From a virus (taxonomy: Duplodnaviria > Heunggongvirae > Uroviricota > Caudoviricetes), in the IMG/VR virus record IMGVR_UViG_2534681763_000019: a stretch of 42,120 nt of DNA; one strand, written 5' to 3'. Position 1 is the first letter of the stretch. Every line of letters starts with the position of its first letter. The notes beneath the pieces are model-generated. The model did no database searches and was not told where the DNA came from. It saw nothing but the letters and a program-made list of their open reading frames with translations. The translations under genes were made by a program, and so were the position numbers. Of the stretch, positions 1 through 42,120 are shown one piece after another.

Positions 1-483
1 ATGACGAAGAAAAAAGCACATAAACCTGGTTCAGCGACCATCGCGCTTAACAAGCGCGCCCGTCACGAATACTTTATCGAAGAAGAGTTCGAAGCGGGAC
101 TTGCCCTGCAAGGCTGGGAGGTTAAATCCCTGCGCGCAGGAAAAGCCAATATCAGCGACAGCTACGTCCTTCTGCGTGACGGAGAGGCATTTCTGTTTGG
201 CGCTAACATCACGCCAATGGCCGTGGCCTCCACGCATGTGGTGTGCGATCCTACCCGTACCCGCAAGTTACTTCTCAACCAGCGCGAACTGGACTCATTG
301 TACGGTCGCGTCAATCGAGAAGGCTATACCGTAGTGGCGCTCTCCCTGTACTGGAAAAATGCCTGGTGCAAAGTGAAAATCGGCGTCGCCAAAGGTAAAA
401 AACAGCACGATAAACGTTCAGATATCAAAGAACGCGAATGGCAGGTGGATAAAGCACGTATCATGAAAAACGCCCACCGTTAA
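1..483 (+). CDS. smpB: SsrA-binding protein SmpB
   Basis: 160-aa ORF whose translation ([28 protein letters not shown]...) I recognise as enterobacterial SmpB; lies directly upstream of a tmRNA gene as in the conserved smpB-ssrA arrangement. Confidence 0.95.
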
Positions 484-697
484 ACCTGCACTCCAATTAT
501 TGACCAGTTCCTCACCGCGCCTCCCTCTCCGGCGGCGCGAATGAACATCTTATTGGCTATCACATCCGACACAAATGTTGCCATCCCATTGCTTAATCGA
601 ATAAAAATCAGGCTACATGGGTGCTAAATCTTTAACGATAACGCCATTGAGGCTGGTCATGGCGCTCATAAATCTGGTATACTTACCTTTACACATT

Positions 698-1060
698 GGG
701 GCTGATTCTGGATTCGACGGGATTTGCGAAACCCAAGGTGCATGCCGAGGGGCGGTTGGCCTCGTAAAAAGCCGCAAAAAATAGTCGCAAACGACGAAAA
801 CTACGCTTTAGCAGCTTAATAACCTGCTTAGAGCCCTCTCTCCCTAGCCTCCGCTCTTAGGACGGGGATCAAGAGAGGTCAAACCCAAAAGAGATCGCGT
901 GGAAGCCCTGCCTGGGGTTGAAGCGTTAAAACTTAATCAGGCTAGTTTGTTAGTGGCGTGTCCGTCCGCAGCTGGCAAGCGAATGTAAAGACTGACTAAG
1001 CATGTAGTACCGAGGATGTAGGAATTTCGGACGCGGGTTCAACTCCCGCCAGCTCCACCA
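698..1060 (+). ncRNA. ssrA: tmRNA (transfer-messenger RNA)
   Basis: Starts GGGGCTGATTCTGGATTCGACGGG, contains the tag reading frame gcaaacgacgaaaactacgctttagcagcttaa (ANDENYALAA-stop) and ends in the tRNA-like GGTTCAACTCCCGCCAGCTCCACCA; 363 nt. Confidence 0.93.
1016..1060. repeat. attL: 45-bp ssrA 3'-end direct repeat (left prophage boundary)
   Basis: ATGTAGGAATTTCGGACGCGGGTTCAACTCCCGCCAGCTCCACCA is repeated exactly at 36277-36321; the interval between the copies carries a complete P2/186-like prophage with int next to the right copy. Confidence 0.8.
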
Positions 1061-1070
1061 AATAAATCAA

Positions 1071-1103
1071 GGGGTTACGTGAAAGCGTAGCCCCTTTTTC
1101 TTT
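1071..1103 (+). terminator. Rho-independent terminator after ssrA
   Basis: Stem GGGGTTACG / CGTAGCCCC (one G-U pair) with loop TGAAAG, followed by TTTTTCTTT. Confidence 0.5.
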
Positions 1104-1183
1104 GGTAGTGGCGGCAAAATGGCGACAAACTTTTGCGTCTATCTTGCCTGTCGCCATCTTGAAATCATGCAAAGAGGTTTCAC

Positions 1184-1666
1184 ATGGAAGAACTTCACTT
1201 TGTTTACATCAATGCAAATGGTCGTATCGGTGTTCACTCTATACAGGGCATCAGTTATAGCGAAAATCATATACAGGGCATTTGTAAGAACACCGATCGA
1301 ATAAAAACCTTCCGAAAAGACCGCATTCTTAAACAGTACGATTCACCAGAACAAGCCATTCAGGAATGCGCGTCATTCCTCCCCGAAAACTACTCACATC
1401 TCACTAAGCAGTCTGGTCCGAAAAAAAATACATTCGATGTGTGTTTCACCGGATTTAAGAAAGCAGATAAAGAAAGATTGGTTGATAAGGCGAATGAACA
1501 AGGATTAACGGTAAGAACCTCTGTAACCCAAAGCCTTCAGATGCTCTGTTGCGGTTACAATGCAGGCCCATCAAAAGTATCGGCAGCCAGGATGAAAGGC
1601 ACAATCATCATAGATGAGCCTGGCTTTATACATTTTCTTGAAACGGGTGAGATCCCAGATGAATAA
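1184..1666 (+). CDS. Small protein with WYL-like N-terminus and BRCT-like C-terminus (prophage-end moron)
   Basis: 160-aa ORF with RBS aaagagg 8 nt upstream. N-terminal segment ...GRIGVHSIQGISYSENHIQGICKNTDRIKTFRKDRI fits the WYL pattern ending in FRxDRI; C-terminal segment FDVCFTGF...GLTVRTSVTQ...GYNAGPSKVSAARMKGTIIIDEPGF fits the BRCT fold pattern of ligase-type BRCT domains. GC is lower than the phage core. Confidence 0.6.
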   Translation: MEELHFVYINANGRIGVHSIQGISYSENHIQGICKNTDRIKTFRKDRILKQYDSPEQAIQECASFLPENYSHLTKQSGPKKNTFDVCFTGFKKADKERLVDKANEQGLTVRTSVTQSLQMLCCGYNAGPSKVSAARMKGTIIIDEPGFIHFLETGEIPDE

Positions 1667-1695
1667 AAACCTGCCGTAGCAGGTTCTCTTTCTCA
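1667..1695. terminator. Bidirectional hairpin terminator between convergent genes
   Basis: ACCTGC-CGTA-GCAGGT hairpin flanked by A-rich and T-rich runs, between the + gene ending at 1666 and ogr ending at 1693. Confidence 0.45.
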
Positions 1696-1911
1696 AAAAT
1701 TCATATGCCCCTGACCACCTGGCAATGGATGTGGAGGAGCAGTAGCAATCAGTGCGGGTGTCACAATAAACCGGACCACTGTTTCATGGGTAACAAAAGT
1801 GCTCCCGCAGTTAATATTTTGGCACTGGCAGTAACGCTCTTTGGTGCTTTCAGTTACTTGAAAACTGCTCCTTGTGTGTGCCGCATGACCACACTTTGGA
1901 CAATTCATCAT
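1693..1911 (-). CDS. ogr: Ogr/B-family zinc-finger late transcription activator
   Basis: Translation from the internal Met (MMNCPKCGHAAHTR...KERYCQCQNINCGSTFVTHETV...PHPLPGGQ) matches the Cys4 zinc-finger pattern of P2 Ogr / 186 B; it sits between D and the att site as in P2. Confidence 0.8.
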   Translation of the reverse strand: MMNCPKCGHAAHTRSSFQVTESTKERYCQCQNINCGSTFVTHETVVRFIVTPALIATAPPHPLPGGQGHMNF

Positions 1912-1979
1912 ATCCAGATCCCTACCTTTGCTATCAGAATCATTGTAATGATACACAAAATACCAATATTGAGAACCTT

Positions 1980-3080
1980 TTATTCCATTTCAAGATCATC
2001 AATCTTCACTTCGAGTTCAATACTGGTTGTAAAACCGTTATCCGGGCTGACGGTATGTGTCAGAGTCGTAATGGTCCATTCCGCATCATCTATCGGCTGT
2101 TTAAAACCACTGACTTTCACTGGCATTTCCGTGTAGAGATCTGCCCGACCTTCCGCCAGTTGTAGCGAGAATGACGCAACGCCGCGTTGCAGGCGTTCCC
2201 ACTGCATTTTCGCTGCCCGTTCAGCGTTGCTCCGGTTGGCATAAGTGCGATTAAGTACCAGCACGTTTTCATCCGTACCCACCAGGTAATCGCCCTGCTT
2301 CGCTTCCGGCTCTTTCTTCTGATTCTTAGTCCTGCGCTTACGCTTCACCGTTGTGCTTTCTTTCTTCGCGGGTTCGCGGGTATGCAACCAACTGGCAATT
2401 ACGCCCGTATAGGCTCCGCGATCTGCCAGGGTAAAGCGGTGACTGTCGCCGTCCTTACGTGTGATAGTGATCACCGGTAGTGGTTTACCGCTGGCACTTT
2501 TACCCTGTCCCTGCCGGATGAATAACAGATTGCCATTTTTCACCGACGCAATAGCACCGTACTGGCGCGCCAGCCGCATCAAAAAACTGCCGTCACTCTC
2601 ATTAGTCTGGTCTATATGCTCCACGGGTTTATCCGACAAGTCTTTAGCCAGTGCCATCTTCAGTTTGTGCCGCGCGGCTATTTCCTTCACCACTTCCCCG
2701 ACCGTGGTCTTGTGCCACGACTTTTCACGGCGGGTATTCAGCGTTTCCCGAAAATCAGCACTTCGCGCCCGGATAGTCAGGCGGTCCGGTGCGCCAGTGT
2801 GTTCAATCTCGTCCACCGTGAATGCCCCTTTCGGGAAAAGCGGCTGCCCCTTCCAACCCAGCGCCAGCGTAATGACCGCACCACGGCGCGGCAGCACGAT
2901 TTTTCCGTCAGCGTCGTCCAGCTCCAGATCAAGCTGGTCCGCTTCAAAGCCCCGGTTATCCGTCAGCGTAAGCCCCATCAGGCGGTTGTCCAGCACAGTA
3001 GTGATATCCCTGCCCTCAATACTGATGCTGAATGCGGGAGTTTTGTTGCCCTTATTAAGCAGTTCAGAGCTGAAATTCAC
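1980..3080 (-). CDS. D: Tail protein D (late control gene D family)
   Basis: 366-aa ORF at the P2 gpD position (last tail gene before ogr); 4-nt overlap with upstream U. Confidence 0.85.
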   Translation of the reverse strand: MNFSSELLNKGNKTPAFSISIEGRDITTVLDNRLMGLTLTDNRGFEADQLDLELDDADGKIVLPRRGAVITLALGWKGQPLFPKGAFTVDEIEHTGAPDRLTIRARSADFRETLNTRREKSWHKTTVGEVVKEIAARHKLKMALAKDLSDKPVEHIDQTNESDGSFLMRLARQYGAIASVKNGNLLFIRQGQGKSASGKPLPVITITRKDGDSHRFTLADRGAYTGVIASWLHTREPAKKESTTVKRKRRTKNQKKEPEAKQGDYLVGTDENVLVLNRTYANRSNAERAAKMQWERLQRGVASFSLQLAEGRADLYTEMPVKVSGFKQPIDDAEWTITTLTHTVSPDNGFTTSIELEVKIDDLEME

Positions 3081-3562
3081 GACAGCAGCCCTCCCACCGT
3101 TTTACTGATATCGCTTAAAGCAGATGTTGCCGTTTCCTGCAGATTATTCAGTTGCGCACTGAGATCACCGAACATATCGGACAGGGATTCATCCACTCGT
3201 TTGAGCGACAGGGTGAACTCAATCCGGCGCGGCATACCGTCGCGGAAAAACTCCGTTTTAGTCTGATTCAGTCCCTCAATCACATACATGCCGTAAATCG
3301 TGCCGCTGCCTTCAATCAGGGGCCATGCTTTCCCCTGTTCTGCCATCTGCTCCAGTGCCAGCAACGACAGCCTGCCGCCTGTTATCTCCGGCATAAGAAC
3401 GCCAGAAAGCGTCAGCATGTCGTTATCCGGTCCCAGAAACTGCGTTGACGGGCGTCGGTTAACCCGGCTGTTTGCCGCATGTCGCCAGCTGCGTTGATAC
3501 TGCAGTTCCTGATACGGAACGGTGCGCAGCATAAACACGTACAATCCCAGCACCATCATCAT
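3077..3562 (-). CDS. U: Tail protein U
   Basis: 161-aa ORF between tape measure and D, translationally coupled on both sides; P2 gpU position and size. Confidence 0.85.
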   Translation of the reverse strand: MMMVLGLYVFMLRTVPYQELQYQRSWRHAANSRVNRRPSTQFLGPDNDMLTLSGVLMPEITGGRLSLLALEQMAEQGKAWPLIEGSGTIYGMYVIEGLNQTKTEFFRDGMPRRIEFTLSLKRVDESLSDMFGDLSAQLNNLQETATSALSDISKTVGGLLS

Positions 3563-6500
3563 GCGTCGTATCCCCCCTGATCGCTGTAGTTACTCCTGGC
3601 TTTTGCCTTCAGCCTGCGTTCACGTTCATCAAGCTGGCGTGCCACCTCCCGCGCAATATCCTGCGCACTTTGTCCTGGCTGCGTCTGAATGATGATCTGC
3701 GTCGGTGCCTCAATCCGTTGAACGAGCGGCACAGTGGCTGCGCGACTCACAATTGCTTCTCCACCTTTCGCGGGAAGTGCCAAAGGGTGCAACGGTGGAA
3801 GCTCTGCTGGCGCGGCAGCAACGCCCATCATTCCGGCAACAACGGCAGCCAGTGCAGCTGTATTTCTCCGGCTGGTCACATTTGCCGGGCCGTTAACAAT
3901 TTCCGGCCCGTTTTCACCGACGATGCCAAACTGCCCGCGCGGGATATACCCGCCGCTGTCATACAACCCCGCAAAGCCATATCCCCATGACGGAAAACCA
4001 CCCGATGTCATCATCACTTTACCGTCTGCATTCACCGTCGCAGGTTGCTGACGCGTCACGCTTTCCGGCAGTTTTGCCTTTGCGGCTTCTTTACTGACAA
4101 TGCCGAGTTTTTCCAGCAACCAGGATACGCCGGATTTGAGGGAGTCCAGCGGATGCATAACCATATTCAGCCCTTCCGCCAGCGCCTCCCCGAATCGTCG
4201 CCCCATTTCCGCTGCGCTCTGCAGTTCGGCAGAAGTCGACTTAACGGGTGTCAGCAGATCAGTAAACCAGCCCCACAACGCCTGCACTTTATCGCCAATC
4301 CACTGGAACACAGGCTTAAGTGGTTCGAACGCGGCACTGACGGGACCTGCCGCTGCTTTGAATCCCTCCACCACACCACCGAGAAACGCGGTGATGGGTT
4401 GCCAGTATTTCCAGACAACCAGCGCCACACCCGCCAGTGCAGTAACCACAAGACCTATCGGACTGAGCAGAGCACCTAACAGACCAGACACGGCATACAG
4501 GGCAACGCGCAGCATCGCCAGTGGACCAGATGCCAGTACTCGCAGCACCGTGCCTGCGGCGGCCAGTCCACCGCGCAGTACCGCCAGAGGATTCATAAAC
4601 ATCACAGCAACAGCACGTAAACCGGATAATCCAGACCGCAAAAGTGCAACCGGCGCACCTGCTACAGTTTTCAGGACATTTCCCGTCAGTGATGCCGTGC
4701 GGCGCAAAGACGACAACGGCGCAGTAAGTAAACCTGCGGCGTTGCCCGATGAAGCAAGCCCGCGTCGCAGCAGTGCCAGTGGTGCGCCAGCCAGCCAGGA
4801 CAACGCGCTGCTGGTTCGAGTTACTGCTGCCGTAACGGAAGATAACGTTTTGATACCCAACACAGAGAATCCCAGACGGATCACTGCCAGCGGCCCCAGC
4901 ACTGCAGCCAGCGCCACCGCTAAGGTGCCGAGGCCGACGGTAACCGCAGCCACAACAGCCGATGCTTTCATCAGTGTGCCTGTCAGTTCCGGGTTAGCTT
5001 CCACCCAGCGACGCAACGCCCCCGTGACGCTTTTCACCGTGTACAGAATATCCATCAGCGGCTGGCGCAGCGTTTCGCCCAGGCTGCTGAAGGTGTTCTG
5101 CGCTCCGGTTTTGGCCAGCAACCACTGCGCAGAAAGTGAATCCTTGTTAATGTCGGATTCTTTCTGCATGGAGCCGAGCGCATCATTGCCCGCTGTCAGT
5201 TTTAACTGACGCTGCAGTTCCGGCAGGTTGTTTGCCAGTTTCGCCGCGTCATCGCCAAACTCTTTACCAAACAACATAGTCATGGCAGACAGGCGCTTGT
5301 CCTGCGGCAGCGCGTTTACCTTCTCCAGCACGCGCTGGATGGTTCCCATCGCATCCTTCGTCATCTGCTTTTCAATCACTTCAGGATTGAGTTTCAGCAG
5401 ATTCATCCCTTCAAAGAAACTCTTGCTTTGCATGGTGGCAATGGACAATTCACGCACCATCGCGTTTGCTGCACTGGCTGCAACCTCTGGCGCAGCGCCC
5501 AGTGTCAGGAAGGTGGAACCCAGCGCCGCCGCTTTACGATAATCCAGACGGTCAGCCACACCGCCCAGACGTTGCATCACATCAATGATGTCTGCCCCTT
5601 TCGACATGGCGTTATCATCCAGATAGTTCAGCGCATCACCGAGCTGTTCAATATTGCGGGTGGGGATTTTGTAGAGCTGGGCGATTTTCCCCAGACTTTC
5701 TGACAGTTCATCCGCTGGCAGCTCAAAGGCTGTTGCCGCCTTTGCTGCCGTACTGGCGAAGGCCAGCAGGTCACGTTTCTGATCTTCCCAGCTGTCGTCA
5801 GGGTTTGCGACGTTCATGCGCGCACCACCTTCAACCAGTGCAGCGAAGTCCACCGCACCGTTTTCCATCGGCAACTGTTCGCTGGCAGCCTTGATGGCAT
5901 CCTGCATTTCATAAAAACGTGCAGTGCGGTTGCCATTATCGTCACGCAGACCATTGACCTGCTTTGCCACACCTTTCATGGCATCTTCCATGCTGGTATA
6001 GCTTTTTACTGCCGCCATCACTGGCGCACCCATTGCCAGCCCTGCAGCCGTGGTGGTGGCTCCGGCACCTGCAATACGATCACGCACCTCCAGCGAACGG
6101 GCATAACTGGCACGCGCTGCATTCATCCTGCGCTGAGCTTCCCCCAGTCGCTTCAGCCGCGCCTCCTGTTTCGAAAGTTCCTGGTTATAACGTGATGTTT
6201 CACGGGCTAAACGGGCAGTTGCTCCCGCATCGTCTTTCGCAGAAATTCCCGCCCGGTACAGTTCAGCACGCACAAGCGCCGTCTGCTGCTGCAGCTTTTT
6301 CTTGCGTTCTTCCAGGCGCTGAACAGCCAGCCGTTGACGGCCCAGAGCAACAACCTGACGTTGCGAAGGCGGCCCCATCGCTCCCAGTTCCTGACTGAGC
6401 AAATTTGCACGCTGGCGGGCATAGTTCAGACTGTCGCCTAATTTCTGATTTTCTGCCTGCAGCTTTCGGAAGCTGTCCAGACTGCTCCCGGCCTGATCAA

Positions 6501-6636
6501 GCTGCTTTATTGCATCGCGGGATTTTTTGACAGCAGCAGCCAGTTCTCTTGAACTGGCCTGCGCAGATCGAAATGGGCGGGTGAGCTTGTCAACCGCATT
6601 AAGAATGACCTGCAGACGCAGGTTGTTATCACTCAT
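3559..6636 (-). CDS. T: Tail tape measure protein
   Basis: 1025-aa ORF with coiled-coil N-terminal half and Gly/Ala/Leu-rich repetitive hydrophobic segments; located after E/E' as in P2. Confidence 0.88.
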   Translation of the reverse strand: MSDNNLRLQVILNAVDKLTRPFRSAQASSRELAAAVKKSRDAIKQLDQAGSSLDSFRKLQAENQKLGDSLNYARQRANLLSQELGAMGPPSQRQVVALGRQRLAVQRLEERKKKLQQQTALVRAELYRAGISAKDDAGATARLARETSRYNQELSKQEARLKRLGEAQRRMNAARASYARSLEVRDRIAGAGATTTAAGLAMGAPVMAAVKSYTSMEDAMKGVAKQVNGLRDDNGNRTARFYEMQDAIKAASEQLPMENGAVDFAALVEGGARMNVANPDDSWEDQKRDLLAFASTAAKAATAFELPADELSESLGKIAQLYKIPTRNIEQLGDALNYLDDNAMSKGADIIDVMQRLGGVADRLDYRKAAALGSTFLTLGAAPEVAASAANAMVRELSIATMQSKSFFEGMNLLKLNPEVIEKQMTKDAMGTIQRVLEKVNALPQDKRLSAMTMLFGKEFGDDAAKLANNLPELQRQLKLTAGNDALGSMQKESDINKDSLSAQWLLAKTGAQNTFSSLGETLRQPLMDILYTVKSVTGALRRWVEANPELTGTLMKASAVVAAVTVGLGTLAVALAAVLGPLAVIRLGFSVLGIKTLSSVTAAVTRTSSALSWLAGAPLALLRRGLASSGNAAGLLTAPLSSLRRTASLTGNVLKTVAGAPVALLRSGLSGLRAVAVMFMNPLAVLRGGLAAAGTVLRVLASGPLAMLRVALYAVSGLLGALLSPIGLVVTALAGVALVVWKYWQPITAFLGGVVEGFKAAAGPVSAAFEPLKPVFQWIGDKVQALWGWFTDLLTPVKSTSAELQSAAEMGRRFGEALAEGLNMVMHPLDSLKSGVSWLLEKLGIVSKEAAKAKLPESVTRQQPATVNADGKVMMTSGGFPSWGYGFAGLYDSGGYIPRGQFGIVGENGPEIVNGPANVTSRRNTAALAAVVAGMMGVAAAPAELPPLHPLALPAKGGEAIVSRAATVPLVQRIEAPTQIIIQTQPGQSAQDIAREVARQLDERERRLKAKARSNYSDQGGYDA

Positions 6637-7065
6637 CGTTGGCCCCGCTTCTCTGAATCGCTTTATACCGCCATTCCAGCACTTCGGTCAGCGGCATAAC
6701 GTCAGTAACGGATGGCGGCCAGTGAAAAATGGTGGCGATATCTGCCACCAGATCGTCAACCGTCAGGCTGTCGGTAAACCGGCAAGCACCGACTTCTTCA
6801 ACAAAAAAGTGACAACCTCAACCGACATGGCAGTGAGATCTGCCGGGTCCATCTCTGCAATTTCCTGTGCAGTCAGTGCCGGACTGGAGATGCGGGGGAT
6901 CACGGTCATCATCGCGTTTACATCCATATCCATAATGGCCTGCAGGCGTGTACCGCGCAGCGCACCGGACTGCGGTTTACGCAGCACAATTTCGGTGATT
7001 TCTGTTTTACCGCGCTTGATGGGGGTATCCAGTTGAATGGTCTTTTCAGTCTGCTTATCACTCAT
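6629..7065 (-). CDS. E+E' -1 frameshift fusion product (predicted)
   Basis: My manual translation shows the -1 frame after the slippery site staying open until a stop at 6629-6631, overlapping the T start codon, as for P2 E+E'. Confidence 0.6.
6763..7065 (-). CDS. E: Tail chaperone E (zero-frame product)
   Basis: 100-aa ORF directly upstream of the tape measure gene; contains the T6G slippery heptamer near its 3' end. Confidence 0.8.
   Translation of the reverse strand: MSDKQTEKTIQLDTPIKRGKTEITEIVLRKPQSGALRGTRLQAIMDMDVNAMMTVIPRISSPALTAQEIAEMDPADLTAMSVEVVTFLLKKSVLAGLPTA
6802..6808 (-). other. Programmed -1 ribosomal frameshift slippery heptamer TTTTTTG
   Basis: Minus strand reads T_TTT_TTG in the E zero frame, the same slippery heptamer used by P2 E/E' and analogous tail chaperone pairs. 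Confidence 0.6.
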
Positions 7066-7119
7066 TTTTCTGTCCTGTAAATTGGGTTCTGGCGCGGCAT
7101 TCCGCGCCGTTCAGATACA

Positions 7120-7635
7120 TCAGAGGCCGAGGGCGTTGCGGTGCGCTTCCATCAGGTCCACACCGTCCACAATTTCCACCATGTTGATAAGGTCCACTTC
7201 ATAGAGCACCTCACCATTGATAGTCAGCTTCGCGTAACTGTTGGTACTGGTCACTTTGGTGGTGTTGCTTTCGCCCGTCTTCCACTCGCCGGAGTCCACT
7301 TCTTTGTGACGTCCACGCACCACAAGCTCCACGGCCTGTACTTCCCCGGTATCATCACGCTGGATAGAGCCGGTAAAGCGCAACTGGATGCCATCCACCG
7401 TGGCTTTGCCCATCTGTTTAAACAGCAGCAGTTCAGTACCACCAATGGAAAATTCTGTGTCCAGAGCACTGTCATCAAGCCCCAGATCCACATCCACTGC
7501 ACCCGGCATTCCGCCGCCGCGATACTTCTCATATTTGCGGGTGAATTTCGGCAGCGTCAGCGACTCTACGATCCCCTGCCAGTTGTTCCCGTCGTTAAAC
7601 AGGTTCAGATGTTTTAATTTGCGTGGTAAAGCCAT
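7120..7635 (-). CDS. FII: Tail tube protein FII
   Basis: 171-aa ORF immediately downstream of the sheath gene; P2 FII position and size. Confidence 0.85.
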   Translation of the reverse strand: MALPRKLKHLNLFNDGNNWQGIVESLTLPKFTRKYEKYRGGGMPGAVDVDLGLDDSALDTEFSIGGTELLLFKQMGKATVDGIQLRFTGSIQRDDTGEVQAVELVVRGRHKEVDSGEWKTGESNTTKVTSTNSYAKLTINGEVLYEVDLINMVEIVDGVDLMEAHRNALGL

Positions 7636-7644
7636 GTTGTCCCC

Positions 7645-8817
7645 TTACGCGCTGACCTGGCTGGCAAAATTCACCAGGTACTGATCGGTGATGCGCTGGC
7701 GCAGCATCAGATTTTCAAGTGGCGGCACTGGCGTGTAGTCATAGTCGATGGTGAGTTTTCCGGCTTTCAGCGTGTCTTTGTCGTTCACCGACTCATCCAG
7801 CCAGCAATCACCACCAATGAGATAGCCCTGACTGACCAGGCTGCGCATTTTGGCGCGGATACCTTCGATAATGTCGCGGGCCAGCGACGGGTTAAGCGGT
7901 TTATCCACTGCCCACATGTGCGCTTCTGCCATTGTGTCCGTCAGCACCTGCGCCGTGCGGGTGTAGTTTTCGAAGGCAAAGAGCGGGTCATCACTCAGGC
8001 AGCGGGAACCCCAGAAGCGGAAACCGTCTTTACGCACAAGCGTGGTGACGTCGTTCTGGTTCAGCAGACCTGCATCGGTTGCCGGGTCCTGCAGATCCCA
8101 GAACACATCTGCAGAAATTCCGGTGACACCGTTCACGCCCACGTTGGACAGGCTTTTGTGCCACCCGGTCTGCTCATCAATTTTGGCACGCAGACCAAGC
8201 GCACGGGCGGTGGCATATGCCGTTGCTTCGGCATTCAGCACCGTGTCCCAGCCAGTAAAGTCGGGCCAGATCAGCATTCCTTCGCGCTGGCTGAAGTTTT
8301 CACGGTAAGTGATCGCCTCCTGTACCGTCTTGCAGCCATACGCTGACAGGTAAGCAAACCCACGCAGGCTTTGCGCCACGCTCAGCAACTCAGTCGCAAC
8401 GGCTTTGTTATCGTGACCTGGCACGCCGAGAATGCGCGGTTTAACGCCGAGCTGTGACTGGGCAGATAGCAGGGCTTTCATGCCTGTTTTTTTACCTTCA
8501 GCAGTCACAGCGCCGATGATATTGGTCGTGGTTTCGTCTTCCGTTTCACCCTGCGGCACACGCACAACAACGGTCACGGGTTTTGCCTGGTCAGCGATGG
8601 CATCCAGCGAACGGGCCAGAGTACCGGACTCACCCGCTTTACCGCTGGCAGTCAGCACATCAGTGATCAGCACGGGTTTATTAAGAGGAAACATTTTTGC
8701 ATCGGCATCATCGCCCGTGCAGACCATACCCACGATGGCGGTGCTCACCGTGGTAATGGATCGGGTGCCTTCGTTGACTTCAACAACGCGCACCCCGTGG
8801 TGGTAATCCTGAGCCAT
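7645..8817 (-). CDS. FI: Contractile tail sheath protein FI
   Basis: 390-aa ORF upstream of the tube gene; P2 FI position and size. Confidence 0.88.
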
Positions 8818-8949
8818 AAGGCAGTCTCTCCGGTAGTAGAGGGGGTCTGCCTATGTTCTGGTTGATACGAGCAGGATGCACGTTATGTGGTTTGTATGAA
8901 AAATGGCACAACGGCGGATACAGGAATCCCCGCAGACGCGGGGATGTAT

Positions 8950-9417
8950 TCAGACTTCTGGTGATAAAGGCCAGACTATATCCGGGGCATCACTTACATT
9001 AATATTTTCAAGTAACTCAAGATAATCCAGCATCGCATTAAATCTGGTTGTCTCCATTTCGTTCAGCCTGCCAAGCTGTAATTTTGATGGCCATTGTTTT
9101 TCATTAATCAGGTTGTTAGCCTCATTAATGCGCATCTGTTTCATCATTTCTGCCTGTTCCACCTGTTCCTCATGGGTCAATGGTGGACGTTCTTCCCATG
9201 ATGGCTGGTTATCAGTGCCTGCAACCATTTTGTACCCTTCCCGATAACCAAGATAAAACTCCTGATAGACTGCATCACTTACCTCAATACAGTCATCCGG
9301 CCACGCATCGAGAGCATCGTAATAATCAGATTTCAGTTCACTGTTATAAAATGCATTTCTTGATGGACTGTAAAAATAACTCATCAGACCCCCTCCGCAA
9401 TAAACCCAATATTCCAT
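8950..9417 (-). CDS. G: Tail fiber assembly chaperone
   Basis: 155-aa ORF immediately downstream of, and overlapping, the tail fiber gene; lower GC than the core, typical of mosaic fiber modules. Confidence 0.7.
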   Translation of the reverse strand: MEYWVYCGGGLMSYFYSPSRNAFYNSELKSDYYDALDAWPDDCIEVSDAVYQEFYLGYREGYKMVAGTDNQPSWEERPPLTHEEQVEQAEMMKQMRINEANNLINEKQWPSKLQLGRLNEMETTRFNAMLDYLELLENINVSDAPDIVWPLSPEV

Positions 9418-11114
9418 CCACCGTTATCTCCGGTGATGCTCAGAGTAAAGCCAGTTGCAGTAATAGCTGTAATGGCGACACCCTCAACACTCCCACCGTG
9501 TGACGAACGGAAAACGGGGATCACGTACCAGCACTGACGGGCAAATGGTGTCGGAAAATTCACCTGATACTCTTTATTCACCACACCAGTTGCCCCGGAA
9601 AAATAACTGTTAAAAAACTGCTTCAGCACACCGCCAGTTATTCGGTGATGATTGCTGCCAAATGAAAATTCATCTTCACAAACACCCCGACGCCATAGTG
9701 TTGTATTGTCTTTAACCGTATCAGAGCCGCTGAAACGGTGATACATTTCCCCTGCTCCGGTGATGAAAATCTGCGCGCGTCTGTTCTTGTTATACGCAGC
9801 CTGAAAACCTGCACCATTCGATGGCACTTCATCTGCATTACCTGAATATGCAAGAAACTGTGAAACCTCACCCATTTCGTAGTTATTATTGCTACCGATT
9901 CCGTATGCTCCCTGTTGCAGAGCACTTTCAGCCTTATCAACCGTCGGTTTAAGTCCCAGATTCTGAATAAACAAAGTCGGGTCAGGAATATCAGCACCAT
10001 TGCGGTCCTTTGCCAGTCTCGCGCTGGCGTTGTCCATCGCAATTTTTACCGCTTTCAATGTCGCCGCAACATTTTCTGACACGCTGTTTACCTCGTTCCC
10101 CAGTTGCACCATTCCTTTAACACTCACTGATGCTTCTGGATAATGTGCACTGGTGAACACCTGATTCCACGGTGTTTCATCATCGGCAATTTTCGATAAC
10201 ATGCTGAATCGACAGTACATCTTGCCATCATTAGCGACATAAATTTGTGCACGTCGATTGTCGTTGTAACAGGCCTGGAAACCAGCACCATGTGTTGGCA
10301 CTTCTGGATAGCCGACAGCTGTACCATAAGCAAAAAATTGCGATTTGGTTCCCATGGTTTTCAGATAAGCCAGGCCAATTCCATAATCTCCTGGCTGAAT
10401 CGCTGATGCAGCTTTATCAACAGTCGTTTTCAATCCCAGATTCTGAACAAACAGTGCCGGATTGGGAATATCAGAACCATTGCGGTCTTTTGCCAGTCTG
10501 GCGCTGGCATTATCCATCGCTATTTTCACTGCTTTTGGCGTTGCAGCGACTGTTTCATCATTGCTTTCCACACCGCTATACAGACGTACAAATCCCTTTT
10601 CTGTCAAAGACGCAGAAGGATGGCGGCGCGATTGCTCATGAATTTCTATTTGTTGATCTACATAATGACGGGTTGCCAGCACGACAGCAGGGTCGATTTT
10701 CAGGGTGATATTGTCCGTGCTGCTGGTAATCAGCACCATGCGCACGGTCTGGGTGCGCCCGCTGCCTTCAGCCAGTTGCGGCTTATAGCTTTCCGGGCAG
10801 TTGCCCACGGCAATCAATGCCCCGGACTCATCAAACAAGCCCACTTCACGTATCCACCAACCGCCCTCGTTTTCAGGGATCACCTGTTCGGCAATAATCT
10901 GACTGCTGTTCTGCGGGTCGATATAGAGCATATTCAGCGCAGCCCGGCGTTTCTCATTTACCAGTGCAGTCTGCTTTGAGTCTGGCGTTGGCAATACTCC
11001 GCCGCCATCGCCGACCGCCATATGGGTAATTTTTAGCGGCACACCGAGCGCGGCGGCGCTGGCAAGTTTCGCCGCGCCAATATCCGTCAGCAGGGTATAA
11101 AATTTTGTGCTCAT
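9384..11114 (-). CDS. H: Tail fiber protein
   Basis: 576-aa ORF downstream of baseplate gene I; conserved N-terminus, then two tandem ~118-aa repeats and a divergent C-terminus. Confidence 0.85.
   Translation of the reverse strand: MSTKFYTLLTDIGAAKLASAAALGVPLKITHMAVGDGGGVLPTPDSKQTALVNEKRRAALNMLYIDPQNSSQIIAEQVIPENEGGWWIREVGLFDESGALIAVGNCPESYKPQLAEGSGRTQTVRMVLITSSTDNITLKIDPAVVLATRHYVDQQIEIHEQSRRHPSASLTEKGFVRLYSGVESNDETVAATPKAVKIAMDNASARLAKDRNGSDIPNPALFVQNLGLKTTVDKAASAIQPGDYGIGLAYLKTMGTKSQFFAYGTAVGYPEVPTHGAGFQACYNDNRRAQIYVANDGKMYCRFSMLSKIADDETPWNQVFTSAHYPEASVSVKGMVQLGNEVNSVSENVAATLKAVKIAMDNASARLAKDRNGADIPDPTLFIQNLGLKPTVDKAESALQQGAYGIGSNNNYEMGEVSQFLAYSGNADEVPSNGAGFQAAYNKNRRAQIFITGAGEMYHRFSGSDTVKDNTTLWRRGVCEDEFSFGSNHHRITGGVLKQFFNSYFSGATGVVNKEYQVNFPTPFARQCWYVIPVFRSSHGGSVEGVAITAITATGFTLSITGDNGGWNIGFIAEGV
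9729..10079. repeat. Tail fiber internal repeat, copy 2
   Basis: Encodes residues ~346-462 (VAATLKAVKIAMDNASARLAKDRNGADIPDPTLFIQNLGLK...NRRAQIFI...RFS); offset 480 nt from copy 1. Confidence 0.7.
10203..10559. repeat. Tail fiber internal repeat, copy 1
   Basis: Encodes residues ~186-304 (VAATPKAVKIAMDNASARLAKDRNGSDIPNPALFVQNLGLK...NRRAQIYV...RFS); DNA is roughly 75-80% identical to copy 2 by eye. Confidence 0.7.
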
Positions 11115-11716
11115 GGATTCACTCTCATTGTGTCAATAACATGGACCGCCCCGCCTTCATGCGCGGTGCCGCCAGAAATAATTGTTTCGTTGATATACGG
11201 ATAGATCGTGATTTCTTCGCCAAGATAGCTGGCGGCTCCCACCCAATGCGGGCCGCTGGTCTGCAGGTTGATGGACATGCCGATCATGTGACGGCTGCAT
11301 GGTTTGGCATCGCTTATCAGTCGCTCAAGTTCCAGATAGGTATCTTCAGTGATGCCCTGGTCCTGCACGCCGATATCCAGACGAAACGTGCCCGGTGTCT
11401 CTCCGGTCTGCCACCACTCAATAATGCGGATCAGAAAGCCGAACGGCTCCACCACCCGCCGCACGGCACTGGTGGTCCCTTTATGCTGATGAATATAAAA
11501 AGCATCCTTCACCACCTGGCGCTTGACACTTTCTGTCCAGTCCTCGTCCCAGCGATCCACAGAGAACGCCCAGGCGAGATAAGGCAGGAAACTGACCGGA
11601 CAGGTCGCCGGATTCCACAAGTCACGAAGCGGCACCTGCAGATCAGAAATCCCGCTGCAGGTTTGCGCCAGTCGGCGCTCCAGTGGTGTTGAACCCGGTG
11701 GCAGCAGACTATTCAT
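11111..11716 (-). CDS. I: Baseplate/tail fiber attachment protein I
   Basis: 201-aa ORF between J and H; P2 gpI position. Confidence 0.8.
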   Translation of the reverse strand: MNSLLPPGSTPLERRLAQTCSGISDLQVPLRDLWNPATCPVSFLPYLAWAFSVDRWDEDWTESVKRQVVKDAFYIHQHKGTTSAVRRVVEPFGFLIRIIEWWQTGETPGTFRLDIGVQDQGITEDTYLELERLISDAKPCSRHMIGMSINLQTSGPHWVGAASYLGEEITIYPYINETIISGGTAHEGGAVHVIDTMRVNP

Positions 11717-12656
11717 CCGTTCCTCCGTTGGTTACGCTCCACTGCGTACATGATGCCGCCTGTGTTTTGTTCAGGACCACATCCGCCAGAGGAGAAGCCA
11801 GCTCTACACGCTGCACTCCCTCAACATGAAGGGCGGCAAAGATGGCGCTACGGCGAATATCCCGACCAAGACGCGTCTGACTGGCGATGTACTTCTGCAG
11901 GCTGGCTTTTGCCGCTGCCATTACCGGCTCTGCTTCCGGTCCCGGATAGAGAAAAATAGTGGCTTCCACGCGGTACGGGATGATTTCTGCGCTGCGAACC
12001 GTCAGACGGTCAGCCACCGGGCGGACGTTCTCACTGTTCAGGGCTTTCTCCACCACATCCAGCAGGTCTTTTTCTGCAGTTCCATCGCCTTCGCGGCTAA
12101 GGACAGTCAGCACCACCTCTGCAGGTGCCGGGCTGGTTGCACTGGCATCCGCCACCCGACCGTCGGCGCTTCGGGCATGAAATTCATAAGCTGCAGTTGG
12201 CCCCGCAACAGAAAGCCCTTCAAAGGCTGCAGGCACACGCAGGCGTAACGCTTCATCGCTTTCCATCACAGCCGCAACGGGTGGCACTGCGTCATTATCA
12301 GCAGGCGTCACCGTCAGGCGTTTCACGTTGTAGTTGGCAGCGAGCTGGTCAAGATCGCCGCCCATCGCGTAAGCCACCATCACAGCATGCGCGGCTTCGT
12401 TAATGCGCTGGCGCAGAAGCAACTCACGGTAAGCGTTCTCCTGAAGCAATTTGGTGACGGGTTCAGATTCCAGTTCCAGCGTGCGGATCACTGCTTCCTG
12501 CTCATCTTTCGGATGAAGCGCAACAAATTCGGCCTTGCGTTCGGCAAGCAGCGTCTCAAAGTCCGGCACATCCACAATCTGCGGCGCAGGCAACTGCGAA
12601 AGGTCAATCACTGCCATTCTCTGCTCCTGTTGATACGGAAAGGGAAACAGGTACAC
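11709..12656 (-). CDS. J: Baseplate assembly protein J
   Basis: 315-aa ORF in the W-J-I order. Confidence 0.8.
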   Translation of the reverse strand: MYLFPFPYQQEQRMAVIDLSQLPAPQIVDVPDFETLLAERKAEFVALHPKDEQEAVIRTLELESEPVTKLLQENAYRELLLRQRINEAAHAVMVAYAMGGDLDQLAANYNVKRLTVTPADNDAVPPVAAVMESDEALRLRVPAAFEGLSVAGPTAAYEFHARSADGRVADASATSPAPAEVVLTVLSREGDGTAEKDLLDVVEKALNSENVRPVADRLTVRSAEIIPYRVEATIFLYPGPEAEPVMAAAKASLQKYIASQTRLGRDIRRSAIFAALHVEGVQRVELASPLADVVLNKTQAASCTQWSVTNGGTDE

Positions 12657-12963
12657 CGTTATTCCGCCGCCCGGTCAGCTCCACCACCATAGAACCGTCA
12701 AAGTTGCTGTTGATGGTGATGGAATCCAGCGTCAGCCGTGGCTCCCAGCGACTCAGCGCCACATACACTGCCGACATGACCTGCAGGCGTAATGCCGGAT
12801 TTTGTGGCTGATCTATTAAAACCGACAGGAGGGAACCATATTCCCGGCGGGCAATGCGGCTACCCTGCGGTGTCAGCAGAATGTCCCGCACCGACTGGCG
12901 CAGATGATCAATATCAGTAATGACTTTGCCGCTGGTATTGTTCATCCCGCTATAAAGCGTCAT
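12604..12963 (-). CDS. W: Baseplate protein W
   Basis: 119-aa ORF between V and J. Confidence 0.8.
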   Translation of the reverse strand: MTLYSGMNNTSGKVITDIDHLRQSVRDILLTPQGSRIARREYGSLLSVLIDQPQNPALRLQVMSAVYVALSRWEPRLTLDSITINSNFDGSMVVELTGRRNNGVPVSLSVSTGAENGSD

Positions 12964-13604
12964 ACCGGGCCTCCGGTTGTATCGCCGCCTTTCAGGACAC
13001 CAGTATGCTGATGCGCATCAACCACAATCCCGTTAGAACTCATCGCACCGCCGCCCTGGGTAACGCCACCATTGATCACTACTTCGCTGTTAATTCGCGT
13101 GCGGTCAGCCTCCAGCACAAACTCACTGGTTTTCATGGTGATATTGTCAGCGGCCTCAATGACCATTGATTTGATGCCCCTGACATACCAGCGCCCGGTG
13201 GCGGGTTCGTATTCAAACCAGCTACCGTCAGGATGTTCTGTCACGCAGGCGTCCGCCGACGTCGACGGTGGTGCGAACTGATTCGAATAGACAGCGGGCA
13301 GCGCAAAGGCAGTCTCCAGATTACCGCCCAGACTCAGCAGCACCACCTGCTCACCTTCCGATGGTCGCCACCATGTGCGGGCATTACCGGCACGCAGCGT
13401 CAGCCAACTGATCCAGTTAGTTTCAAGGTCGCCCGTTTTCACCCGGCAAAGCCAGTTCTCCCGGTCCACTTCGGTGACTACACCAGTGCGGATCAGATTG
13501 GTGATAAGGCGCATGATTTCGGTTAATTGTGCGTTCATGCTGACAATATTGTTTCTTAAACTGAGTGATTGCATCGAAGTGGTTTTGTATGATTGCAGGC
13601 ACAA
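12960..13604 (-). CDS. V: Baseplate spike/assembly protein V
   Basis: 214-aa ORF heading the V-W-J-I baseplate operon, coupled to W by a 4-nt overlap. Confidence 0.8.
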   Translation of the reverse strand: MCLQSYKTTSMQSLSLRNNIVSMNAQLTEIMRLITNLIRTGVVTEVDRENWLCRVKTGDLETNWISWLTLRAGNARTWWRPSEGEQVVLLSLGGNLETAFALPAVYSNQFAPPSTSADACVTEHPDGSWFEYEPATGRWYVRGIKSMVIEAADNITMKTSEFVLEADRTRINSEVVINGGVTQGGGAMSSNGIVVDAHQHTGVLKGGDTTGGPV

Positions 13605-13623
13605 GTTGTAACTAAGGAGGCGA

Positions 13624-14064
13624 TTGATGAAATCTTGGAAAAACCGAGGATTTAAAAAAAGGGTTCTTGAATATGTTTACTGTTTCTCCGCTGCTCCATT
13701 TTTAGCCATGTTCTACACGTTGTCAGAAAACCAGCTGACAATGTTTATAATTTTCTTCACTGTGAGTTTTTATCTCACTCTGATGGCATCCGTTTTTTTA
13801 ACAAAACGAGGATTTAACAAAGTATTCAAAGAATTCTTTAATTTATTATGGAACTATGAAACGGCCTTCGTTTTTTGCTATGGCCTTTATACTTATCTTT
13901 ATAGAATTGATGGGCAGAAAACTTTATCAAACCTCCTTACCATTATGTTTTCAGCTCACCCATGGACACTTATTTTCGGCATCGGACTCTTGGTTTTCAC
14001 AGTAATTTTCAGGTTTGCTCTGAGTGTTGCTGACTTGCTAGTTGAAGTTAAGTCAGATATATAA
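13624..14064 (+). CDS. AT-rich small membrane protein (moron between S and V)
   Basis: 146-aa ORF on the opposite strand to all flanking tail genes, strong RBS (taaggagg), markedly low GC, about four hydrophobic helices (FSAAPFLAMFYTL, FIIFFTVSFYLTLMASVFL, FVFCYGLYTYLY, WTLIFGIGLLVFTVIF). Confidence 0.65.
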   Translation: MMKSWKNRGFKKRVLEYVYCFSAAPFLAMFYTLSENQLTMFIIFFTVSFYLTLMASVFLTKRGFNKVFKEFFNLLWNYETAFVFCYGLYTYLYRIDGQKTLSNLLTIMFSAHPWTLIFGIGLLVFTVIFRFALSVADLLVEVKSDI

Positions 14065-14088
14065 TGAAACAATACAACCATAGAATTT

Positions 14089-14538
14089 TTAGCTATTTAC
14101 CAGCCAATCACATAATATATCCTTGGTGAAATCTAAAACATCTTTGTTGCTTCCTAACAATTTCCGCTCTGCATAACGGACCTCAGGTCCTTTGCGACTG
14201 ACGCGATCACGCAAGCCGTAATGGTGAACGCGTGCAATGCGCTGCACCTTACCTTCAAACTGTACGCTGGCAGAATCAGCGCTGGCGGCAGTTTTCAGGT
14301 ATTTTGTGGTACGAAGCTTTGTAAACATCTGGCGTTTGATGCGCCCCTTTTTACTGCGTGCTGTTACCCGTCGCGGTTCATAGCTGCTGCCGTCAGGGTT
14401 GCGCTGCATCCTGATATTCTGCTGCTGTGTCCGGCGCAGTTCCTGCGCCAGCTGACGCATCATGCGAATTCTTGCGGCTGGCTCCAGATTCGCCAGCAAG
14501 GCACTCAGCCAGTCGTCCACTTTCTGCAGTTCAGCCAC
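14089..14538 (-). CDS. S: Tail completion protein S
   Basis: 149-aa ORF downstream of R with 8-nt overlap. Confidence 0.8.
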   Translation of the reverse strand: MAELQKVDDWLSALLANLEPAARIRMMRQLAQELRRTQQQNIRMQRNPDGSSYEPRRVTARSKKGRIKRQMFTKLRTTKYLKTAASADSASVQFEGKVQRIARVHHYGLRDRVSRKGPEVRYAERKLLGSNKDVLDFTKDILCDWLVNS

Positions 14539-14983
14539 GTTTCACCGTCCACATTTCTTCAGGTTCATCGGGTTCCGTTATCGCTTCAACGCTCGACACA
14601 CTTCCGTCAGTGCTGACCAGCACACGTTCCGTCAGTTGCAGGTTCAAGCTGATATCACAGACATCGTTGCGCAGAATATCCACCTCAAAGGTGAATAGTT
14701 TTTCCCGTAACGCCGGGTTATTGATGGCATCGGGCTGGTTATCCCTCAGCCACAGCAAAACCGGGGCCATCAACAGATTCTGGTCGCCGCTGAAATCCTC
14801 AATCACCGCGTTCAGGGTGTAACGGTACTCCCACGACATGGAGCTGGCCCCCGTGGCAACCAGCGAACCGTTATCCACAAACAGATGCAGTTTGTCCGGG
14901 TTATTGCGGACATAAGGCACCGCTTTATTGAGGGCGTGGCGCAGGGATTGTGGTTTGTTCACTGTTTCGCTCCTGACAGGCAA
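14531..14983 (-). CDS. R: Tail completion protein R
   Basis: 150-aa ORF between the lysis cassette and S. Confidence 0.8.
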   Translation of the reverse strand: MPVRSETVNKPQSLRHALNKAVPYVRNNPDKLHLFVDNGSLVATGASSMSWEYRYTLNAVIEDFSGDQNLLMAPVLLWLRDNQPDAINNPALREKLFTFEVDILRNDVCDISLNLQLTERVLVSTDGSVSSVEAITEPDEPEEMWTVKRG

Positions 14984-15215
14984 TAATCATGTCCACTTTG
15001 TCTGCACAGACCGCCCAGGCGGCCTCCGTTTCATCCAGCAACGCGTTCAGATCACCGTTAGTGCGCAGCGCTGTCTGATCCAGCCGACACGGCGTCACTC
15101 GCGGACAACCACTGACGGTAAGCTGCACCTCCGGTGAGTGCCGGACGTTCCCGCAGCCGGATAATGTCAGCAGGCAAAGGAATATCAGCCCAGCGGCGTA
15201 AATCCTCGTTCTCAC
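14925..15215 (-). CDS. lysC: LysC / Rz1-like outer-membrane spanin lipoprotein (overlapping frame)
   Basis: 96-aa ORF in an alternative frame overlapping the 3' part of lysB and the 5' end of R; signal peptide with lipobox LTLSGC; Pro-rich C-terminus. Confidence 0.55.
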   Translation of the reverse strand: MRTRIYAAGLIFLCLLTLSGCGNVRHSPEVQLTVSGCPRVTPCRLDQTALRTNGDLNALLDETEAAWAVCADKVDMIIACQERNSEQTTIPAPRPQ

Positions 15216-15486
15216 GTTTCAGTTCCTCGATCCGGTGTTGTCGTTGTCTCAGCAGCGCGCTGGTCTGTTCTGATTCGGCATAGAGCCGCGCCTGCTCCCG
15301 GTTATTGGTTTCAGTCAGAATGGACAGGCTGATAAGCTGGCTGTTGCTCTTTGCCAGTGCCTGGCTTTTGCTCTGCAGCTCGTCTGCCTGCGTGCTAATG
15401 GTCTGGCTGGCATCAGCCAGCCGCCACGCCTGCCAGCCCAGCGCCGCCAGTAATAACGCCAGCACAACCAGCAGCAACCGGTTCAT
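15058..15486 (-). CDS. lysB: LysB / Rz-like inner-membrane spanin
   Basis: 142-aa ORF with N-terminal TM segment (LLLVVLALLLAALGW) followed by coiled-coil sequence; follows lysA. Confidence 0.7.
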   Translation of the reverse strand: MNRLLLVVLALLLAALGWQAWRLADASQTISTQADELQSKSQALAKSNSQLISLSILTETNNREQARLYAESEQTSALLRQRQHRIEELKRENEDLRRWADIPLPADIIRLRERPALTGGAAYRQWLSASDAVSAGSDSAAH

Positions 15487-15932
15487 GCTGCTACCTGTTG
15501 CGCCATCTGATTACGGGTGATCCAGAAGGCAATAACGGTCAGTAGATAAAAGACCAGGGTAATAGCCCACCCCGTCCAGGCGAGACTTACGACAATCAGC
15601 AATCGCATCCCCCAGCTGATAAATACGTTTTCTTTTCGGGTTATTGTCTTCAGCAAAGATGCCCTCAACTCCTGCCAGAGCGGGCCATTCTTAATTAACG
15701 CAGCCAGTGCTACCGGAATTACCGCCCATGTCAGCAGACAGGCTACCCAGACACCGGACGCTGCCAGTACCGGAAAAATCCCCTGCGGATACACCATTGC
15801 TTCGATTAACAGCCCCATCCATAACATCAGAAACAGCCCGCTGATTACTTTCTTTTTCATTTCAGTTTGCTCCCTGTAAACACCAGGCCATCTCCCGCGC
15901 ACGGCGGTTATCCAGCCCCTGATTAAACACAC
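15483..15932 (-). CDS. lysA: LysA-like membrane protein (lysis timing)
   Basis: 149-aa ORF with multiple hydrophobic helices between endolysin and lysB. Confidence 0.65.
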   Translation of the reverse strand: MCLIRGWITAVRGRWPGVYREQTEMKKKVISGLFLMLWMGLLIEAMVYPQGIFPVLAASGVWVACLLTWAVIPVALAALIKNGPLWQELRASLLKTITRKENVFISWGMRLLIVVSLAWTGWAITLVFYLLTVIAFWITRNQMAQQVAA

Positions 15933-16374
15933 CTTTCACATAAACCCAGCGCGGCAACTGTCGGCACGCATCCGCCCAGCGCCGCTGATTGAGCAATTTC
16001 ACCAGCGTGGAGCTGCAGGCATTGCCTGTCCCCACGTTGAAGGCAAACGACACCACCGAGTCATACACCTTTTGTGGCGGCTGTTGCTTCACACATCTTT
16101 CCAGCGCCCGCTCCACACGCAGCACGTTGGAGATCAGCCCTTCCGCTGCCTGTCGTTCCGTAATGGTTTTGCCTGGAATGACGCCAGATGTATTACCAAT
16201 GCCGTCGGTCCAGACACCCGCGCTGCACTGATACGGCTGCAGACGACAGCCTTCGTAATCGGCAATCAGTTTCAGCCCCTCCACGGAGGTGTGAAGCTGC
16301 TGAAAACCCGGCAGCGTGGCAGCAATAGCCAGCACGGCCCCGACAAGGCAGCGTTTAACGATTGATGGATTCAT
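15862..16374 (-). CDS. K: Endolysin (phage lysozyme)
   Basis: 170-aa ORF after the holin; translation (...LKLIADYEGCRLQPYQCSAGVWTDGIGNT...) resembles phage lysozymes. Confidence 0.8.
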   Translation of the reverse strand: MNPSIVKRCLVGAVLAIAATLPGFQQLHTSVEGLKLIADYEGCRLQPYQCSAGVWTDGIGNTSGVIPGKTITERQAAEGLISNVLRVERALERCVKQQPPQKVYDSVVSFAFNVGTGNACSSTLVKLLNQRRWADACRQLPRWVYVKGVFNQGLDNRRAREMAWCLQGAN

Positions 16375-16570
16375 AGTCCTCCCGCGAGATCTGCCCGTCG
16401 CGCAGAAGCTGGTAGGCTTTGTGTTTGTAGTACCAGTTGATAGCCAGCATCAGCACACCAATCATCAGGCCGCCCAGCGTTGAGGCATCCTTGATGGACA
16501 AATCGCCCAGCCAGGCCAGCACGACGGCGATGCAATACGTGATAAAGGCGCTGATTCGCTCAAGCGTCAT
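16355..16570 (-). CDS. Holin
   Basis: 71-aa ORF with two hydrophobic helices and a charged C-terminus, immediately upstream of the endolysin. Confidence 0.7.
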   Translation of the reverse strand: MTLERISAFITYCIAVVLAWLGDLSIKDASTLGGLMIGVLMLAINWYYKHKAYQLLRDGQISREDYESINR

Positions 16571-16573
16571 AAT

Positions 16574-16777
16574 TCAGTCCCATAGCTGGACGGTCTGCAC
16601 GGTGGTGGTGGTCGGAATGTCCGGCAGCTCCACCTGCAGCCCGTGAGGTAAAAAGGGGCCGTATTCGGCAAGCCCCGGATTTGCCTTCAGTACCTGCTCC
16701 GTGACACCCTGCGTGCGCCCGTAATGACGCCAGCAAAGTGCGTCCACCGTGTCATACTGATGCGCACGCACTTTCAT
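16574..16777 (-). CDS. X: Tail protein X
   Basis: 67-aa ORF between L and the holin; P2 gpX position and size. Confidence 0.75.
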   Translation of the reverse strand: MKVRAHQYDTVDALCWRHYGRTQGVTEQVLKANPGLAEYGPFLPHGLQVELPDIPTTTTVQTVQLWD

Positions 16778-17304
16778 CAGATAAGCTCCACTGTGCAGTG
16801 CGGCGCATCCTGCACCCGGCTGATGGCCCTGCGGGCGTCACGCCATAAATCACCGCTTGCTTCCGCCAGTTCCTCGCCCCGCTTCGCACCGGATGCCGTG
16901 GCGTCATAGTCCTGGTAACGTTCGTTGAGCATGGCGCGTGCCCAGCAGTAAACCGCGTTGAAATAGTGCTGAACGCGCTCACTTTTGCCGTCCAGCTGTT
17001 CCGCCGGAACCTCTGCCAGCGAGGCATACCCCAGCATCTGCTGGCATCTGCGAAACTCATACAGCTCTGCGTTGACCTCCGAAATTGCCGACAGCGCAAC
17101 CTGCTTTAAACGCGGCTGCGTCACCGTACCGTCAGTGCGCATCACACTGCGGAACTCCGACAGATCCACATCAGGCCAGAACGGCGTATTCCTGATGATT
17201 TCCGCCTGTTCCGGAGCCTGTTCTGGCGCAACAAACTTCATGCTGCTTTCTCCTGAGATAGAGGGCGGTGGACGGGGTTTTGATGTGGCAGTGCCTTTCG
17301 CCAC
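16777..17304 (-). CDS. L: Head completion/stabilisation protein L
   Basis: 175-aa ORF downstream of M (true start may be the internal Met MKFVAPEQ). Confidence 0.8.
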   Translation of the reverse strand: MAKGTATSKPRPPPSISGESSMKFVAPEQAPEQAEIIRNTPFWPDVDLSEFRSVMRTDGTVTQPRLKQVALSAISEVNAELYEFRRCQQMLGYASLAEVPAEQLDGKSERVQHYFNAVYCWARAMLNERYQDYDATASGAKRGEELAEASGDLWRDARRAISRVQDAPHCTVELI

Positions 17305-17336
17305 CCCGTGCCGCCCGTGCGCGGGGGCACGTTCTG

Positions 17337-17987
17337 TCAGCGGCTGTCATTGCGCAGTCTGCGCTCCAGCTGCTGTTTGTCTTTTTTCACGCCACAGCGG
17401 GGATCGAGCTGTAACGCATGGTTGAGATGATTAAGGGCGGAAGCCGGATTACTTTCACTCAGGACAGCGCCAATCGCTTTATGCAGACGCGCCCGTGACT
17501 GGTCCGGCATGTCCAGACCGTCTGTTAGCTCCAGCGTCTGCAGCAACAGATCGACATCAAAGCCGGTAGTGGCAAGCATTGCGCTCTGTGCCGCGTCTGC
17601 CATTTCCTCTGCCAGCACGGTTTGCACATTGCGGTTACCCAGCGGCATCACCCAGCCATGACGCAGGGCATGACGCCCGATCTCCAGCGCCCCGGCATAA
17701 TCTCCGGCATCAATGCGCCACAGCATCACGTACATCAGCACGTCATCCTGTTGAGCGCCTCCGGCAGCCAGAACACCCTCTGCCCAGGCGGCGTATTTCG
17801 GCAGCAGCTCCACCTTGATTTCCGCTTTTTTGACCGTGGACTGAACGCCCTTGAGACGGCGGCGATCTTCCGCCAGTTGCAGCAGCATCAGGTCATAGCC
17901 CGACGCGTGGCGAACGCTGCCGCCCTCACGGGCGGCCTGTTCAGCCTGAACGCGCAGGCGATGCTGCCGTGCGGGACTCAGGCTCAT
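17337..17987 (-). CDS. M: Terminase endonuclease (small) subunit M
   Basis: 216-aa ORF downstream of the capsid gene, in the O-N-M-L order. Confidence 0.8.
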   Translation of the reverse strand: MSLSPARQHRLRVQAEQAAREGGSVRHASGYDLMLLQLAEDRRRLKGVQSTVKKAEIKVELLPKYAAWAEGVLAAGGAQQDDVLMYVMLWRIDAGDYAGALEIGRHALRHGWVMPLGNRNVQTVLAEEMADAAQSAMLATTGFDVDLLLQTLELTDGLDMPDQSRARLHKAIGAVLSESNPASALNHLNHALQLDPRCGVKKDKQQLERRLRNDSR

Positions 17988-17990
17988 GAA

Positions 17991-19049
17991 TTACGCTCCG
18001 GTTTCTGCTGCGGCGGCGCTAAAATCGCCAATCTGGATGTTTTCCACCAGTGCAGCGCAGCGGTAGTCCTCAACCACATAGGCTTCGTTAACGGATTCAA
18101 AGTTTTCAATCCGGTCACGTTTCGGGTTGTCGATAACTGAACGGCGGCGGGTGTCTTCCTGCCAGTAGATGGACAGGTTATCCAGACGGGTGATCAGCAG
18201 TGCATTCGGCGGGAAGAACGGCGCACGCACGGCCTGCAGGCCACCCATGCGTTTCTGACTGATGATCATATCGGCAGCCAGTTTTTCACTGTTTTCCTGC
18301 TCTTTGTTGACCAGCGGGAAATACTTGTCAGACAGCAGTTCACGACCGCAAATCACCACCAGATCGTCATCGTCCTGGTAGACCACGTCGATAAGCTCAT
18401 TGACGGCATCCATCACCACAGCGTCCAGGTTGGCATATTCGCCACCTTTACCGACTTTCACCGCGCCCGGTGTGGTTTCACCGCCCGTGGTGGTGCTGCC
18501 CATGACGTGATCCGGTGCATCCTCACGGATTTTCTGCAGCCAGCCTTTGTTCACATCCTGCAGCAGCGGGTTTTCGCTACGGTTGGAGGTTTTCGCACGC
18601 TTCACGCCGTTAAAGCCGATCATGATGCGGTCCAGTGCCTGACGTTTCACGATGGCGTTACGGATACGCACCTGGAAATCCTGAAACTTCGCCCACAGGT
18701 CCAGCTTCGCGTAGGTCAGCACCGTGTCAAAGTTGGTCTGTTCGCATTTGTATTCCACATCGACCATCAGCGTCGGATCGACAGGTTCTCGCTCTTTCGC
18801 GGTGGTATCAGTGGTTCCGGCAATGGTGCTGCCAACACCCAGCCCCAGCAACTGACCAGACTGCTCAGTCACTGGCGTGACGTTAATCAGCGTCAGGAAA
18901 GAGGCGGACTGCTGGATCTGGTCTTCCAGCGTCTGCTGCACGGACGGCTCTACGGTGAACTTGCTGGACAGTTCTTCAACTGCCACACCGTTCAGACGCG
19001 CCAGCTGCTGCAGGTAAGCGTTAAAAGCAAAGCGGGTATTCTTCTTCAT
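17991..19049 (-). CDS. N: Major capsid protein N
   Basis: 352-aa ORF following the scaffold gene. Confidence 0.85.
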   Translation of the reverse strand: MKKNTRFAFNAYLQQLARLNGVAVEELSSKFTVEPSVQQTLEDQIQQSASFLTLINVTPVTEQSGQLLGLGVGSTIAGTTDTTAKEREPVDPTLMVDVEYKCEQTNFDTVLTYAKLDLWAKFQDFQVRIRNAIVKRQALDRIMIGFNGVKRAKTSNRSENPLLQDVNKGWLQKIREDAPDHVMGSTTTGGETTPGAVKVGKGGEYANLDAVVMDAVNELIDVVYQDDDDLVVICGRELLSDKYFPLVNKEQENSEKLAADMIISQKRMGGLQAVRAPFFPPNALLITRLDNLSIYWQEDTRRRSVIDNPKRDRIENFESVNEAYVVEDYRCAALVENIQIGDFSAAAAETGA

Positions 19050-19065
19050 CGGGTTTTGTGCTCCG

Positions 19066-19899
19066 TCAGCAATTGGTCAGAATGTCAGCGGGGGCGTTAC
19101 CGCCTGTTGCACGCTGGCGGTAGTCCTGGCGGCTGTCTTCATGACTCAGCTTATTCACCAGTTCGTTAAAGGCGGTCTGCTGTGCCTGCAGGGCAGTCTC
19201 CAGCTCAGACAGGCGTTCTTCCTGCTCAGACAGGGATTTTTCGGTGCGCGCACTCAGGTTCTGCTGCTCAGTGGCGACCAGTTCCACGGCCTTATGCACA
19301 TCAGAGAACCGGGCGTCATCGGACTGCTCTTTTTTGGTGAACAGCGCCGTGACACGGGCAAACAGGGACGGTTTGTCATCCTGGATTTCTTCCAGTTCGA
19401 TCACCGTTTCCTCTGCAGCGGTAAAAAGATTGGCGGGATTCTGCTTGCGGTTTGCCAGCGGGTTATGGGCTGCACTGGCGCTGAATGTCAGCATTTCAGT
19501 GCCCAGACTGGCAGGGTCATCAGTGGCAGCCAGGCCGACCAGGTAGGCTTTGCCCGTATCAGCAAACTTCGGGCTGACTTCCATAGAGGTGAATAATTTC
19601 TGGCCTTTTTTCACCAGTTCCACCAGGGACTCCGTTGGCTCAACGTCGGCATACAGCGCCATCTTGCCTGCCAGCGGGCCTTCCGTGATTTCTTCAGCAA
19701 ACAGCGCCGTCACCTTGCCGTAACGGTTAAAGGTGCTGTCCGGGAGATAAGACTTGATGTGCTCAAGGTTAATCAGCGCGGTATACACCGCCGGGTTGTA
19801 GCTGGCTGCCATCTGTTCCAGCCATTCACGCTGGATTTCGCGTCCGTCGGTGGTGGCACCTTCCACCCCGATGCGAAAACGCTTTGCTTTCACTGTCAT
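19066..19899 (-). CDS. O: Capsid scaffolding protein O
   Basis: 277-aa ORF heading the O-N-M-L operon, divergent from P; coiled-coil-rich C-terminal half. Confidence 0.85.
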   Translation of the reverse strand: MTVKAKRFRIGVEGATTDGREIQREWLEQMAASYNPAVYTALINLEHIKSYLPDSTFNRYGKVTALFAEEITEGPLAGKMALYADVEPTESLVELVKKGQKLFTSMEVSPKFADTGKAYLVGLAATDDPASLGTEMLTFSASAAHNPLANRKQNPANLFTAAEETVIELEEIQDDKPSLFARVTALFTKKEQSDDARFSDVHKAVELVATEQQNLSARTEKSLSEQEERLSELETALQAQQTAFNELVNKLSHEDSRQDYRQRATGGNAPADILTNC

Positions 19900-20041
19900 G
19901 AGCCGTGCTCCGTTAGAAATAACTTACTGGAGCCTTATGGTTGCGGTGATGGGGGTAGTGAAACAATGCGCGGTATTTGTACCGACAACCACACAAACCG
20001 CAGGCGGGGAAAGCCTTCATTCAAGGCTGTAGGTTTGTGCC

Positions 20042-21808
20042 ATGAACACCACACTGACACCCGCAGATCTCGATCCCCGTCGGCAGGCCATGCTGCTGTA
20101 CTTTCAGGGATACCGCGTAGCCCGCATTGCTGAAATGCTGGGCGAGAAAGTTGCAACCGTTCACAGCTGGAAAAAACGCGACAAGTGGGGTGACTATGGG
20201 CCGCTGGATCAGATGCAGCTCACCACCGCCGCACGCTACTGCCAGCTCATTATGAAGGAGCACAAAGAAGGGAAAGATTTCAAAGAGATTGACCTGCTGG
20301 CGCGCCAGTCGGAACGCCACGCGCGGATCGGCAAGTTTAACAATGGCGGTAACGAAGCCGACTTAAACCCTAACGTCGCCAACCGCAACAAAGGCCCACG
20401 CCGTCAGCCGGAAAAGAACGTTTTCACCGATGAACAAATTGAGAAGCTGGAAGAAATTTTCCATTCCTCCATGTTCAACTACCAGCGCCACTGGTGGGAA
20501 GCCGGAAAAACCAACCGCATCCGCAACCTGCTGAAGTCTCGCCAGATCGGCGCGACCTTCTATTTTGCCCGTGAAGCCCTGATTGACGCCCTGCTGACCG
20601 GACGTAACCAGATTTTCCTTTCCGCCAGCAAGGCACAGGCCCACGTCTTTAAGCAGTACATCATCGACTTCGCCAAAGAAGTGGAGGTGGAGCTGAAAGG
20701 CGATCCGATGGTGCTTCCTAACGGGGCCACGCTTTACTTCCTCGGCACCAATGCCCGCACGGCCCAGAGTTATCACGGCAACCTGTATCTGGATGAATAT
20801 TTCTGGATCCCAAAATTCCAGGAGTTGCGCAAAGTGGCTTCCGGTATGGCTATTCACAAGAAATGGCGGCAGACCTATTTTTCCACACCATCCAGTCTGA
20901 CCCACAGTGCTTATCCGTTCTGGTCCGGTGCGCTGTTCAACCGTGGGCGCAACAAAGCTGACAAGGTGGACATCGACCTGTCCCACAGCAATCTGGCCCC
21001 CGGCCTGCTGTGCGCAGACGGGCAATACCGCCAGATAGTCACCGTGGAAGATGCGGTGCGCGGCGGCTGTAACCTGTTCGACCTTGACCAGTTGCGCATG
21101 GAGTACAGCCCGGACGAATACCAGAACCTGCTGATGTGCGAGTTTGTTGACGATCTCGCGTCCGTGTTCCCGCTCAGCGAGCTGCAGGCGTGCATGGTGG
21201 ACAGCTGGGAAGTCTGGACCGACTTTCATGCACTGGCTCTGCGCCCGTTTGGCTGGCGCGAAGTGTGGATCGGTTATGACCCGGCAAAAGGTACGCAGAA
21301 CGGCGACAGCGCCGGGTGCGTGGTGGTGGCACCGCCAGCCGTGCCTGGTGGTAAGTTCCGCATTCTTGAGCGTCACCAGTGGCGCGGGATGGACTTCCGC
21401 GCCCAGGCTGACGCCATCAAAAAACTGACCGAGCAGTACAACGTGACCTACATCGGCATCGACTCGACCGGCGTCGGCCACGGGGTTTACGAGAACGTGA
21501 AAGCGTTTTTTCCAGCCGTCCGGGAGTTTGTCTACAACCCCAACGTTAAAAACGCTCTGGTACTCAAGGCCTACGACATTATCAGCCACCGCCGTCTGGA
21601 GTTTGACGCCGGGCACACCGACATTGCGCAGTCATTCATGGCAATCCGTCGCGCCACCACCGCCAGTGGCAACCGCCCAACCTATGAAGCCAGCCGCAGC
21701 GAAGAAGCCAGCCACGCCGATCTGGCCTGGGCAACAATGCACGCACTGTTTAACGAACCGCTGCAGGGCGAGTCCGCCAATACCAGCAATATTGTGGAGA
21801 TTTTTTGA
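20042..21808 (+). CDS. P: Terminase ATPase (large) subunit P
   Basis: 588-aa ORF divergent from O and coupled by 4-nt overlap to Q; P2 gpP size and position. Confidence 0.88.
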   Translation: MNTTLTPADLDPRRQAMLLYFQGYRVARIAEMLGEKVATVHSWKKRDKWGDYGPLDQMQLTTAARYCQLIMKEHKEGKDFKEIDLLARQSERHARIGKFNNGGNEADLNPNVANRNKGPRRQPEKNVFTDEQIEKLEEIFHSSMFNYQRHWWEAGKTNRIRNLLKSRQIGATFYFAREALIDALLTGRNQIFLSASKAQAHVFKQYIIDFAKEVEVELKGDPMVLPNGATLYFLGTNARTAQSYHGNLYLDEYFWIPKFQELRKVASGMAIHKKWRQTYFSTPSSLTHSAYPFWSGALFNRGRNKADKVDIDLSHSNLAPGLLCADGQYRQIVTVEDAVRGGCNLFDLDQLRMEYSPDEYQNLLMCEFVDDLASVFPLSELQACMVDSWEVWTDFHALALRPFGWREVWIGYDPAKGTQNGDSAGCVVVAPPAVPGGKFRILERHQWRGMDFRAQADAIKKLTEQYNVTYIGIDSTGVGHGVYENVKAFFPAVREFVYNPNVKNALVLKAYDIISHRRLEFDAGHTDIAQSFMAIRRATTASGNRPTYEASRSEEASHADLAWATMHALFNEPLQGESANTSNIVEIF

Positions 21809-22836
21809 TGGGAAAGAGTAAGAAGAACCGCGCTGCGTCGACGAAACAGATTCAGCATAAAAGCCAGACTTCAGCCGAAGCATTCAGCTTCGGTGATCCC
21901 GTTCCTGTTCTGGACCGCCGCGAATTGCTGGACTATGTGGAATGCGTACAGATGGATCGCTGGTATGAGCCGCCCGTCAGCTTTGACGGACTGGCACGAA
22001 CCTTCCGCGCCGCCGTGCATCACAGCTCACCGATTGCGGTGAAATGCAACATTCTGACCAGCACCTACATCCCTCACCCGCTGCTCAGCCAGCAGGCTTT
22101 TTCACGTTTTGTGCAGGACTATCTGGTATTCGGTAACGCCTACCTGGAGAAACGCACGAATCGATTCGGTGAAGTTATCGCCCTTGAGCCTGCGCTGGCA
22201 AAATACACCCGACGCGGATTAGATCTGGATACCTACTGGTTTGTGCAATACGGCATGACTACGCAGCCGTATCAGTTCACGAAAGGCAGCATCTTTCATC
22301 TGATGGAACCGGATATCAACCAGGAGATCTACGGCCTGCCCGGTTATCTTTCTGCCATTCCGTCAGCCCTGCTCAACGAGTCCGCCACGCTGTTCCGCCG
22401 CAAGTATTACATTAACGGCAGTCATGCAGGCTTCATCATGTACATGACCGATGCAGCGCAGAACCAGGAGGATGTGAACAACCTCCGCAATGCGATGAAA
22501 AGCGCCAAAGGTCCAGGCAACTTCCGCAACCTGTTTATGTACTCACCTAACGGCAAAAAGGATGGTCTTCAGATTATCCCGTTGTCAGAAGTCGCGGCGA
22601 AGGATGAATTTCTGAATATCAAAAATGTCAGCCGCGACGACATGATGGCTGCGCACCGCGTGCCGCCGCAAATGATGGGGATTATGCCTAATAATGTTGG
22701 AGGGTTTGGGGATGTAGAGAAAGCTAGTAAGGTTTTTGTTATAAATGAACTGATACCTTTACAAAAACGGTTACAAGAACTAAATTATTGGATAGATGAA
22801 GATATAATCCAATTTGAAGATTATAGTTTAACTTAA
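21805..22836 (+). CDS. Q: Portal protein Q
   Basis: 343-aa ORF downstream of P. The last ~150 nt are sharply AT-rich compared with the rest of the gene. Confidence 0.85.
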   Translation: MMGKSKKNRAASTKQIQHKSQTSAEAFSFGDPVPVLDRRELLDYVECVQMDRWYEPPVSFDGLARTFRAAVHHSSPIAVKCNILTSTYIPHPLLSQQAFSRFVQDYLVFGNAYLEKRTNRFGEVIALEPALAKYTRRGLDLDTYWFVQYGMTTQPYQFTKGSIFHLMEPDINQEIYGLPGYLSAIPSALLNESATLFRRKYYINGSHAGFIMYMTDAAQNQEDVNNLRNAMKSAKGPGNFRNLFMYSPNGKKDGLQIIPLSEVAAKDEFLNIKNVSRDDMMAAHRVPPQMMGIMPNNVGGFGDVEKASKVFVINELIPLQKRLQELNYWIDEDIIQFEDYSLT

Positions 22837-22873
22837 ATAATGATAACACAGGGCCTAGAATCGGCCCTAAAAA

Positions 22874-23545
22874 TTAAAAACCAAGCTCATCTCTGATTCT
22901 TGGGAATTTTTTCATTACTCGAATATCAGTTAATAAATGCCAACGCCAAAAAACAGAAAATGGATATGATACATTACACATTGGCTTTAGCTTATTCTTG
23001 GCCTCTTGGATTTCTTGTTCTGTGCTTCGATCACTGACAAGTTTCATTCTCCAACCAGTAAAGTAAAACAATTCATCTTGTAACTTCTCTGAGAGATTTG
23101 CTCTTGTAATGCCCCTCAACCCCGTACTCGAAGAGTTAAAACACTTATCTAATAATTTGACTGTATTTAAAACCTTTCTACTTGGTCTTTTTCTTCTTGG
23201 GTATACTTGAACACCACTCGTTATAGCGTTCCCTGCGAGATGAACAATCTCACTGAAAACATCAACATCACTCTTTGTGCAATCAAGTAAGTTTTCAAAA
23301 GAATCACTTTTAATACTATTGCATCGACTGCAAGCTAAAAATAGATTGTTCCAATCATATTTGAGCTCATCAAGATCACGATGTGGAATAAAATGTTCTA
23401 TCTCTGGATCCATAAGATTACCTTGCTCACAGAGATAACATTTTCCATGAAATATTTCGTCTAAAGCATTTACAACTGTTTTATGGTTATATACTTTTCT
23501 CGACAAGCATTGAGGTGCAGGAATATTTCTAGTAACATTAAACAT
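22874..23545 (-). CDS. HNH endonuclease, Septu PtuB-like
   Basis: 223-aa ORF with HNH signature (HGKCYLCEQ...EIEHFIPH...WNNLFLACSRCNSIKSD); RBS aaagggaag; overlaps the upstream ATPase gene by 8 nt; very low GC. Confidence 0.7.
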   Translation of the reverse strand: MFNVTRNIPAPQCLSRKVYNHKTVVNALDEIFHGKCYLCEQGNLMDPEIEHFIPHRDLDELKYDWNNLFLACSRCNSIKSDSFENLLDCTKSDVDVFSEIVHLAGNAITSGVQVYPRRKRPSRKVLNTVKLLDKCFNSSSTGLRGITRANLSEKLQDELFYFTGWRMKLVSDRSTEQEIQEAKNKLKPMCNVSYPFSVFWRWHLLTDIRVMKKFPRIRDELGF

Positions 23546-24776
23546 CGTCTTCCCTTTCGCTATAATCTAAATATTTACTCTTAGCGATCATAAAAGCTGC
23601 TTTTGAACTTTTATCAAGAAAATCAATACTCTTCTGTAACGTTTTCATTATAGAATGAAATCTATCGTCGAAGACATTATTTTCTACTAAAGTCATTAAT
23701 TCTTTAACTAATGCATTTAGCTTATCCGAAGATACATCCTCACCCAACAATCCCTTTATAATTGCTGTGTAAGAATACAATGATAAATCACCCATCTGAT
23801 CCAATGTTGAGAGATTAAATATAATCGCATCAGATACTGATTGGATTACGAAAGGTGAATGCGTAGAAACAATAAATTGTATTTGCGGAAAAGATGATGA
23901 AAAAAAACTAAATACTTTCTTTTGCAATGTTACATGAAGATGAGCATCAATTTCATCAATAAGTACTATCCCTGTCATATCATGTTTTCTGATTTTATCA
24001 AGCTCTGCTTTTATCAATAAATCAGTATAAATAGAAAGAATTGATGAAAAACCAGATGACAACTTATCAAGTCCAAATGGTTCCTTATTATTTTGTAAAA
24101 GATAGATTTTCAACTTGTCGAGATCAAAATCCATTCTAATACTTTCATCTTCAAAAAGTTCTTTTAAGTCATCATTAATACTCTCAATAATATCAAAGGC
24201 TCTTTTATAGTCATCATCCTTGCCCACTCCCTTACTGACTAAAGCATAATTCCACAATGTAACTATGTATCTTTCAAAATACATACCAGCATCAATCTTA
24301 GAATTATTTCTCTGTGCGTTCCCATACTCAGTTAACAACAAATCGAGGCTGCTAATCTTACCATCATTTTTTATTTTCGCTTCTCGAATAGCAGGAAATA
24401 ATCTTATAATTGATTTTTTCTTTTTTGCAGCAACCCTGAAATCAACCACATCATTAAAAGTAATATCAAAGCTCTCAAATTCTTTTAATTTTTCTTTCAG
24501 TCTCTCAATTTCTTCGTTTAAATAGCTATAATTACCATCCCCTCTATTTGAATACTTTAAGTTTTCTTGACTGGAATTCAATTCCTTTTGTAGCTGCTCC
24601 TTAGTATAAGGATCATGTGAATTAATCGATTTTTCTATAAACTCATAAATATTCTCGATCAACCTAGTTTTACCAGAGCCATTATCTCCTGATATTATTA
24701 GATTCTTACCATCAAGATTTAATGTGTAAGGCTCATCGTTCCTTTTAAAGAAGATAGTTTCGATGAAATGTCGCAT
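23538..24776 (-). CDS. ABC-type (AAA_15/21-like) ATPase, Septu PtuA-like
   Basis: Walker A GDNGSGKT, signature-like LSSGFSS, Walker B IVLIDEIDAHLH, H-loop STHSP. Start placed at the second Met (GGAGG 4 nt upstream); the ORF track starts 15 nt earlier at 24791. Confidence 0.7.
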   Translation of the reverse strand: MRHFIETIFFKRNDEPYTLNLDGKNLIISGDNGSGKTRLIENIYEFIEKSINSHDPYTKEQLQKELNSSQENLKYSNRGDGNYSYLNEEIERLKEKLKEFESFDITFNDVVDFRVAAKKKKSIIRLFPAIREAKIKNDGKISSLDLLLTEYGNAQRNNSKIDAGMYFERYIVTLWNYALVSKGVGKDDDYKRAFDIIESINDDLKELFEDESIRMDFDLDKLKIYLLQNNKEPFGLDKLSSGFSSILSIYTDLLIKAELDKIRKHDMTGIVLIDEIDAHLHVTLQKKVFSFFSSSFPQIQFIVSTHSPFVIQSVSDAIIFNLSTLDQMGDLSLYSYTAIIKGLLGEDVSSDKLNALVKELMTLVENNVFDDRFHSIMKTLQKSIDFLDKSSKAAFMIAKSKYLDYSEREDDV

Positions 24777-24866
24777 TATTCCTCCCGTCATACTTAATAG
24801 CTTTTAGATAATATGACATTACATGTTAGATTTCATCCGTTTTGTGAACATATCCACTGCCGCGCG

Positions 24867-24885
24867 CTCGTATCCCCGCCACGCC
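24867..24885. other. Putative cos (cohesive end) core
   Basis: Plus strand CTCGTATCCCCGCCACGCC is the reverse complement of GGCGTGGCGGGGATACGAG, sharing the first 13 nt with the 186/P2 cohesive end as I recall it (GGCG[T/A]GGCGGGGAAAGCA.). Orientation relative to Q matches the P2 left end. Confidence 0.4.
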
Positions 24886-25228
24886 TGCCCGCTTTATGTA
24901 GTGGTTTTCATGCGCCTGCATGACATAAGCAAAAGCCCGCCACTCCTGGCAGGCCTCAGCAAAAACGATCCTCTAACGATCATGCGATCTCATTCGTCAT
25001 AGTCATGCACAGCCAAGGGAAGCGTAAATCCGTATCTGAATGACCGCTGAAAAGCTAATCATACGGGTTTACAAAGATGAAAGTCCGCTGTGAGCGAAAA
25101 GCGGATATTTCCATTGTTTTATCTTGATCTAGTAAAAACAATACCCTCTTTACAAACAAAAATAATGAGTTACTATTTGCAGCACCTTTTAACCCAAAGG
25201 TTTATAATTAAAAAGGAATGGCATACCG

Positions 25229-25882
25229 ATGAATAAATACAAACTTTTCGCACAGCTATCAAGATATTCATTTGAAGCGCAGATTGATGATTTCGAAAAA
25301 TATATCCTAGGAGCAGGCGGCCAAAACAGAGTTGACTTATCGGAATTAAAAAAAGCATATGAAGATGAAAAAAAGAATGCTCCTGACGATTATATTAATT
25401 ACTTAGAAGACTATTATTCAGAGCAATATGATTTCTTAGTTAACATACAACCAAATATTTTTAATAAATCTGCTTTGGTATCTTTATACTCATGCTTAGA
25501 GCACAACCTAAACGACTATTGCAATATATGTCAAAGGATTGTAAACACCAATATATCAGTAACCGATTTTAATGGTGATGGCATCCACAAAGCAAAAAGA
25601 TATTTAACAAAATTAATGGATATAAACTTTGGCCTGTCACAAGAGTGGCGATTCATGACAGAGTTTAACAAAGTAAGGAATTGCATAGTTCATGCTAATG
25701 GAGACATTAAAAAAATGAGCACAGCTGTAGCCTTAAAAGATATCATTGATAAAACACCTACTCTTTCATTAAACAATGAAAATAATATAATAATCTCCTT
25801 AAATTATTTAAAAGATACTATCACAAAAATTAGAAAACTCTTTCAATGGTTATATACACATCTGGATCAATCATCGAAATGA
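25229..25882 (+). CDS. Hypothetical protein with HEPN-like R-x4-H motif
   Basis: 217-aa ORF, very AT-rich, with C-terminal motif KVRNCIVHANGD (R-x4-H) typical of HEPN RNase domains; sits at the old/tin-equivalent position between cos and A. Confidence 0.55.
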   Translation: MNKYKLFAQLSRYSFEAQIDDFEKYILGAGGQNRVDLSELKKAYEDEKKNAPDDYINYLEDYYSEQYDFLVNIQPNIFNKSALVSLYSCLEHNLNDYCNICQRIVNTNISVTDFNGDGIHKAKRYLTKLMDINFGLSQEWRFMTEFNKVRNCIVHANGDIKKMSTAVALKDIIDKTPTLSLNNENNIIISLNYLKDTITKIRKLFQWLYTHLDQSSK

Positions 25883-26134
25883 ATACGATAACATCTCAGT
25901 TTGTTATTGGTCTATTTTTGAAAACAGCTATCGATGATATTAGTCTGTTCTTCGTCAATTAATATGCAATCCGTTCATGACACAGGGCTGCTGTTACAGC
26001 CCTGACAACCTTAGACTTCAATCGATTCAGAGATCTCTAACGCATCATCACCCGTTGAACTCACAGCGATAAGTAGACGCTGGCGGCAATAACACAGAAG
26101 TGTAGCGGGAATTTGAACCACATAATTTGGTTTG

Positions 26135-27001
26135 TTAGATGGCTTTGCTTCGATATTCAATTTCTAAAATCGCCTTTGTCATTGCCGCAATAGTTATAGC
26201 TTCTACCATAGTCAATTCAGGCTTGTTCAAGCTTCCGTGTCCAGCAGTAGGTAATTTGTTACGTAAATCATAAATATCTTTAACAGCATCAATAAGATTC
26301 TTAGGTAATTTTGACATTTTTTCGAACTGTTTAAAAAAACCACCCAATGACTCATTTGCCACATTCGGGTTTTGAGTGATTTCCTTAGCCATAGTTTCTA
26401 AAACATTAGAGGCTGCGTGCAGTGCACCTGCCGGATCATTATTATCCAAGCAATTATTCATTCTATCTATTTGCTGAACGATATTTGGGTGCAATCTCTT
26501 TAAGTAATCACTAGCCAATTCTTCATTGAAATTTTTGACACTTTCAAAAACATCGCAATCTAAATAAAATTTAGGATTGACTGACATCCATGTATATTTC
26601 CAATCATTTTCTAAATTATCTTTTTCCGCAATACGCCTGCCAGTGTCCTGATCTATCTCATCAACATATTTACACATATAATCGGCGTAGTAGTGTAAAT
26701 ATCTAAATGATATTTCTGGGCAAAAATTACTAACTGATGCAAGGCCGCCATATTCTTTTGTAGTAACTGTAGGGACTTCTTCATCACATAAAGATGAGAA
26801 AGTGGTTCTTTCCCAAAATTCGCCCAACTCTTTTTCTTTCCTAGTTGCCATACCAGCTATCATATTGATGCTTGAGAGCAAAACTACACTCTGATAGTAT
26901 CGAGGACATCTGTATGAACTAGCATATGGGCATATTGATGATGCTTTACGATTAATACGCTCTTTTTCCCACCAATTTTTATCAGGAATAATTCTTTGCA
27001 T
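26135..27001 (-). CDS. Hypothetical protein (accessory cargo)
   Basis: 288-aa ORF, AT-rich, convergent with the HEPN-like gene, Cys/Tyr-rich N-terminus and helical C-terminus with LRNKLPTAGHGS; no family assignable by eye. Confidence 0.5.
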   Translation of the reverse strand: MQRIIPDKNWWEKERINRKASSICPYASSYRCPRYYQSVVLLSSINMIAGMATRKEKELGEFWERTTFSSLCDEEVPTVTTKEYGGLASVSNFCPEISFRYLHYYADYMCKYVDEIDQDTGRRIAEKDNLENDWKYTWMSVNPKFYLDCDVFESVKNFNEELASDYLKRLHPNIVQQIDRMNNCLDNNDPAGALHAASNVLETMAKEITQNPNVANESLGGFFKQFEKMSKLPKNLIDAVKDIYDLRNKLPTAGHGSLNKPELTMVEAITIAAMTKAILEIEYRSKAI

Positions 27002-27489
27002 AATTTAGCTACTATCTCACGAGTGAATGAATGTTTAGCCTTCTGCACAGTTTATCAGTTCCGGCATGCCTACTGCTACCCCACTGATTCAACTTCAAGT
27101 TATGAGTTAAAGCGATTCGGTTTCGCTAGATGACACACTAGTGTTAATTTATGGATAAAAATTTATCACTTAAAATTAACTAATGCCTGTTGCGACCAAA
27201 AGTGTGCTGGAATATTATTTTCGTCTGGCCTATTATCAAGCTAATTATCCAAATTAGAGTTACTCTCATTCATCAGCAACAAATAAATACACCTGTTCAC
27301 TTTCTCAAAGTGTTCCTGTTTTATTTTTAAAGCAAACAACGCCGCCTATTCGTCCGAATGTACAACAAACATCAGGTTCTGACACAAAGTGGACGATCAC
27401 TTATCAAAATGACCGCCCACCTTACACCTCATTTCACTCGTTGCCCAAACTCCCCCCAACAGGATAAATCCTCTTGGGGGCAACGTTTC

Positions 27490-27723
27490 TTAATGCAGCC
27501 AGCTGTCGTCTTCCCACACCTTCTGCATAATTTTCAGCACTTGTTTTCTTTCTTCGTCCAGTTGCAGTACGGTCAGTTCCACACCGTTAGAGCTACCTTT
27601 GCGGATACGAATTACCGTTTTGGGATACAGGGGGCGCAGATTGCGGTAAAGCTCGGATTCAAGGGCATCCAGGGTAGACTGGCTAATCTTCTGCTCTTTA
27701 TCGATCATTATTTCAATGCGCAT
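27490..27723 (-). CDS. DinI-like protein (Tum-region)
   Basis: Translation from the internal Met (MRIEIMIDKEQ...IMQKVWEDDSWL) follows the DinI pattern (MRIEV... ...ETWESADDWF); the ORF track's longer N-terminal extension was not used. Confidence 0.65.
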   Translation of the reverse strand: MRIEIMIDKEQKISQSTLDALESELYRNLRPLYPKTVIRIRKGSSNGVELTVLQLDEERKQVLKIMQKVWEDDSWLH

Positions 27724-27733
27724 AAAAGTCACC

Positions 27734-27922
27734 TCAGCTGATGACATCCATTGAGCGGTTGTATTCGTGGGTTCTGATTTTTGCCATGAGTTCATCAGTC
27801 AATTCAGAAACCCACTGCAGAGCCAGCCCCTTCTCTTCATCACTACACTCACTAGCCGCTACAAGCTTAAGAAAAAAATCAATGCGCTGGAGCTTCAAAG
27901 ACTCCAAAAAATAGTCCTGCAT
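27734..27922 (-). CDS. Small hypothetical protein, first gene of LexA-box operon
   Basis: 62-aa ORF from MQDYFLESL... with a strong RBS (AGGAGGAAAG) 4 nt upstream; the longer 96-aa ORF-track version would read through the LexA box. Confidence 0.5.
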   Translation of the reverse strand: MQDYFLESLKLQRIDFFLKLVAASECSDEEKGLALQWVSELTDELMAKIRTHEYNRSMDVIS

Positions 27923-27963
27923 CTTTCCTCCTATAACACCACGAGCAATACTGTATACATGAC

Positions 27964-27983
27964 CACTGTTTATATTTACAGTA
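27964..27983. promoter_or_regulatory. LexA (SOS) box CACTGTTTATATTTACAGTA
   Basis: CTGT-N8-ACAG with AT-rich spacer, 17/20 to consensus TACTGTATATATATACAGTA; overlapped by -10-like TATAAT/TATACT elements; a half-site (CTGTATACATGA) lies just upstream. Confidence 0.55.
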
Positions 27984-28075
27984 TATAATAATCTTACTGA
28001 TGTAAAACGTTTTTTTACGTTCATCAGCCTGATATGCCTGGTATTATTAAGAGCACGAATTGTTAATCCGCGTAA

Positions 28076-30514
28076 TTAATACAGGTTCCGCCACTTATCA
28101 TCTTCCTGTAAACGCTGATTCCGATAGAAGATACGCAGGCCAGCCCCTGACGGAATACTGCCTCCGCGAAGGAGTAAATCGACCTCTTTCTCGCTGCCAT
28201 CAAATCCTCTGGACTTCAGTTCATAGACGAGCTGCTGTCGCTGATGGTCTGTAATTCGCTGTTTGTAGTCTTTGCGCCGTTTCGGTTTCACCTGGCGTAA
28301 CCTTGCAGCCAGTTCCCGACGCTCTTTTTTGCTCATACTGTGCAGATAATCGTGCAACTCCTTGTCATCCTGGCGGGTAATGTCAGTTCTGGTGTCCCCA
28401 TCAGCTGATTTATCTTTCTCCTGTTGGTTCAAATTTTCAGCAAGGGGACAGTTATTGCCACGAGTCCGAGTCCGAGTCCGAGTCCGAGTCCAAGGGGCGC
28501 AAGCGCCCTTGTCGGCTGCCGCCTCCTGAACGTCAACGGCCTTACGAACCATTTTCCACTTCACTGCATGAGTGCAGATCTTGCCCTCTGCAATGGGTGA
28601 CCAGATGCCATAAATACGAATACCGTGATCGCCATAGGCGGTCGGCTCTTCGTTGATTTCATAAGCAGTTCTGATGAGGTGATATTTGCGGGGAACCAGT
28701 ACGCCGCCCTGCTTCATGATGTAGGTGGCAAAACAACCAGCATCAGCAGCAGCCAGGATTGCATCAAGGCGCGGGTTATCCAGTACCGGCGCACCTGCTT
28801 TTTTGTCCCCCTGCTGCCTTGCCGCCTGACCAGCCAGCAATCGCAGTTCACGGTAAGCCTGACGCCCCGGAATGCCAAAGAAGCGGAATTGCTGAACACG
28901 ATGCAGAGACGCCCAAGCATTAACGTATTCAGCGTTATCACGCAGGGATTTACCCGTTTCCTTGCTGATCTCGCCAGCCAGACCACGCCCGTCAATGTTC
29001 TTACTGATGTATTTCGCGATGTAGCTTGTTGGCGTACCTTTGCGCGGGTTTATCAGCTCGGACTTAAAGCGTGGTCCCGTGTTATTACCCAGCTCCTCGC
29101 GGTCTTCACGAATGGCAAACTTACGCAACAAAGCAGTAATGGCGCGGCGATCTTTTTTGCGCATAAAACACAACAGGTGCCAGTGAACTGTACCGTCGTG
29201 ATGCGGCTCAGCCACCCGCACGCCATACCAGCGCAACCCGGCTTTGTGCATCGCCTTACGAAATGCAGCAAACATACCGACCAGATAATCACTGCTTTGT
29301 CTTACCGTCGCATTTGTCCAGGTTGGGTTGGGCCTGCCGTTATTTAGCGTGGAATGGAAACGTGACGGACAGGTGATGGTGTAGAAAACGGCGCAGTCAC
29401 CGCGCATTTCCGCGATAAGCTCCAGACCTTTAACACAGGCCATCATCTCATTGCGGCGATGCGCAGGGTTGCTGCTGCTGGCGTTTACCACATCCTCCAT
29501 GTCCAGCGTGTCGCCGTCTTCGTTCACCAGTTCATGAGAACGGAAAAACTCCAGCGACTTACGGCGCTGCTCACGTTTATGCATCACGGCTTCATAGCTG
29601 ACATAAGGAGATGCTTTTTTGCTAACCAGGCAGACAGCGCGCAACTGCTCTTCCCGCCATTCGCAACGCATCTTCCATAATTTCCGATACCACCAGTCGG
29701 CGCACAACATACGCGCCAGCGAACCCGGAATGAGTTCATAGGGCACGGGTTTACGGCGGTTTCTTTTCCGACGGAGTTGCTCAAACGCAGGCGGGATAAC
29801 ATCCAGACGCAGGGTTTCCGCTGCCACCTTTTCCCACGTCTTGCGGATTTCTTCTGGCTTAACGTCATCGGTGGCATACAAATCACCACAAGCGGCATCA
29901 AGGCACATGCTCATATGCGCAGCAACAAGGGTAGACAGACGCTTCACCTGATCCTGACTCATTTCAGGCAGGATCAGCAGGCCGTCCAGCCCTTCATGGC
30001 TTGCCATAAAGCGAAAAGAAGTGGATAGCTGACAGTCGCGTACATGCTCCAGTCGTTCCAGACATGGCTTAATCGTCTCACGCAAATAGCGGGAATAAGC
30101 CTTTGGCCTGCCCAGGCTGCTGAAGTATTCAATACGTTGCATCAGCGGCTTGCTGATATGGGAAGGCTGGGCATTGACGTCCGCCAGAATGACCATATCT
30201 GGATTAAAACGCTGCTGCTCATGCGCCAGCTTTGCCCGGCTAATGAGTTTATCCTGCTCCATTTCGCGTTGGACAGGATCACGGGATTCATTAAAGAAAT
30301 AACGCTCCCAGACCTGATCACTCAGTGCCTCGCGGCGCAGTTGTTCCAGCTCGTTATCGACAGCGTACAGAGTGATCAGGTTTGAAAGCGCAGAAACCGG
30401 CGCAACTTCCGCCGGGTCCAGATAAGGGTTAATGGCCTTTTTCGGGCTGTTCCATGAGAATGCTGCGGCGACCTCGTTAAAGCCGCTGCAGTTGTTCATA
30501 TCAGCATGGCTCAT
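28076..30514 (-). CDS. A: Replication initiation protein A (rolling-circle nickase)
   Basis: 812-aa ORF with HUH-like motif (TVHWHLLCF); largest early gene, coupled to the upstream dam gene by 4-nt overlap. Confidence 0.85.
28461..28491. repeat. Hexanucleotide tandem repeat (CGAGTC)x5 inside gene A
   Basis: cgagtccgagtccgagtccgagtccgagtcc; encodes (TR)5 in the A protein and contains five tandem GAGTC pentamers. Confidence 0.9.
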
Positions 30515-31368
30515 GCACGCACTCCGTACACGGCAGAACTATCCACTCCACGCGAAGGATCAAATCCCACCCAGCAGCGCGGCCCGGAAACAGCGATGAT
30601 TTCTGTTGCAGATTTACTCTCACCAGCTGCTACGCCGATGCTGCGTTTTGCCTTGATGTAGTGGTGAGTAAAATTGCGATACAGCGAACGGATCAGGGAT
30701 GTGTCACTGTTAGAAACAATGACCGGATGTCCTTCTGATGACCGATGTTCAAGAACGGATGCCAGGTGATACTGGTCATCTTCAGTGAAACCATCAGTGT
30801 GATAGCCGGAAAACGTACCGTCATACGGCGGATCGCAATACACCACATCCCCCACCTGCAGCATCGCCAGCGTTTCATCAAAGCTCGCGCAGATAAACGT
30901 TGCCCGCTTGGCTTTCTCTGCAAATGCGCGAATTTCTTTTTCAGGGAAATACGGATTTTTATAATTACCGTAGGGAATATTGAAATGCCCGCTCTTGTTA
31001 TAGCGACATAAACCACGGTAACCGTGACGATTGAGATACAGGAAATATACCGCTTTCATGAAATCAGTAATTTCAGTTGAGTAATTAAACTCCTGCCTTA
31101 TGTTGTAATAAGCCACCTCCCTGTTTGCGATCTCAAATAAAACTCTGGCGCGAGATATAAACGATTCACAATCAGCGGCAACCTTTTTATAGAGGTTGAT
31201 TAAATCAGGATTAATATCCGCAACCAGATAACTGGGATAATCCGTCTCCATCATCACAGCACAGGAACCCGCGAAAGGTTCAACCAGTCGCGGGCCAGCA
31301 GGAAGATGTTTTTTCAGTTCTGACATTATGGCAGTTTTATTTCCCGCCCATTTCAGGATGGTGCTCAT
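30511..31368 (-). CDS. dam: DNA adenine methyltransferase (Dam-like, orphan)
   Basis: Translation from [11 protein letters not shown]... has the Dam-family N-terminus (WAGNK...EPFAGS) and catalytic DPPY; start overlaps the upstream stop as ATGA; no cognate restriction gene adjacent. Confidence 0.8.
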
Positions 31369-31592
31369 ACAGCACCTCCGTTGTAATGTTTGCCTTTCAG
31401 CTCTGCGATTTCCTGACAGGTAATGCAAAGCTGCACACCCGGAATGGCACGGCGGCGTGCTGGCGGAATTGGCGCTTCACACTCAATGCAAAGCACGCGG
31501 GACACGCCCGGCGTTTTGGCACGGGCAGCATGGATATGACGCTGGCGTTCTTCTTCAACGCGCTGCTGTACGAGATCCATTGCATCAGCCAT
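31365..31592 (-). CDS. TraR/DksA-family C4 zinc-finger protein
   Basis: 75-aa ORF with CIECEAPIP...CITCQ (C-x2-C ... C-x2-C). Confidence 0.65.
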   Translation of the reverse strand: MADAMDLVQQRVEEERQRHIHAARAKTPGVSRVLCIECEAPIPPARRRAIPGVQLCITCQEIAELKGKHYNGGAV

Positions 31593-31831
31593 TAGTGGAT
31601 CTCCTGCGCTTCGTTCTGGATTGCTTCAGCAGTCACACGAAGCAGTTCTGCCGCTTCGACGTGGTTTAGCTGGCGGGATGTGATATGACACGCCAGGCTA
31701 TCAAGGCGAGCTGCCATTGCTTCAGCCCTTGCCCGGCGTTCTTCCAGACGAGCCTCTGTCAGTAAAATATTAAGCCCTGCGTCATCCGGTCCGGTTTTGG
31801 TCGTGAGGGTTTCAATATTACGCATAATCAA
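31592..31831 (-). CDS. Hypothetical early protein
   Basis: 79-aa ORF in the early operon, helical/Ala-rich. Confidence 0.5.
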   Translation of the reverse strand: MIMRNIETLTTKTGPDDAGLNILLTEARLEERRARAEAMAARLDSLACHITSRQLNHVEAAELLRVTAEAIQNEAQEIH

Positions 31832-31892
31832 TTCTCCTGAATTTAGATAAAGGGATACCCGGCGGGTTTACGCCATTAATTTCATTAGTTGG

Positions 31893-32234
31893 TTAATTCG
31901 GCATGGTTAGCCGTCTGGGAAATAAGCTCACCACTGCACGAAAATGATTCATTGCTTTAATCAACTCCCGCTTTTCGTCAGTGGTCAGCTCATTAATGCT
32001 GATGCTATGACGTTCAGCTGGAATTTTTGCCATAAAGAATATAGCAGCCAGTGCCCGTTTATTTTGTTCGTTATTGATATCCCGTGGATCACGCATATCT
32101 TTAATAAACCGCTCAAGCTCTGACTCAATATTCAGGCCAAATACTTTCGCCCTTAACTCCGCAATGTGATTAAGTCCATTCAGGCGTTCACCGGGGCTTA
32201 ATGGAACAGTCGCCGCAGCGCTTTCAATAGCCAT
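31893..32234 (-). CDS. Hypothetical early protein
   Basis: 113-aa ORF in the early operon. Confidence 0.5.
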   Translation of the reverse strand: MAIESAAATVPLSPGERLNGLNHIAELRAKVFGLNIESELERFIKDMRDPRDINNEQNKRALAAIFFMAKIPAERHSISINELTTDEKRELIKAMNHFRAVVSLFPRRLTMPN

Positions 32235-32316
32235 TTATGCATCCCCACAACACATCTACTAAAAAATTTTTGATATGATCCATTACCAACATATTGATAG
32301 CTAGAAGGAATCATCA

Positions 32317-32565
32317 ATGTTGAACCCGGTTGAAAGAGAGCGTATAGAGCAACTTGAAAACGAGATCTCCAGTCTTCGCGATGAGGTTGCTGTTCAACGA
32401 ATTCTTGTTTCAGGTCTGATCCACTCCTTATTTCGAACTGACTCAGCAAATCAATCAGCATTTTTTGAGCTCCTCCGCGAAGAATTAAACAAACTTCCTT
32501 TAGGTTCGGTTAAACAACAAGAATTCACTCATCTGATACAGACACTGATAGATCGTTACCGATAA
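32317..32565 (+). CDS. Hypothetical coiled-coil protein, opposite strand within early region
   Basis: 82-aa ORF with RBS (aaggaa) 7 nt upstream and a plausible promoter (TTGATA...TATTGAT); looks more protein-like than the antisense ORF 32198-32461. Confidence 0.4.
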   Translation: MLNPVERERIEQLENEISSLRDEVAVQRILVSGLIHSLFRTDSANQSAFFELLREELNKLPLGSVKQQEFTHLIQTLIDRYR

Positions 32566-32780
32566 ATATTTCGCCGATAACGTTCAAGAGGTGATGTCTT
32601 TATACGCATCACTTCTTGTACTTTTTCACCACGTATAAAGGTTCCATCCTTTAGCGTGAAAAAGTAGCTACCATCGCCCGACAACGACGGATAGCAACAG
32701 AGCAAATCATCTTCAGGTACTGAATAATTCTCCCCTCTGTAACGAAAGTGATAAACCACTTCATTTTCTGCCGCATACAT
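32556..32780 (-). CDS. Hypothetical early protein
   Basis: 74-aa ORF downstream of cII; an out-of-frame ORF (32651-32977) overlaps its 5' end so boundaries are uncertain. Confidence 0.4.
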   Translation of the reverse strand: MYAAENEVVYHFRYRGENYSVPEDDLLCCYPSLSGDGSYFFTLKDGTFIRGEKVQEVMRIKTSPLERYRRNIYR

Positions 32781-32954
32781 TTGGACTTTCTCCGTTTCCT
32801 CGTGATCAATTCAGACAGCAATTCATCTTGTGAACGGCACGGATGCCAGCGTTTACCATCCTCACCCATGATCCAGCCGTGACCGTAGTGCATTGCCGGG
32901 CTTTGTTTTACCAGCAGCGATGCAAATGATGGTTCTTTCGTCAGCATAAGCACC

Positions 32955-33464
32955 TCACAGCAAACCGAATGAAGCACCGAGGCCAGTCACGGTATCAACT
33001 GCACTCGCCATCGCAGGATTAGCCTGTAAACGGGCCTGCAATGAAACAGCCGCCAGCGCCATCAGTCGTGTTACAGAGTTAATGCTGCTGATAGCATCAC
33101 GACGACCGGCACAGGTTTTTACATCGCCAGATACCGCACCTGCAGCAACACGCCCGATCTCTGCGGTTGCACTCATGACGTAATGTGGCAGTTTCTCTTT
33201 TGCCACCTCATTAATCGGTACACATGGCAGACAATGAATCTGTGCCAGAAAACCATCTACCAGCGTTGAATCTTCAGTCAGATCGGTAAGCAGCCAGATT
33301 TCTGGTGCGGTTAATAAATGAGGCTGAGCTGGGTTCAGCTTGTTCCGCAGAATCTGCACATTCATGCCTGCACGTTCTGCCAGTTGCACCAGGTTGTGAC
33401 GCAGTGCAAAAGCCCTACAGGCTTCATCGAAATGCGGATGTTTGGAAATCTTGTAATCAAACAT
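32955..33464 (-). CDS. cII: CII-like lysogeny establishment regulator (186 family)
   Basis: 169-aa ORF, same length as 186 CII, with strong resemblance to my recollection of it ([20 protein letters not shown]...[16 protein letters not shown]...); follows apl as in 186. Confidence 0.7.
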
Positions 33465-33496
33465 GGTGCCCCCTTAGAAAGTTCCCATAATTGAAC

Positions 33497-33739
33497 TTAC
33501 TTACCAACAATGACGCGGAAGTTGGAATGACCGAGGGATTCACGGACCTGATCAGTTTTGTACATCAGATAACGAAGGCTTACGCGGCCTTTATTTTTTT
33601 CTTTCTTGACCATGTACTTAGCAAGTTGACCATGGTGAATTTTTTGGTAAACAGAGCCACGGGAAATGCCCTCCCACTCTGCGAACTCTGCAGGCGTAGC
33701 CATCTCTTTTGGTACACGAATTGAAATATCAGTACTCAT
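33497..33739 (-). CDS. apl: Apl/Cox-like excisionase-repressor (HTH)
   Basis: 80-aa ORF, first gene of the rightward early operon divergent from cI; HTH-like segment ATPAEFAEWEGISRGSVYQKI. Confidence 0.65.
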   Translation of the reverse strand: MSTDISIRVPKEMATPAEFAEWEGISRGSVYQKIHHGQLAKYMVKKEKNKGRVSLRYLMYKTDQVRESLGHSNFRVIVGK

Positions 33740-33860
33740 AGTGCAGTATCTCTTACTTTGTGTGCGTGTTAGTTCGTTTTAGCTCGTCTCTTTAACTCTC
33801 ATATCAAGAGACATGAAGACATTACGATCTTGATTCAAGATTGTCAAATGGAGATTACCA
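33740..33860. promoter_or_regulatory. Lysis-lysogeny switch region (divergent promoters and operator-like palindromes)
   Basis: Intergenic region between divergent apl and cI; contains palindrome TCTTGATTCAAGA and inverted repeat ATCAAGA...TCTTGAT. Confidence 0.5.
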
Positions 33861-34493
33861 ATGTTAAACATCAGAATGGGTTCCGATACGGGAGGTAAGG
33901 CAGCTATTGAGAGGCTGCTTGAGGCTTATGGATTCACAACTAAGCAGGCATTAAGCGAGCACCTGAATGTCTCAAAAAGTACTATGGCAAACAGAGTGTT
34001 ACGTGACAGTTTTCCTGCTGACTGGATAATTCAGTGTGCACTAGAAACCGGTGTTTCGTTACTTTGGTTAGCCACAGGACAGGGAAGCATGAAAGAAGGA
34101 TACGAGCCTGAGAAAAGATCTCATAACGAGAACAAACAAGCAATTAAACCGTTATCCAAACTCATAACTCCATCTATTCCTAAAGGAACCTTGGAAAATG
34201 GACAACTCAGTATTGATGAAGAGATTTTCCTAGACCACAGCATATTACCTGCAGATTATGAAGAATCGATGTTCTTAGAAACCCCTACTGATTGTTATCT
34301 CATCGATAAATCAGTTAAACAAGTCAGCAATGGATTCTGGCTTATCAATATTGATGGAATGATTATTATTGCAAAAATCATGCGGATTCCCGGCAATAAG
34401 ATTGTAGTAAATCAAGATGAAGCATCTTTCGAGTGCTCTGCTGATGATGTGGAAGTTATTGGGCGTGCAGTCAAAGTAATAAAGAGTATCTAA
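33861..34493 (+). CDS. cI: CI-like immunity repressor
   Basis: 210-aa ORF divergent from apl and directly upstream of int; N-terminal HTH-like segment (LSEHLNVSKSTMANRV). Confidence 0.7.
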   Translation: MLNIRMGSDTGGKAAIERLLEAYGFTTKQALSEHLNVSKSTMANRVLRDSFPADWIIQCALETGVSLLWLATGQGSMKEGYEPEKRSHNENKQAIKPLSKLITPSIPKGTLENGQLSIDEEIFLDHSILPADYEESMFLETPTDCYLIDKSVKQVSNGFWLINIDGMIIIAKIMRIPGNKIVVNQDEASFECSADDVEVIGRAVKVIKSI

Positions 34494-34495
34494 AC

Positions 34496-35512
34496 ATGAC
34501 TGTCAGAAAACAGCCAAACGGTAAATGGTTGTGCGAGTGCTATCCCAATGGACGCAATGGCAAGCGCGTGCGTAAGCAATTTGCTACGAAAGGCGAAGCC
34601 ATTGCTTTTGAAAGCTTCACAATGGAAGAAGTGAACAAAAAACCATGGCTGGGGGAAAAGGAAGATCGGCGACACCTATCAGAATTAATTGAGCAGTGGT
34701 ATTCCCTGTATGGTCAAACACTCGCAGACCCCAAGCGCCTCATGGCGAAACTTAGAATTATCTGTAATGGTCTAGGCGATCCCATCGCTTCAGAACTGAC
34801 AGCCGGTGACTTTACGAAATACCGCGAAGCACGGTTAAAAGGTGAAGTACGAAATGAAGATGGCACGTTTATGTCGCCCGTTAAGCCCCGCACGGTAAAC
34901 CTTGAACAGCGCAATCTATCATCTGTTTTTGGTACACTGAAAAAGTTGGGCCACTGGTCAGCCTCCAACCCGCTTGCTGGGCTGCCAACATTTAAAATTG
35001 CTGAGAGTGAATTGGCGTTCCTGACCCCGGAAGAAATTAAACGTCTGCTGGATGCCTGCGCCGATTCTCAAAGCTCCAGCCTGCTTTTGATTGCAAAAAT
35101 ATGCCTGGCCACCGGCGCACGCTGGAGCGAAGCCGAAAACCTGCAGAGTCATCAGGTATCAAAATACCGTATCACTTATACCAAGACCAAAGGCAAGAAA
35201 AACCGAACTGTGCCTATTTCTAAGGATTTATATGAAGAACTGCCTAAGAATAGGGGGAAGTTATTCACCCCATGCAGAAAAGCCTTTGAGCGTGCAGTAA
35301 AGCGGGCTGGTATCGATCTGCCAGAGGGTCAATGTACTCACGTTCTGCGTCATACATTCGCTAGCCATTTTATGATGAATGGTGGAAACATATTGGTTTT
35401 GCGGGATATCCTAGGACATTCAGATATAAAAATGACCATGGTCTATGCACACTTCGCCCCAGACCATTTAGAAGATGCCGTAACTAAAAATCCTTTATTT
35501 AATTTGAGGTAA
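34496..35512 (+). CDS. int: Tyrosine integrase (P2/186 family)
   Basis: 338-aa ORF with tyrosine-recombinase C-terminal motifs (ATGARWSE...HVLRHTFASHF...LGHSDIKMTMVYAH); adjacent to attR. Confidence 0.88.
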   Translation: MTVRKQPNGKWLCECYPNGRNGKRVRKQFATKGEAIAFESFTMEEVNKKPWLGEKEDRRHLSELIEQWYSLYGQTLADPKRLMAKLRIICNGLGDPIASELTAGDFTKYREARLKGEVRNEDGTFMSPVKPRTVNLEQRNLSSVFGTLKKLGHWSASNPLAGLPTFKIAESELAFLTPEEIKRLLDACADSQSSSLLLIAKICLATGARWSEAENLQSHQVSKYRITYTKTKGKKNRTVPISKDLYEELPKNRGKLFTPCRKAFERAVKRAGIDLPEGQCTHVLRHTFASHFMMNGGNILVLRDILGHSDIKMTMVYAHFAPDHLEDAVTKNPLFNLR

Positions 35513-35522
35513 GTAGTAATTT

Positions 35523-36191
35523 ATGAATAGCGAACTAGAGTTACTTATAAAAATATTATTCCCTTCCCTATCTGCCATTATATCCTTATTAGGGCTTAAA
35601 ACAGGGTGGACTTATAAAAAAGACAAACTATTCACATCACGTAAAAACATTAGCGAATTTTCATATCAGATGTATAAAAGCAGTGAAGATCCGACCTTCA
35701 AAAAACTGGCGGAAGATTACGGCATTGCTGCATTAACCAAAGATAACACATTGACAAAAAAACAAAGATTAATATTACTCAACACAACAAACCCCGTTAG
35801 CGATATAGATAATTATTCCAAATGTCAAAGTCTAATTTCCATTACCACCCATAAAGAAATATTCGCATGGAATAAAAAAAGATATAAATACAGCATATAT
35901 AGAAAATTAATAAAAATCATAACAACTCTAATTTACTTCATGAGCAGTCTCATCGTAGCACTTCCTTTCAGTTATTCTGTTGTAGTAAGTGCTAAGATGA
36001 TGGAGAAGATAAACCATCTAACTACTTGGCAATACTTTGGTTTAAGCAGCTATTTTGTGGTATCGGGAGTAGCAATATGCTTTATCTGCCTAGATAAGCT
36101 CTCCAAGATTAAGATCGCCGAGAGATTAATCGTTTCGAATAGGCGTTTAGGCGACAAATGCAGTGGCGGCACTTTGGCGGCAGAAAGTTAA
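35523..36191 (+). CDS. AT-rich membrane protein (moron between int and attR)
   Basis: 222-aa ORF, very low GC, hydrophobic helices (LFPSLSAIISLLGL, IITTLIYFMSSLIVALPF, YFGLSSYFVVSGVAICFICL). Confidence 0.6.
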   Translation: MNSELELLIKILFPSLSAIISLLGLKTGWTYKKDKLFTSRKNISEFSYQMYKSSEDPTFKKLAEDYGIAALTKDNTLTKKQRLILLNTTNPVSDIDNYSKCQSLISITTHKEIFAWNKKRYKYSIYRKLIKIITTLIYFMSSLIVALPFSYSVVVSAKMMEKINHLTTWQYFGLSSYFVVSGVAICFICLDKLSKIKIAERLIVSNRRLGDKCSGGTLAAES

Positions 36192-36276
36192 AAACCCATA
36201 AAACGGACAGACACCGTATAAATCTAACCAACTGAAAATCAAAGCAAATCATTGTTTTTACAGACATTGAAATGCT

Positions 36277-36321
36277 ATGTAGGAATTTCGGACGCGGGTT
36301 CAACTCCCGCCAGCTCCACCA
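36277..36321. repeat. attR: second copy of the 45-bp ssrA 3'-end repeat
   Basis: Exact copy of 1016-1060; followed by a terminator and a P4-like integrase gene. Confidence 0.8.
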
Positions 36322-36356
36322 CTTTTTAGTTGTTTGAAGTTCAATGAAGTCTACTA

Positions 36357-36390
36357 AGCCCACACAGCACAAGCTCTGCGGGCTTTTTTA
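36357..36390 (+). terminator. Rho-independent terminator downstream of attR
   Basis: Imperfect hairpin AGCCCACACAGC / GCTCTGCGGGCT followed by TTTTTTA. Confidence 0.5.
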
Positions 36391-36444
36391 CGTCTATTGT
36401 CGTCCAGTGAGAATTGCTGAGAACTACGAGTTATGGCACCCTGA

Positions 36445-37716
36445 ATGGGACCCACTAAGAAGGGTCCAAAAACCGAGGGTCCCAAAATGGCAAAAATCGC
36501 TAAGAAGCTCACTGACACTGAAATCAAAAGCACCAAGCCAGCCGATAAAGAAATCAACTTGTTTGACGGTGATGGTCTGATTCTACGAATCGCTCCTTTG
36601 GCGAAAGGAGGCAAGAAAAATTGGTATTTCAGGTATGCAGTACCAGTGAGCAAGAAAAGAACCAAAATGAGCCTTGGGACATATCCTCACCTTACCCTTG
36701 CAAGAGCCAGAGCCTTACGTGATGAATATCTCTCCTTTCTGGCAAATGGTGTTGATCCCCAAATCCATAACAACGATAAGGCGAAGGCATTAAAGAGTGC
36801 TACTGAGCACACTCTCCAAGCCGTAGCGCGGAAATGGTTAGATGAGAAGGTAAAGACATCAGGTATCTCACAAGACCATGCAGCAGACATCTGGCGCAGC
36901 TTAGAGAGAAATGTCTTTCCCGGTCTGGGTAATGTCCCTATCAATGAGATCCGACCTAAGCTCTTAAAACAACACCTTGATCCTATTGAGCAACGAGGCG
37001 TATTGGAAACTCTACGCCGTATCATTTCACGTCTGAATGAAATCTTCCGGTGGGCAGCTACTGAAGAACTTATTGAGTTCAACCCGGCTGACAACCTTGG
37101 TCAAAGATTCAGTAAACCAAAAAAGCAAAATATGCCTGCCCTTCCCCCAAGCGAATTGCCAAGGTTTATGGAATCTTTGACGAATGCGTCAATCCGGTTG
37201 GAAACACGTATGCTAATTGAATGGCAATTGTTGACATGGGTTCGTCCGGGTGAAGCCGTTCGCGCAAGGTGGTCTGATATTGATACAACCAACAGCATTT
37301 GGAACATTCCTGCTGATTTCATGAAAATGAAAAAGCTTCACAAAGTTCCTTTGAGTAAAGAAGCTTTGCGCATCCTTGAATTAATGAAATCAATAAGTGG
37401 GCATAGAGAATGGGTTTTCCCCAGCATAAAAGCGCCTCTTAATCATATGCATGAACAAACAGCCAACGCAGCTATCATCCGAATGGGGTTCGGAGGCGAG
37501 CTTGTAGCTCACGGTATGCGTTCTATTGCACGAACAGCGGCAGAGGAGGCTGGTAAATTCAGAGCTGAAGTTCTTGAGGCAGCGCTTGCCCACTCGAAAA
37601 AAGATGAAATTATCGCAGCATACAATCGTGCAGAATATCTGATAGAGCGACAGAGTTTGATGCAATGGTGGAGTGATTACGTTCAAGCTCAAAGATCAAA
37701 TGCTCTGGTAGCCTAA
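36445..37716 (+). CDS. P4/CP4-57-like tyrosine integrase
   Basis: N-terminus (MAKIAKKLTDTEIKSTKP...LFDGDGL...WYFRY) follows the P4-family integrase pattern (probable start at the internal Met, 36487); C-terminus has recombinase motifs (ELVAHGMRS...ALAHS...AYNRAEY); sits beside the ssrA att remnant like intA of CP4-57. Confidence 0.85.
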   Translation: MGPTKKGPKTEGPKMAKIAKKLTDTEIKSTKPADKEINLFDGDGLILRIAPLAKGGKKNWYFRYAVPVSKKRTKMSLGTYPHLTLARARALRDEYLSFLANGVDPQIHNNDKAKALKSATEHTLQAVARKWLDEKVKTSGISQDHAADIWRSLERNVFPGLGNVPINEIRPKLLKQHLDPIEQRGVLETLRRIISRLNEIFRWAATEELIEFNPADNLGQRFSKPKKQNMPALPPSELPRFMESLTNASIRLETRMLIEWQLLTWVRPGEAVRARWSDIDTTNSIWNIPADFMKMKKLHKVPLSKEALRILELMKSISGHREWVFPSIKAPLNHMHEQTANAAIIRMGFGGELVAHGMRSIARTAAEEAGKFRAEVLEAALAHSKKDEIIAAYNRAEYLIERQSLMQWWSDYVQAQRSNALVA

Positions 37717-37754
37717 GTATCAGAATAGCTAATATAATCCTGAAGGTAAAGAAA

Positions 37755-38171
37755 ATGGAAACCCTATTCAAAGTTTTTGAAAAATTTAGTTCCAGACCAC
37801 TTTTTTTTATTTTTTTCGGACTCTCACTTTGTGAATTTTTTCAGAAACAATCTGTTCTGATGAATCCATCAGCAGATAACATCGCGAAATTATTCGCAGC
37901 CATGATATTAGTTGTTTTTTTTACTTGGGGATTTGAATGGCTAATCTTCAAGTTCAATGTAAACCTTGAACCTCATGATCAAGGCGATATTGGACCAACA
38001 ATTGGAACGGCTACTTTAGCTGTATACTTAGTTTATGCCTTTCACTTTCTCAGTGAAAATCCTGAAGCATTAAATTTAAAGTTATTAACTAACTCTGGCT
38101 TTATATACAGCACAACTCTATTATTATTCTCATTAGAATGCATGAAGCTTAGAAGACTTAAACAAAAATAA
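37755..38171 (+). CDS. Small hydrophobic protein
   Basis: 138-aa AT-rich ORF with 3-4 hydrophobic helices, directly downstream of the integrase. Confidence 0.5.
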   Translation: METLFKVFEKFSSRPLFFIFFGLSLCEFFQKQSVLMNPSADNIAKLFAAMILVVFFTWGFEWLIFKFNVNLEPHDQGDIGPTIGTATLAVYLVYAFHFLSENPEALNLKLLTNSGFIYSTTLLLFSLECMKLRRLKQK

Positions 38172-38242
38172 ACAACATCATTGTGATGATAAATATAAAA
38201 TAGGCATGGCGAAAAAAAATCACCACGCCTAAAATATAATAA

Positions 38243-40009
38243 TTATGGTAGCATCATTGATACATAATCCACACCAATCCTTGAGCTATACTGAGACGCT
38301 ATAGCCTGATATCTTTCTGCATAACCAGTTCTCAGTTGAGATTTAAGTTTGAGTCGGACAGGAACATTTTGCACGTTGCCATCCATATTACTTAAAAACA
38401 CGGCAGAAATAATATTTTTTTCTTCGCCATCAACTGTTGTTCCATGATTCAACACCACCATATAATCAACAACAGGAAGCGTTTTATCCCCTTCGAAAAT
38501 AGAGAGATATTTTCTTTGATTTTTATGCATTACATATATATATTTCGAATGTTCAGCAAATGGCAATGCTTTACTCTGACTGGCGTTAAAAAGCTCCAGA
38601 ACTTTAATGAGCCTGTGCGGACTTAATCTTACATGGTGAGGGTCGTTACCCTGAGTAGGAACCAAATCACATGCCGCAGATACACATAAATACCATTTGT
38701 TCGACTCTGTATCAAAGAAAATAGTGCCAGTAGAAATATGACCATCTTCAAAATTCTTTGAAGACAAATTCATATTTAAAGCATGATACATTTCGTGATA
38801 AGTATCATTATTTGATGGCAGATCCATTTTTGAAGAGCAATATTGGAGCAATGCAGCAACTCCGCTGTTAGCGTATTCATTTGAATAGCTATCAAAAACA
38901 CTTTTGATAAATTCATCCAGCGTATTATTATTTTTAAGTCTTTGATAAAGCTCTTCTGATAAATTACCAAATACAAAGTCAATATTTCTACATCTAATAT
39001 CAGGCGAGTCTGATTTTAATATCTCATTTAACCACGCAGCTTGACCGTAATGATCGTTAGCCAAATGATTTACAAAAGATAAAGCCTCAGCTTCGATTGC
39101 ATTCTGAATTTCAGATTTTATTAACTGATAATAAGATGGTTTCCATTCAATGAGAGAATCATTGAGAGTTTGCCAAATCCTATCTCCATCGTTTTCATGA
39201 TCATCTTGAACCTTATGAAATAGGGAGACAAAGATATTACCACATTGAATCCATTTTACTCCGCTTTCATCACCCCGAATGACATTGCCAGATGTGTTGC
39301 TAGAAATAATTGCATTTCTAGACACAGCATATTCTGCAATCATTTTTGCAATGAAGTTTTTATCCTTTTGATCCTCCAACACAGCATCATCATGTATTAA
39401 TCTTTTAATTCTTCTACAAGGCTTACTGTCTTTAATATAGGCTATTGTTTCATCTCTTGTGAGAGCTTTATTACCATTATCATTTAAGTTCGGTAATACA
39501 ACGTCTTCCCAATAACTTTGGACATCTTCATTATCGTAGTCAATGATCAAGCTGTTGATATCCAGAGCACCTTTGAGAGTCGATGATATCTGCATCCAAA
39601 CCGTTTCTAAATTCTCTCTAGTATATATTACAATCATATTTAAATGATCGGAGTCTTTCAAATCTTGTAATAGTTTAAGTGTTTTATCAGGTGCATTATT
39701 ATCAAGATGATAATCTACAATAATAAGATCTGATTTTCTAATCCGATCCACATCGAAATTAACAGAACCATTGTCAACATCACAAATCATATTTTTAGAT
39801 TGTAAAAAGCTCTCAAGAGTAGCGGCTCGTTTAGATGAGTCAATTTTGTTGTAGTCTAAATCAACTTCGTTATTCAACGCCCTGATTGATTCAGAATACG
39901 TCAGAAAATCGTCATCAATCATGACAACGGAACGAATTGCATTTTCGCAGAAAGTTTTCTGGACAAGAGAATTATAATTTGCCACTGTCATATTAGAACT
40001 CCACTCCAT
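38243..40009 (-). CDS. Receiver (REC)-domain protein with large uncharacterised C-terminal domain
   Basis: 588-aa ORF. N-terminus has receiver-domain hallmarks: acidic pocket VVMIDDD, phospho-Asp-like DLIIVDYHL, conserved Thr MIVIYT. No HTH evident in the ~450-aa C-terminal region. Start overlaps the upstream kinase-like gene by 17 nt. Confidence 0.7.
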   Translation of the reverse strand: MEWSSNMTVANYNSLVQKTFCENAIRSVVMIDDDFLTYSESIRALNNEVDLDYNKIDSSKRAATLESFLQSKNMICDVDNGSVNFDVDRIRKSDLIIVDYHLDNNAPDKTLKLLQDLKDSDHLNMIVIYTRENLETVWMQISSTLKGALDINSLIIDYDNEDVQSYWEDVVLPNLNDNGNKALTRDETIAYIKDSKPCRRIKRLIHDDAVLEDQKDKNFIAKMIAEYAVSRNAIISSNTSGNVIRGDESGVKWIQCGNIFVSLFHKVQDDHENDGDRIWQTLNDSLIEWKPSYYQLIKSEIQNAIEAEALSFVNHLANDHYGQAAWLNEILKSDSPDIRCRNIDFVFGNLSEELYQRLKNNNTLDEFIKSVFDSYSNEYANSGVAALLQYCSSKMDLPSNNDTYHEMYHALNMNLSSKNFEDGHISTGTIFFDTESNKWYLCVSAACDLVPTQGNDPHHVRLSPHRLIKVLELFNASQSKALPFAEHSKYIYVMHKNQRKYLSIFEGDKTLPVVDYMVVLNHGTTVDGEEKNIISAVFLSNMDGNVQNVPVRLKLKSQLRTGYAERYQAIASQYSSRIGVDYVSMMLP

Positions 40010-41711
40010 TGAACTGGATCACAAAATTAGCGCCATCTTTTATTAAATAGTTATCGCCTTCATCAGGTTCTGAATACCATATTTTATGATGTGCAACAGC
40101 AAGGTTTTCTCGACATAGATACAGACCTACCCCATGTCCATTTGCTCTTTTGCTATAAAATAGTTCAAATAGTCGCGGGATATCATCGGTATCAATTGCC
40201 GGACCAGAATTTGCTATGATAACCAAAGAATTCACAAAACCAATCTTTATGAGCCTATTATTTGACAGACTGACCCAATACATTGCATTGTTGATAATAT
40301 TAGTAAAAACAGGATAGATCCTTGATGGTATATCTGTTATTGCGATTTGCTTAAACTCTTCACTAAATTCAATAGTTATTCGTTGCCGTTCGAAACGCTC
40401 CCCAAAGAACTTCAGGACATAATCCATGATATTTTTTCCAGTTATTCTCTGCCTGGATTGATAACCTGATATTTTCAAAGGTGATAAGAAACGTATTTGT
40501 TGAGTAAGCGATCTGTGAGCATTTAACGCCAATGAAAAACCAGGGTGTTCTTTTACAGAAGTAGGAAGAGAGTTTAGTCCTCTGGTTACCATAGAATCCA
40601 TTTCTTCAAGTTCATGAGATATTATCTCAACACTAATACCTAACTGTGCAAGCGCGTTTAAACTTTTAGCTTTTTCTTCAAAATATGAGCGTTCTTCTTC
40701 AGATAATGAGAATGCTGAATCTAAGTTTATACCTTCAAATAATCTATCGAGACCTTTTATTATTGATTGATATTTGAAAGTTAGGGTATCAACTGACTCA
40801 ACATATAAACTATCGAGCAAATTAAACACATTTTCAATTTGTGAATCATTATCTATTGAATCAACAACTGATATAGTTTTAGCATAATAATCACTTCGAT
40901 CAACCTTTATTTCATCGGCCCATTTTTTTAAAAGAGAATGTATCTTCTCCTCTATCGTGTTATTAAACTTAGTTAGTTTAGAATTAATAATACCTTGATT
41001 TTTTTCAAGGTGATTTTTCGCTGACAATGAAGGCTCAAGTTTATTTAATTCAGAATCAAGTTTATTAATTGCTAACTTCATTTGTAGAATATACGCAGAG
41101 AACTCATTAAATTTATCTCTGTAGTCTCTATATTTCTCTTCATACATTCCAAGTTTTGGAGGTTTGATAGGCGTTTTAATTTCACTGCGCAACGCATCTA
41201 AGTTTGTAAGATCACTGTCTATAATTTTAAGATAGTTTAAATCTAACGAACCATCAGTTTTATCAAGCTTAGTTTTCAGCCTTTTAACAGCCTCCAAGGA
41301 AGCATCAAGAACTGGTGTCTGATTCTTCAAAGCTTCTGAAAAACTTTTTTGTGTTGATTTTCGAGCTTGTTGTTGAGCAGATTTTCTTAACTCTTTTTCA
41401 CGCTTAACTTGTTCTAAAAGCTCTTTACGGTCATCAGAACGTGAACCAAAAAATCTATCAGCAAGTTCAGTTAACAAATTAGATATAATAGTTTTCAGTT
41501 CTCTTGCAGCCTGGTTTCTTATGAATCCCTCTCTCCCCGACTTATCTTTCAGCTCTTTATTACTGGATTGAGTAATTCCAATATAACCAAAAATCCTTCT
41601 ATTAGACCAATAATATCGCCCTGCATTCCATGAACGTCTTTCTTCTATCTGGAAGAAATCATTATCTACTCGACCATAAGGTAATACTCTCAAGCTATCC
41701 CTAAAAATCAT
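39993..41711 (-). CDS. Soluble histidine-kinase-like protein (DHp + HATPase_c), 5' end possibly truncated by IS3
   Basis: 572-aa ORF. H-box-like IISHELEEM, N-box FTNIINNAMYW, G1-like IIANSGPAID, G2-like ANGHGVGLY; long coiled-coil-rich region upstream; no TM segments. The same frame stays open upstream of the first Met to the IS3 end at 41832. Confidence 0.7.
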   Translation of the reverse strand: MIFRDSLRVLPYGRVDNDFFQIEERRSWNAGRYYWSNRRIFGYIGITQSSNKELKDKSGREGFIRNQAARELKTIISNLLTELADRFFGSRSDDRKELLEQVKREKELRKSAQQQARKSTQKSFSEALKNQTPVLDASLEAVKRLKTKLDKTDGSLDLNYLKIIDSDLTNLDALRSEIKTPIKPPKLGMYEEKYRDYRDKFNEFSAYILQMKLAINKLDSELNKLEPSLSAKNHLEKNQGIINSKLTKFNNTIEEKIHSLLKKWADEIKVDRSDYYAKTISVVDSIDNDSQIENVFNLLDSLYVESVDTLTFKYQSIIKGLDRLFEGINLDSAFSLSEEERSYFEEKAKSLNALAQLGISVEIISHELEEMDSMVTRGLNSLPTSVKEHPGFSLALNAHRSLTQQIRFLSPLKISGYQSRQRITGKNIMDYVLKFFGERFERQRITIEFSEEFKQIAITDIPSRIYPVFTNIINNAMYWVSLSNNRLIKIGFVNSLVIIANSGPAIDTDDIPRLFELFYSKRANGHGVGLYLCRENLAVAHHKIWYSEPDEGDNYLIKDGANFVIQFNGVEF

Positions 41712-41832
41712 TAGTCCTGCATACTTTTTGGCCTTAAGATCAAAGTGGGAATGTTCACGTTCAGTATGTGATGTATTTTGTGAAAGGAATTCAAACGTTC
41801 CTATCTGAAGCTCAAATGGGCCGACCCCTGCG

Positions 41833-42120
41833 TGATCCTACCCACGTAATATGGACACAGGCCTAAGCGAGGTTCTTGTTTTCAAATTGTTCCGGACTGA
41901 GGCCGCCACACCAACTGTGCCGCCGCCACCGATTGTAATCACATTCGATATAATTAAACACCGTTGCCCGCATTATTTCCCGGCTGATAAAGTGTTCTCC
42001 ATGGATACATTCCACTTTCAGCGAATGAAAGAAGCTTTCCACGCAGGCATTATCGTAGCAGCAACCTTTTGCGCTCATACTTCCACGCAGATTATGCCGC
42101 TTCAGTTGCGCCTGATAATC
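41833..42120 (-). mobile_element. IS3 (partial; right inverted-repeat end, element continues beyond the window)
   Basis: Terminal sequence TGATCCTACCCACGTAATATGGACACAGGCCTAAGCG matches my recollection of the IS3 right inverted repeat; encodes the C-terminus of the IS3-family OrfB transposase. Confidence 0.8.
41863..42120 (-). CDS. IS3-family transposase OrfB, C-terminal part (truncated by window edge)
   Basis: ORF-track 71-aa fragment (...[23 protein letters not shown]...[12 protein letters not shown]) with the frame open to the window edge; DDE transposase C-terminus. Confidence 0.8.

What the first reader, a model, noticed from the sequence alone, without database searches (positions are those of the whole stretch)
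35523..36191. Second AT-rich membrane-protein moron between int and attR
A 222-aa low-GC ORF with several hydrophobic helices lies between the integrase gene and the att repeat, a position empty in minimal P2-family genomes. Cargo at this position is typically lysogenic-conversion or exclusion-type. Together with the attL-end and S-V morons this prophage carries cargo at at least four distinct sites.
Basis: seen in the sequence. Interest (0 to 1): 0.4.

Follow-up and report, generated by a model that had tools for sequence, protein, structure and literature searches.

The report
Prophage membrane-protein cargo gene beside integrase
A real, intact gene for a small inner-membrane protein of unknown function has been slotted between the integrase gene and the attachment site of a P2/186-like E. 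coli prophage, at a known swap site for accessory genes, and it is most likely, though unproven, a single-gene defence against other phages.

Summary
ORF 35523-36191 (+) encodes 222 aa at 34.5% GC, against 49.5% for the prophage. It has three hydrophobic helices and lies between int and the 45-bp ssrA att repeat.

The prophage is a 186/Fels-2-like peduovirus integrated in ssrA. Empty-site relatives show the insert is 651 bp (35513-36163). It starts right after the int stop codon and ends at the first Int arm-type repeat.

The gene begins 10 nt after int, and I found no promoter or terminator of its own. It is best read as a third gene of the cI-int lysogenic operon, not a classical moron.

In 49 related loci the slot is empty in 15. 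In 34 it holds one of at least six unrelated cargos, including a recognised dCTP-deaminase defence gene.

The protein family has 76 representatives, all named members from Enterobacterales or Orbaceae. It is under purifying selection (dN/dS 0.08-0.19). It never has a conserved partner gene.

It also occurs in the main P2 gpA-portal defence hotspot, in a P4-like satellite beside a retron, and intact in decayed prophage remnants. It matches no Pfam, PADLOC or PDB entry, and no known fold despite a confident model.

An anti-phage role is inferred, not shown. The hotspot itself was already published in 2026.

The parts
35523..36191 (+). Cargo ORF of 222 aa (RefSeq WP_001083625.1, 'hypothetical protein'; phrog_21256). 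Predicted 3-TM inner-membrane protein with a cytoplasmic domain of about 100 aa between TM1 and TM2.
35513..36163 (.). The 651-bp insert relative to empty-site relatives. Its left edge is the base after the int stop codon. Its right edge is the base before the first Int arm-type repeat.
34496..35512 (+). Tyrosine integrase of the 186/Fels-2-like prophage. It is 91-95% identical in prophages whose downstream family member is only 47-53% identical.
33861..34493 (+). 186-type CI repressor, the first gene of the presumed lysogenic operon cI-int-ORF.
36164..36182 (+). Two direct TGGCGGCA repeats 11 bp apart (36164-36171 and 36175-36182). They are conserved in relatives whatever the cargo, and are presumed Int arm-type sites by analogy with 186 (consensus YAYCGCCAYTY on the other strand). 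The ORF's last nine codons (SGGTLAAES) read through them.
36277..36321 (+). attR core, a 45-bp exact copy of the ssrA 3' end.
1016..1060 (+). attL core, the 3' end of the intact tmRNA gene (698-1060).
36371..36395 (+). Terminator-like hairpin plus T-run, the displaced native ssrA terminator. It is the first terminator-like signal downstream of the ORF on its strand.

Best explanation
The ORF is a functional accessory gene carried in the int-att slot of an ssrA-integrating 186/Fels-2-like prophage.

Shown:
- It is a 651-bp low-GC insert bounded by the int stop codon and the Int arm-type repeats.
- It is co-oriented with cI and int and starts 10 nt after int. No promoter- or terminator-like signal of its own was found.
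- It encodes a conserved protein with one N-terminal helix and a C-terminal helical hairpin, all hydrophobic, with about 100 conserved residues in between.

Inferred:
- It is transcribed in the lysogen as the third gene of the pL/pE lysogenic operon, as annotated for cI-int-Orf69 in phage 186.
- Its topology is N-terminus out, large domain in the cytoplasm, short loop in the periplasm, C-terminus in.

Most likely function (about 0.5): a self-contained, single-gene anti-phage determinant that protects the lysogen.

Favoured mechanism: the cytoplasmic helical domain with its beta-hairpin detects an incoming phage component at the inner face of the membrane. The TM2-TM3 hairpin, which carries near-invariant Tyr138 and Pro148, then either perturbs membrane integrity (abortive infection, about 55% of the anti-phage mass) or blocks genome translocation (exclusion, about 45%).
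For: - Cargo status: relatives with the same int and att have an empty slot (MLG42; 15 of 49 IMG/VR loci with a 117-nt int-att gap) or unrelated single genes there (RES-like protein in Cartapus and RE2010; six cargo clusters).
- Exact boundaries.
- Operon position: the gap after int is 10 nt here, and cargo starts 2-14 nt after int in most occupied loci. The scan finds no + strand promoter-like site after 34369 and no terminator before 36371. The 186 record annotates pL and pE as driving a lysogenic operon cI-int-Orf69 that runs up to the Int arm sites.
- Real gene: 76 family representatives, mostly 200-230 aa; dN/dS 0.08-0.19; 29 intact, at least 99.2% identical copies among 198 E. coli genomes that carry this int.
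- Membrane topology: hydropathy; AlphaFold model with pLDDT 92.3 and pTM 0.80; family-wide net charge of -0.8 at the N-terminus, +2.3 and +4.5 flanking the large loop, 0 in the short loop.
- Defence association: the family also sits between gpA and Ogr/portal, the main P2 defence hotspot, in Kosakonia. It sits in a P4-like element next to an STM3845 plus RT retron. It shares the int-att slot with a dCTP-deaminase gene in Siccibacter. A sibling cargo elsewhere scores 2.2e-146 against PADLOC dCTPase.
- Retention: it survives intact in decayed prophage remnants.
- Autonomy: it never has a conserved neighbour.
- Literature: int-att is a minor P2 defence hotspot, and 6 of 8 unknown-function loci from P4 hotspots proved defensive (PMC13586616). 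Transmembrane proteins in these hotspots are regarded as suicide effectors (PMC9122126).
Against: - There is no experimental or homology evidence for any activity. Pfam, NCBIfam, PADLOC and PDB sequence searches are empty for the protein and for 62 relatives.
- Fold searches give nothing significant.
- PHROGs returns only the protein's own unknown-function family.
- No conserved catalytic-looking residues appear.
- Expression is inferred, not measured. The putative Shine-Dalgarno GAGG lies 13 nt from the ATG, which is far.
- Classical injection-blocking exclusion proteins usually expose their bulk to the periplasm (own knowledge). Here the bulk is predicted to be cytoplasmic.
- In K. quasipneumoniae and an Orbaceae genome the homologue sits among housekeeping or metabolic genes with no phage context. 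That also fits a general membrane role.
- The hotspot prior comes mainly from P4 and from the gpA-gpQ site. Machine-learning methods in the 2026 paper flagged only 15-32% of unknown P2 proteins as defensive.
Confidence: 0.5

Rival explanations
1. Lysogenic-conversion membrane protein unrelated to phage defence. It would alter envelope physiology, stress tolerance, transport or host interaction to the benefit of the lysogen.
For: - It is a small integral membrane protein with no enzymatic motifs.
- Orphan copies sit among metabolic or housekeeping genes in K. quasipneumoniae and Orbaceae.
- Copies are retained in prophage remnants, which shows host benefit but not what kind.
- Defence HMM libraries do not recognise it.
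Against: - It recurs in three different phage or satellite defence hotspots and beside dCTP-deaminase and retron systems.
- It does not match Gtr-type or other known conversion families in Pfam.
- It is patchy and rare: 29 of 5426 E. coli genomes.
Confidence: 0.25
2. A phage life-cycle function. As a membrane-anchored regulator it would modulate integration or excision, induction, lysis timing or immunity of its own prophage, given that it is in the cI-int operon and its 3' end overlaps the Int arm sites.
For: - Operon position directly after int.
- The ORF tail is encoded by the conserved arm-type repeats.
- The order of secondary-structure elements in the soluble domain resembles a winged helix.
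Against: - 15 of 49 close relatives lack any gene there, and others carry unrelated genes, so the gene is dispensable for the phage.
- Family members function away from int: in the gpA-portal slot, in a satellite, and at orphan loci.
- Most homologues stop about 14 codons earlier, so the overlap with the arm sites is allele-specific.
- The presumed recognition helix is acidic (DIDNYSKCQ), which is untypical for DNA binding.
Confidence: 0.1
3. A non-functional or decaying ORF that is merely tolerated at a recombination-prone junction.
For: - No known domain.
- The SD spacing is poor.
- One Klebsiella homologue is a 305-aa read-through variant, and a few are partial.
Against: - Purifying selection is strong.
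- Length and architecture are conserved in 76 representatives.
- The structure model is of high confidence.
- All 29 E. coli copies are intact.
- The gene is retained after the surrounding prophage has decayed.
Confidence: 0.03

Closest known systems
int-att accessory/defence hotspot of P2-like prophages (Nucleic Acids Res 2026, PMC13586616)
   Same: [quoted passage not shown] Here too the slot holds interchangeable cargo, including a recognised defence gene (dCTP deaminase).
   Different: That paper counts known systems (3% of P2 systems) and does not describe this protein in the text held. DefenseFinder/PADLOC-type models do not recognise the family. Its supplements were not available.
P2 gpA-gpQ hotspot cargo (old, tin, and the systems of Rousset et al. 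2022, PMC9122126)
   Same: Low-GC, lysogen-beneficial cargo of peduoviruses that is swapped between otherwise near-identical phages. A distant family member occupies exactly that hotspot in Kosakonia. This prophage carries Septu there.
   Different: A different slot in this window. The gene is embedded in the cI-int operon and is not a separate unit. No sequence motif of the family was found in the held part of Rousset's tables.
Phage 186 Orf69 (CP69)
   Same: Positional analogue: a third ORF after cI and int, immediately before the Int arm-type sites and attP, within the annotated lysogenic operon.
   Different: 83 aa and unrelated in sequence (hhalign probability 0.1%). 186 integrates in a tRNA-Ile gene, not in ssrA.
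RES-like 395-411-aa protein of Escherichia phage Cartapus and Salmonella phage RE2010
   Same: Alternative occupant of the identical slot, starting about 10 nt after int and ending at the same arm repeats. It is the commonest cargo in the survey, 13 of 34 occupied loci.
   Different: Unrelated soluble protein with only a weak RES-domain hit (E 0.009, below Pfam's cut-off).
Prophage superinfection-exclusion membrane proteins (P22 SieA, T4 Imm, HK97 gp15); properties recalled from own knowledge
   Same: Small, single-gene inner-membrane proteins expressed from a prophage or phage that act without a partner.
   Different: No sequence or fold similarity. PHROGs returns only phrog_21256 of unknown function, and BFVD gives no hit. 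The bulk of this protein is predicted to be cytoplasmic, not periplasmic.
'1TM' protein of the 2TM+1TM+TIR system of P2-like phage AC1 (Rst_2TM_1TM_TIR)
   Same: Loosely similar layout: an N-terminal TM, a helical stretch of about 100 aa, and a C-terminal hydrophobic segment. It is P2-hotspot cargo. There is a weak PADLOC hit (E 0.012).
   Different: Profile comparison gives a probability of 0.7% and BLASTP E 1.6. None of the 62 relatives hits the model at E 0.01 or better. There is no TIR or 2TM neighbour here.

Membership tests
Moron (Hendrix/Juhala sense) | Present in some genomes and absent from otherwise collinear relatives | tested here: met
   Empty slot in MLG42 and in 15 of 49 loci with the same int and att. 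The insert is precisely bounded.
Moron (Hendrix/Juhala sense) | Base composition unlike the surrounding phage genes | tested here: met
   34.5% GC against 49.5% for the prophage and 46.3% for int.
Moron (Hendrix/Juhala sense) | Autonomous transcription unit with its own promoter and terminator | tested here: not met
   The start is 10 nt after the int stop. The consensus scan finds no + strand promoter-like site after 34369 and no terminator-like site before 36371, beyond attR. A consensus scan cannot exclude a weak internal promoter.
P2-like int-att defence hotspot cargo (PMC13586616) | Located between the integrase and att of a P2-like prophage | tested here: met
   The prophage has Phage_GPA, 186-type CI, CII and Fil genes.
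P2-like int-att defence hotspot cargo (PMC13586616) | The slot holds interchangeable cargo that includes recognised defence systems | tested here: met
   Six cargo clusters in 34 occupied loci. One is a dCTP deaminase (PADLOC 2.2e-146). In Siccibacter the family member and a deaminase share the slot.
P2-like int-att defence hotspot cargo (PMC13586616) | The protein itself is recognised as a defence component | tested here: not met
   PADLOC gives only chance-level hits for it and for 62 relatives.
P2-like int-att defence hotspot cargo (PMC13586616) | Confers resistance to phage infection | not testable with these tools
   Needs plaque or efficiency-of-plating assays.
Superinfection-exclusion inner-membrane proteins (SieA/Imm/gp15 type) | Integral inner-membrane protein | tested here: met
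   Prediction only: three hydrophobic helices and the positive-inside pattern across 62 members.
Superinfection-exclusion inner-membrane proteins (SieA/Imm/gp15 type) | Sequence or fold homology to a known exclusion protein | tested here: not met
Superinfection-exclusion inner-membrane proteins (SieA/Imm/gp15 type) | Expressed in the lysogen and blocks genome entry of superinfecting phage | not testable with these tools
   Expression is inferred from the operon position and the 186 annotation. Phenotype is untested.
Rst_2TM_1TM_TIR, 1TM component | Homology to the AC1 1TM protein | tested here: not met
   PADLOC E 0.012, hhalign probability 0.7%, BLASTP E 1.6.
Rst_2TM_1TM_TIR, 1TM component | Adjacent TIR and 2TM partner genes | tested here: not met
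   The slot holds a single gene here and in the homologous loci.
PHROG phrog_21256 | Full-length profile match | tested here: met
   E 6.6e-155, residues 1-222 matched to profile positions 1-222 of 222. The family is annotated 'unknown function'.
Winged helix-turn-helix domain | H-H-turn-H followed by a beta-hairpin wing, with fold similarity to known wHTH proteins | tested here: inconclusive

The most novel reading that the evidence does not exclude
The family would be a previously unrecognised single-gene anti-phage system with a new fold. A cytoplasmic domain, possibly winged-helix-like, is inserted between an N-terminal TM helix and a conserved TM hairpin, so one 210-aa protein both senses infection and acts on the membrane. 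The gene moves among the int-att slot, the gpA-portal hotspot of peduoviruses and P4-like satellites, and is kept by hosts after the phage decays.
Probability: 0.4. Interest if true: 0.55.

Novelty: new member of a known kind. Interest (0 to 1): 0.35.

Why it matters
The int-att slot of ssrA-integrating 186-like prophages turns out to be a precise one-gene swap site, bounded by the int stop codon and the Int arm repeats. Its cargo is apparently expressed by riding on the repressor-integrase operon.

Most of the occupants seen here are uncharacterised: this family, a 343-364-aa membrane family, a 461-508-aa family and a RES-like family. The site is therefore a compact, easily cloned source of candidate single-gene defence or conversion functions.

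This family is a good first test case. It is autonomous and conserved, models confidently, resembles no known fold, and recurs in three independent defence hotspots. If it has no phage phenotype, that would be a useful caution against assigning defence roles to hotspot genes by association alone.

Tried and rejected
- **Known-family searches.** Pfam, NCBIfam, PADLOC and PHROGs scans of the protein, and Pfam and PADLOC scans of 62 relatives, found no informative family. PHROGs returned only phrog_21256, of unknown function.
- **PADLOC '1TM-TIR' hit (E 0.012).** I followed it up by taking the AC1 protein from Rousset's Table S2A. hhalign gave 0.7% and BLASTP E 1.6. Rejected as chance.
- **PADLOC Cas2_II hit (E 0.007).** It covers 34 residues across a TM segment. 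Rejected as chance.
- **First structure model.** With 18 close sequences it was poor (pLDDT 63.5). Only the 62-sequence alignment gave a usable model.
- **Profile against PDB sequences.** The whole protein and the soluble domain alone matched only designed helical repeats.
- **tblastn against 50,697 phage records.** No match. The gene is absent from deposited phage genomes and known only from prophages.
- **Plasmid collection.** No match.
- **The search for related loci.** With the wide alignment it failed for lack of a conserved stretch. The genome-contig scan with the close alignment found nothing.
- **Second homologous-protein run, with the wide alignment.** It added only two proteins.
- **Literature and supplement look-ups.** Searches for the accession and for family peptide motifs found nothing.
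- **186 Orf69 as a homologue.** Rejected.
- **pL promoter.** I could not identify it by the consensus scan in 33740-33860.

Full report
**1. What is in the sequence**

The ORF listing gives an ATG-started ORF at exactly 35523..36191 on the + strand, 222 aa. Its GC content is 34.5%. That compares with 46.3% for the integrase gene just upstream, 39.8% for cI and 49.5% for the whole prophage.

Hydropathy shows three hydrophobic stretches, at about residues 4-29, 128-160 and 170-196.

ARAGORN and Rfam place an intact tmRNA gene at 698-1060. Its last 45 nt (1016-1060) recur exactly at 36277-36321. These two copies are attL and attR of a prophage of about 35 kb.

The window is E. coli chromosome. 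It is 100% identical to ETEC-2265 and others, where the ORF is WP_001083625.1, 'hypothetical protein'.

The prophage is a 186/Fels-2-like peduovirus. It has a 186-type CI (Phage_CI_repr plus Phage_CI_C), an Int_N/Phage_integrase recombinase, CII, a Fil pseudogene, DUF2732, a TraR/DksA-type protein, a Dam methylase and a gpA replication endonuclease. Its closest deposited relatives are Escherichia phage Cartapus, Salmonella phage RE-2010 and Yersinia phage MLG42.

**2. Exact anatomy of the slot**

In MLG42 the int stop codon is followed after 3-4 nt by ATGGCGGCACTTTGGCGGCA, and then by about 100 nt leading to the att core. In Cartapus and RE-2010 a 401-aa gene begins about 10 nt after int and ends just before the same repeat pair.

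In the window the repeat pair is at 36164-36171 and 36175-36182, spaced 11 bp apart. Aligning the window to empty-site loci places the insert at 35513-36163, which is 651 bp.

The curated phage 186 record annotates Int arm-type sites (consensus YAYCGCCAYTY, whose complement contains TGGCG) at the equivalent position next to attP. By analogy I read the TGGCGGCA pair as Int arm sites.

The ORF's last nine codons (SGGTLAAES) and its stop codon are encoded by this conserved arm DNA. Most homologues stop about 14 codons earlier. The overlap is therefore a feature of this allele and its closest relative, not of the family.

**3. How the gene is probably expressed**

The ORF starts 10 nt after the int stop codon, on the same strand as cI and int. 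A consensus scan finds no promoter-like site on that strand after 34369. It finds no terminator-like site until 36371-36385. That site is the native ssrA terminator, displaced beyond attR by the integration.

In a survey of related loci, cargo in this slot is on the int strand in all but one case. It usually begins 2-14 nt after int.

The 186 record describes pL and the CII-activated pE as promoters of a 'lysogenic operon'. That operon comprises cI, int and a third ORF, Orf69, which lies immediately before the arm sites.

The best reading is that the gene rides on the repressor-integrase transcript and is made in the lysogen. This is inference; I could not locate pL itself by the consensus scan. 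It also means the element fails the 'own promoter and terminator' criterion of a classical moron.

**4. The slot is a swap site**

I fetched 80 IMG/VR loci encoding integrases 89-99% identical to this one. Both int and the att core were present in 49 of them.

Fifteen of the 49 have the minimal 117-nt gap. The other 34 hold cargo. The cargo falls into these clusters:

| Cargo | Size | Loci |
|---|---|---|
| RES-like family | 395-411 aa full-length | 13 |
| Membrane family | 343-364 aa full-length | 11 |
| Unnamed family | 461-508 aa | 6 |
| This family | 218-222 aa | 2 |
| IS transposase | 267 aa | 1 |
| Protein on the opposite strand | 585 aa | 1 |

The last protein scores 2.2e-146 against the PADLOC dCTP-deaminase defence model. 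The sample is the best-matching 80 of at least 597 loci and may be redundant, so these proportions are rough.

In complete E. coli genomes this int type occurs in 198 of 5426. The 651-bp cargo occurs in 29 of those, all at least 99.2% identical and all annotated as intact.

The same ORF allele is linked to two different immunity types, with cI 100% or about 58% identical. Integrases 91-95% identical are followed by family members only 47-53% identical. Cargo and backbone therefore recombine independently.

[quoted passage not shown] The hotspot as such is already known.

**5. The protein family**

A word-indexed search found 22 clusters, 45-98% identical and all unannotated. An exhaustive HMM search found 76 representatives at E 1e-3 or better (39 at 1e-10 or better), nearly all 200-230 aa.

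The named members come from Escherichia, Siccibacter, Klebsiella, Cronobacter, Citrobacter, Kosakonia, Enterobacter/Scandinavium, Rosenbergiella, Acerihabitans, Rahnella, Lonsdalea, Affinibrenneria and an Orbaceae isolate.

Where synonymous change is not saturated, dN/dS is 0.08, 0.10 and 0.19. Elsewhere pS is about 0.8 while pN is 0.19-0.34. The gene is under purifying selection.

It is not met: only one read-through variant and a few partial sequences turned up.

**6. Structure and topology**

With 18 close sequences AlphaFold gave pLDDT 63.5. With the 62-sequence alignment it gave pLDDT 92.3 and pTM 0.80.

The model has these elements, in order:
- One long helix, residues 2-54 (TM1 continuing out of the membrane).
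- Helices 57-72, 79-86 and 91-100.
- A beta-hairpin, 105-107 and 114-116.
- A helix at 124-149 (TM2).
- Two short helices.
- A helix at 168-215 (TM3 plus a C-terminal extension).

Across the 62 members the net charge is -0.8 at the N-terminus. It is +2.3 just after TM1 and +4.5 just before TM2. It is 0 in the short TM2-TM3 loop and +0.6 at the C-terminus. By the positive-inside rule this puts the 100-residue domain and the C-terminus in the cytoplasm.

The best-conserved positions are W116, R127, Y138 and A199 (each at least 90%) and P148 (87%). Y138 and P148 lie inside TM2. This suggests the membrane part is more than an anchor.

The order of elements in the soluble domain resembles a winged helix. 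However, the third helix is acidic, and I could not test the excised domain.

**7. Comparison with known families**

Nothing informative came from any of the following:
- Pfam, NCBIfam and PADLOC for the protein.
- Pfam and PADLOC for all 62 relatives.
- PDB sequences, with the whole profile and the domain-only profile.
- Foldseek against PDB and BFVD: no E below 0.001.

PHROGs returns phrog_21256 at full length, annotated 'unknown function'.

The one suggestive lead was a PADLOC hit to the '1TM' protein of the AC1 2TM+1TM+TIR system. It failed a profile comparison with the actual AC1 sequence, with probability 0.7%.

186 Orf69, the positional analogue, is unrelated. The gene is absent from 50,697 deposited phage genomes and from plasmids.

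**8. Genomic contexts of relatives**

Same slot, directly after int of a 186-like prophage:
- E. coli.
- Siccibacter, followed by a dCTP-deaminase gene, with both genes inside the att-bounded prophage.
- Rosenbergiella.

After cI and one or two unannotated genes:
- Acerihabitans.
- Rahnella.

A different hotspot:
- Kosakonia, between gpA and Ogr/portal, which is the main P2 defence hotspot of Rousset et al..

A satellite:
- A P4-like element (HTH_17, VapE-like primase), next to an STM3845 plus reverse-transcriptase retron.

Prophage remnants:
- Citrobacter, E. coli and Enterobacter/Scandinavium, at one chromosomal site. In some contigs it sits next to Ogr and portal fragments.
- At ssrA, a deletion has fused the 5' part of a P4-type integrase to the 3' end of a 186-like int. 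It leaves only the family member and the arm repeats.

No phage context at all:
- K. quasipneumoniae and an Orbaceae genome.

No neighbour is conserved in any of these contexts. The protein must therefore act on its own or with host components.

**9. Interpretation**

Shown: the gene is a real, selected, autonomous accessory gene. It is inserted with single-gene precision into a swap site of the prophage, and it encodes a confidently modelled membrane protein of unknown fold.

Inferred: it is expressed in the lysogen through the cI-int operon, and it has the topology described in section 6.

Most likely function, at about 0.5: protection of the lysogen against other phages. The grounds are these:
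- It recurs in three defence hotspots.
- It keeps company with known defence genes.
- It is retained after the prophage decays.
- 6 of 8 unknown-function loci from P4 hotspots proved defensive in the 2026 study.

Because the bulk of the protein faces the cytoplasm and TM2 carries conserved Tyr and Pro, I slightly favour an abortive-infection mechanism. In it, the cytoplasmic domain senses infection and the TM hairpin perturbs the membrane. The alternative within the anti-phage reading is a block of genome entry.

The rivals are a conversion function unrelated to phages (0.25), a role in the prophage's own life cycle (0.1) and a non-functional ORF (0.03).

The counter-evidence is substantial. 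There is no homology, no fold match, no catalytic motif and no expression data. Two orphan contexts look like ordinary chromosome. Machine-learning methods flagged only 15-32% of unknown P2 proteins as defensive.

**10. Verdict**

The gene is better described as operon-embedded hotspot cargo than as a moron, and its function remains unproven.

It is a new member of a known kind: an uncharacterised occupant of a hotspot already described. Interest is moderate (0.35). It would rise to about 0.55 if the family proves to be a new single-gene membrane defence.

Noticed in passing
window 22874-24791 (- strand): A complete Septu defence system sits in the low-GC (about 31-34%) gpA-portal hotspot of the same prophage. 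It comprises PtuA (23538-24791, PADLOC 7e-122) and PtuB (22874-23545, HNH, 1.8e-82). Further unannotated low-GC ORFs follow at 25229-25882 (+), 26135-27001 (-) and 27358-27741 (+).
   Followed up: partly
window 36445-42078: A second island lies directly after attR. It has a P4-type integrase (36445-37716), a 138-aa hydrophobic ORF (37755-38171), and a low-GC gene pair on the - strand: a Response_reg_2 protein (38243-40009) and a HEF_HK/HATPase_c protein (39993-41711). An IS3 transposase fragment follows (41863-42078). The pair is not recognised by PADLOC. It looks like a candidate conflict system in a tandem ssrA island.
   Followed up: partly
window 1061-1125: Just past the attL core the phage supplies a GC-rich hairpin plus T-run (AAGGGGTTACG..CGTAGCCCCTTTTT). 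This would replace the ssrA terminator displaced to 36371-36395. A second pair of TGGCGGCA-like repeats follows (GTGGCGGCAAAATGGCGACA), the other Int arm. The same arrangement occurs in MLG42 and Cartapus.
   Followed up: partly
L026:4640-5640 and L033:4650-5324: These loci hold a remnant of a second, tandem prophage at ssrA. The 5' part of a P4-type integrase gene is fused by deletion to the last 60 nt or so of a 186-like int gene. An intact family member and the arm repeats follow, but no att core.
   Followed up: partly
L044, L046, L068, L091, L096, L101, L107 and others (int-att slot); L058, L072, L074, L076, L077, L082: Two further uncharacterised single-gene cargo families occupy the same slot. 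One is a 343-364-aa protein with N-terminal TM helices (11 loci, some apparently frameshifted). The other is a 461-508-aa soluble protein (6 loci). Neither has a Pfam or PADLOC match.
   Followed up: partly
L012-L020 compared with window 33861-34493: The identical cargo allele (100% aa), with a near-identical int (98.8-100%), is linked to two different CI repressors, 100% or about 58% identical. Immunity-region swapping therefore occurs right next to the cargo.
   Followed up: no
window 13624-14064 (+) and 1184-2136 (+): There are two further low-GC patches. A 146-aa TTG-start ORF lies on the opposite strand among the tail genes (GC 41.5% at 13801-14400). Two ORFs of 160 and 143 aa lie at the attL end (GC 43%). 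The 160-aa ORF is conserved in Cartapus and MLG42 and has a weak PADLOC PDC-S48 hit (1.7e-7). The others have no matches.
   Followed up: partly
window about 32792-32947 (-): RefSeq annotates the Fil (cell-division inhibitor) gene of this prophage as a truncated pseudogene. An 82-aa ORF on the opposite strand (32317-32565) is annotated as a hypothetical protein between DUF5347 and fil.
   Followed up: no

Follow-up and report, generated by a model that had tools for sequence, protein, structure and literature searches.

A kinase-receiver gene pair on an ssrA-linked island is most likely the decayed remnant of a three-gene, possibly restriction-modification-like module

The window, by which we mean the whole 42,120-nt stretch of DNA analysed here, carries near its end two co-oriented genes, one encoding a histidine-kinase core and the other a receiver-effector protein. 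They lie between the integrase of an island remnant and the end of an IS3 element, as follows.

36277-36321, plus strand: 45-bp repeat of the ssrA 3' end, an exact copy of window 1016-1060; attachment site and start of the island remnant
36445-37716, plus strand: P4-type tyrosine integrase of the island (RefSeq start 36487; Pfam Arm-DNA-bind_3, Phage_int_M, Phage_integrase)
37755-38171, plus strand: gene for a 138-aa hypothetical protein, convergent with the kinase-receiver pair
38201-38231, minus strand: terminator-like hairpin with a 12-bp stem and T-run, 12 nt past the receiver stop codon (consensus-scan pattern match only)
38243-39991, minus strand: receiver-effector gene, 582 aa from Met7 (ORF to 40009, 588 aa); RefSeq WP_000214997.1, "response regulator receiver domain"
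38246-39130, minus strand: family-specific output module, residues 294-588; a helical bundle, then a β-rich C-terminal domain (about 417-576)
39467-39937, minus strand: Response_reg_2 (REC) domain, residues 25-181 in the 588-aa numbering; PF19192, 105.4 bits against a cut-off of 27, E 4.9e-30
39993-41832, minus strand: 5'-truncated paraMORC-histidine-kinase gene, codons ~376-988 of an intact 988-aa protein
39993-41711, minus strand: annotated 572-aa kinase CDS, starting at an internal Met
40053-40328, minus strand: HATPase_c catalytic (CA) domain with N-box and G2-box; Pfam PF02518, E 1.8e-11, 44.9 bits against a cut-off of 26.4
40470-40646, minus strand: HEF_HK (DHp) domain with H-box His366 (SHELEE, residues 365-370); Pfam PF19191, 26.1 bits against a cut-off of 24.1, E 1.2e-5
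41833-42120, minus strand: IS3 right end, directly at the kinase breakpoint, with the inverted repeat TGATCCTACCC... and the transposase gene's 3' end

The original prediction placed the pair in AT-rich cargo beside a P4-like integrase at the ssrA integration site. The integrase and the base composition (34.3% GC in the pair vs 47.8% in the window) bear out an integrase-borne island. The assignment to ssrA is right with respect to the 3'-end repeat at 36277-36321, but the ssrA gene proper occupies 698-1060 and is separated from that repeat by a 35-kb P2-like prophage. In GenBank AJ304858.2 the stretch is already labelled "remnant integrative element". The integrase gene also adjoins the pair in loci L002 and L005. 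The gene for the 138-aa protein, present in L002 and L012 and missing from L005, is a frequent neighbour and no core component of the module; its product gave no significant match in Pfam, PADLOC or NCBIfam (one sub-threshold Pfam match, E 0.028). No methylase adjoins the pair in the window, where the sole methylase is the adenine methylase of the prophage, and a promoter scan upstream of the pair found no sites above shuffled expectation.

Both predicted open reading frames exist (38243-40009, minus strand, 588 aa; 39993-41711, minus strand, 572 aa), and every motif quoted for them was recovered: IISHELEEM at 363 (His366), IINNAMYW at 472 and ANGHGVGLY at 523 in the kinase, and VVMIDDD at 28, DLIIVDYHL at 94 (Asp99) and MIVIYT at 125 in the receiver protein. 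The 17-nt gene overlap is probably not real. All receiver homologues begin at Met7 (39991; 582 aa in RefSeq), and therefore the junction is likely to be stop-1 nt-ATG, with the kinase stop codon at 39993-39995 directly beside the receiver start at 39991.

The description of the kinase as a soluble histidine-kinase core with DHp and CA domains agrees with the Pfam matches to HEF_HK and HATPase_c, and no TM-grade hydrophobic segment was found in either protein. Residues 759-969 of a full-length orthologue matched the histidine-kinase core of ThkA in PDB sequences (3a0r, E 1e-6), while an NCBIfam search returned generic histidine-kinase-core matches only, all weak and far under their cut-offs. 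The H-box His, the N and G boxes and the likeness to solved cores thus point to a histidine-kinase core. At H+4 the PF19191 H-box has no T/N phosphatase motif; the window kinase has Glu at this position. An SD-like AGGA lies 4 nt ahead of the internal ATG, and with the remnant frames intact in most carriers the 572-aa core could be produced.

The receiver assignment also stands (Response_reg_2, as listed above). The (βα)5 fold, the acidic pair D32/D33, the phospho-acceptor D99, T130 as the Thr/Ser and a Lys are those of the receiver (CheY-like) superfamily, and D32, D33, D99, T130 and K266 are all kept in the window protein (588 numbering). In the window allele, Leu replaces a REC-domain Phe that is nearly invariant. 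As predicted, the output region has no HTH: neither an HTH nor any other DNA-binding Pfam domain was detected, structure searches gave no HTH fold, and the protein lacks the HTH or winged-helix output of a classical response-regulator transcription factor. When the output module was compared by phmmer with 1.84 billion representatives, essentially the REC-fused architecture alone was found, and the short matches look like fragments. Its invariant residues T429, R560, R577 and D581 are candidates for catalytic residues. A lead towards a MazF/CcdB fold was unsupported by the three approaches applied. Foldseek against the PDB gave no support, no PemK_toxin/CcdB match was obtained in Pfam at E<=10 across nine fragments, and hhalign against a hand-entered MazF/Kid alignment, in which one sequence was confirmed in the PDB, returned a probability of 0.2%; equivalents of the catalytic Arg and Thr of MazF were not identifiable in the output domain. 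The MazF, Kid and CcdB toxins also differ in organisation, since the present domain is fused to REC and a helical bundle and comes without a paired antitoxin.

Comparison with relatives indicates that the kinase gene is 5'-truncated, not complete. Its frame is open and homologous up to 41832, where the IS3 inverted repeat begins. Intact kinase orthologues of 988 aa and 99% identity occur in Klebsiella, Serratia and Salmonella, and the in-frame translation of the remnant up to the breakpoint is identical to the orthologue. The intact proteins bear an N-terminal PF13589 domain (MORC-like GHKL ATPase), whose N-box reads ELWKNAYDA and whose G1 box reads DNGCGM; HATPase_c_3 was detected in the 99%-identical orthologue P0036 with E 3.9e-9. 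In Pfam searches the window kinase has no HATPase_c_3 (paraMORC) domain, because it is truncated at 41833. At the DNA level, the match with the intact island L002 starts at 36278; window 41833..36278 corresponds to L002 11127..16681 with 98.96% identity (blastn), the match ending at the IS3 inverted repeat. The intact operon of L002 occupies 8812-14717. Since the orthologues have 988 residues and the frame is open to 41832, IS3, correctly described as bounding the pair from 41833, is more than a border and marks a breakpoint inside the kinase gene. The alignments show that the deletion ending at IS3 took the remaining island, the upstream, translationally coupled C5 DNA methylase and the first ~375 kinase codons, among them those for the MORC-like GHKL domain. 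IS3 is likely to have caused this deletion, which stops short of proof because 70 genomes share the breakpoint without IS3 and have a 15-nt filler instead. No target-site duplication was found around the IS3 beside the breakpoint.

The intact relatives are organised as three genes, and the predicted two-gene operon is what is left here after loss of the methylase and the N-terminal GHKL domain of the kinase. All six distinct intact alleles have the C5 methylase, kinase and receiver genes next to one another, and neighbouring stop and start codons often overlap. Conservation of the pair on other ssrA islands, proposed earlier as a check, was indeed observed, but the methylase adjoins it in each of these alleles as well. 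Their settings are ssrA islands, among them an IME that encodes a relaxase, a T4SS-bearing locus that is a probable ICE, a Tn7-like element and a glmS-adjacent island. The intact kinase is soluble and consists of the N-terminal MORC-like GHKL ATPase, a long coiled coil, the HEF_HK DHp and HATPase_c; the intact receiver-effector consists of the Response_reg_2 REC domain and the family-specific output module. The methylase is the sole gene of restriction-modification (R-M) type that is constant across the six alleles, with no separate restriction gene, and among the island neighbours it alone matched in PADLOC v2 (type II MTase models). In one allele, from Acinetobacter, a small C-protein-like HTH_3 gene lies upstream, beside the methylase. 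No stand-alone third receiver gene was present in the window or in the intact loci. A tblastn search of plasmids and phages gave two distant plasmid matches only, and two "phage" records that merely include this chromosomal relic.

One Salmonella record is annotated with 572 aa although a 994-aa frame is open. We considered whether 572-aa forms in other genera represent a recurrent truncation and rejected this, the Salmonella case being a start-site annotation artefact. The truncated E. coli protein is abundant and may have swayed the choice of start site in other annotations, at least in this one Salmonella record.

Among 5,426 complete E. coli genomes, roughly a tenth (~560) carry the relic, and the missing 2.3 kb of this allele (the methylase region and 5' part of the kinase) has no megablast match in any of the 5,426. 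E. coli ETEC-2265 is one example of a carrier. Both remnant frames are intact in ~480 of the 560 carriers. A 71-nt segment with an A7 tract differs in 79 of the 560; in four sampled genomes a 1-nt deletion in this segment frameshifts the receiver gene, which in some carriers is interrupted by IS1 and IS3-family insertions. In this very small sample of disrupted alleles the receiver gene is hit every time, and the kinase only together with it. The copies diverge by just 0.1-0.2%. Eight of the nine segregating SNPs are nonsynonymous. The E. coli branch, polarised by an 88%-identical outgroup for dN/dS, has four synonymous and three nonsynonymous changes, too few to show relaxed selection.

We conclude that the locus is probably the decayed remnant of a three-gene, possibly R-M-like module from an ssrA-integrating mobilizable island, and that its two genes have most likely ceased to function. 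What remains of the module here is a sensor-less kinase core and a receiver-effector. The pair would be non-functional here because the sensor and the methylase are absent, and would still be present because the truncation is recent. From its gene context, the intact module may be an R-M-like conflict system in which the methylase would mark self DNA and the MORC-type ATPase domain would sense DNA state. The coiled coil would carry the signal to the kinase core, which would autophosphorylate its His (His366 of the remnant, about His782 of the 988-aa protein) and hand the phosphoryl group on to Asp99 of the receiver. This would free a toxic output domain, possibly of MazF/CcdB fold, and the outcome might be restriction, abortive infection or post-segregational killing. 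That the intact ancestor was an immune or addiction system of this R-M type, with self and non-self read by methylation, a His-to-Asp relay and a MazF/CcdB-like toxin, of which the relic keeps the kinase core and toxin module, is a tentative proposal that we consider less probable than its converse. On gene context, the intact system may plausibly act against phages or through abortive infection, which is unlikely for the truncated copy.

Other readings have to be weighed. The truncated pair could still work as a two-gene phosphorelay defence or abortive module, expressed by read-through from IS3, with the core responding to infection and activating the receiver. Most carriers have both frames undisturbed, the kinase has kept His366 along with its N and G boxes, the receiver has kept D32, D33, D99, T130 and K266, an SD-like AGGA precedes the internal ATG, and a terminator-like hairpin closes the unit. 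Intact frames are, however, expected even without selection because the copies have diverged so little. The pair has lost its linked methylase along with the domain in the sensor position, promoter-like sites upstream do not exceed chance, frameshifted and IS-disrupted alleles are common, and the window allele has replaced the near-invariant REC Phe with Leu. We therefore regard a working pair as very improbable. With regard to the intact system, many type II R-M systems stabilise their mobile element through post-segregational killing, and the module might be mainly such an addiction device instead of dedicated antiphage immunity, the relic being its disarmed leftover. It is always cargo of mobile elements (the IME with relaxase, the Tn7-like element, the probable ICE), the methylase and sensor domain were lost in one event that the effector survived, and the receiver is hit in every disrupted E. 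coli allele, the kinase only alongside. Such a function would not exclude defence, and the disrupted alleles are very few; we consider a mainly addictive function unlikely.

The intact kinase and receiver might, alternatively, form a regulatory two-component system over neighbouring R-M or methylase genes, itself neither toxic nor restricting, as speculated by the authors of a 2021 study (PMC8011034), whose gene-neighbourhood statistics and discussion favour it. Against this, the receiver has no DNA-binding domain in Pfam and no HTH fold in structure searches, the six alleles share only the methylase and offer no separate restriction gene to regulate, and the H-box lacks the phosphatase motif expected in a reversible regulator. 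Such a role thus seems decidedly doubtful. For the window the result is mainly a correction: an apparently compact and novel two-gene defence system turns out to be a known family in truncated form. Suitable test material is the 99%-identical intact operon of Klebsiella, Serratia or Salmonella, not the E. coli pair. The family itself can reasonably be put forward as a candidate defence or addiction system with a methylation-linked phosphorelay, R-M-like or of abortive-infection type.

The original prediction had allowed for an undescribed variant or family. By their profile matches the window's proteins belong to the published families PF19191 and PF19192, and the family is already known: the Response_reg_2/HEF_HK "TCS-like" pair was described computationally, with E. 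coli members included (Bellieny-Rabelo, Pretorius & Moleleki, Genome Biol Evol 2021, PMC8011034). That study reported 91.6% gene linkage of the pair, association with C5 methylase and paraMORC HATPase_c_3, and HATPase_c_3 on the kinase in 83% of members. The window shares with it the two Pfam families, their adjacency and a soluble kinase, and differs in lacking HATPase_c_3 and the methylase, by deletion. In that study "HEF_HK+HATPase_c" forms group 2 and is treated as a natural architecture (PMC8011034). Here this architecture is a truncation product and in one Salmonella record a start-site misannotation, so the published "HEF_HK without HATPase_c_3" form is at least partly a truncation or annotation artefact. 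No experimental paper on the Response_reg_2/HEF_HK family was found in our literature search; DefensePredictor includes an unvalidated HATPase+REC prediction, mentioned only in a figure legend, that may concern the same family. For MADS and Vibrio WonAB/GrwAB, considered as named equivalents, the parts of the sources seen contain nothing pointing to the present family.

Resemblance to Detocs holds as an analogy of logic but not as identity. Detocs (DtcA/DtcB/DtcC) consists of a TPR-sensor kinase, a stand-alone receiver "buffer" and an effector that is usually a PNP ATP-nucleosidase; its third gene, taken earlier for an Hpt, is thus the stand-alone receiver. As an immune system, Detocs uses cytoplasmic His-to-Asp phosphotransfer to a receiver fused with a non-DNA-binding effector, and the present module would follow this logic. 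The present module differs in its MORC-like GHKL sensor, its effector, its linked methylase and the lack of a buffer gene. No DtcA, DtcB or DtcC profile matched and Pfam found no PNP domain; in PADLOC v2, Detocs models included, the receiver protein had no match at E<=0.1 and the full-length kinase had none. The paraMORC/MORC GHKL ATPases of R-M operons (Iyer, Abhiman & Aravind 2008, PMC2292703) share the N-terminal HATPase_c_3 GHKL domain of the intact kinase and the neighbouring cytosine methylase. ParaMORC1-5 occur with a helicase or nuclease partner, or end in a C-terminal domain that is RE-fold, TIR or of unknown type (PMC2292703); they include no histidine-kinase fusion with a cognate receiver, and the window copy has no GHKL domain. 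Finally, type II R-M systems with a controller share the C5 methylase, translationally coupled or convergent, and the small HTH_3 gene seen in Acinetobacter, but the intact module has no recognisable restriction endonuclease, and its methylase has a kinase and a receiver-effector as partners.

The interval 38243-41711 holds two minus-strand ORFs (ORF scan of the window), which are tightly coupled as an operon in DNA of 34% GC, as against 48% for the window, so the low-GC pair of the original prediction is real. The upstream ORF (572 aa, 39993-41711) matches HEF_HK (PF19191, over the cut-off) and HATPase_c in Pfam. The downstream ORF (38243-40009) is 588 aa long when counted from the first ATG. 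Since every homologue aligns from Met7, the product is likely to be the 582-aa RefSeq protein, with a predicted start at 39991, one base past the upstream stop codon. Residues 25-181 (588-aa numbering) are Response_reg_2 (PF19192, E 4.9e-30), and no further match to this protein was found in Pfam, NCBIfam or PADLOC. The quoted kinase and receiver motifs are all present at the expected places, with all catalytic motifs in the histidine kinase core and all phospho-acceptor residues in the receiver (REC) domain, and neither protein contains a transmembrane-grade hydrophobic stretch, in agreement with the predicted lack of membrane sensor segments. The window kinase has Glu at H+4 of the H-box; PF19191 is described as lacking the T/N phosphatase motif at H+4 (2026 preprint). 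A pattern scan detected a terminator-like hairpin 3' of the receiver gene, while a promoter scan upstream of the kinase gene found no site above chance. AGGA lies 4 nt 5' of an internal ATG of the kinase remnant. The window is identical to positions 2964528-3006647 of E. coli ETEC-2265 (NZ_CP023346.1).

The pair had been read as a complete two-gene unit, a reading that the upstream boundary contradicts. The frame ahead of the annotated kinase ATG is open as far as 41832, where it runs into the right inverted repeat of IS3, TGATCCTACCC. Many longer proteins (988-994 aa) were retrieved by a database search from Klebsiella, Serratia and Salmonella; they share 99% identity with the window kinase over its 572 residues and have an additional N-terminal HATPase_c_3 domain (PF13589), that is, a MORC-type GHKL domain in the sensor position. 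A contig encoding one full-length kinase, L002, is 98.96% identical to window 41833..36278, and the match ends exactly at the IS3 end, at codon ~376 of the intact gene. In L002 and in L005, an 88%-identical allele also in an intact ssrA island, a C5 DNA methylase gene precedes the kinase gene and overlaps its start by 20 nt; the receiver gene and the same P4-type integrase follow, adjoining smpB/ssrA. L002 also encodes a relaxase and further recombinases in its upstream part and is therefore a mobilizable island. The window therefore lacks the methylase gene and the greater part of the island, as well as the first ~375 codons of the kinase. There is no target-site duplication at the IS3 junction at 41833, which fits an origin by IS-mediated deletion.

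The missing 2.3 kb (methylase and 5' part of the kinase gene) gave no megablast match in 5,426 complete E. coli genomes. About 560 of these genomes carry the relic, in every case on the chromosome and with at least 99% identity. The IS3 junction occurs in 484 genomes; in 70 others, including O103:H2 and strain 1639/77, the same kinase breakpoint is followed by a 15-nt filler, ATCCTTAGAGATGCG (2728-2742 of relic locus L021), and then by chromosomal flank, with no IS3. GenBank AJ304858.2 already labels the stretch a 'remnant integrative element' with a 'histidin kinase-like protein'. The E. coli copies are young. When polarised with an outgroup, the E. coli branch has 4 synonymous changes and 3 nonsynonymous ones, too few to judge selection. 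Nine SNPs segregate among seven alleles, and eight of them are nonsynonymous; one is two positions N-terminal to the H-box His, another affects an Asn that is near-invariant in the REC domain, and the window allele has Leu where Phe is near-invariant. A 71-nt segment holding an A7 tract of the receiver gene (window 38409-38415, minus strand) differs in 79 of the 560 carriers, and in four sampled genomes loss of 1 nt from this tract frameshifts the last ~57 residues. Within the L022/L023 set of relic loci, an O103:H2 lineage (FWSEC0007) has an IS3-family insertion inside the receiver gene, and one strain (GZ04-0086) has IS1 in the receiver gene together with a frameshifted kinase gene. Where alleles were seen to be independently disrupted, by an IS3-family insertion, IS1 or a frameshift, the receiver gene was always affected and the kinase gene only together with it. 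Disarming of a toxic effector first would fit this pattern, in a sample too small to interpret.

A functional ssrA occupies 698-1060, and its last 45 bp are repeated at 36277-36321 (att repeat). Because a complete P2-like prophage lies between them (window 1061-36321), the island remnant, as judged from the arrangement, comes second in a tandem array of elements at ssrA. Two features of the intervening DNA are:

22874-24776, minus strand: Septu system in AT-rich cargo of the P2-like prophage (PADLOC)
35523-36191, plus strand: 222-aa hydrophobic hypothetical protein, between the P2 integrase and the att repeat

The Septu system consists of PtuA (412 aa, PADLOC 7e-122) and the HNH protein PtuB (223 aa, 1.8e-82), and the 222-aa protein gave very weak PADLOC matches only (1TM-TIR 0.012, Cas2_II 0.007). 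More AT-rich prophage cargo, with function unassigned, is found at 25229-27001 and 1184-1666. A 217-aa cargo protein weakly matches RTasHEPN in PADLOC (5e-5), a 288-aa cargo protein has no match, and the 160-aa protein adjoining ssrA matches the candidate PDC-S48 (1.7e-7).

A PF00145 methylase gene adjoins the kinase-receiver pair in all six distinct alleles examined (the two ssrA islands, Salmonella Bareilly, Acinetobacter junii, an Acidobacteriaceae genome and a glmS-adjacent metagenomic locus). Methylase linkage is obligate in these loci, and the module is carried on mobile elements. The methylase gene is mostly upstream of the kinase gene, with overlapping stop and start codons. In A. junii it is convergent and follows a 71-aa HTH_3 gene similar to those for R-M controller proteins; the module there (L006:5050-11104) is carried within a Tn7-like element (TnsB/C/D/E). 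The Acidobacteriaceae module lies in a T4SS-bearing locus, a probable ICE, and the metagenomic one (L010:13440-15991) beside glmS and a ubiquitin-like Prok-E2/JAB/ThiF cluster, a position that suggests a defence island. A separate restriction endonuclease is not a constant feature of the six alleles. In Salmonella Bareilly (L012:4013-5264, GCA_009468465.1) the kinase is annotated as 572 aa. An uninterrupted frame of 994 aa exists at this locus (tblastn aligns 1-994 in a single frame at 98% identity), so the short form is, on this reading of the record, an annotation artefact. The abundant truncated E. coli protein may have influenced the choice of start site, and other 572-aa entries (Klebsiella, Yersinia, Morganella, Serratia) may be the same artefact.

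No HTH was found in the output region of the receiver protein, as predicted. A MazF/CcdB fold was considered for this module and failed independent checks: Foldseek-PDB returned nothing significant, Pfam at E<=10 matched neither PemK nor CcdB, and the hhalign probability for a MazF/Kid alignment was 0.2%. The PDB contains no sequence relative of the receiver protein. A phmmer search of 1.84 billion representatives retrieved 254 clusters, essentially all of REC-plus-output architecture, with short matches resembling fragments. The failed fold and profile checks and the single architecture indicate that the output is a family-specific module; its fold is possibly toxin-like.

We infer that the intact module would behave as an R-M or abortive system. 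The methylase would protect self, and the GHKL/MORC domain would read the state of the DNA, a step modelled on the roles in R-M operons proposed for paraMORCs by Iyer et al. (PMC2292703). A coiled coil would carry the signal to the kinase core, and phosphotransfer to Asp99 would release a toxic output. With neither methylase nor sensor domain, the window copy is most simply read as a disarmed relic, which could be tolerated if the sensor-less core were either not expressed or not activating the effector.

The suggestion of an undescribed variant or family does not hold, for the PF19191/PF19192 pair was reported in 2021 by Bellieny-Rabelo, Pretorius and Moleleki (PMC8011034), with E. coli members in the data set. 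These authors found gene linkage of 91.6% over 644 regions, with soluble kinases, and 83% of members had an N-terminal HATPase_c_3. C5 methylases, Vsr and further R-M genes were over-represented in the neighbourhood, and the authors proposed descent from paraMORC ATPases. Our literature search found no later experimental work on the family. The 2021 paper took 'HEF_HK+HATPase_c without HATPase_c_3' as a natural architecture, whereas in the window it is the product of truncation. The proposed likeness to Detocs stands for the logic and fails for membership: in Detocs the kinase has a TPR sensor, the receiver 'buffer' stands alone and the effector is usually a PNP ATP nucleosidase, features not shared by the pair, and no PADLOC profile matches the kinase or the receiver protein. 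The original observation was thus real but incomplete; its interpretation was partly right in spirit, but the pair is neither new nor complete. The locus is a decayed member of a family already described, and interest attaches to the intact three-gene system elsewhere rather than to this copy.

Follow-up and report, generated by a model that had tools for sequence, protein, structure and literature searches.

The window analysed here, a stretch of 42,120 nucleotides, ends inside an IS3 element that directly abuts a minus-strand gene annotated as an ATP-binding protein. The question raised by this locus is whether the kinase-like gene is complete as annotated or is what remains of a longer gene after the arrival of IS3, and, if so, by which event it was shortened and whether the remnant still serves a function. 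The features that bear on this question are as follows.

36290..36321, plus strand: second copy of the ssrA 3′ end (32 nt), the att repeat marking the start of the island
36445..37716, plus strand: tyrosine integrase with an arm-type DNA-binding domain, the island integrase
37755..38171, plus strand: hypothetical protein, 138 aa, outside the conserved module and present in only 4 of 80 related loci
38243..39991, minus strand: Response_reg_2 (REC-like) protein, 582 aa, starting 2 nt after the kinase stop codon
39993..41711, minus strand: annotated "ATP-binding protein", 572 aa, WP_000577254.1, corresponding to residues 417-988 of the intact protein of 988 aa
41712..41831, minus strand: 40 sense codons without a start codon among them (AGVGPFELQIGTFEFLSQNTSHTEREHSHFDLKAKKYAGL), corresponding to residues 377-416 of the 988-aa protein
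41838..41840, minus strand: TAG stop codon within the IS3 terminal repeat, the first one in frame when reading upstream from the remnant ORF
41833..41871, minus strand: IS3 terminal inverted repeat IRR, a 39-nt imperfect repeat
41833..42120, minus strand: right end of IS3, cut by the window end, 288 bp that match the IS3 of E. coli W (1258 bp) at 100% identity

The full ssrA lies at 698-1060, and a prophage-like element of ~35 kb separates the two ssrA copies. Neither ARAGORN nor Rfam predicted a tmRNA adjoining the integrase, where only the 3′ 32 nt of ssrA are repeated. The response-regulator-like (RR-like) protein has a confident REC domain, and its C-terminal output region of ~350 aa matches nothing known. 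No model of PADLOC 2.0.0 matched the kinase, the RR protein or the 138-aa protein.

The reading frame upstream of the annotated start

The first-pass annotation had claimed that the kinase frame stays open from Met 41711 back to the IS3 repeat at 41833, and translation of the minus strand of 41400-41891 (...ILRG*DHAGVGPFELQIGTFEFLSQNTSHTEREHSHFDLKAKKYAGLM IFRDSL...) confirmed this. In detail, the in-frame translation upstream of the Met reads DHAGVGPFELQIGTFEFLSQNTSHTEREHSHFDLKAKKYAGL, and 42 sense codons lie between the TAG at 41840-41838 and the ATG at 41711, 40 of them outside IS3 (41831-41712). The first upstream stop thus appears only within IS3, whose outermost base is 41833, as had also been stated. 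None of the 40 codons is ATG, GTG or TTG, and together with the 572-aa ORF they form an extended frame of 612 codons.

The same annotation had considered a 40-codon open stretch unlikely by chance, which held only in part. At the local GC content of 34%, with a stop probability of 0.079 per codon, 40 stop-free codons are expected with a chance of ~0.037, and 0-9% of the 40-codon windows were open in the five non-coding frames of the same gene. The openness is therefore mildly unusual and no more than weak evidence, and it is homology, not openness, that identifies the 40-codon stretch as real coding sequence.

Intact homologues on IS-free islands

A protein search with the 612-codon frame returned proteins of 988-991 aa from Salmonella, Klebsiella and Serratia, with 99% identity over the full length of the query. 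The 40 upstream codons align exactly with residues 377-416 of the intact protein, and the annotated Met is residue 417. Alignment to IS-free islands, suggested by the first-pass annotation, recovered the full-length 988-aa gene in the three loci L002-L004, where a C5 DNA methylase (402 aa), the 988-aa kinase and a Response_reg_2 protein (582 aa) follow each other and the methylase overlaps the kinase gene by 20 nt. Beyond the Response_reg_2 gene, these loci carry the 138-aa gene and the integrase seen in the window, followed by smpB, and they occupy the same ssrA site. Of the 120 bases that separate the ATG from the IS3 end, 119 are shared by the window and L002, and the remaining one differs synonymously. 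The homology between the window and the IS-free islands ends exactly where IS3 starts; therefore, IS3 replaced residues 1-376. These results bear out the proposal that IS3 removed the 5′ end of the kinase gene. The event was larger than had been supposed, since the methylase and the rest of the island are gone as well.

The gene arrangement of the intact loci is widely conserved. A scan of relatives with one genome per species found 265, from which 80 loci of many phyla were kept, and the kinase was full length (residues ~1-987) in all 80. In 57 of them, the kinase gene is immediately preceded on its own strand by a C5 methylase gene, and 21 others have one elsewhere within 6 kb; it is thus present in 78 of the 80, as it is in L002-L006, L090 and L091. 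The RR-like gene directly follows the kinase in 75 of the 80 loci.

The intact protein would be a soluble paraMORC-type GHKL ATPase fused to a histidine-kinase core, with HATPase_c_3 followed by a predicted beta-rich middle domain, a coiled-coil region, HEF_HK and HATPase_c. The N-terminal HATPase_c_3 domain (PF13589) is absent from the window ORF, while the 99%-identical full-length homologues of 988 aa (P0003, P0006 and others) carry it. The loss of an N-terminal sensor domain, which had been put forward as a possibility, was accordingly correct as to the loss of a domain but not as to a classical sensor, since a GHKL ATPase module occupies the sensor position.

What the remnant keeps is the coiled-coil region, the HEF_HK phosphoacceptor domain (~40470-40646; PF19191, 26.2 bits with a cutoff of 24.1) and HATPase_c (~40053-40328; PF02518, 44.7 bits), and its C-terminal part matches histidine-kinase structures in the PDB. 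The remnant retains the SHELEE motif, the H-box His, the N box and the G boxes, each of them invariant in the alignment. Translation from residue 417 would begin within the best-conserved block of the protein, and perhaps inside a beta-rich domain predicted at residues ~309-462; this placement comes from a poor AlphaFold model of the 988-aa protein (pLDDT 59, pTM 0.31), which served as a hint only.

IS3 joins the kinase gene to ygaQ

The IS3 end sequence (TGATCCTACCC...) begins at 41833, and orfB, which reads the same way as the kinase remnant, has its 3′ end at 41863-42078 and its stop codon at 41863-41865. The window stops inside IS3, and complete genomes with a junction identical to that of the window were used to read the far end of the element. 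The copy in E. coli W is a complete IS3 of 1258 bp with 39-nt inverted repeats that are 72% complementary. It shows the features of IS3, namely a length of ~1258 bp, imperfect inverted repeats of ~39 bp and 5′-TG...CA-3′ termini, and orfA/orfB with a programmed frameshift are given by the RefSeq annotation in L001, L093 and L094.

On the kinase side, IS3 is flanked by GCG (41830-41832). Its left end in E. coli W abuts a 5′-truncated alpha-amylase pseudogene (ygaQ), followed by glaH, and the flank is AGA; in ETEC-2265, which has the exact tandem-island layout of the window, the flank on the ygaQ side is GAA and lies 19 bp deeper in the gene. K-12 ygaQ is uninterrupted at this site, with ...AAGTAA on one side and AGATAACATCTCT... 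on the other. A 3-bp target-site duplication, for which the first-pass annotation had suggested a search at the other IS3 end, was thus absent (GCG vs. AGA in E. coli W and vs. GAA in ETEC-2265). Since a 3-bp duplication is lacking and IS3 cuts into two genes unrelated to each other, we infer an IS3-associated deletion rather than a simple insertion. Similar to IS3 adjacent deletions, the locus has a complete IS3 whose ends are fused inside two different genes without target duplication, a layout classically left by IS-mediated deletion or by recombination between two IS copies. The missing duplication means that this is not a simple insertion site; the identity of the element as IS3 is not in question.

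An IS3-associated deletion that joined kinase codon 376/377 to the middle of ygaQ and left a truncated remnant is, with high confidence, the best explanation of the locus. In intact islands, this gene is the second in an operon of three, carried by a mobilisable island that has integrated at ssrA. About 10% of E. coli descend from an ancestor in which the right end of IS3 became fused to kinase codon 376/377 and the left end to mid-ygaQ, presumably either by intramolecular transposition from one IS3 or by recombination between two IS3 copies. The deletion took residues 1-376 (the 5′ 1128 bp), the methylase, the presumed native promoter region of the operon and everything up to ygaQ; the relaxase-bearing remainder of the island went with it, as did ~1.1 kb from the 5′ side of ygaQ. 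Left over are a presumably promoterless, N-terminally truncated kinase ORF (the 3′ 58% of the gene) and the intact response-regulator-like gene.

Distribution of the remnant in E. coli

The remnant was present in 561 of 5426 complete E. coli genomes (~10%), at ≥99% identity in all but one of them. All 561 carriers match up to the same breakpoint, and the IS3 junction itself was found in at least 483, while the DNA of the methylase and the kinase 5′ part was found in none of the 5426. The shared breakpoint and the lack of the 5′ part in any of these genomes place the truncation in a single ancestral event. An intermediate with IS3 in an intact kinase gene was not found among the 5426 complete genomes, and a synthetic 240-bp junction query for a simple IS3 insertion in ygaQ gave no match in the same set.

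The ygaQ-side junction has changed since. It is 19 bp shorter in ETEC-2265-type genomes, and IS3 was lost in ~14% of the carriers (most of those outside the at least 483), O111 strains included, with the remnant kept. In O111-type genomes the loss left footprints of 2-3 bp, such as CTGCG-TG-ATCTCT in B1_2 and CTGCG-CGC-ATCTCT in 95JB1. As these footprints lack 7 bp of genuine ygaQ that are kept in the IS3-bearing allele, they are derived and not ancestral states.

Sporadic IS insertions and partial deletions occur in both the kinase remnant and the RR gene. Compared with the intact allele, the kinase stub has five non-synonymous and four synonymous differences, the nine substitutions being too few to judge selection, and the RR gene has two non-synonymous and 12 synonymous ones, 14 substitutions that are likewise too few. 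The RR gene ratio is compatible with continuing constraint, and most of the divergence may predate the truncation. Among six E. coli copies, three non-synonymous and one synonymous polymorphisms were counted, a near neutral ratio from far too few sites (n = 4) to decide.

Expression and activity of the remnant

In the intact loci, the genes overlap or abut, which points to transcription from upstream of the methylase, a region that is gone here, and native transcription of the remnant would thus be lost. The first-pass annotation had offered a hybrid promoter supplied by the IS3 end as an alternative, and consensus scans lent it no support. No −35/−10 candidate reaching at least 9/12 was found across the IS3 end or the 120-bp stub, and the best candidates there scored 7-8/12, which is the chance level. 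Read-through from IS3 is a different matter, because orfAB is co-directional and no terminator was predicted between orfB and ATG 41711, so that weak transcription into the remnant is plausible; the AGGA located 3 nt before this ATG suggests that some translation is possible, too. Transcription of the remnant genes would then come only from IS3 read-through or from cryptic promoters. Because the ATPase domain and the methylase are missing, the module would be non-functional as its former methylase-linked system, a loss of function that we infer from gene content. On the other side stand all conserved residues of the kinase core, which are kept, and the RR gene, which is intact in 560 of the 561 genomes.

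It is possible, yet improbable, that the truncated kinase and the RR-like gene form a working, re-purposed module, in which IS3 drives transcription and the sensor-less kinase constitutively controls the RR-like protein. The same-strand orfAB without a predicted intervening terminator, the intact kinase-core motifs, the preserved RR gene with its 2:12 ratio against the intact allele and the presence of the remnant in 10% of complete E. coli genomes all agree with such a module, but no −35/−10 pair of the required score spans the IS3 end or the stub, and translation would start in the most conserved block, inside the beta-rich domain suggested by the low-confidence model. Further, the kinase remnant is relatively more non-synonymous (5:4) than the RR gene, both genes have suffered sporadic IS insertions and deletions, and the six E. 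coli copies are near neutral at 3:1, from numbers far too small to decide. The ~14% of carriers without IS3 have also lost any IS3-derived transcription while retaining the remnant. That the kinase and Response_reg_2 genes are kept for some function, for example as an IS3-transcribed orphan signalling pair or a toxin-like pair, appears equally doubtful; if true, the pair would have escaped the methylase and the paraMORC ATPase by which it is normally gated.

Short homologues and alternative origins of the short frame

The IS3-associated deletion presupposes that the gene does not naturally start at Met 41711. A natural start there would make the open upstream frame coincidental and the protein a genuine member of the short "group 2" architecture, HEF_HK plus HATPase_c. 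Such a reading draws on the ~4% chance of 40 open codons, on the 572-aa homologues that databases list for six other genera (Salmonella, Klebsiella, Pectobacterium, Yersinia, Morganella and Serratia; 564-aa ones are also listed) and on the 34 of 222 family members reported to lack HATPase_c_3 (PMC8011034). The short homologues were checked on their DNA in three genera, Salmonella, Morganella and Serratia. In Salmonella (L005), the ORF is open for 999 codons, and the annotated start, which matches that of the fragment, is a miscall; the kinase gene is broken by an in-frame stop in Morganella (L090) and by a frameshift in Serratia (L091). Unrelated sequence upstream of the short homologues, named in the first-pass annotation as evidence against truncation, was found in none, the upstream DNA being homologous to the N-terminal half in 3/3 genera. 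Judged from this DNA, the short gene calls in the three genera are not genuine short genes. With the 40 codons identical to residues 377-416 of the 988-aa proteins, and the short homologues miscalled or broken, a natural start at Met 41711 is ruled out, and there is next to no chance that the open frame is coincidental.

A simple IS3 insertion, the commonest outcome of IS3 transposition, would have left a split gene with a 3-bp duplication and with its 5′ half surviving beyond the other IS3 end, but that end adjoins ygaQ, the flanks differ (GCG vs. AGA/GAA) and none of the 5426 complete E. coli genomes has the kinase 5′ half or the methylase, so that a split gene is ruled out for the sampled genomes and this course of events is almost certainly wrong.

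Relation to known systems

HEF_HK/Response_reg_2 pairs linked to C5 methylases and paraMORC ATPases were described by Bellieny-Rabelo et al. (2021; PMC8011034), a bioinformatic study that proposes a two-component-like pair located in the cytoplasm, with an origin from paraMORC ATPases, linkage to restriction-modification genes and a predicted function. The definition of the paraMORCs themselves goes back to Iyer et al. (2008), cited in both PMC8011034 and PMC12137116. Similar to this family, the remnant consists of HEF_HK (PF19191) and HATPase_c, and the gene directly downstream encodes Response_reg_2 (PF19192). The intact relatives, with an N-terminal HATPase_c_3 and an upstream C5 methylase, correspond to "group 1" of that study, whereas the remnant has neither HATPase_c_3 nor a linked methylase, IS3 being in the usual place of the latter. 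The E. coli copy merely resembles the short "group 2" architecture. Truncation by IS elements is not mentioned in PMC8011034, and the fragment, together with the short gene calls, probably inflates the reported "short architecture" class of the family.

The closest experimentally tested analogue, compared here by the architecture given in the preprint text only, is the anti-phage system Ambrosia (bioRxiv 10.1101/2025.09.30.679545), which comprises an XRE protein, an N6 methylase, an HK/HSP90-like ATPase, a REC-wHTH protein and a type IV HNH nuclease, each of the five genes being required for defence. The intact loci share the logic and the gene order of Ambrosia, with genes for a DNA methylase, a sensor kinase of the HATPase type and a receiver protein clustered in both, and an HNH_2/ScoMcrA-SBD nuclease gene adjoins the RR gene in the relatives from Salmonella, Morganella and Serratia. 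Unlike Ambrosia, the methylase is of the C5 and not the N6 type, no wHTH is detectable in the receiver protein, and an XRE gene was not seen. The window retains, in comparison with Ambrosia, only the truncated kinase and the receiver protein.

The locus is thus an ordinary IS-generated gene remnant, and the ssrA island of B1/A-type E. coli is the stump of a mobilisable island with a methylase, paraMORC-kinase and receiver module resembling Ambrosia. For testing this module, an intact allele from Salmonella, Klebsiella or Serratia is suitable, while the E. coli allele is not. WP_000577254.1, whose protein cluster has ~2000 member sequences, is annotated as an intact 572-aa protein in hundreds of complete E. 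coli genomes and is in reality a gene fragment.

Polymorphic IS3 Junction on the ygaQ Side

The IS3 junction on the ygaQ side, which lies beyond the window end, was polymorphic among E. coli genomes, and the following types were recorded.

L001 (E. coli W) 9180-9215: junction with AGATAACATCTCTAAGGAT retained beside the IS end
L094 (ETEC-2265) 8110-8130: ETEC-2265-type junction, with the 19 bp AGATAACATCTCTAAGGAT missing
L007 3595-3610 and L008 3595-3612: O111-type junctions, with the whole IS3 gone

The O111-type genomes carried two distinct footprints of 2-3 bp where IS3 had been, and their ygaQ was shorter by 7 bp.

Kinase Remnant and Short Homologue Calls

Between the E. coli kinase remnant and the 99% identical intact allele, five amino-acid differences were found in total (S270A, T292A, I297T, V310A, and D329G), and all five fell in a 60-codon stretch (codons 270-329 on the numbering of the 612-codon frame; window 40845-41024) of the coiled-coil region. 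This clustering could reflect a small recombination patch, or locally relaxed constraint.

In GenBank and RefSeq, "ATP-binding proteins" of 572 aa or 564 aa are annotated in Salmonella, Morganella, and Serratia, with starts placed at the counterpart of Met 41711. The kinase-family genes at these loci were as follows.

L005 (Salmonella) 3984-6983: ORF open over 999 codons
L090 (Morganella) 2714-5695 and L091 (Serratia) 2745-5719: genes disrupted by a stop or frameshift

The annotated Salmonella start is at the same position as in E. coli, where the IS3-truncated protein is abundant. The short architecture described as "group 2" (Bellieny-Rabelo et al., 2021; PMC8011034) may be in part an artefact of such short calls and of the IS3-truncated protein.

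Tandem Elements at ssrA

The ssrA side of the window was organized as follows.

1-483: smpB
698-1060: ssrA
after ssrA: prophage-like element of ~35 kb, with a 1025-aa ORF and numerous small minus-strand ORFs
34496-35512: site-specific integrase, at the end of this element
36290-36321: repeat copy of the 3′ end of ssrA, also at the end of this element

The second ssrA 3′-end copy follows the ~35-kb element, and therefore two elements are integrated in tandem at ssrA. This exact tandem-element junction was common to only 29 complete E. coli genomes. In E. coli strain 120899 (L093 8966-12154), an IS100 (IS21-family) insertion splits the island integrase, which is more IS-driven decay of the same ssrA island.

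Response_reg_2 Protein

For the RR-like protein (P0128; window 38243-39991), the protein collection held 1605 member sequences of a 453-aa "partial" form vs. 1966 of the full-length form. Because the partial form is so numerous, many draft E. coli assemblies appear to break off inside this gene at codon 453, probably at an IS insertion; in one complete genome, UTAK-14, the gene contains an IS3-family element.

The C-terminal ~350 residues (window 38243-39300) matched neither a Pfam family nor a PDB fold; they were confidently predicted (pLDDT mostly >85) to form a helical region and a beta-rich domain, and their Cys/Asp and Gln/Arg/Tyr motifs were invariant. The Response_reg_2 family is widespread.
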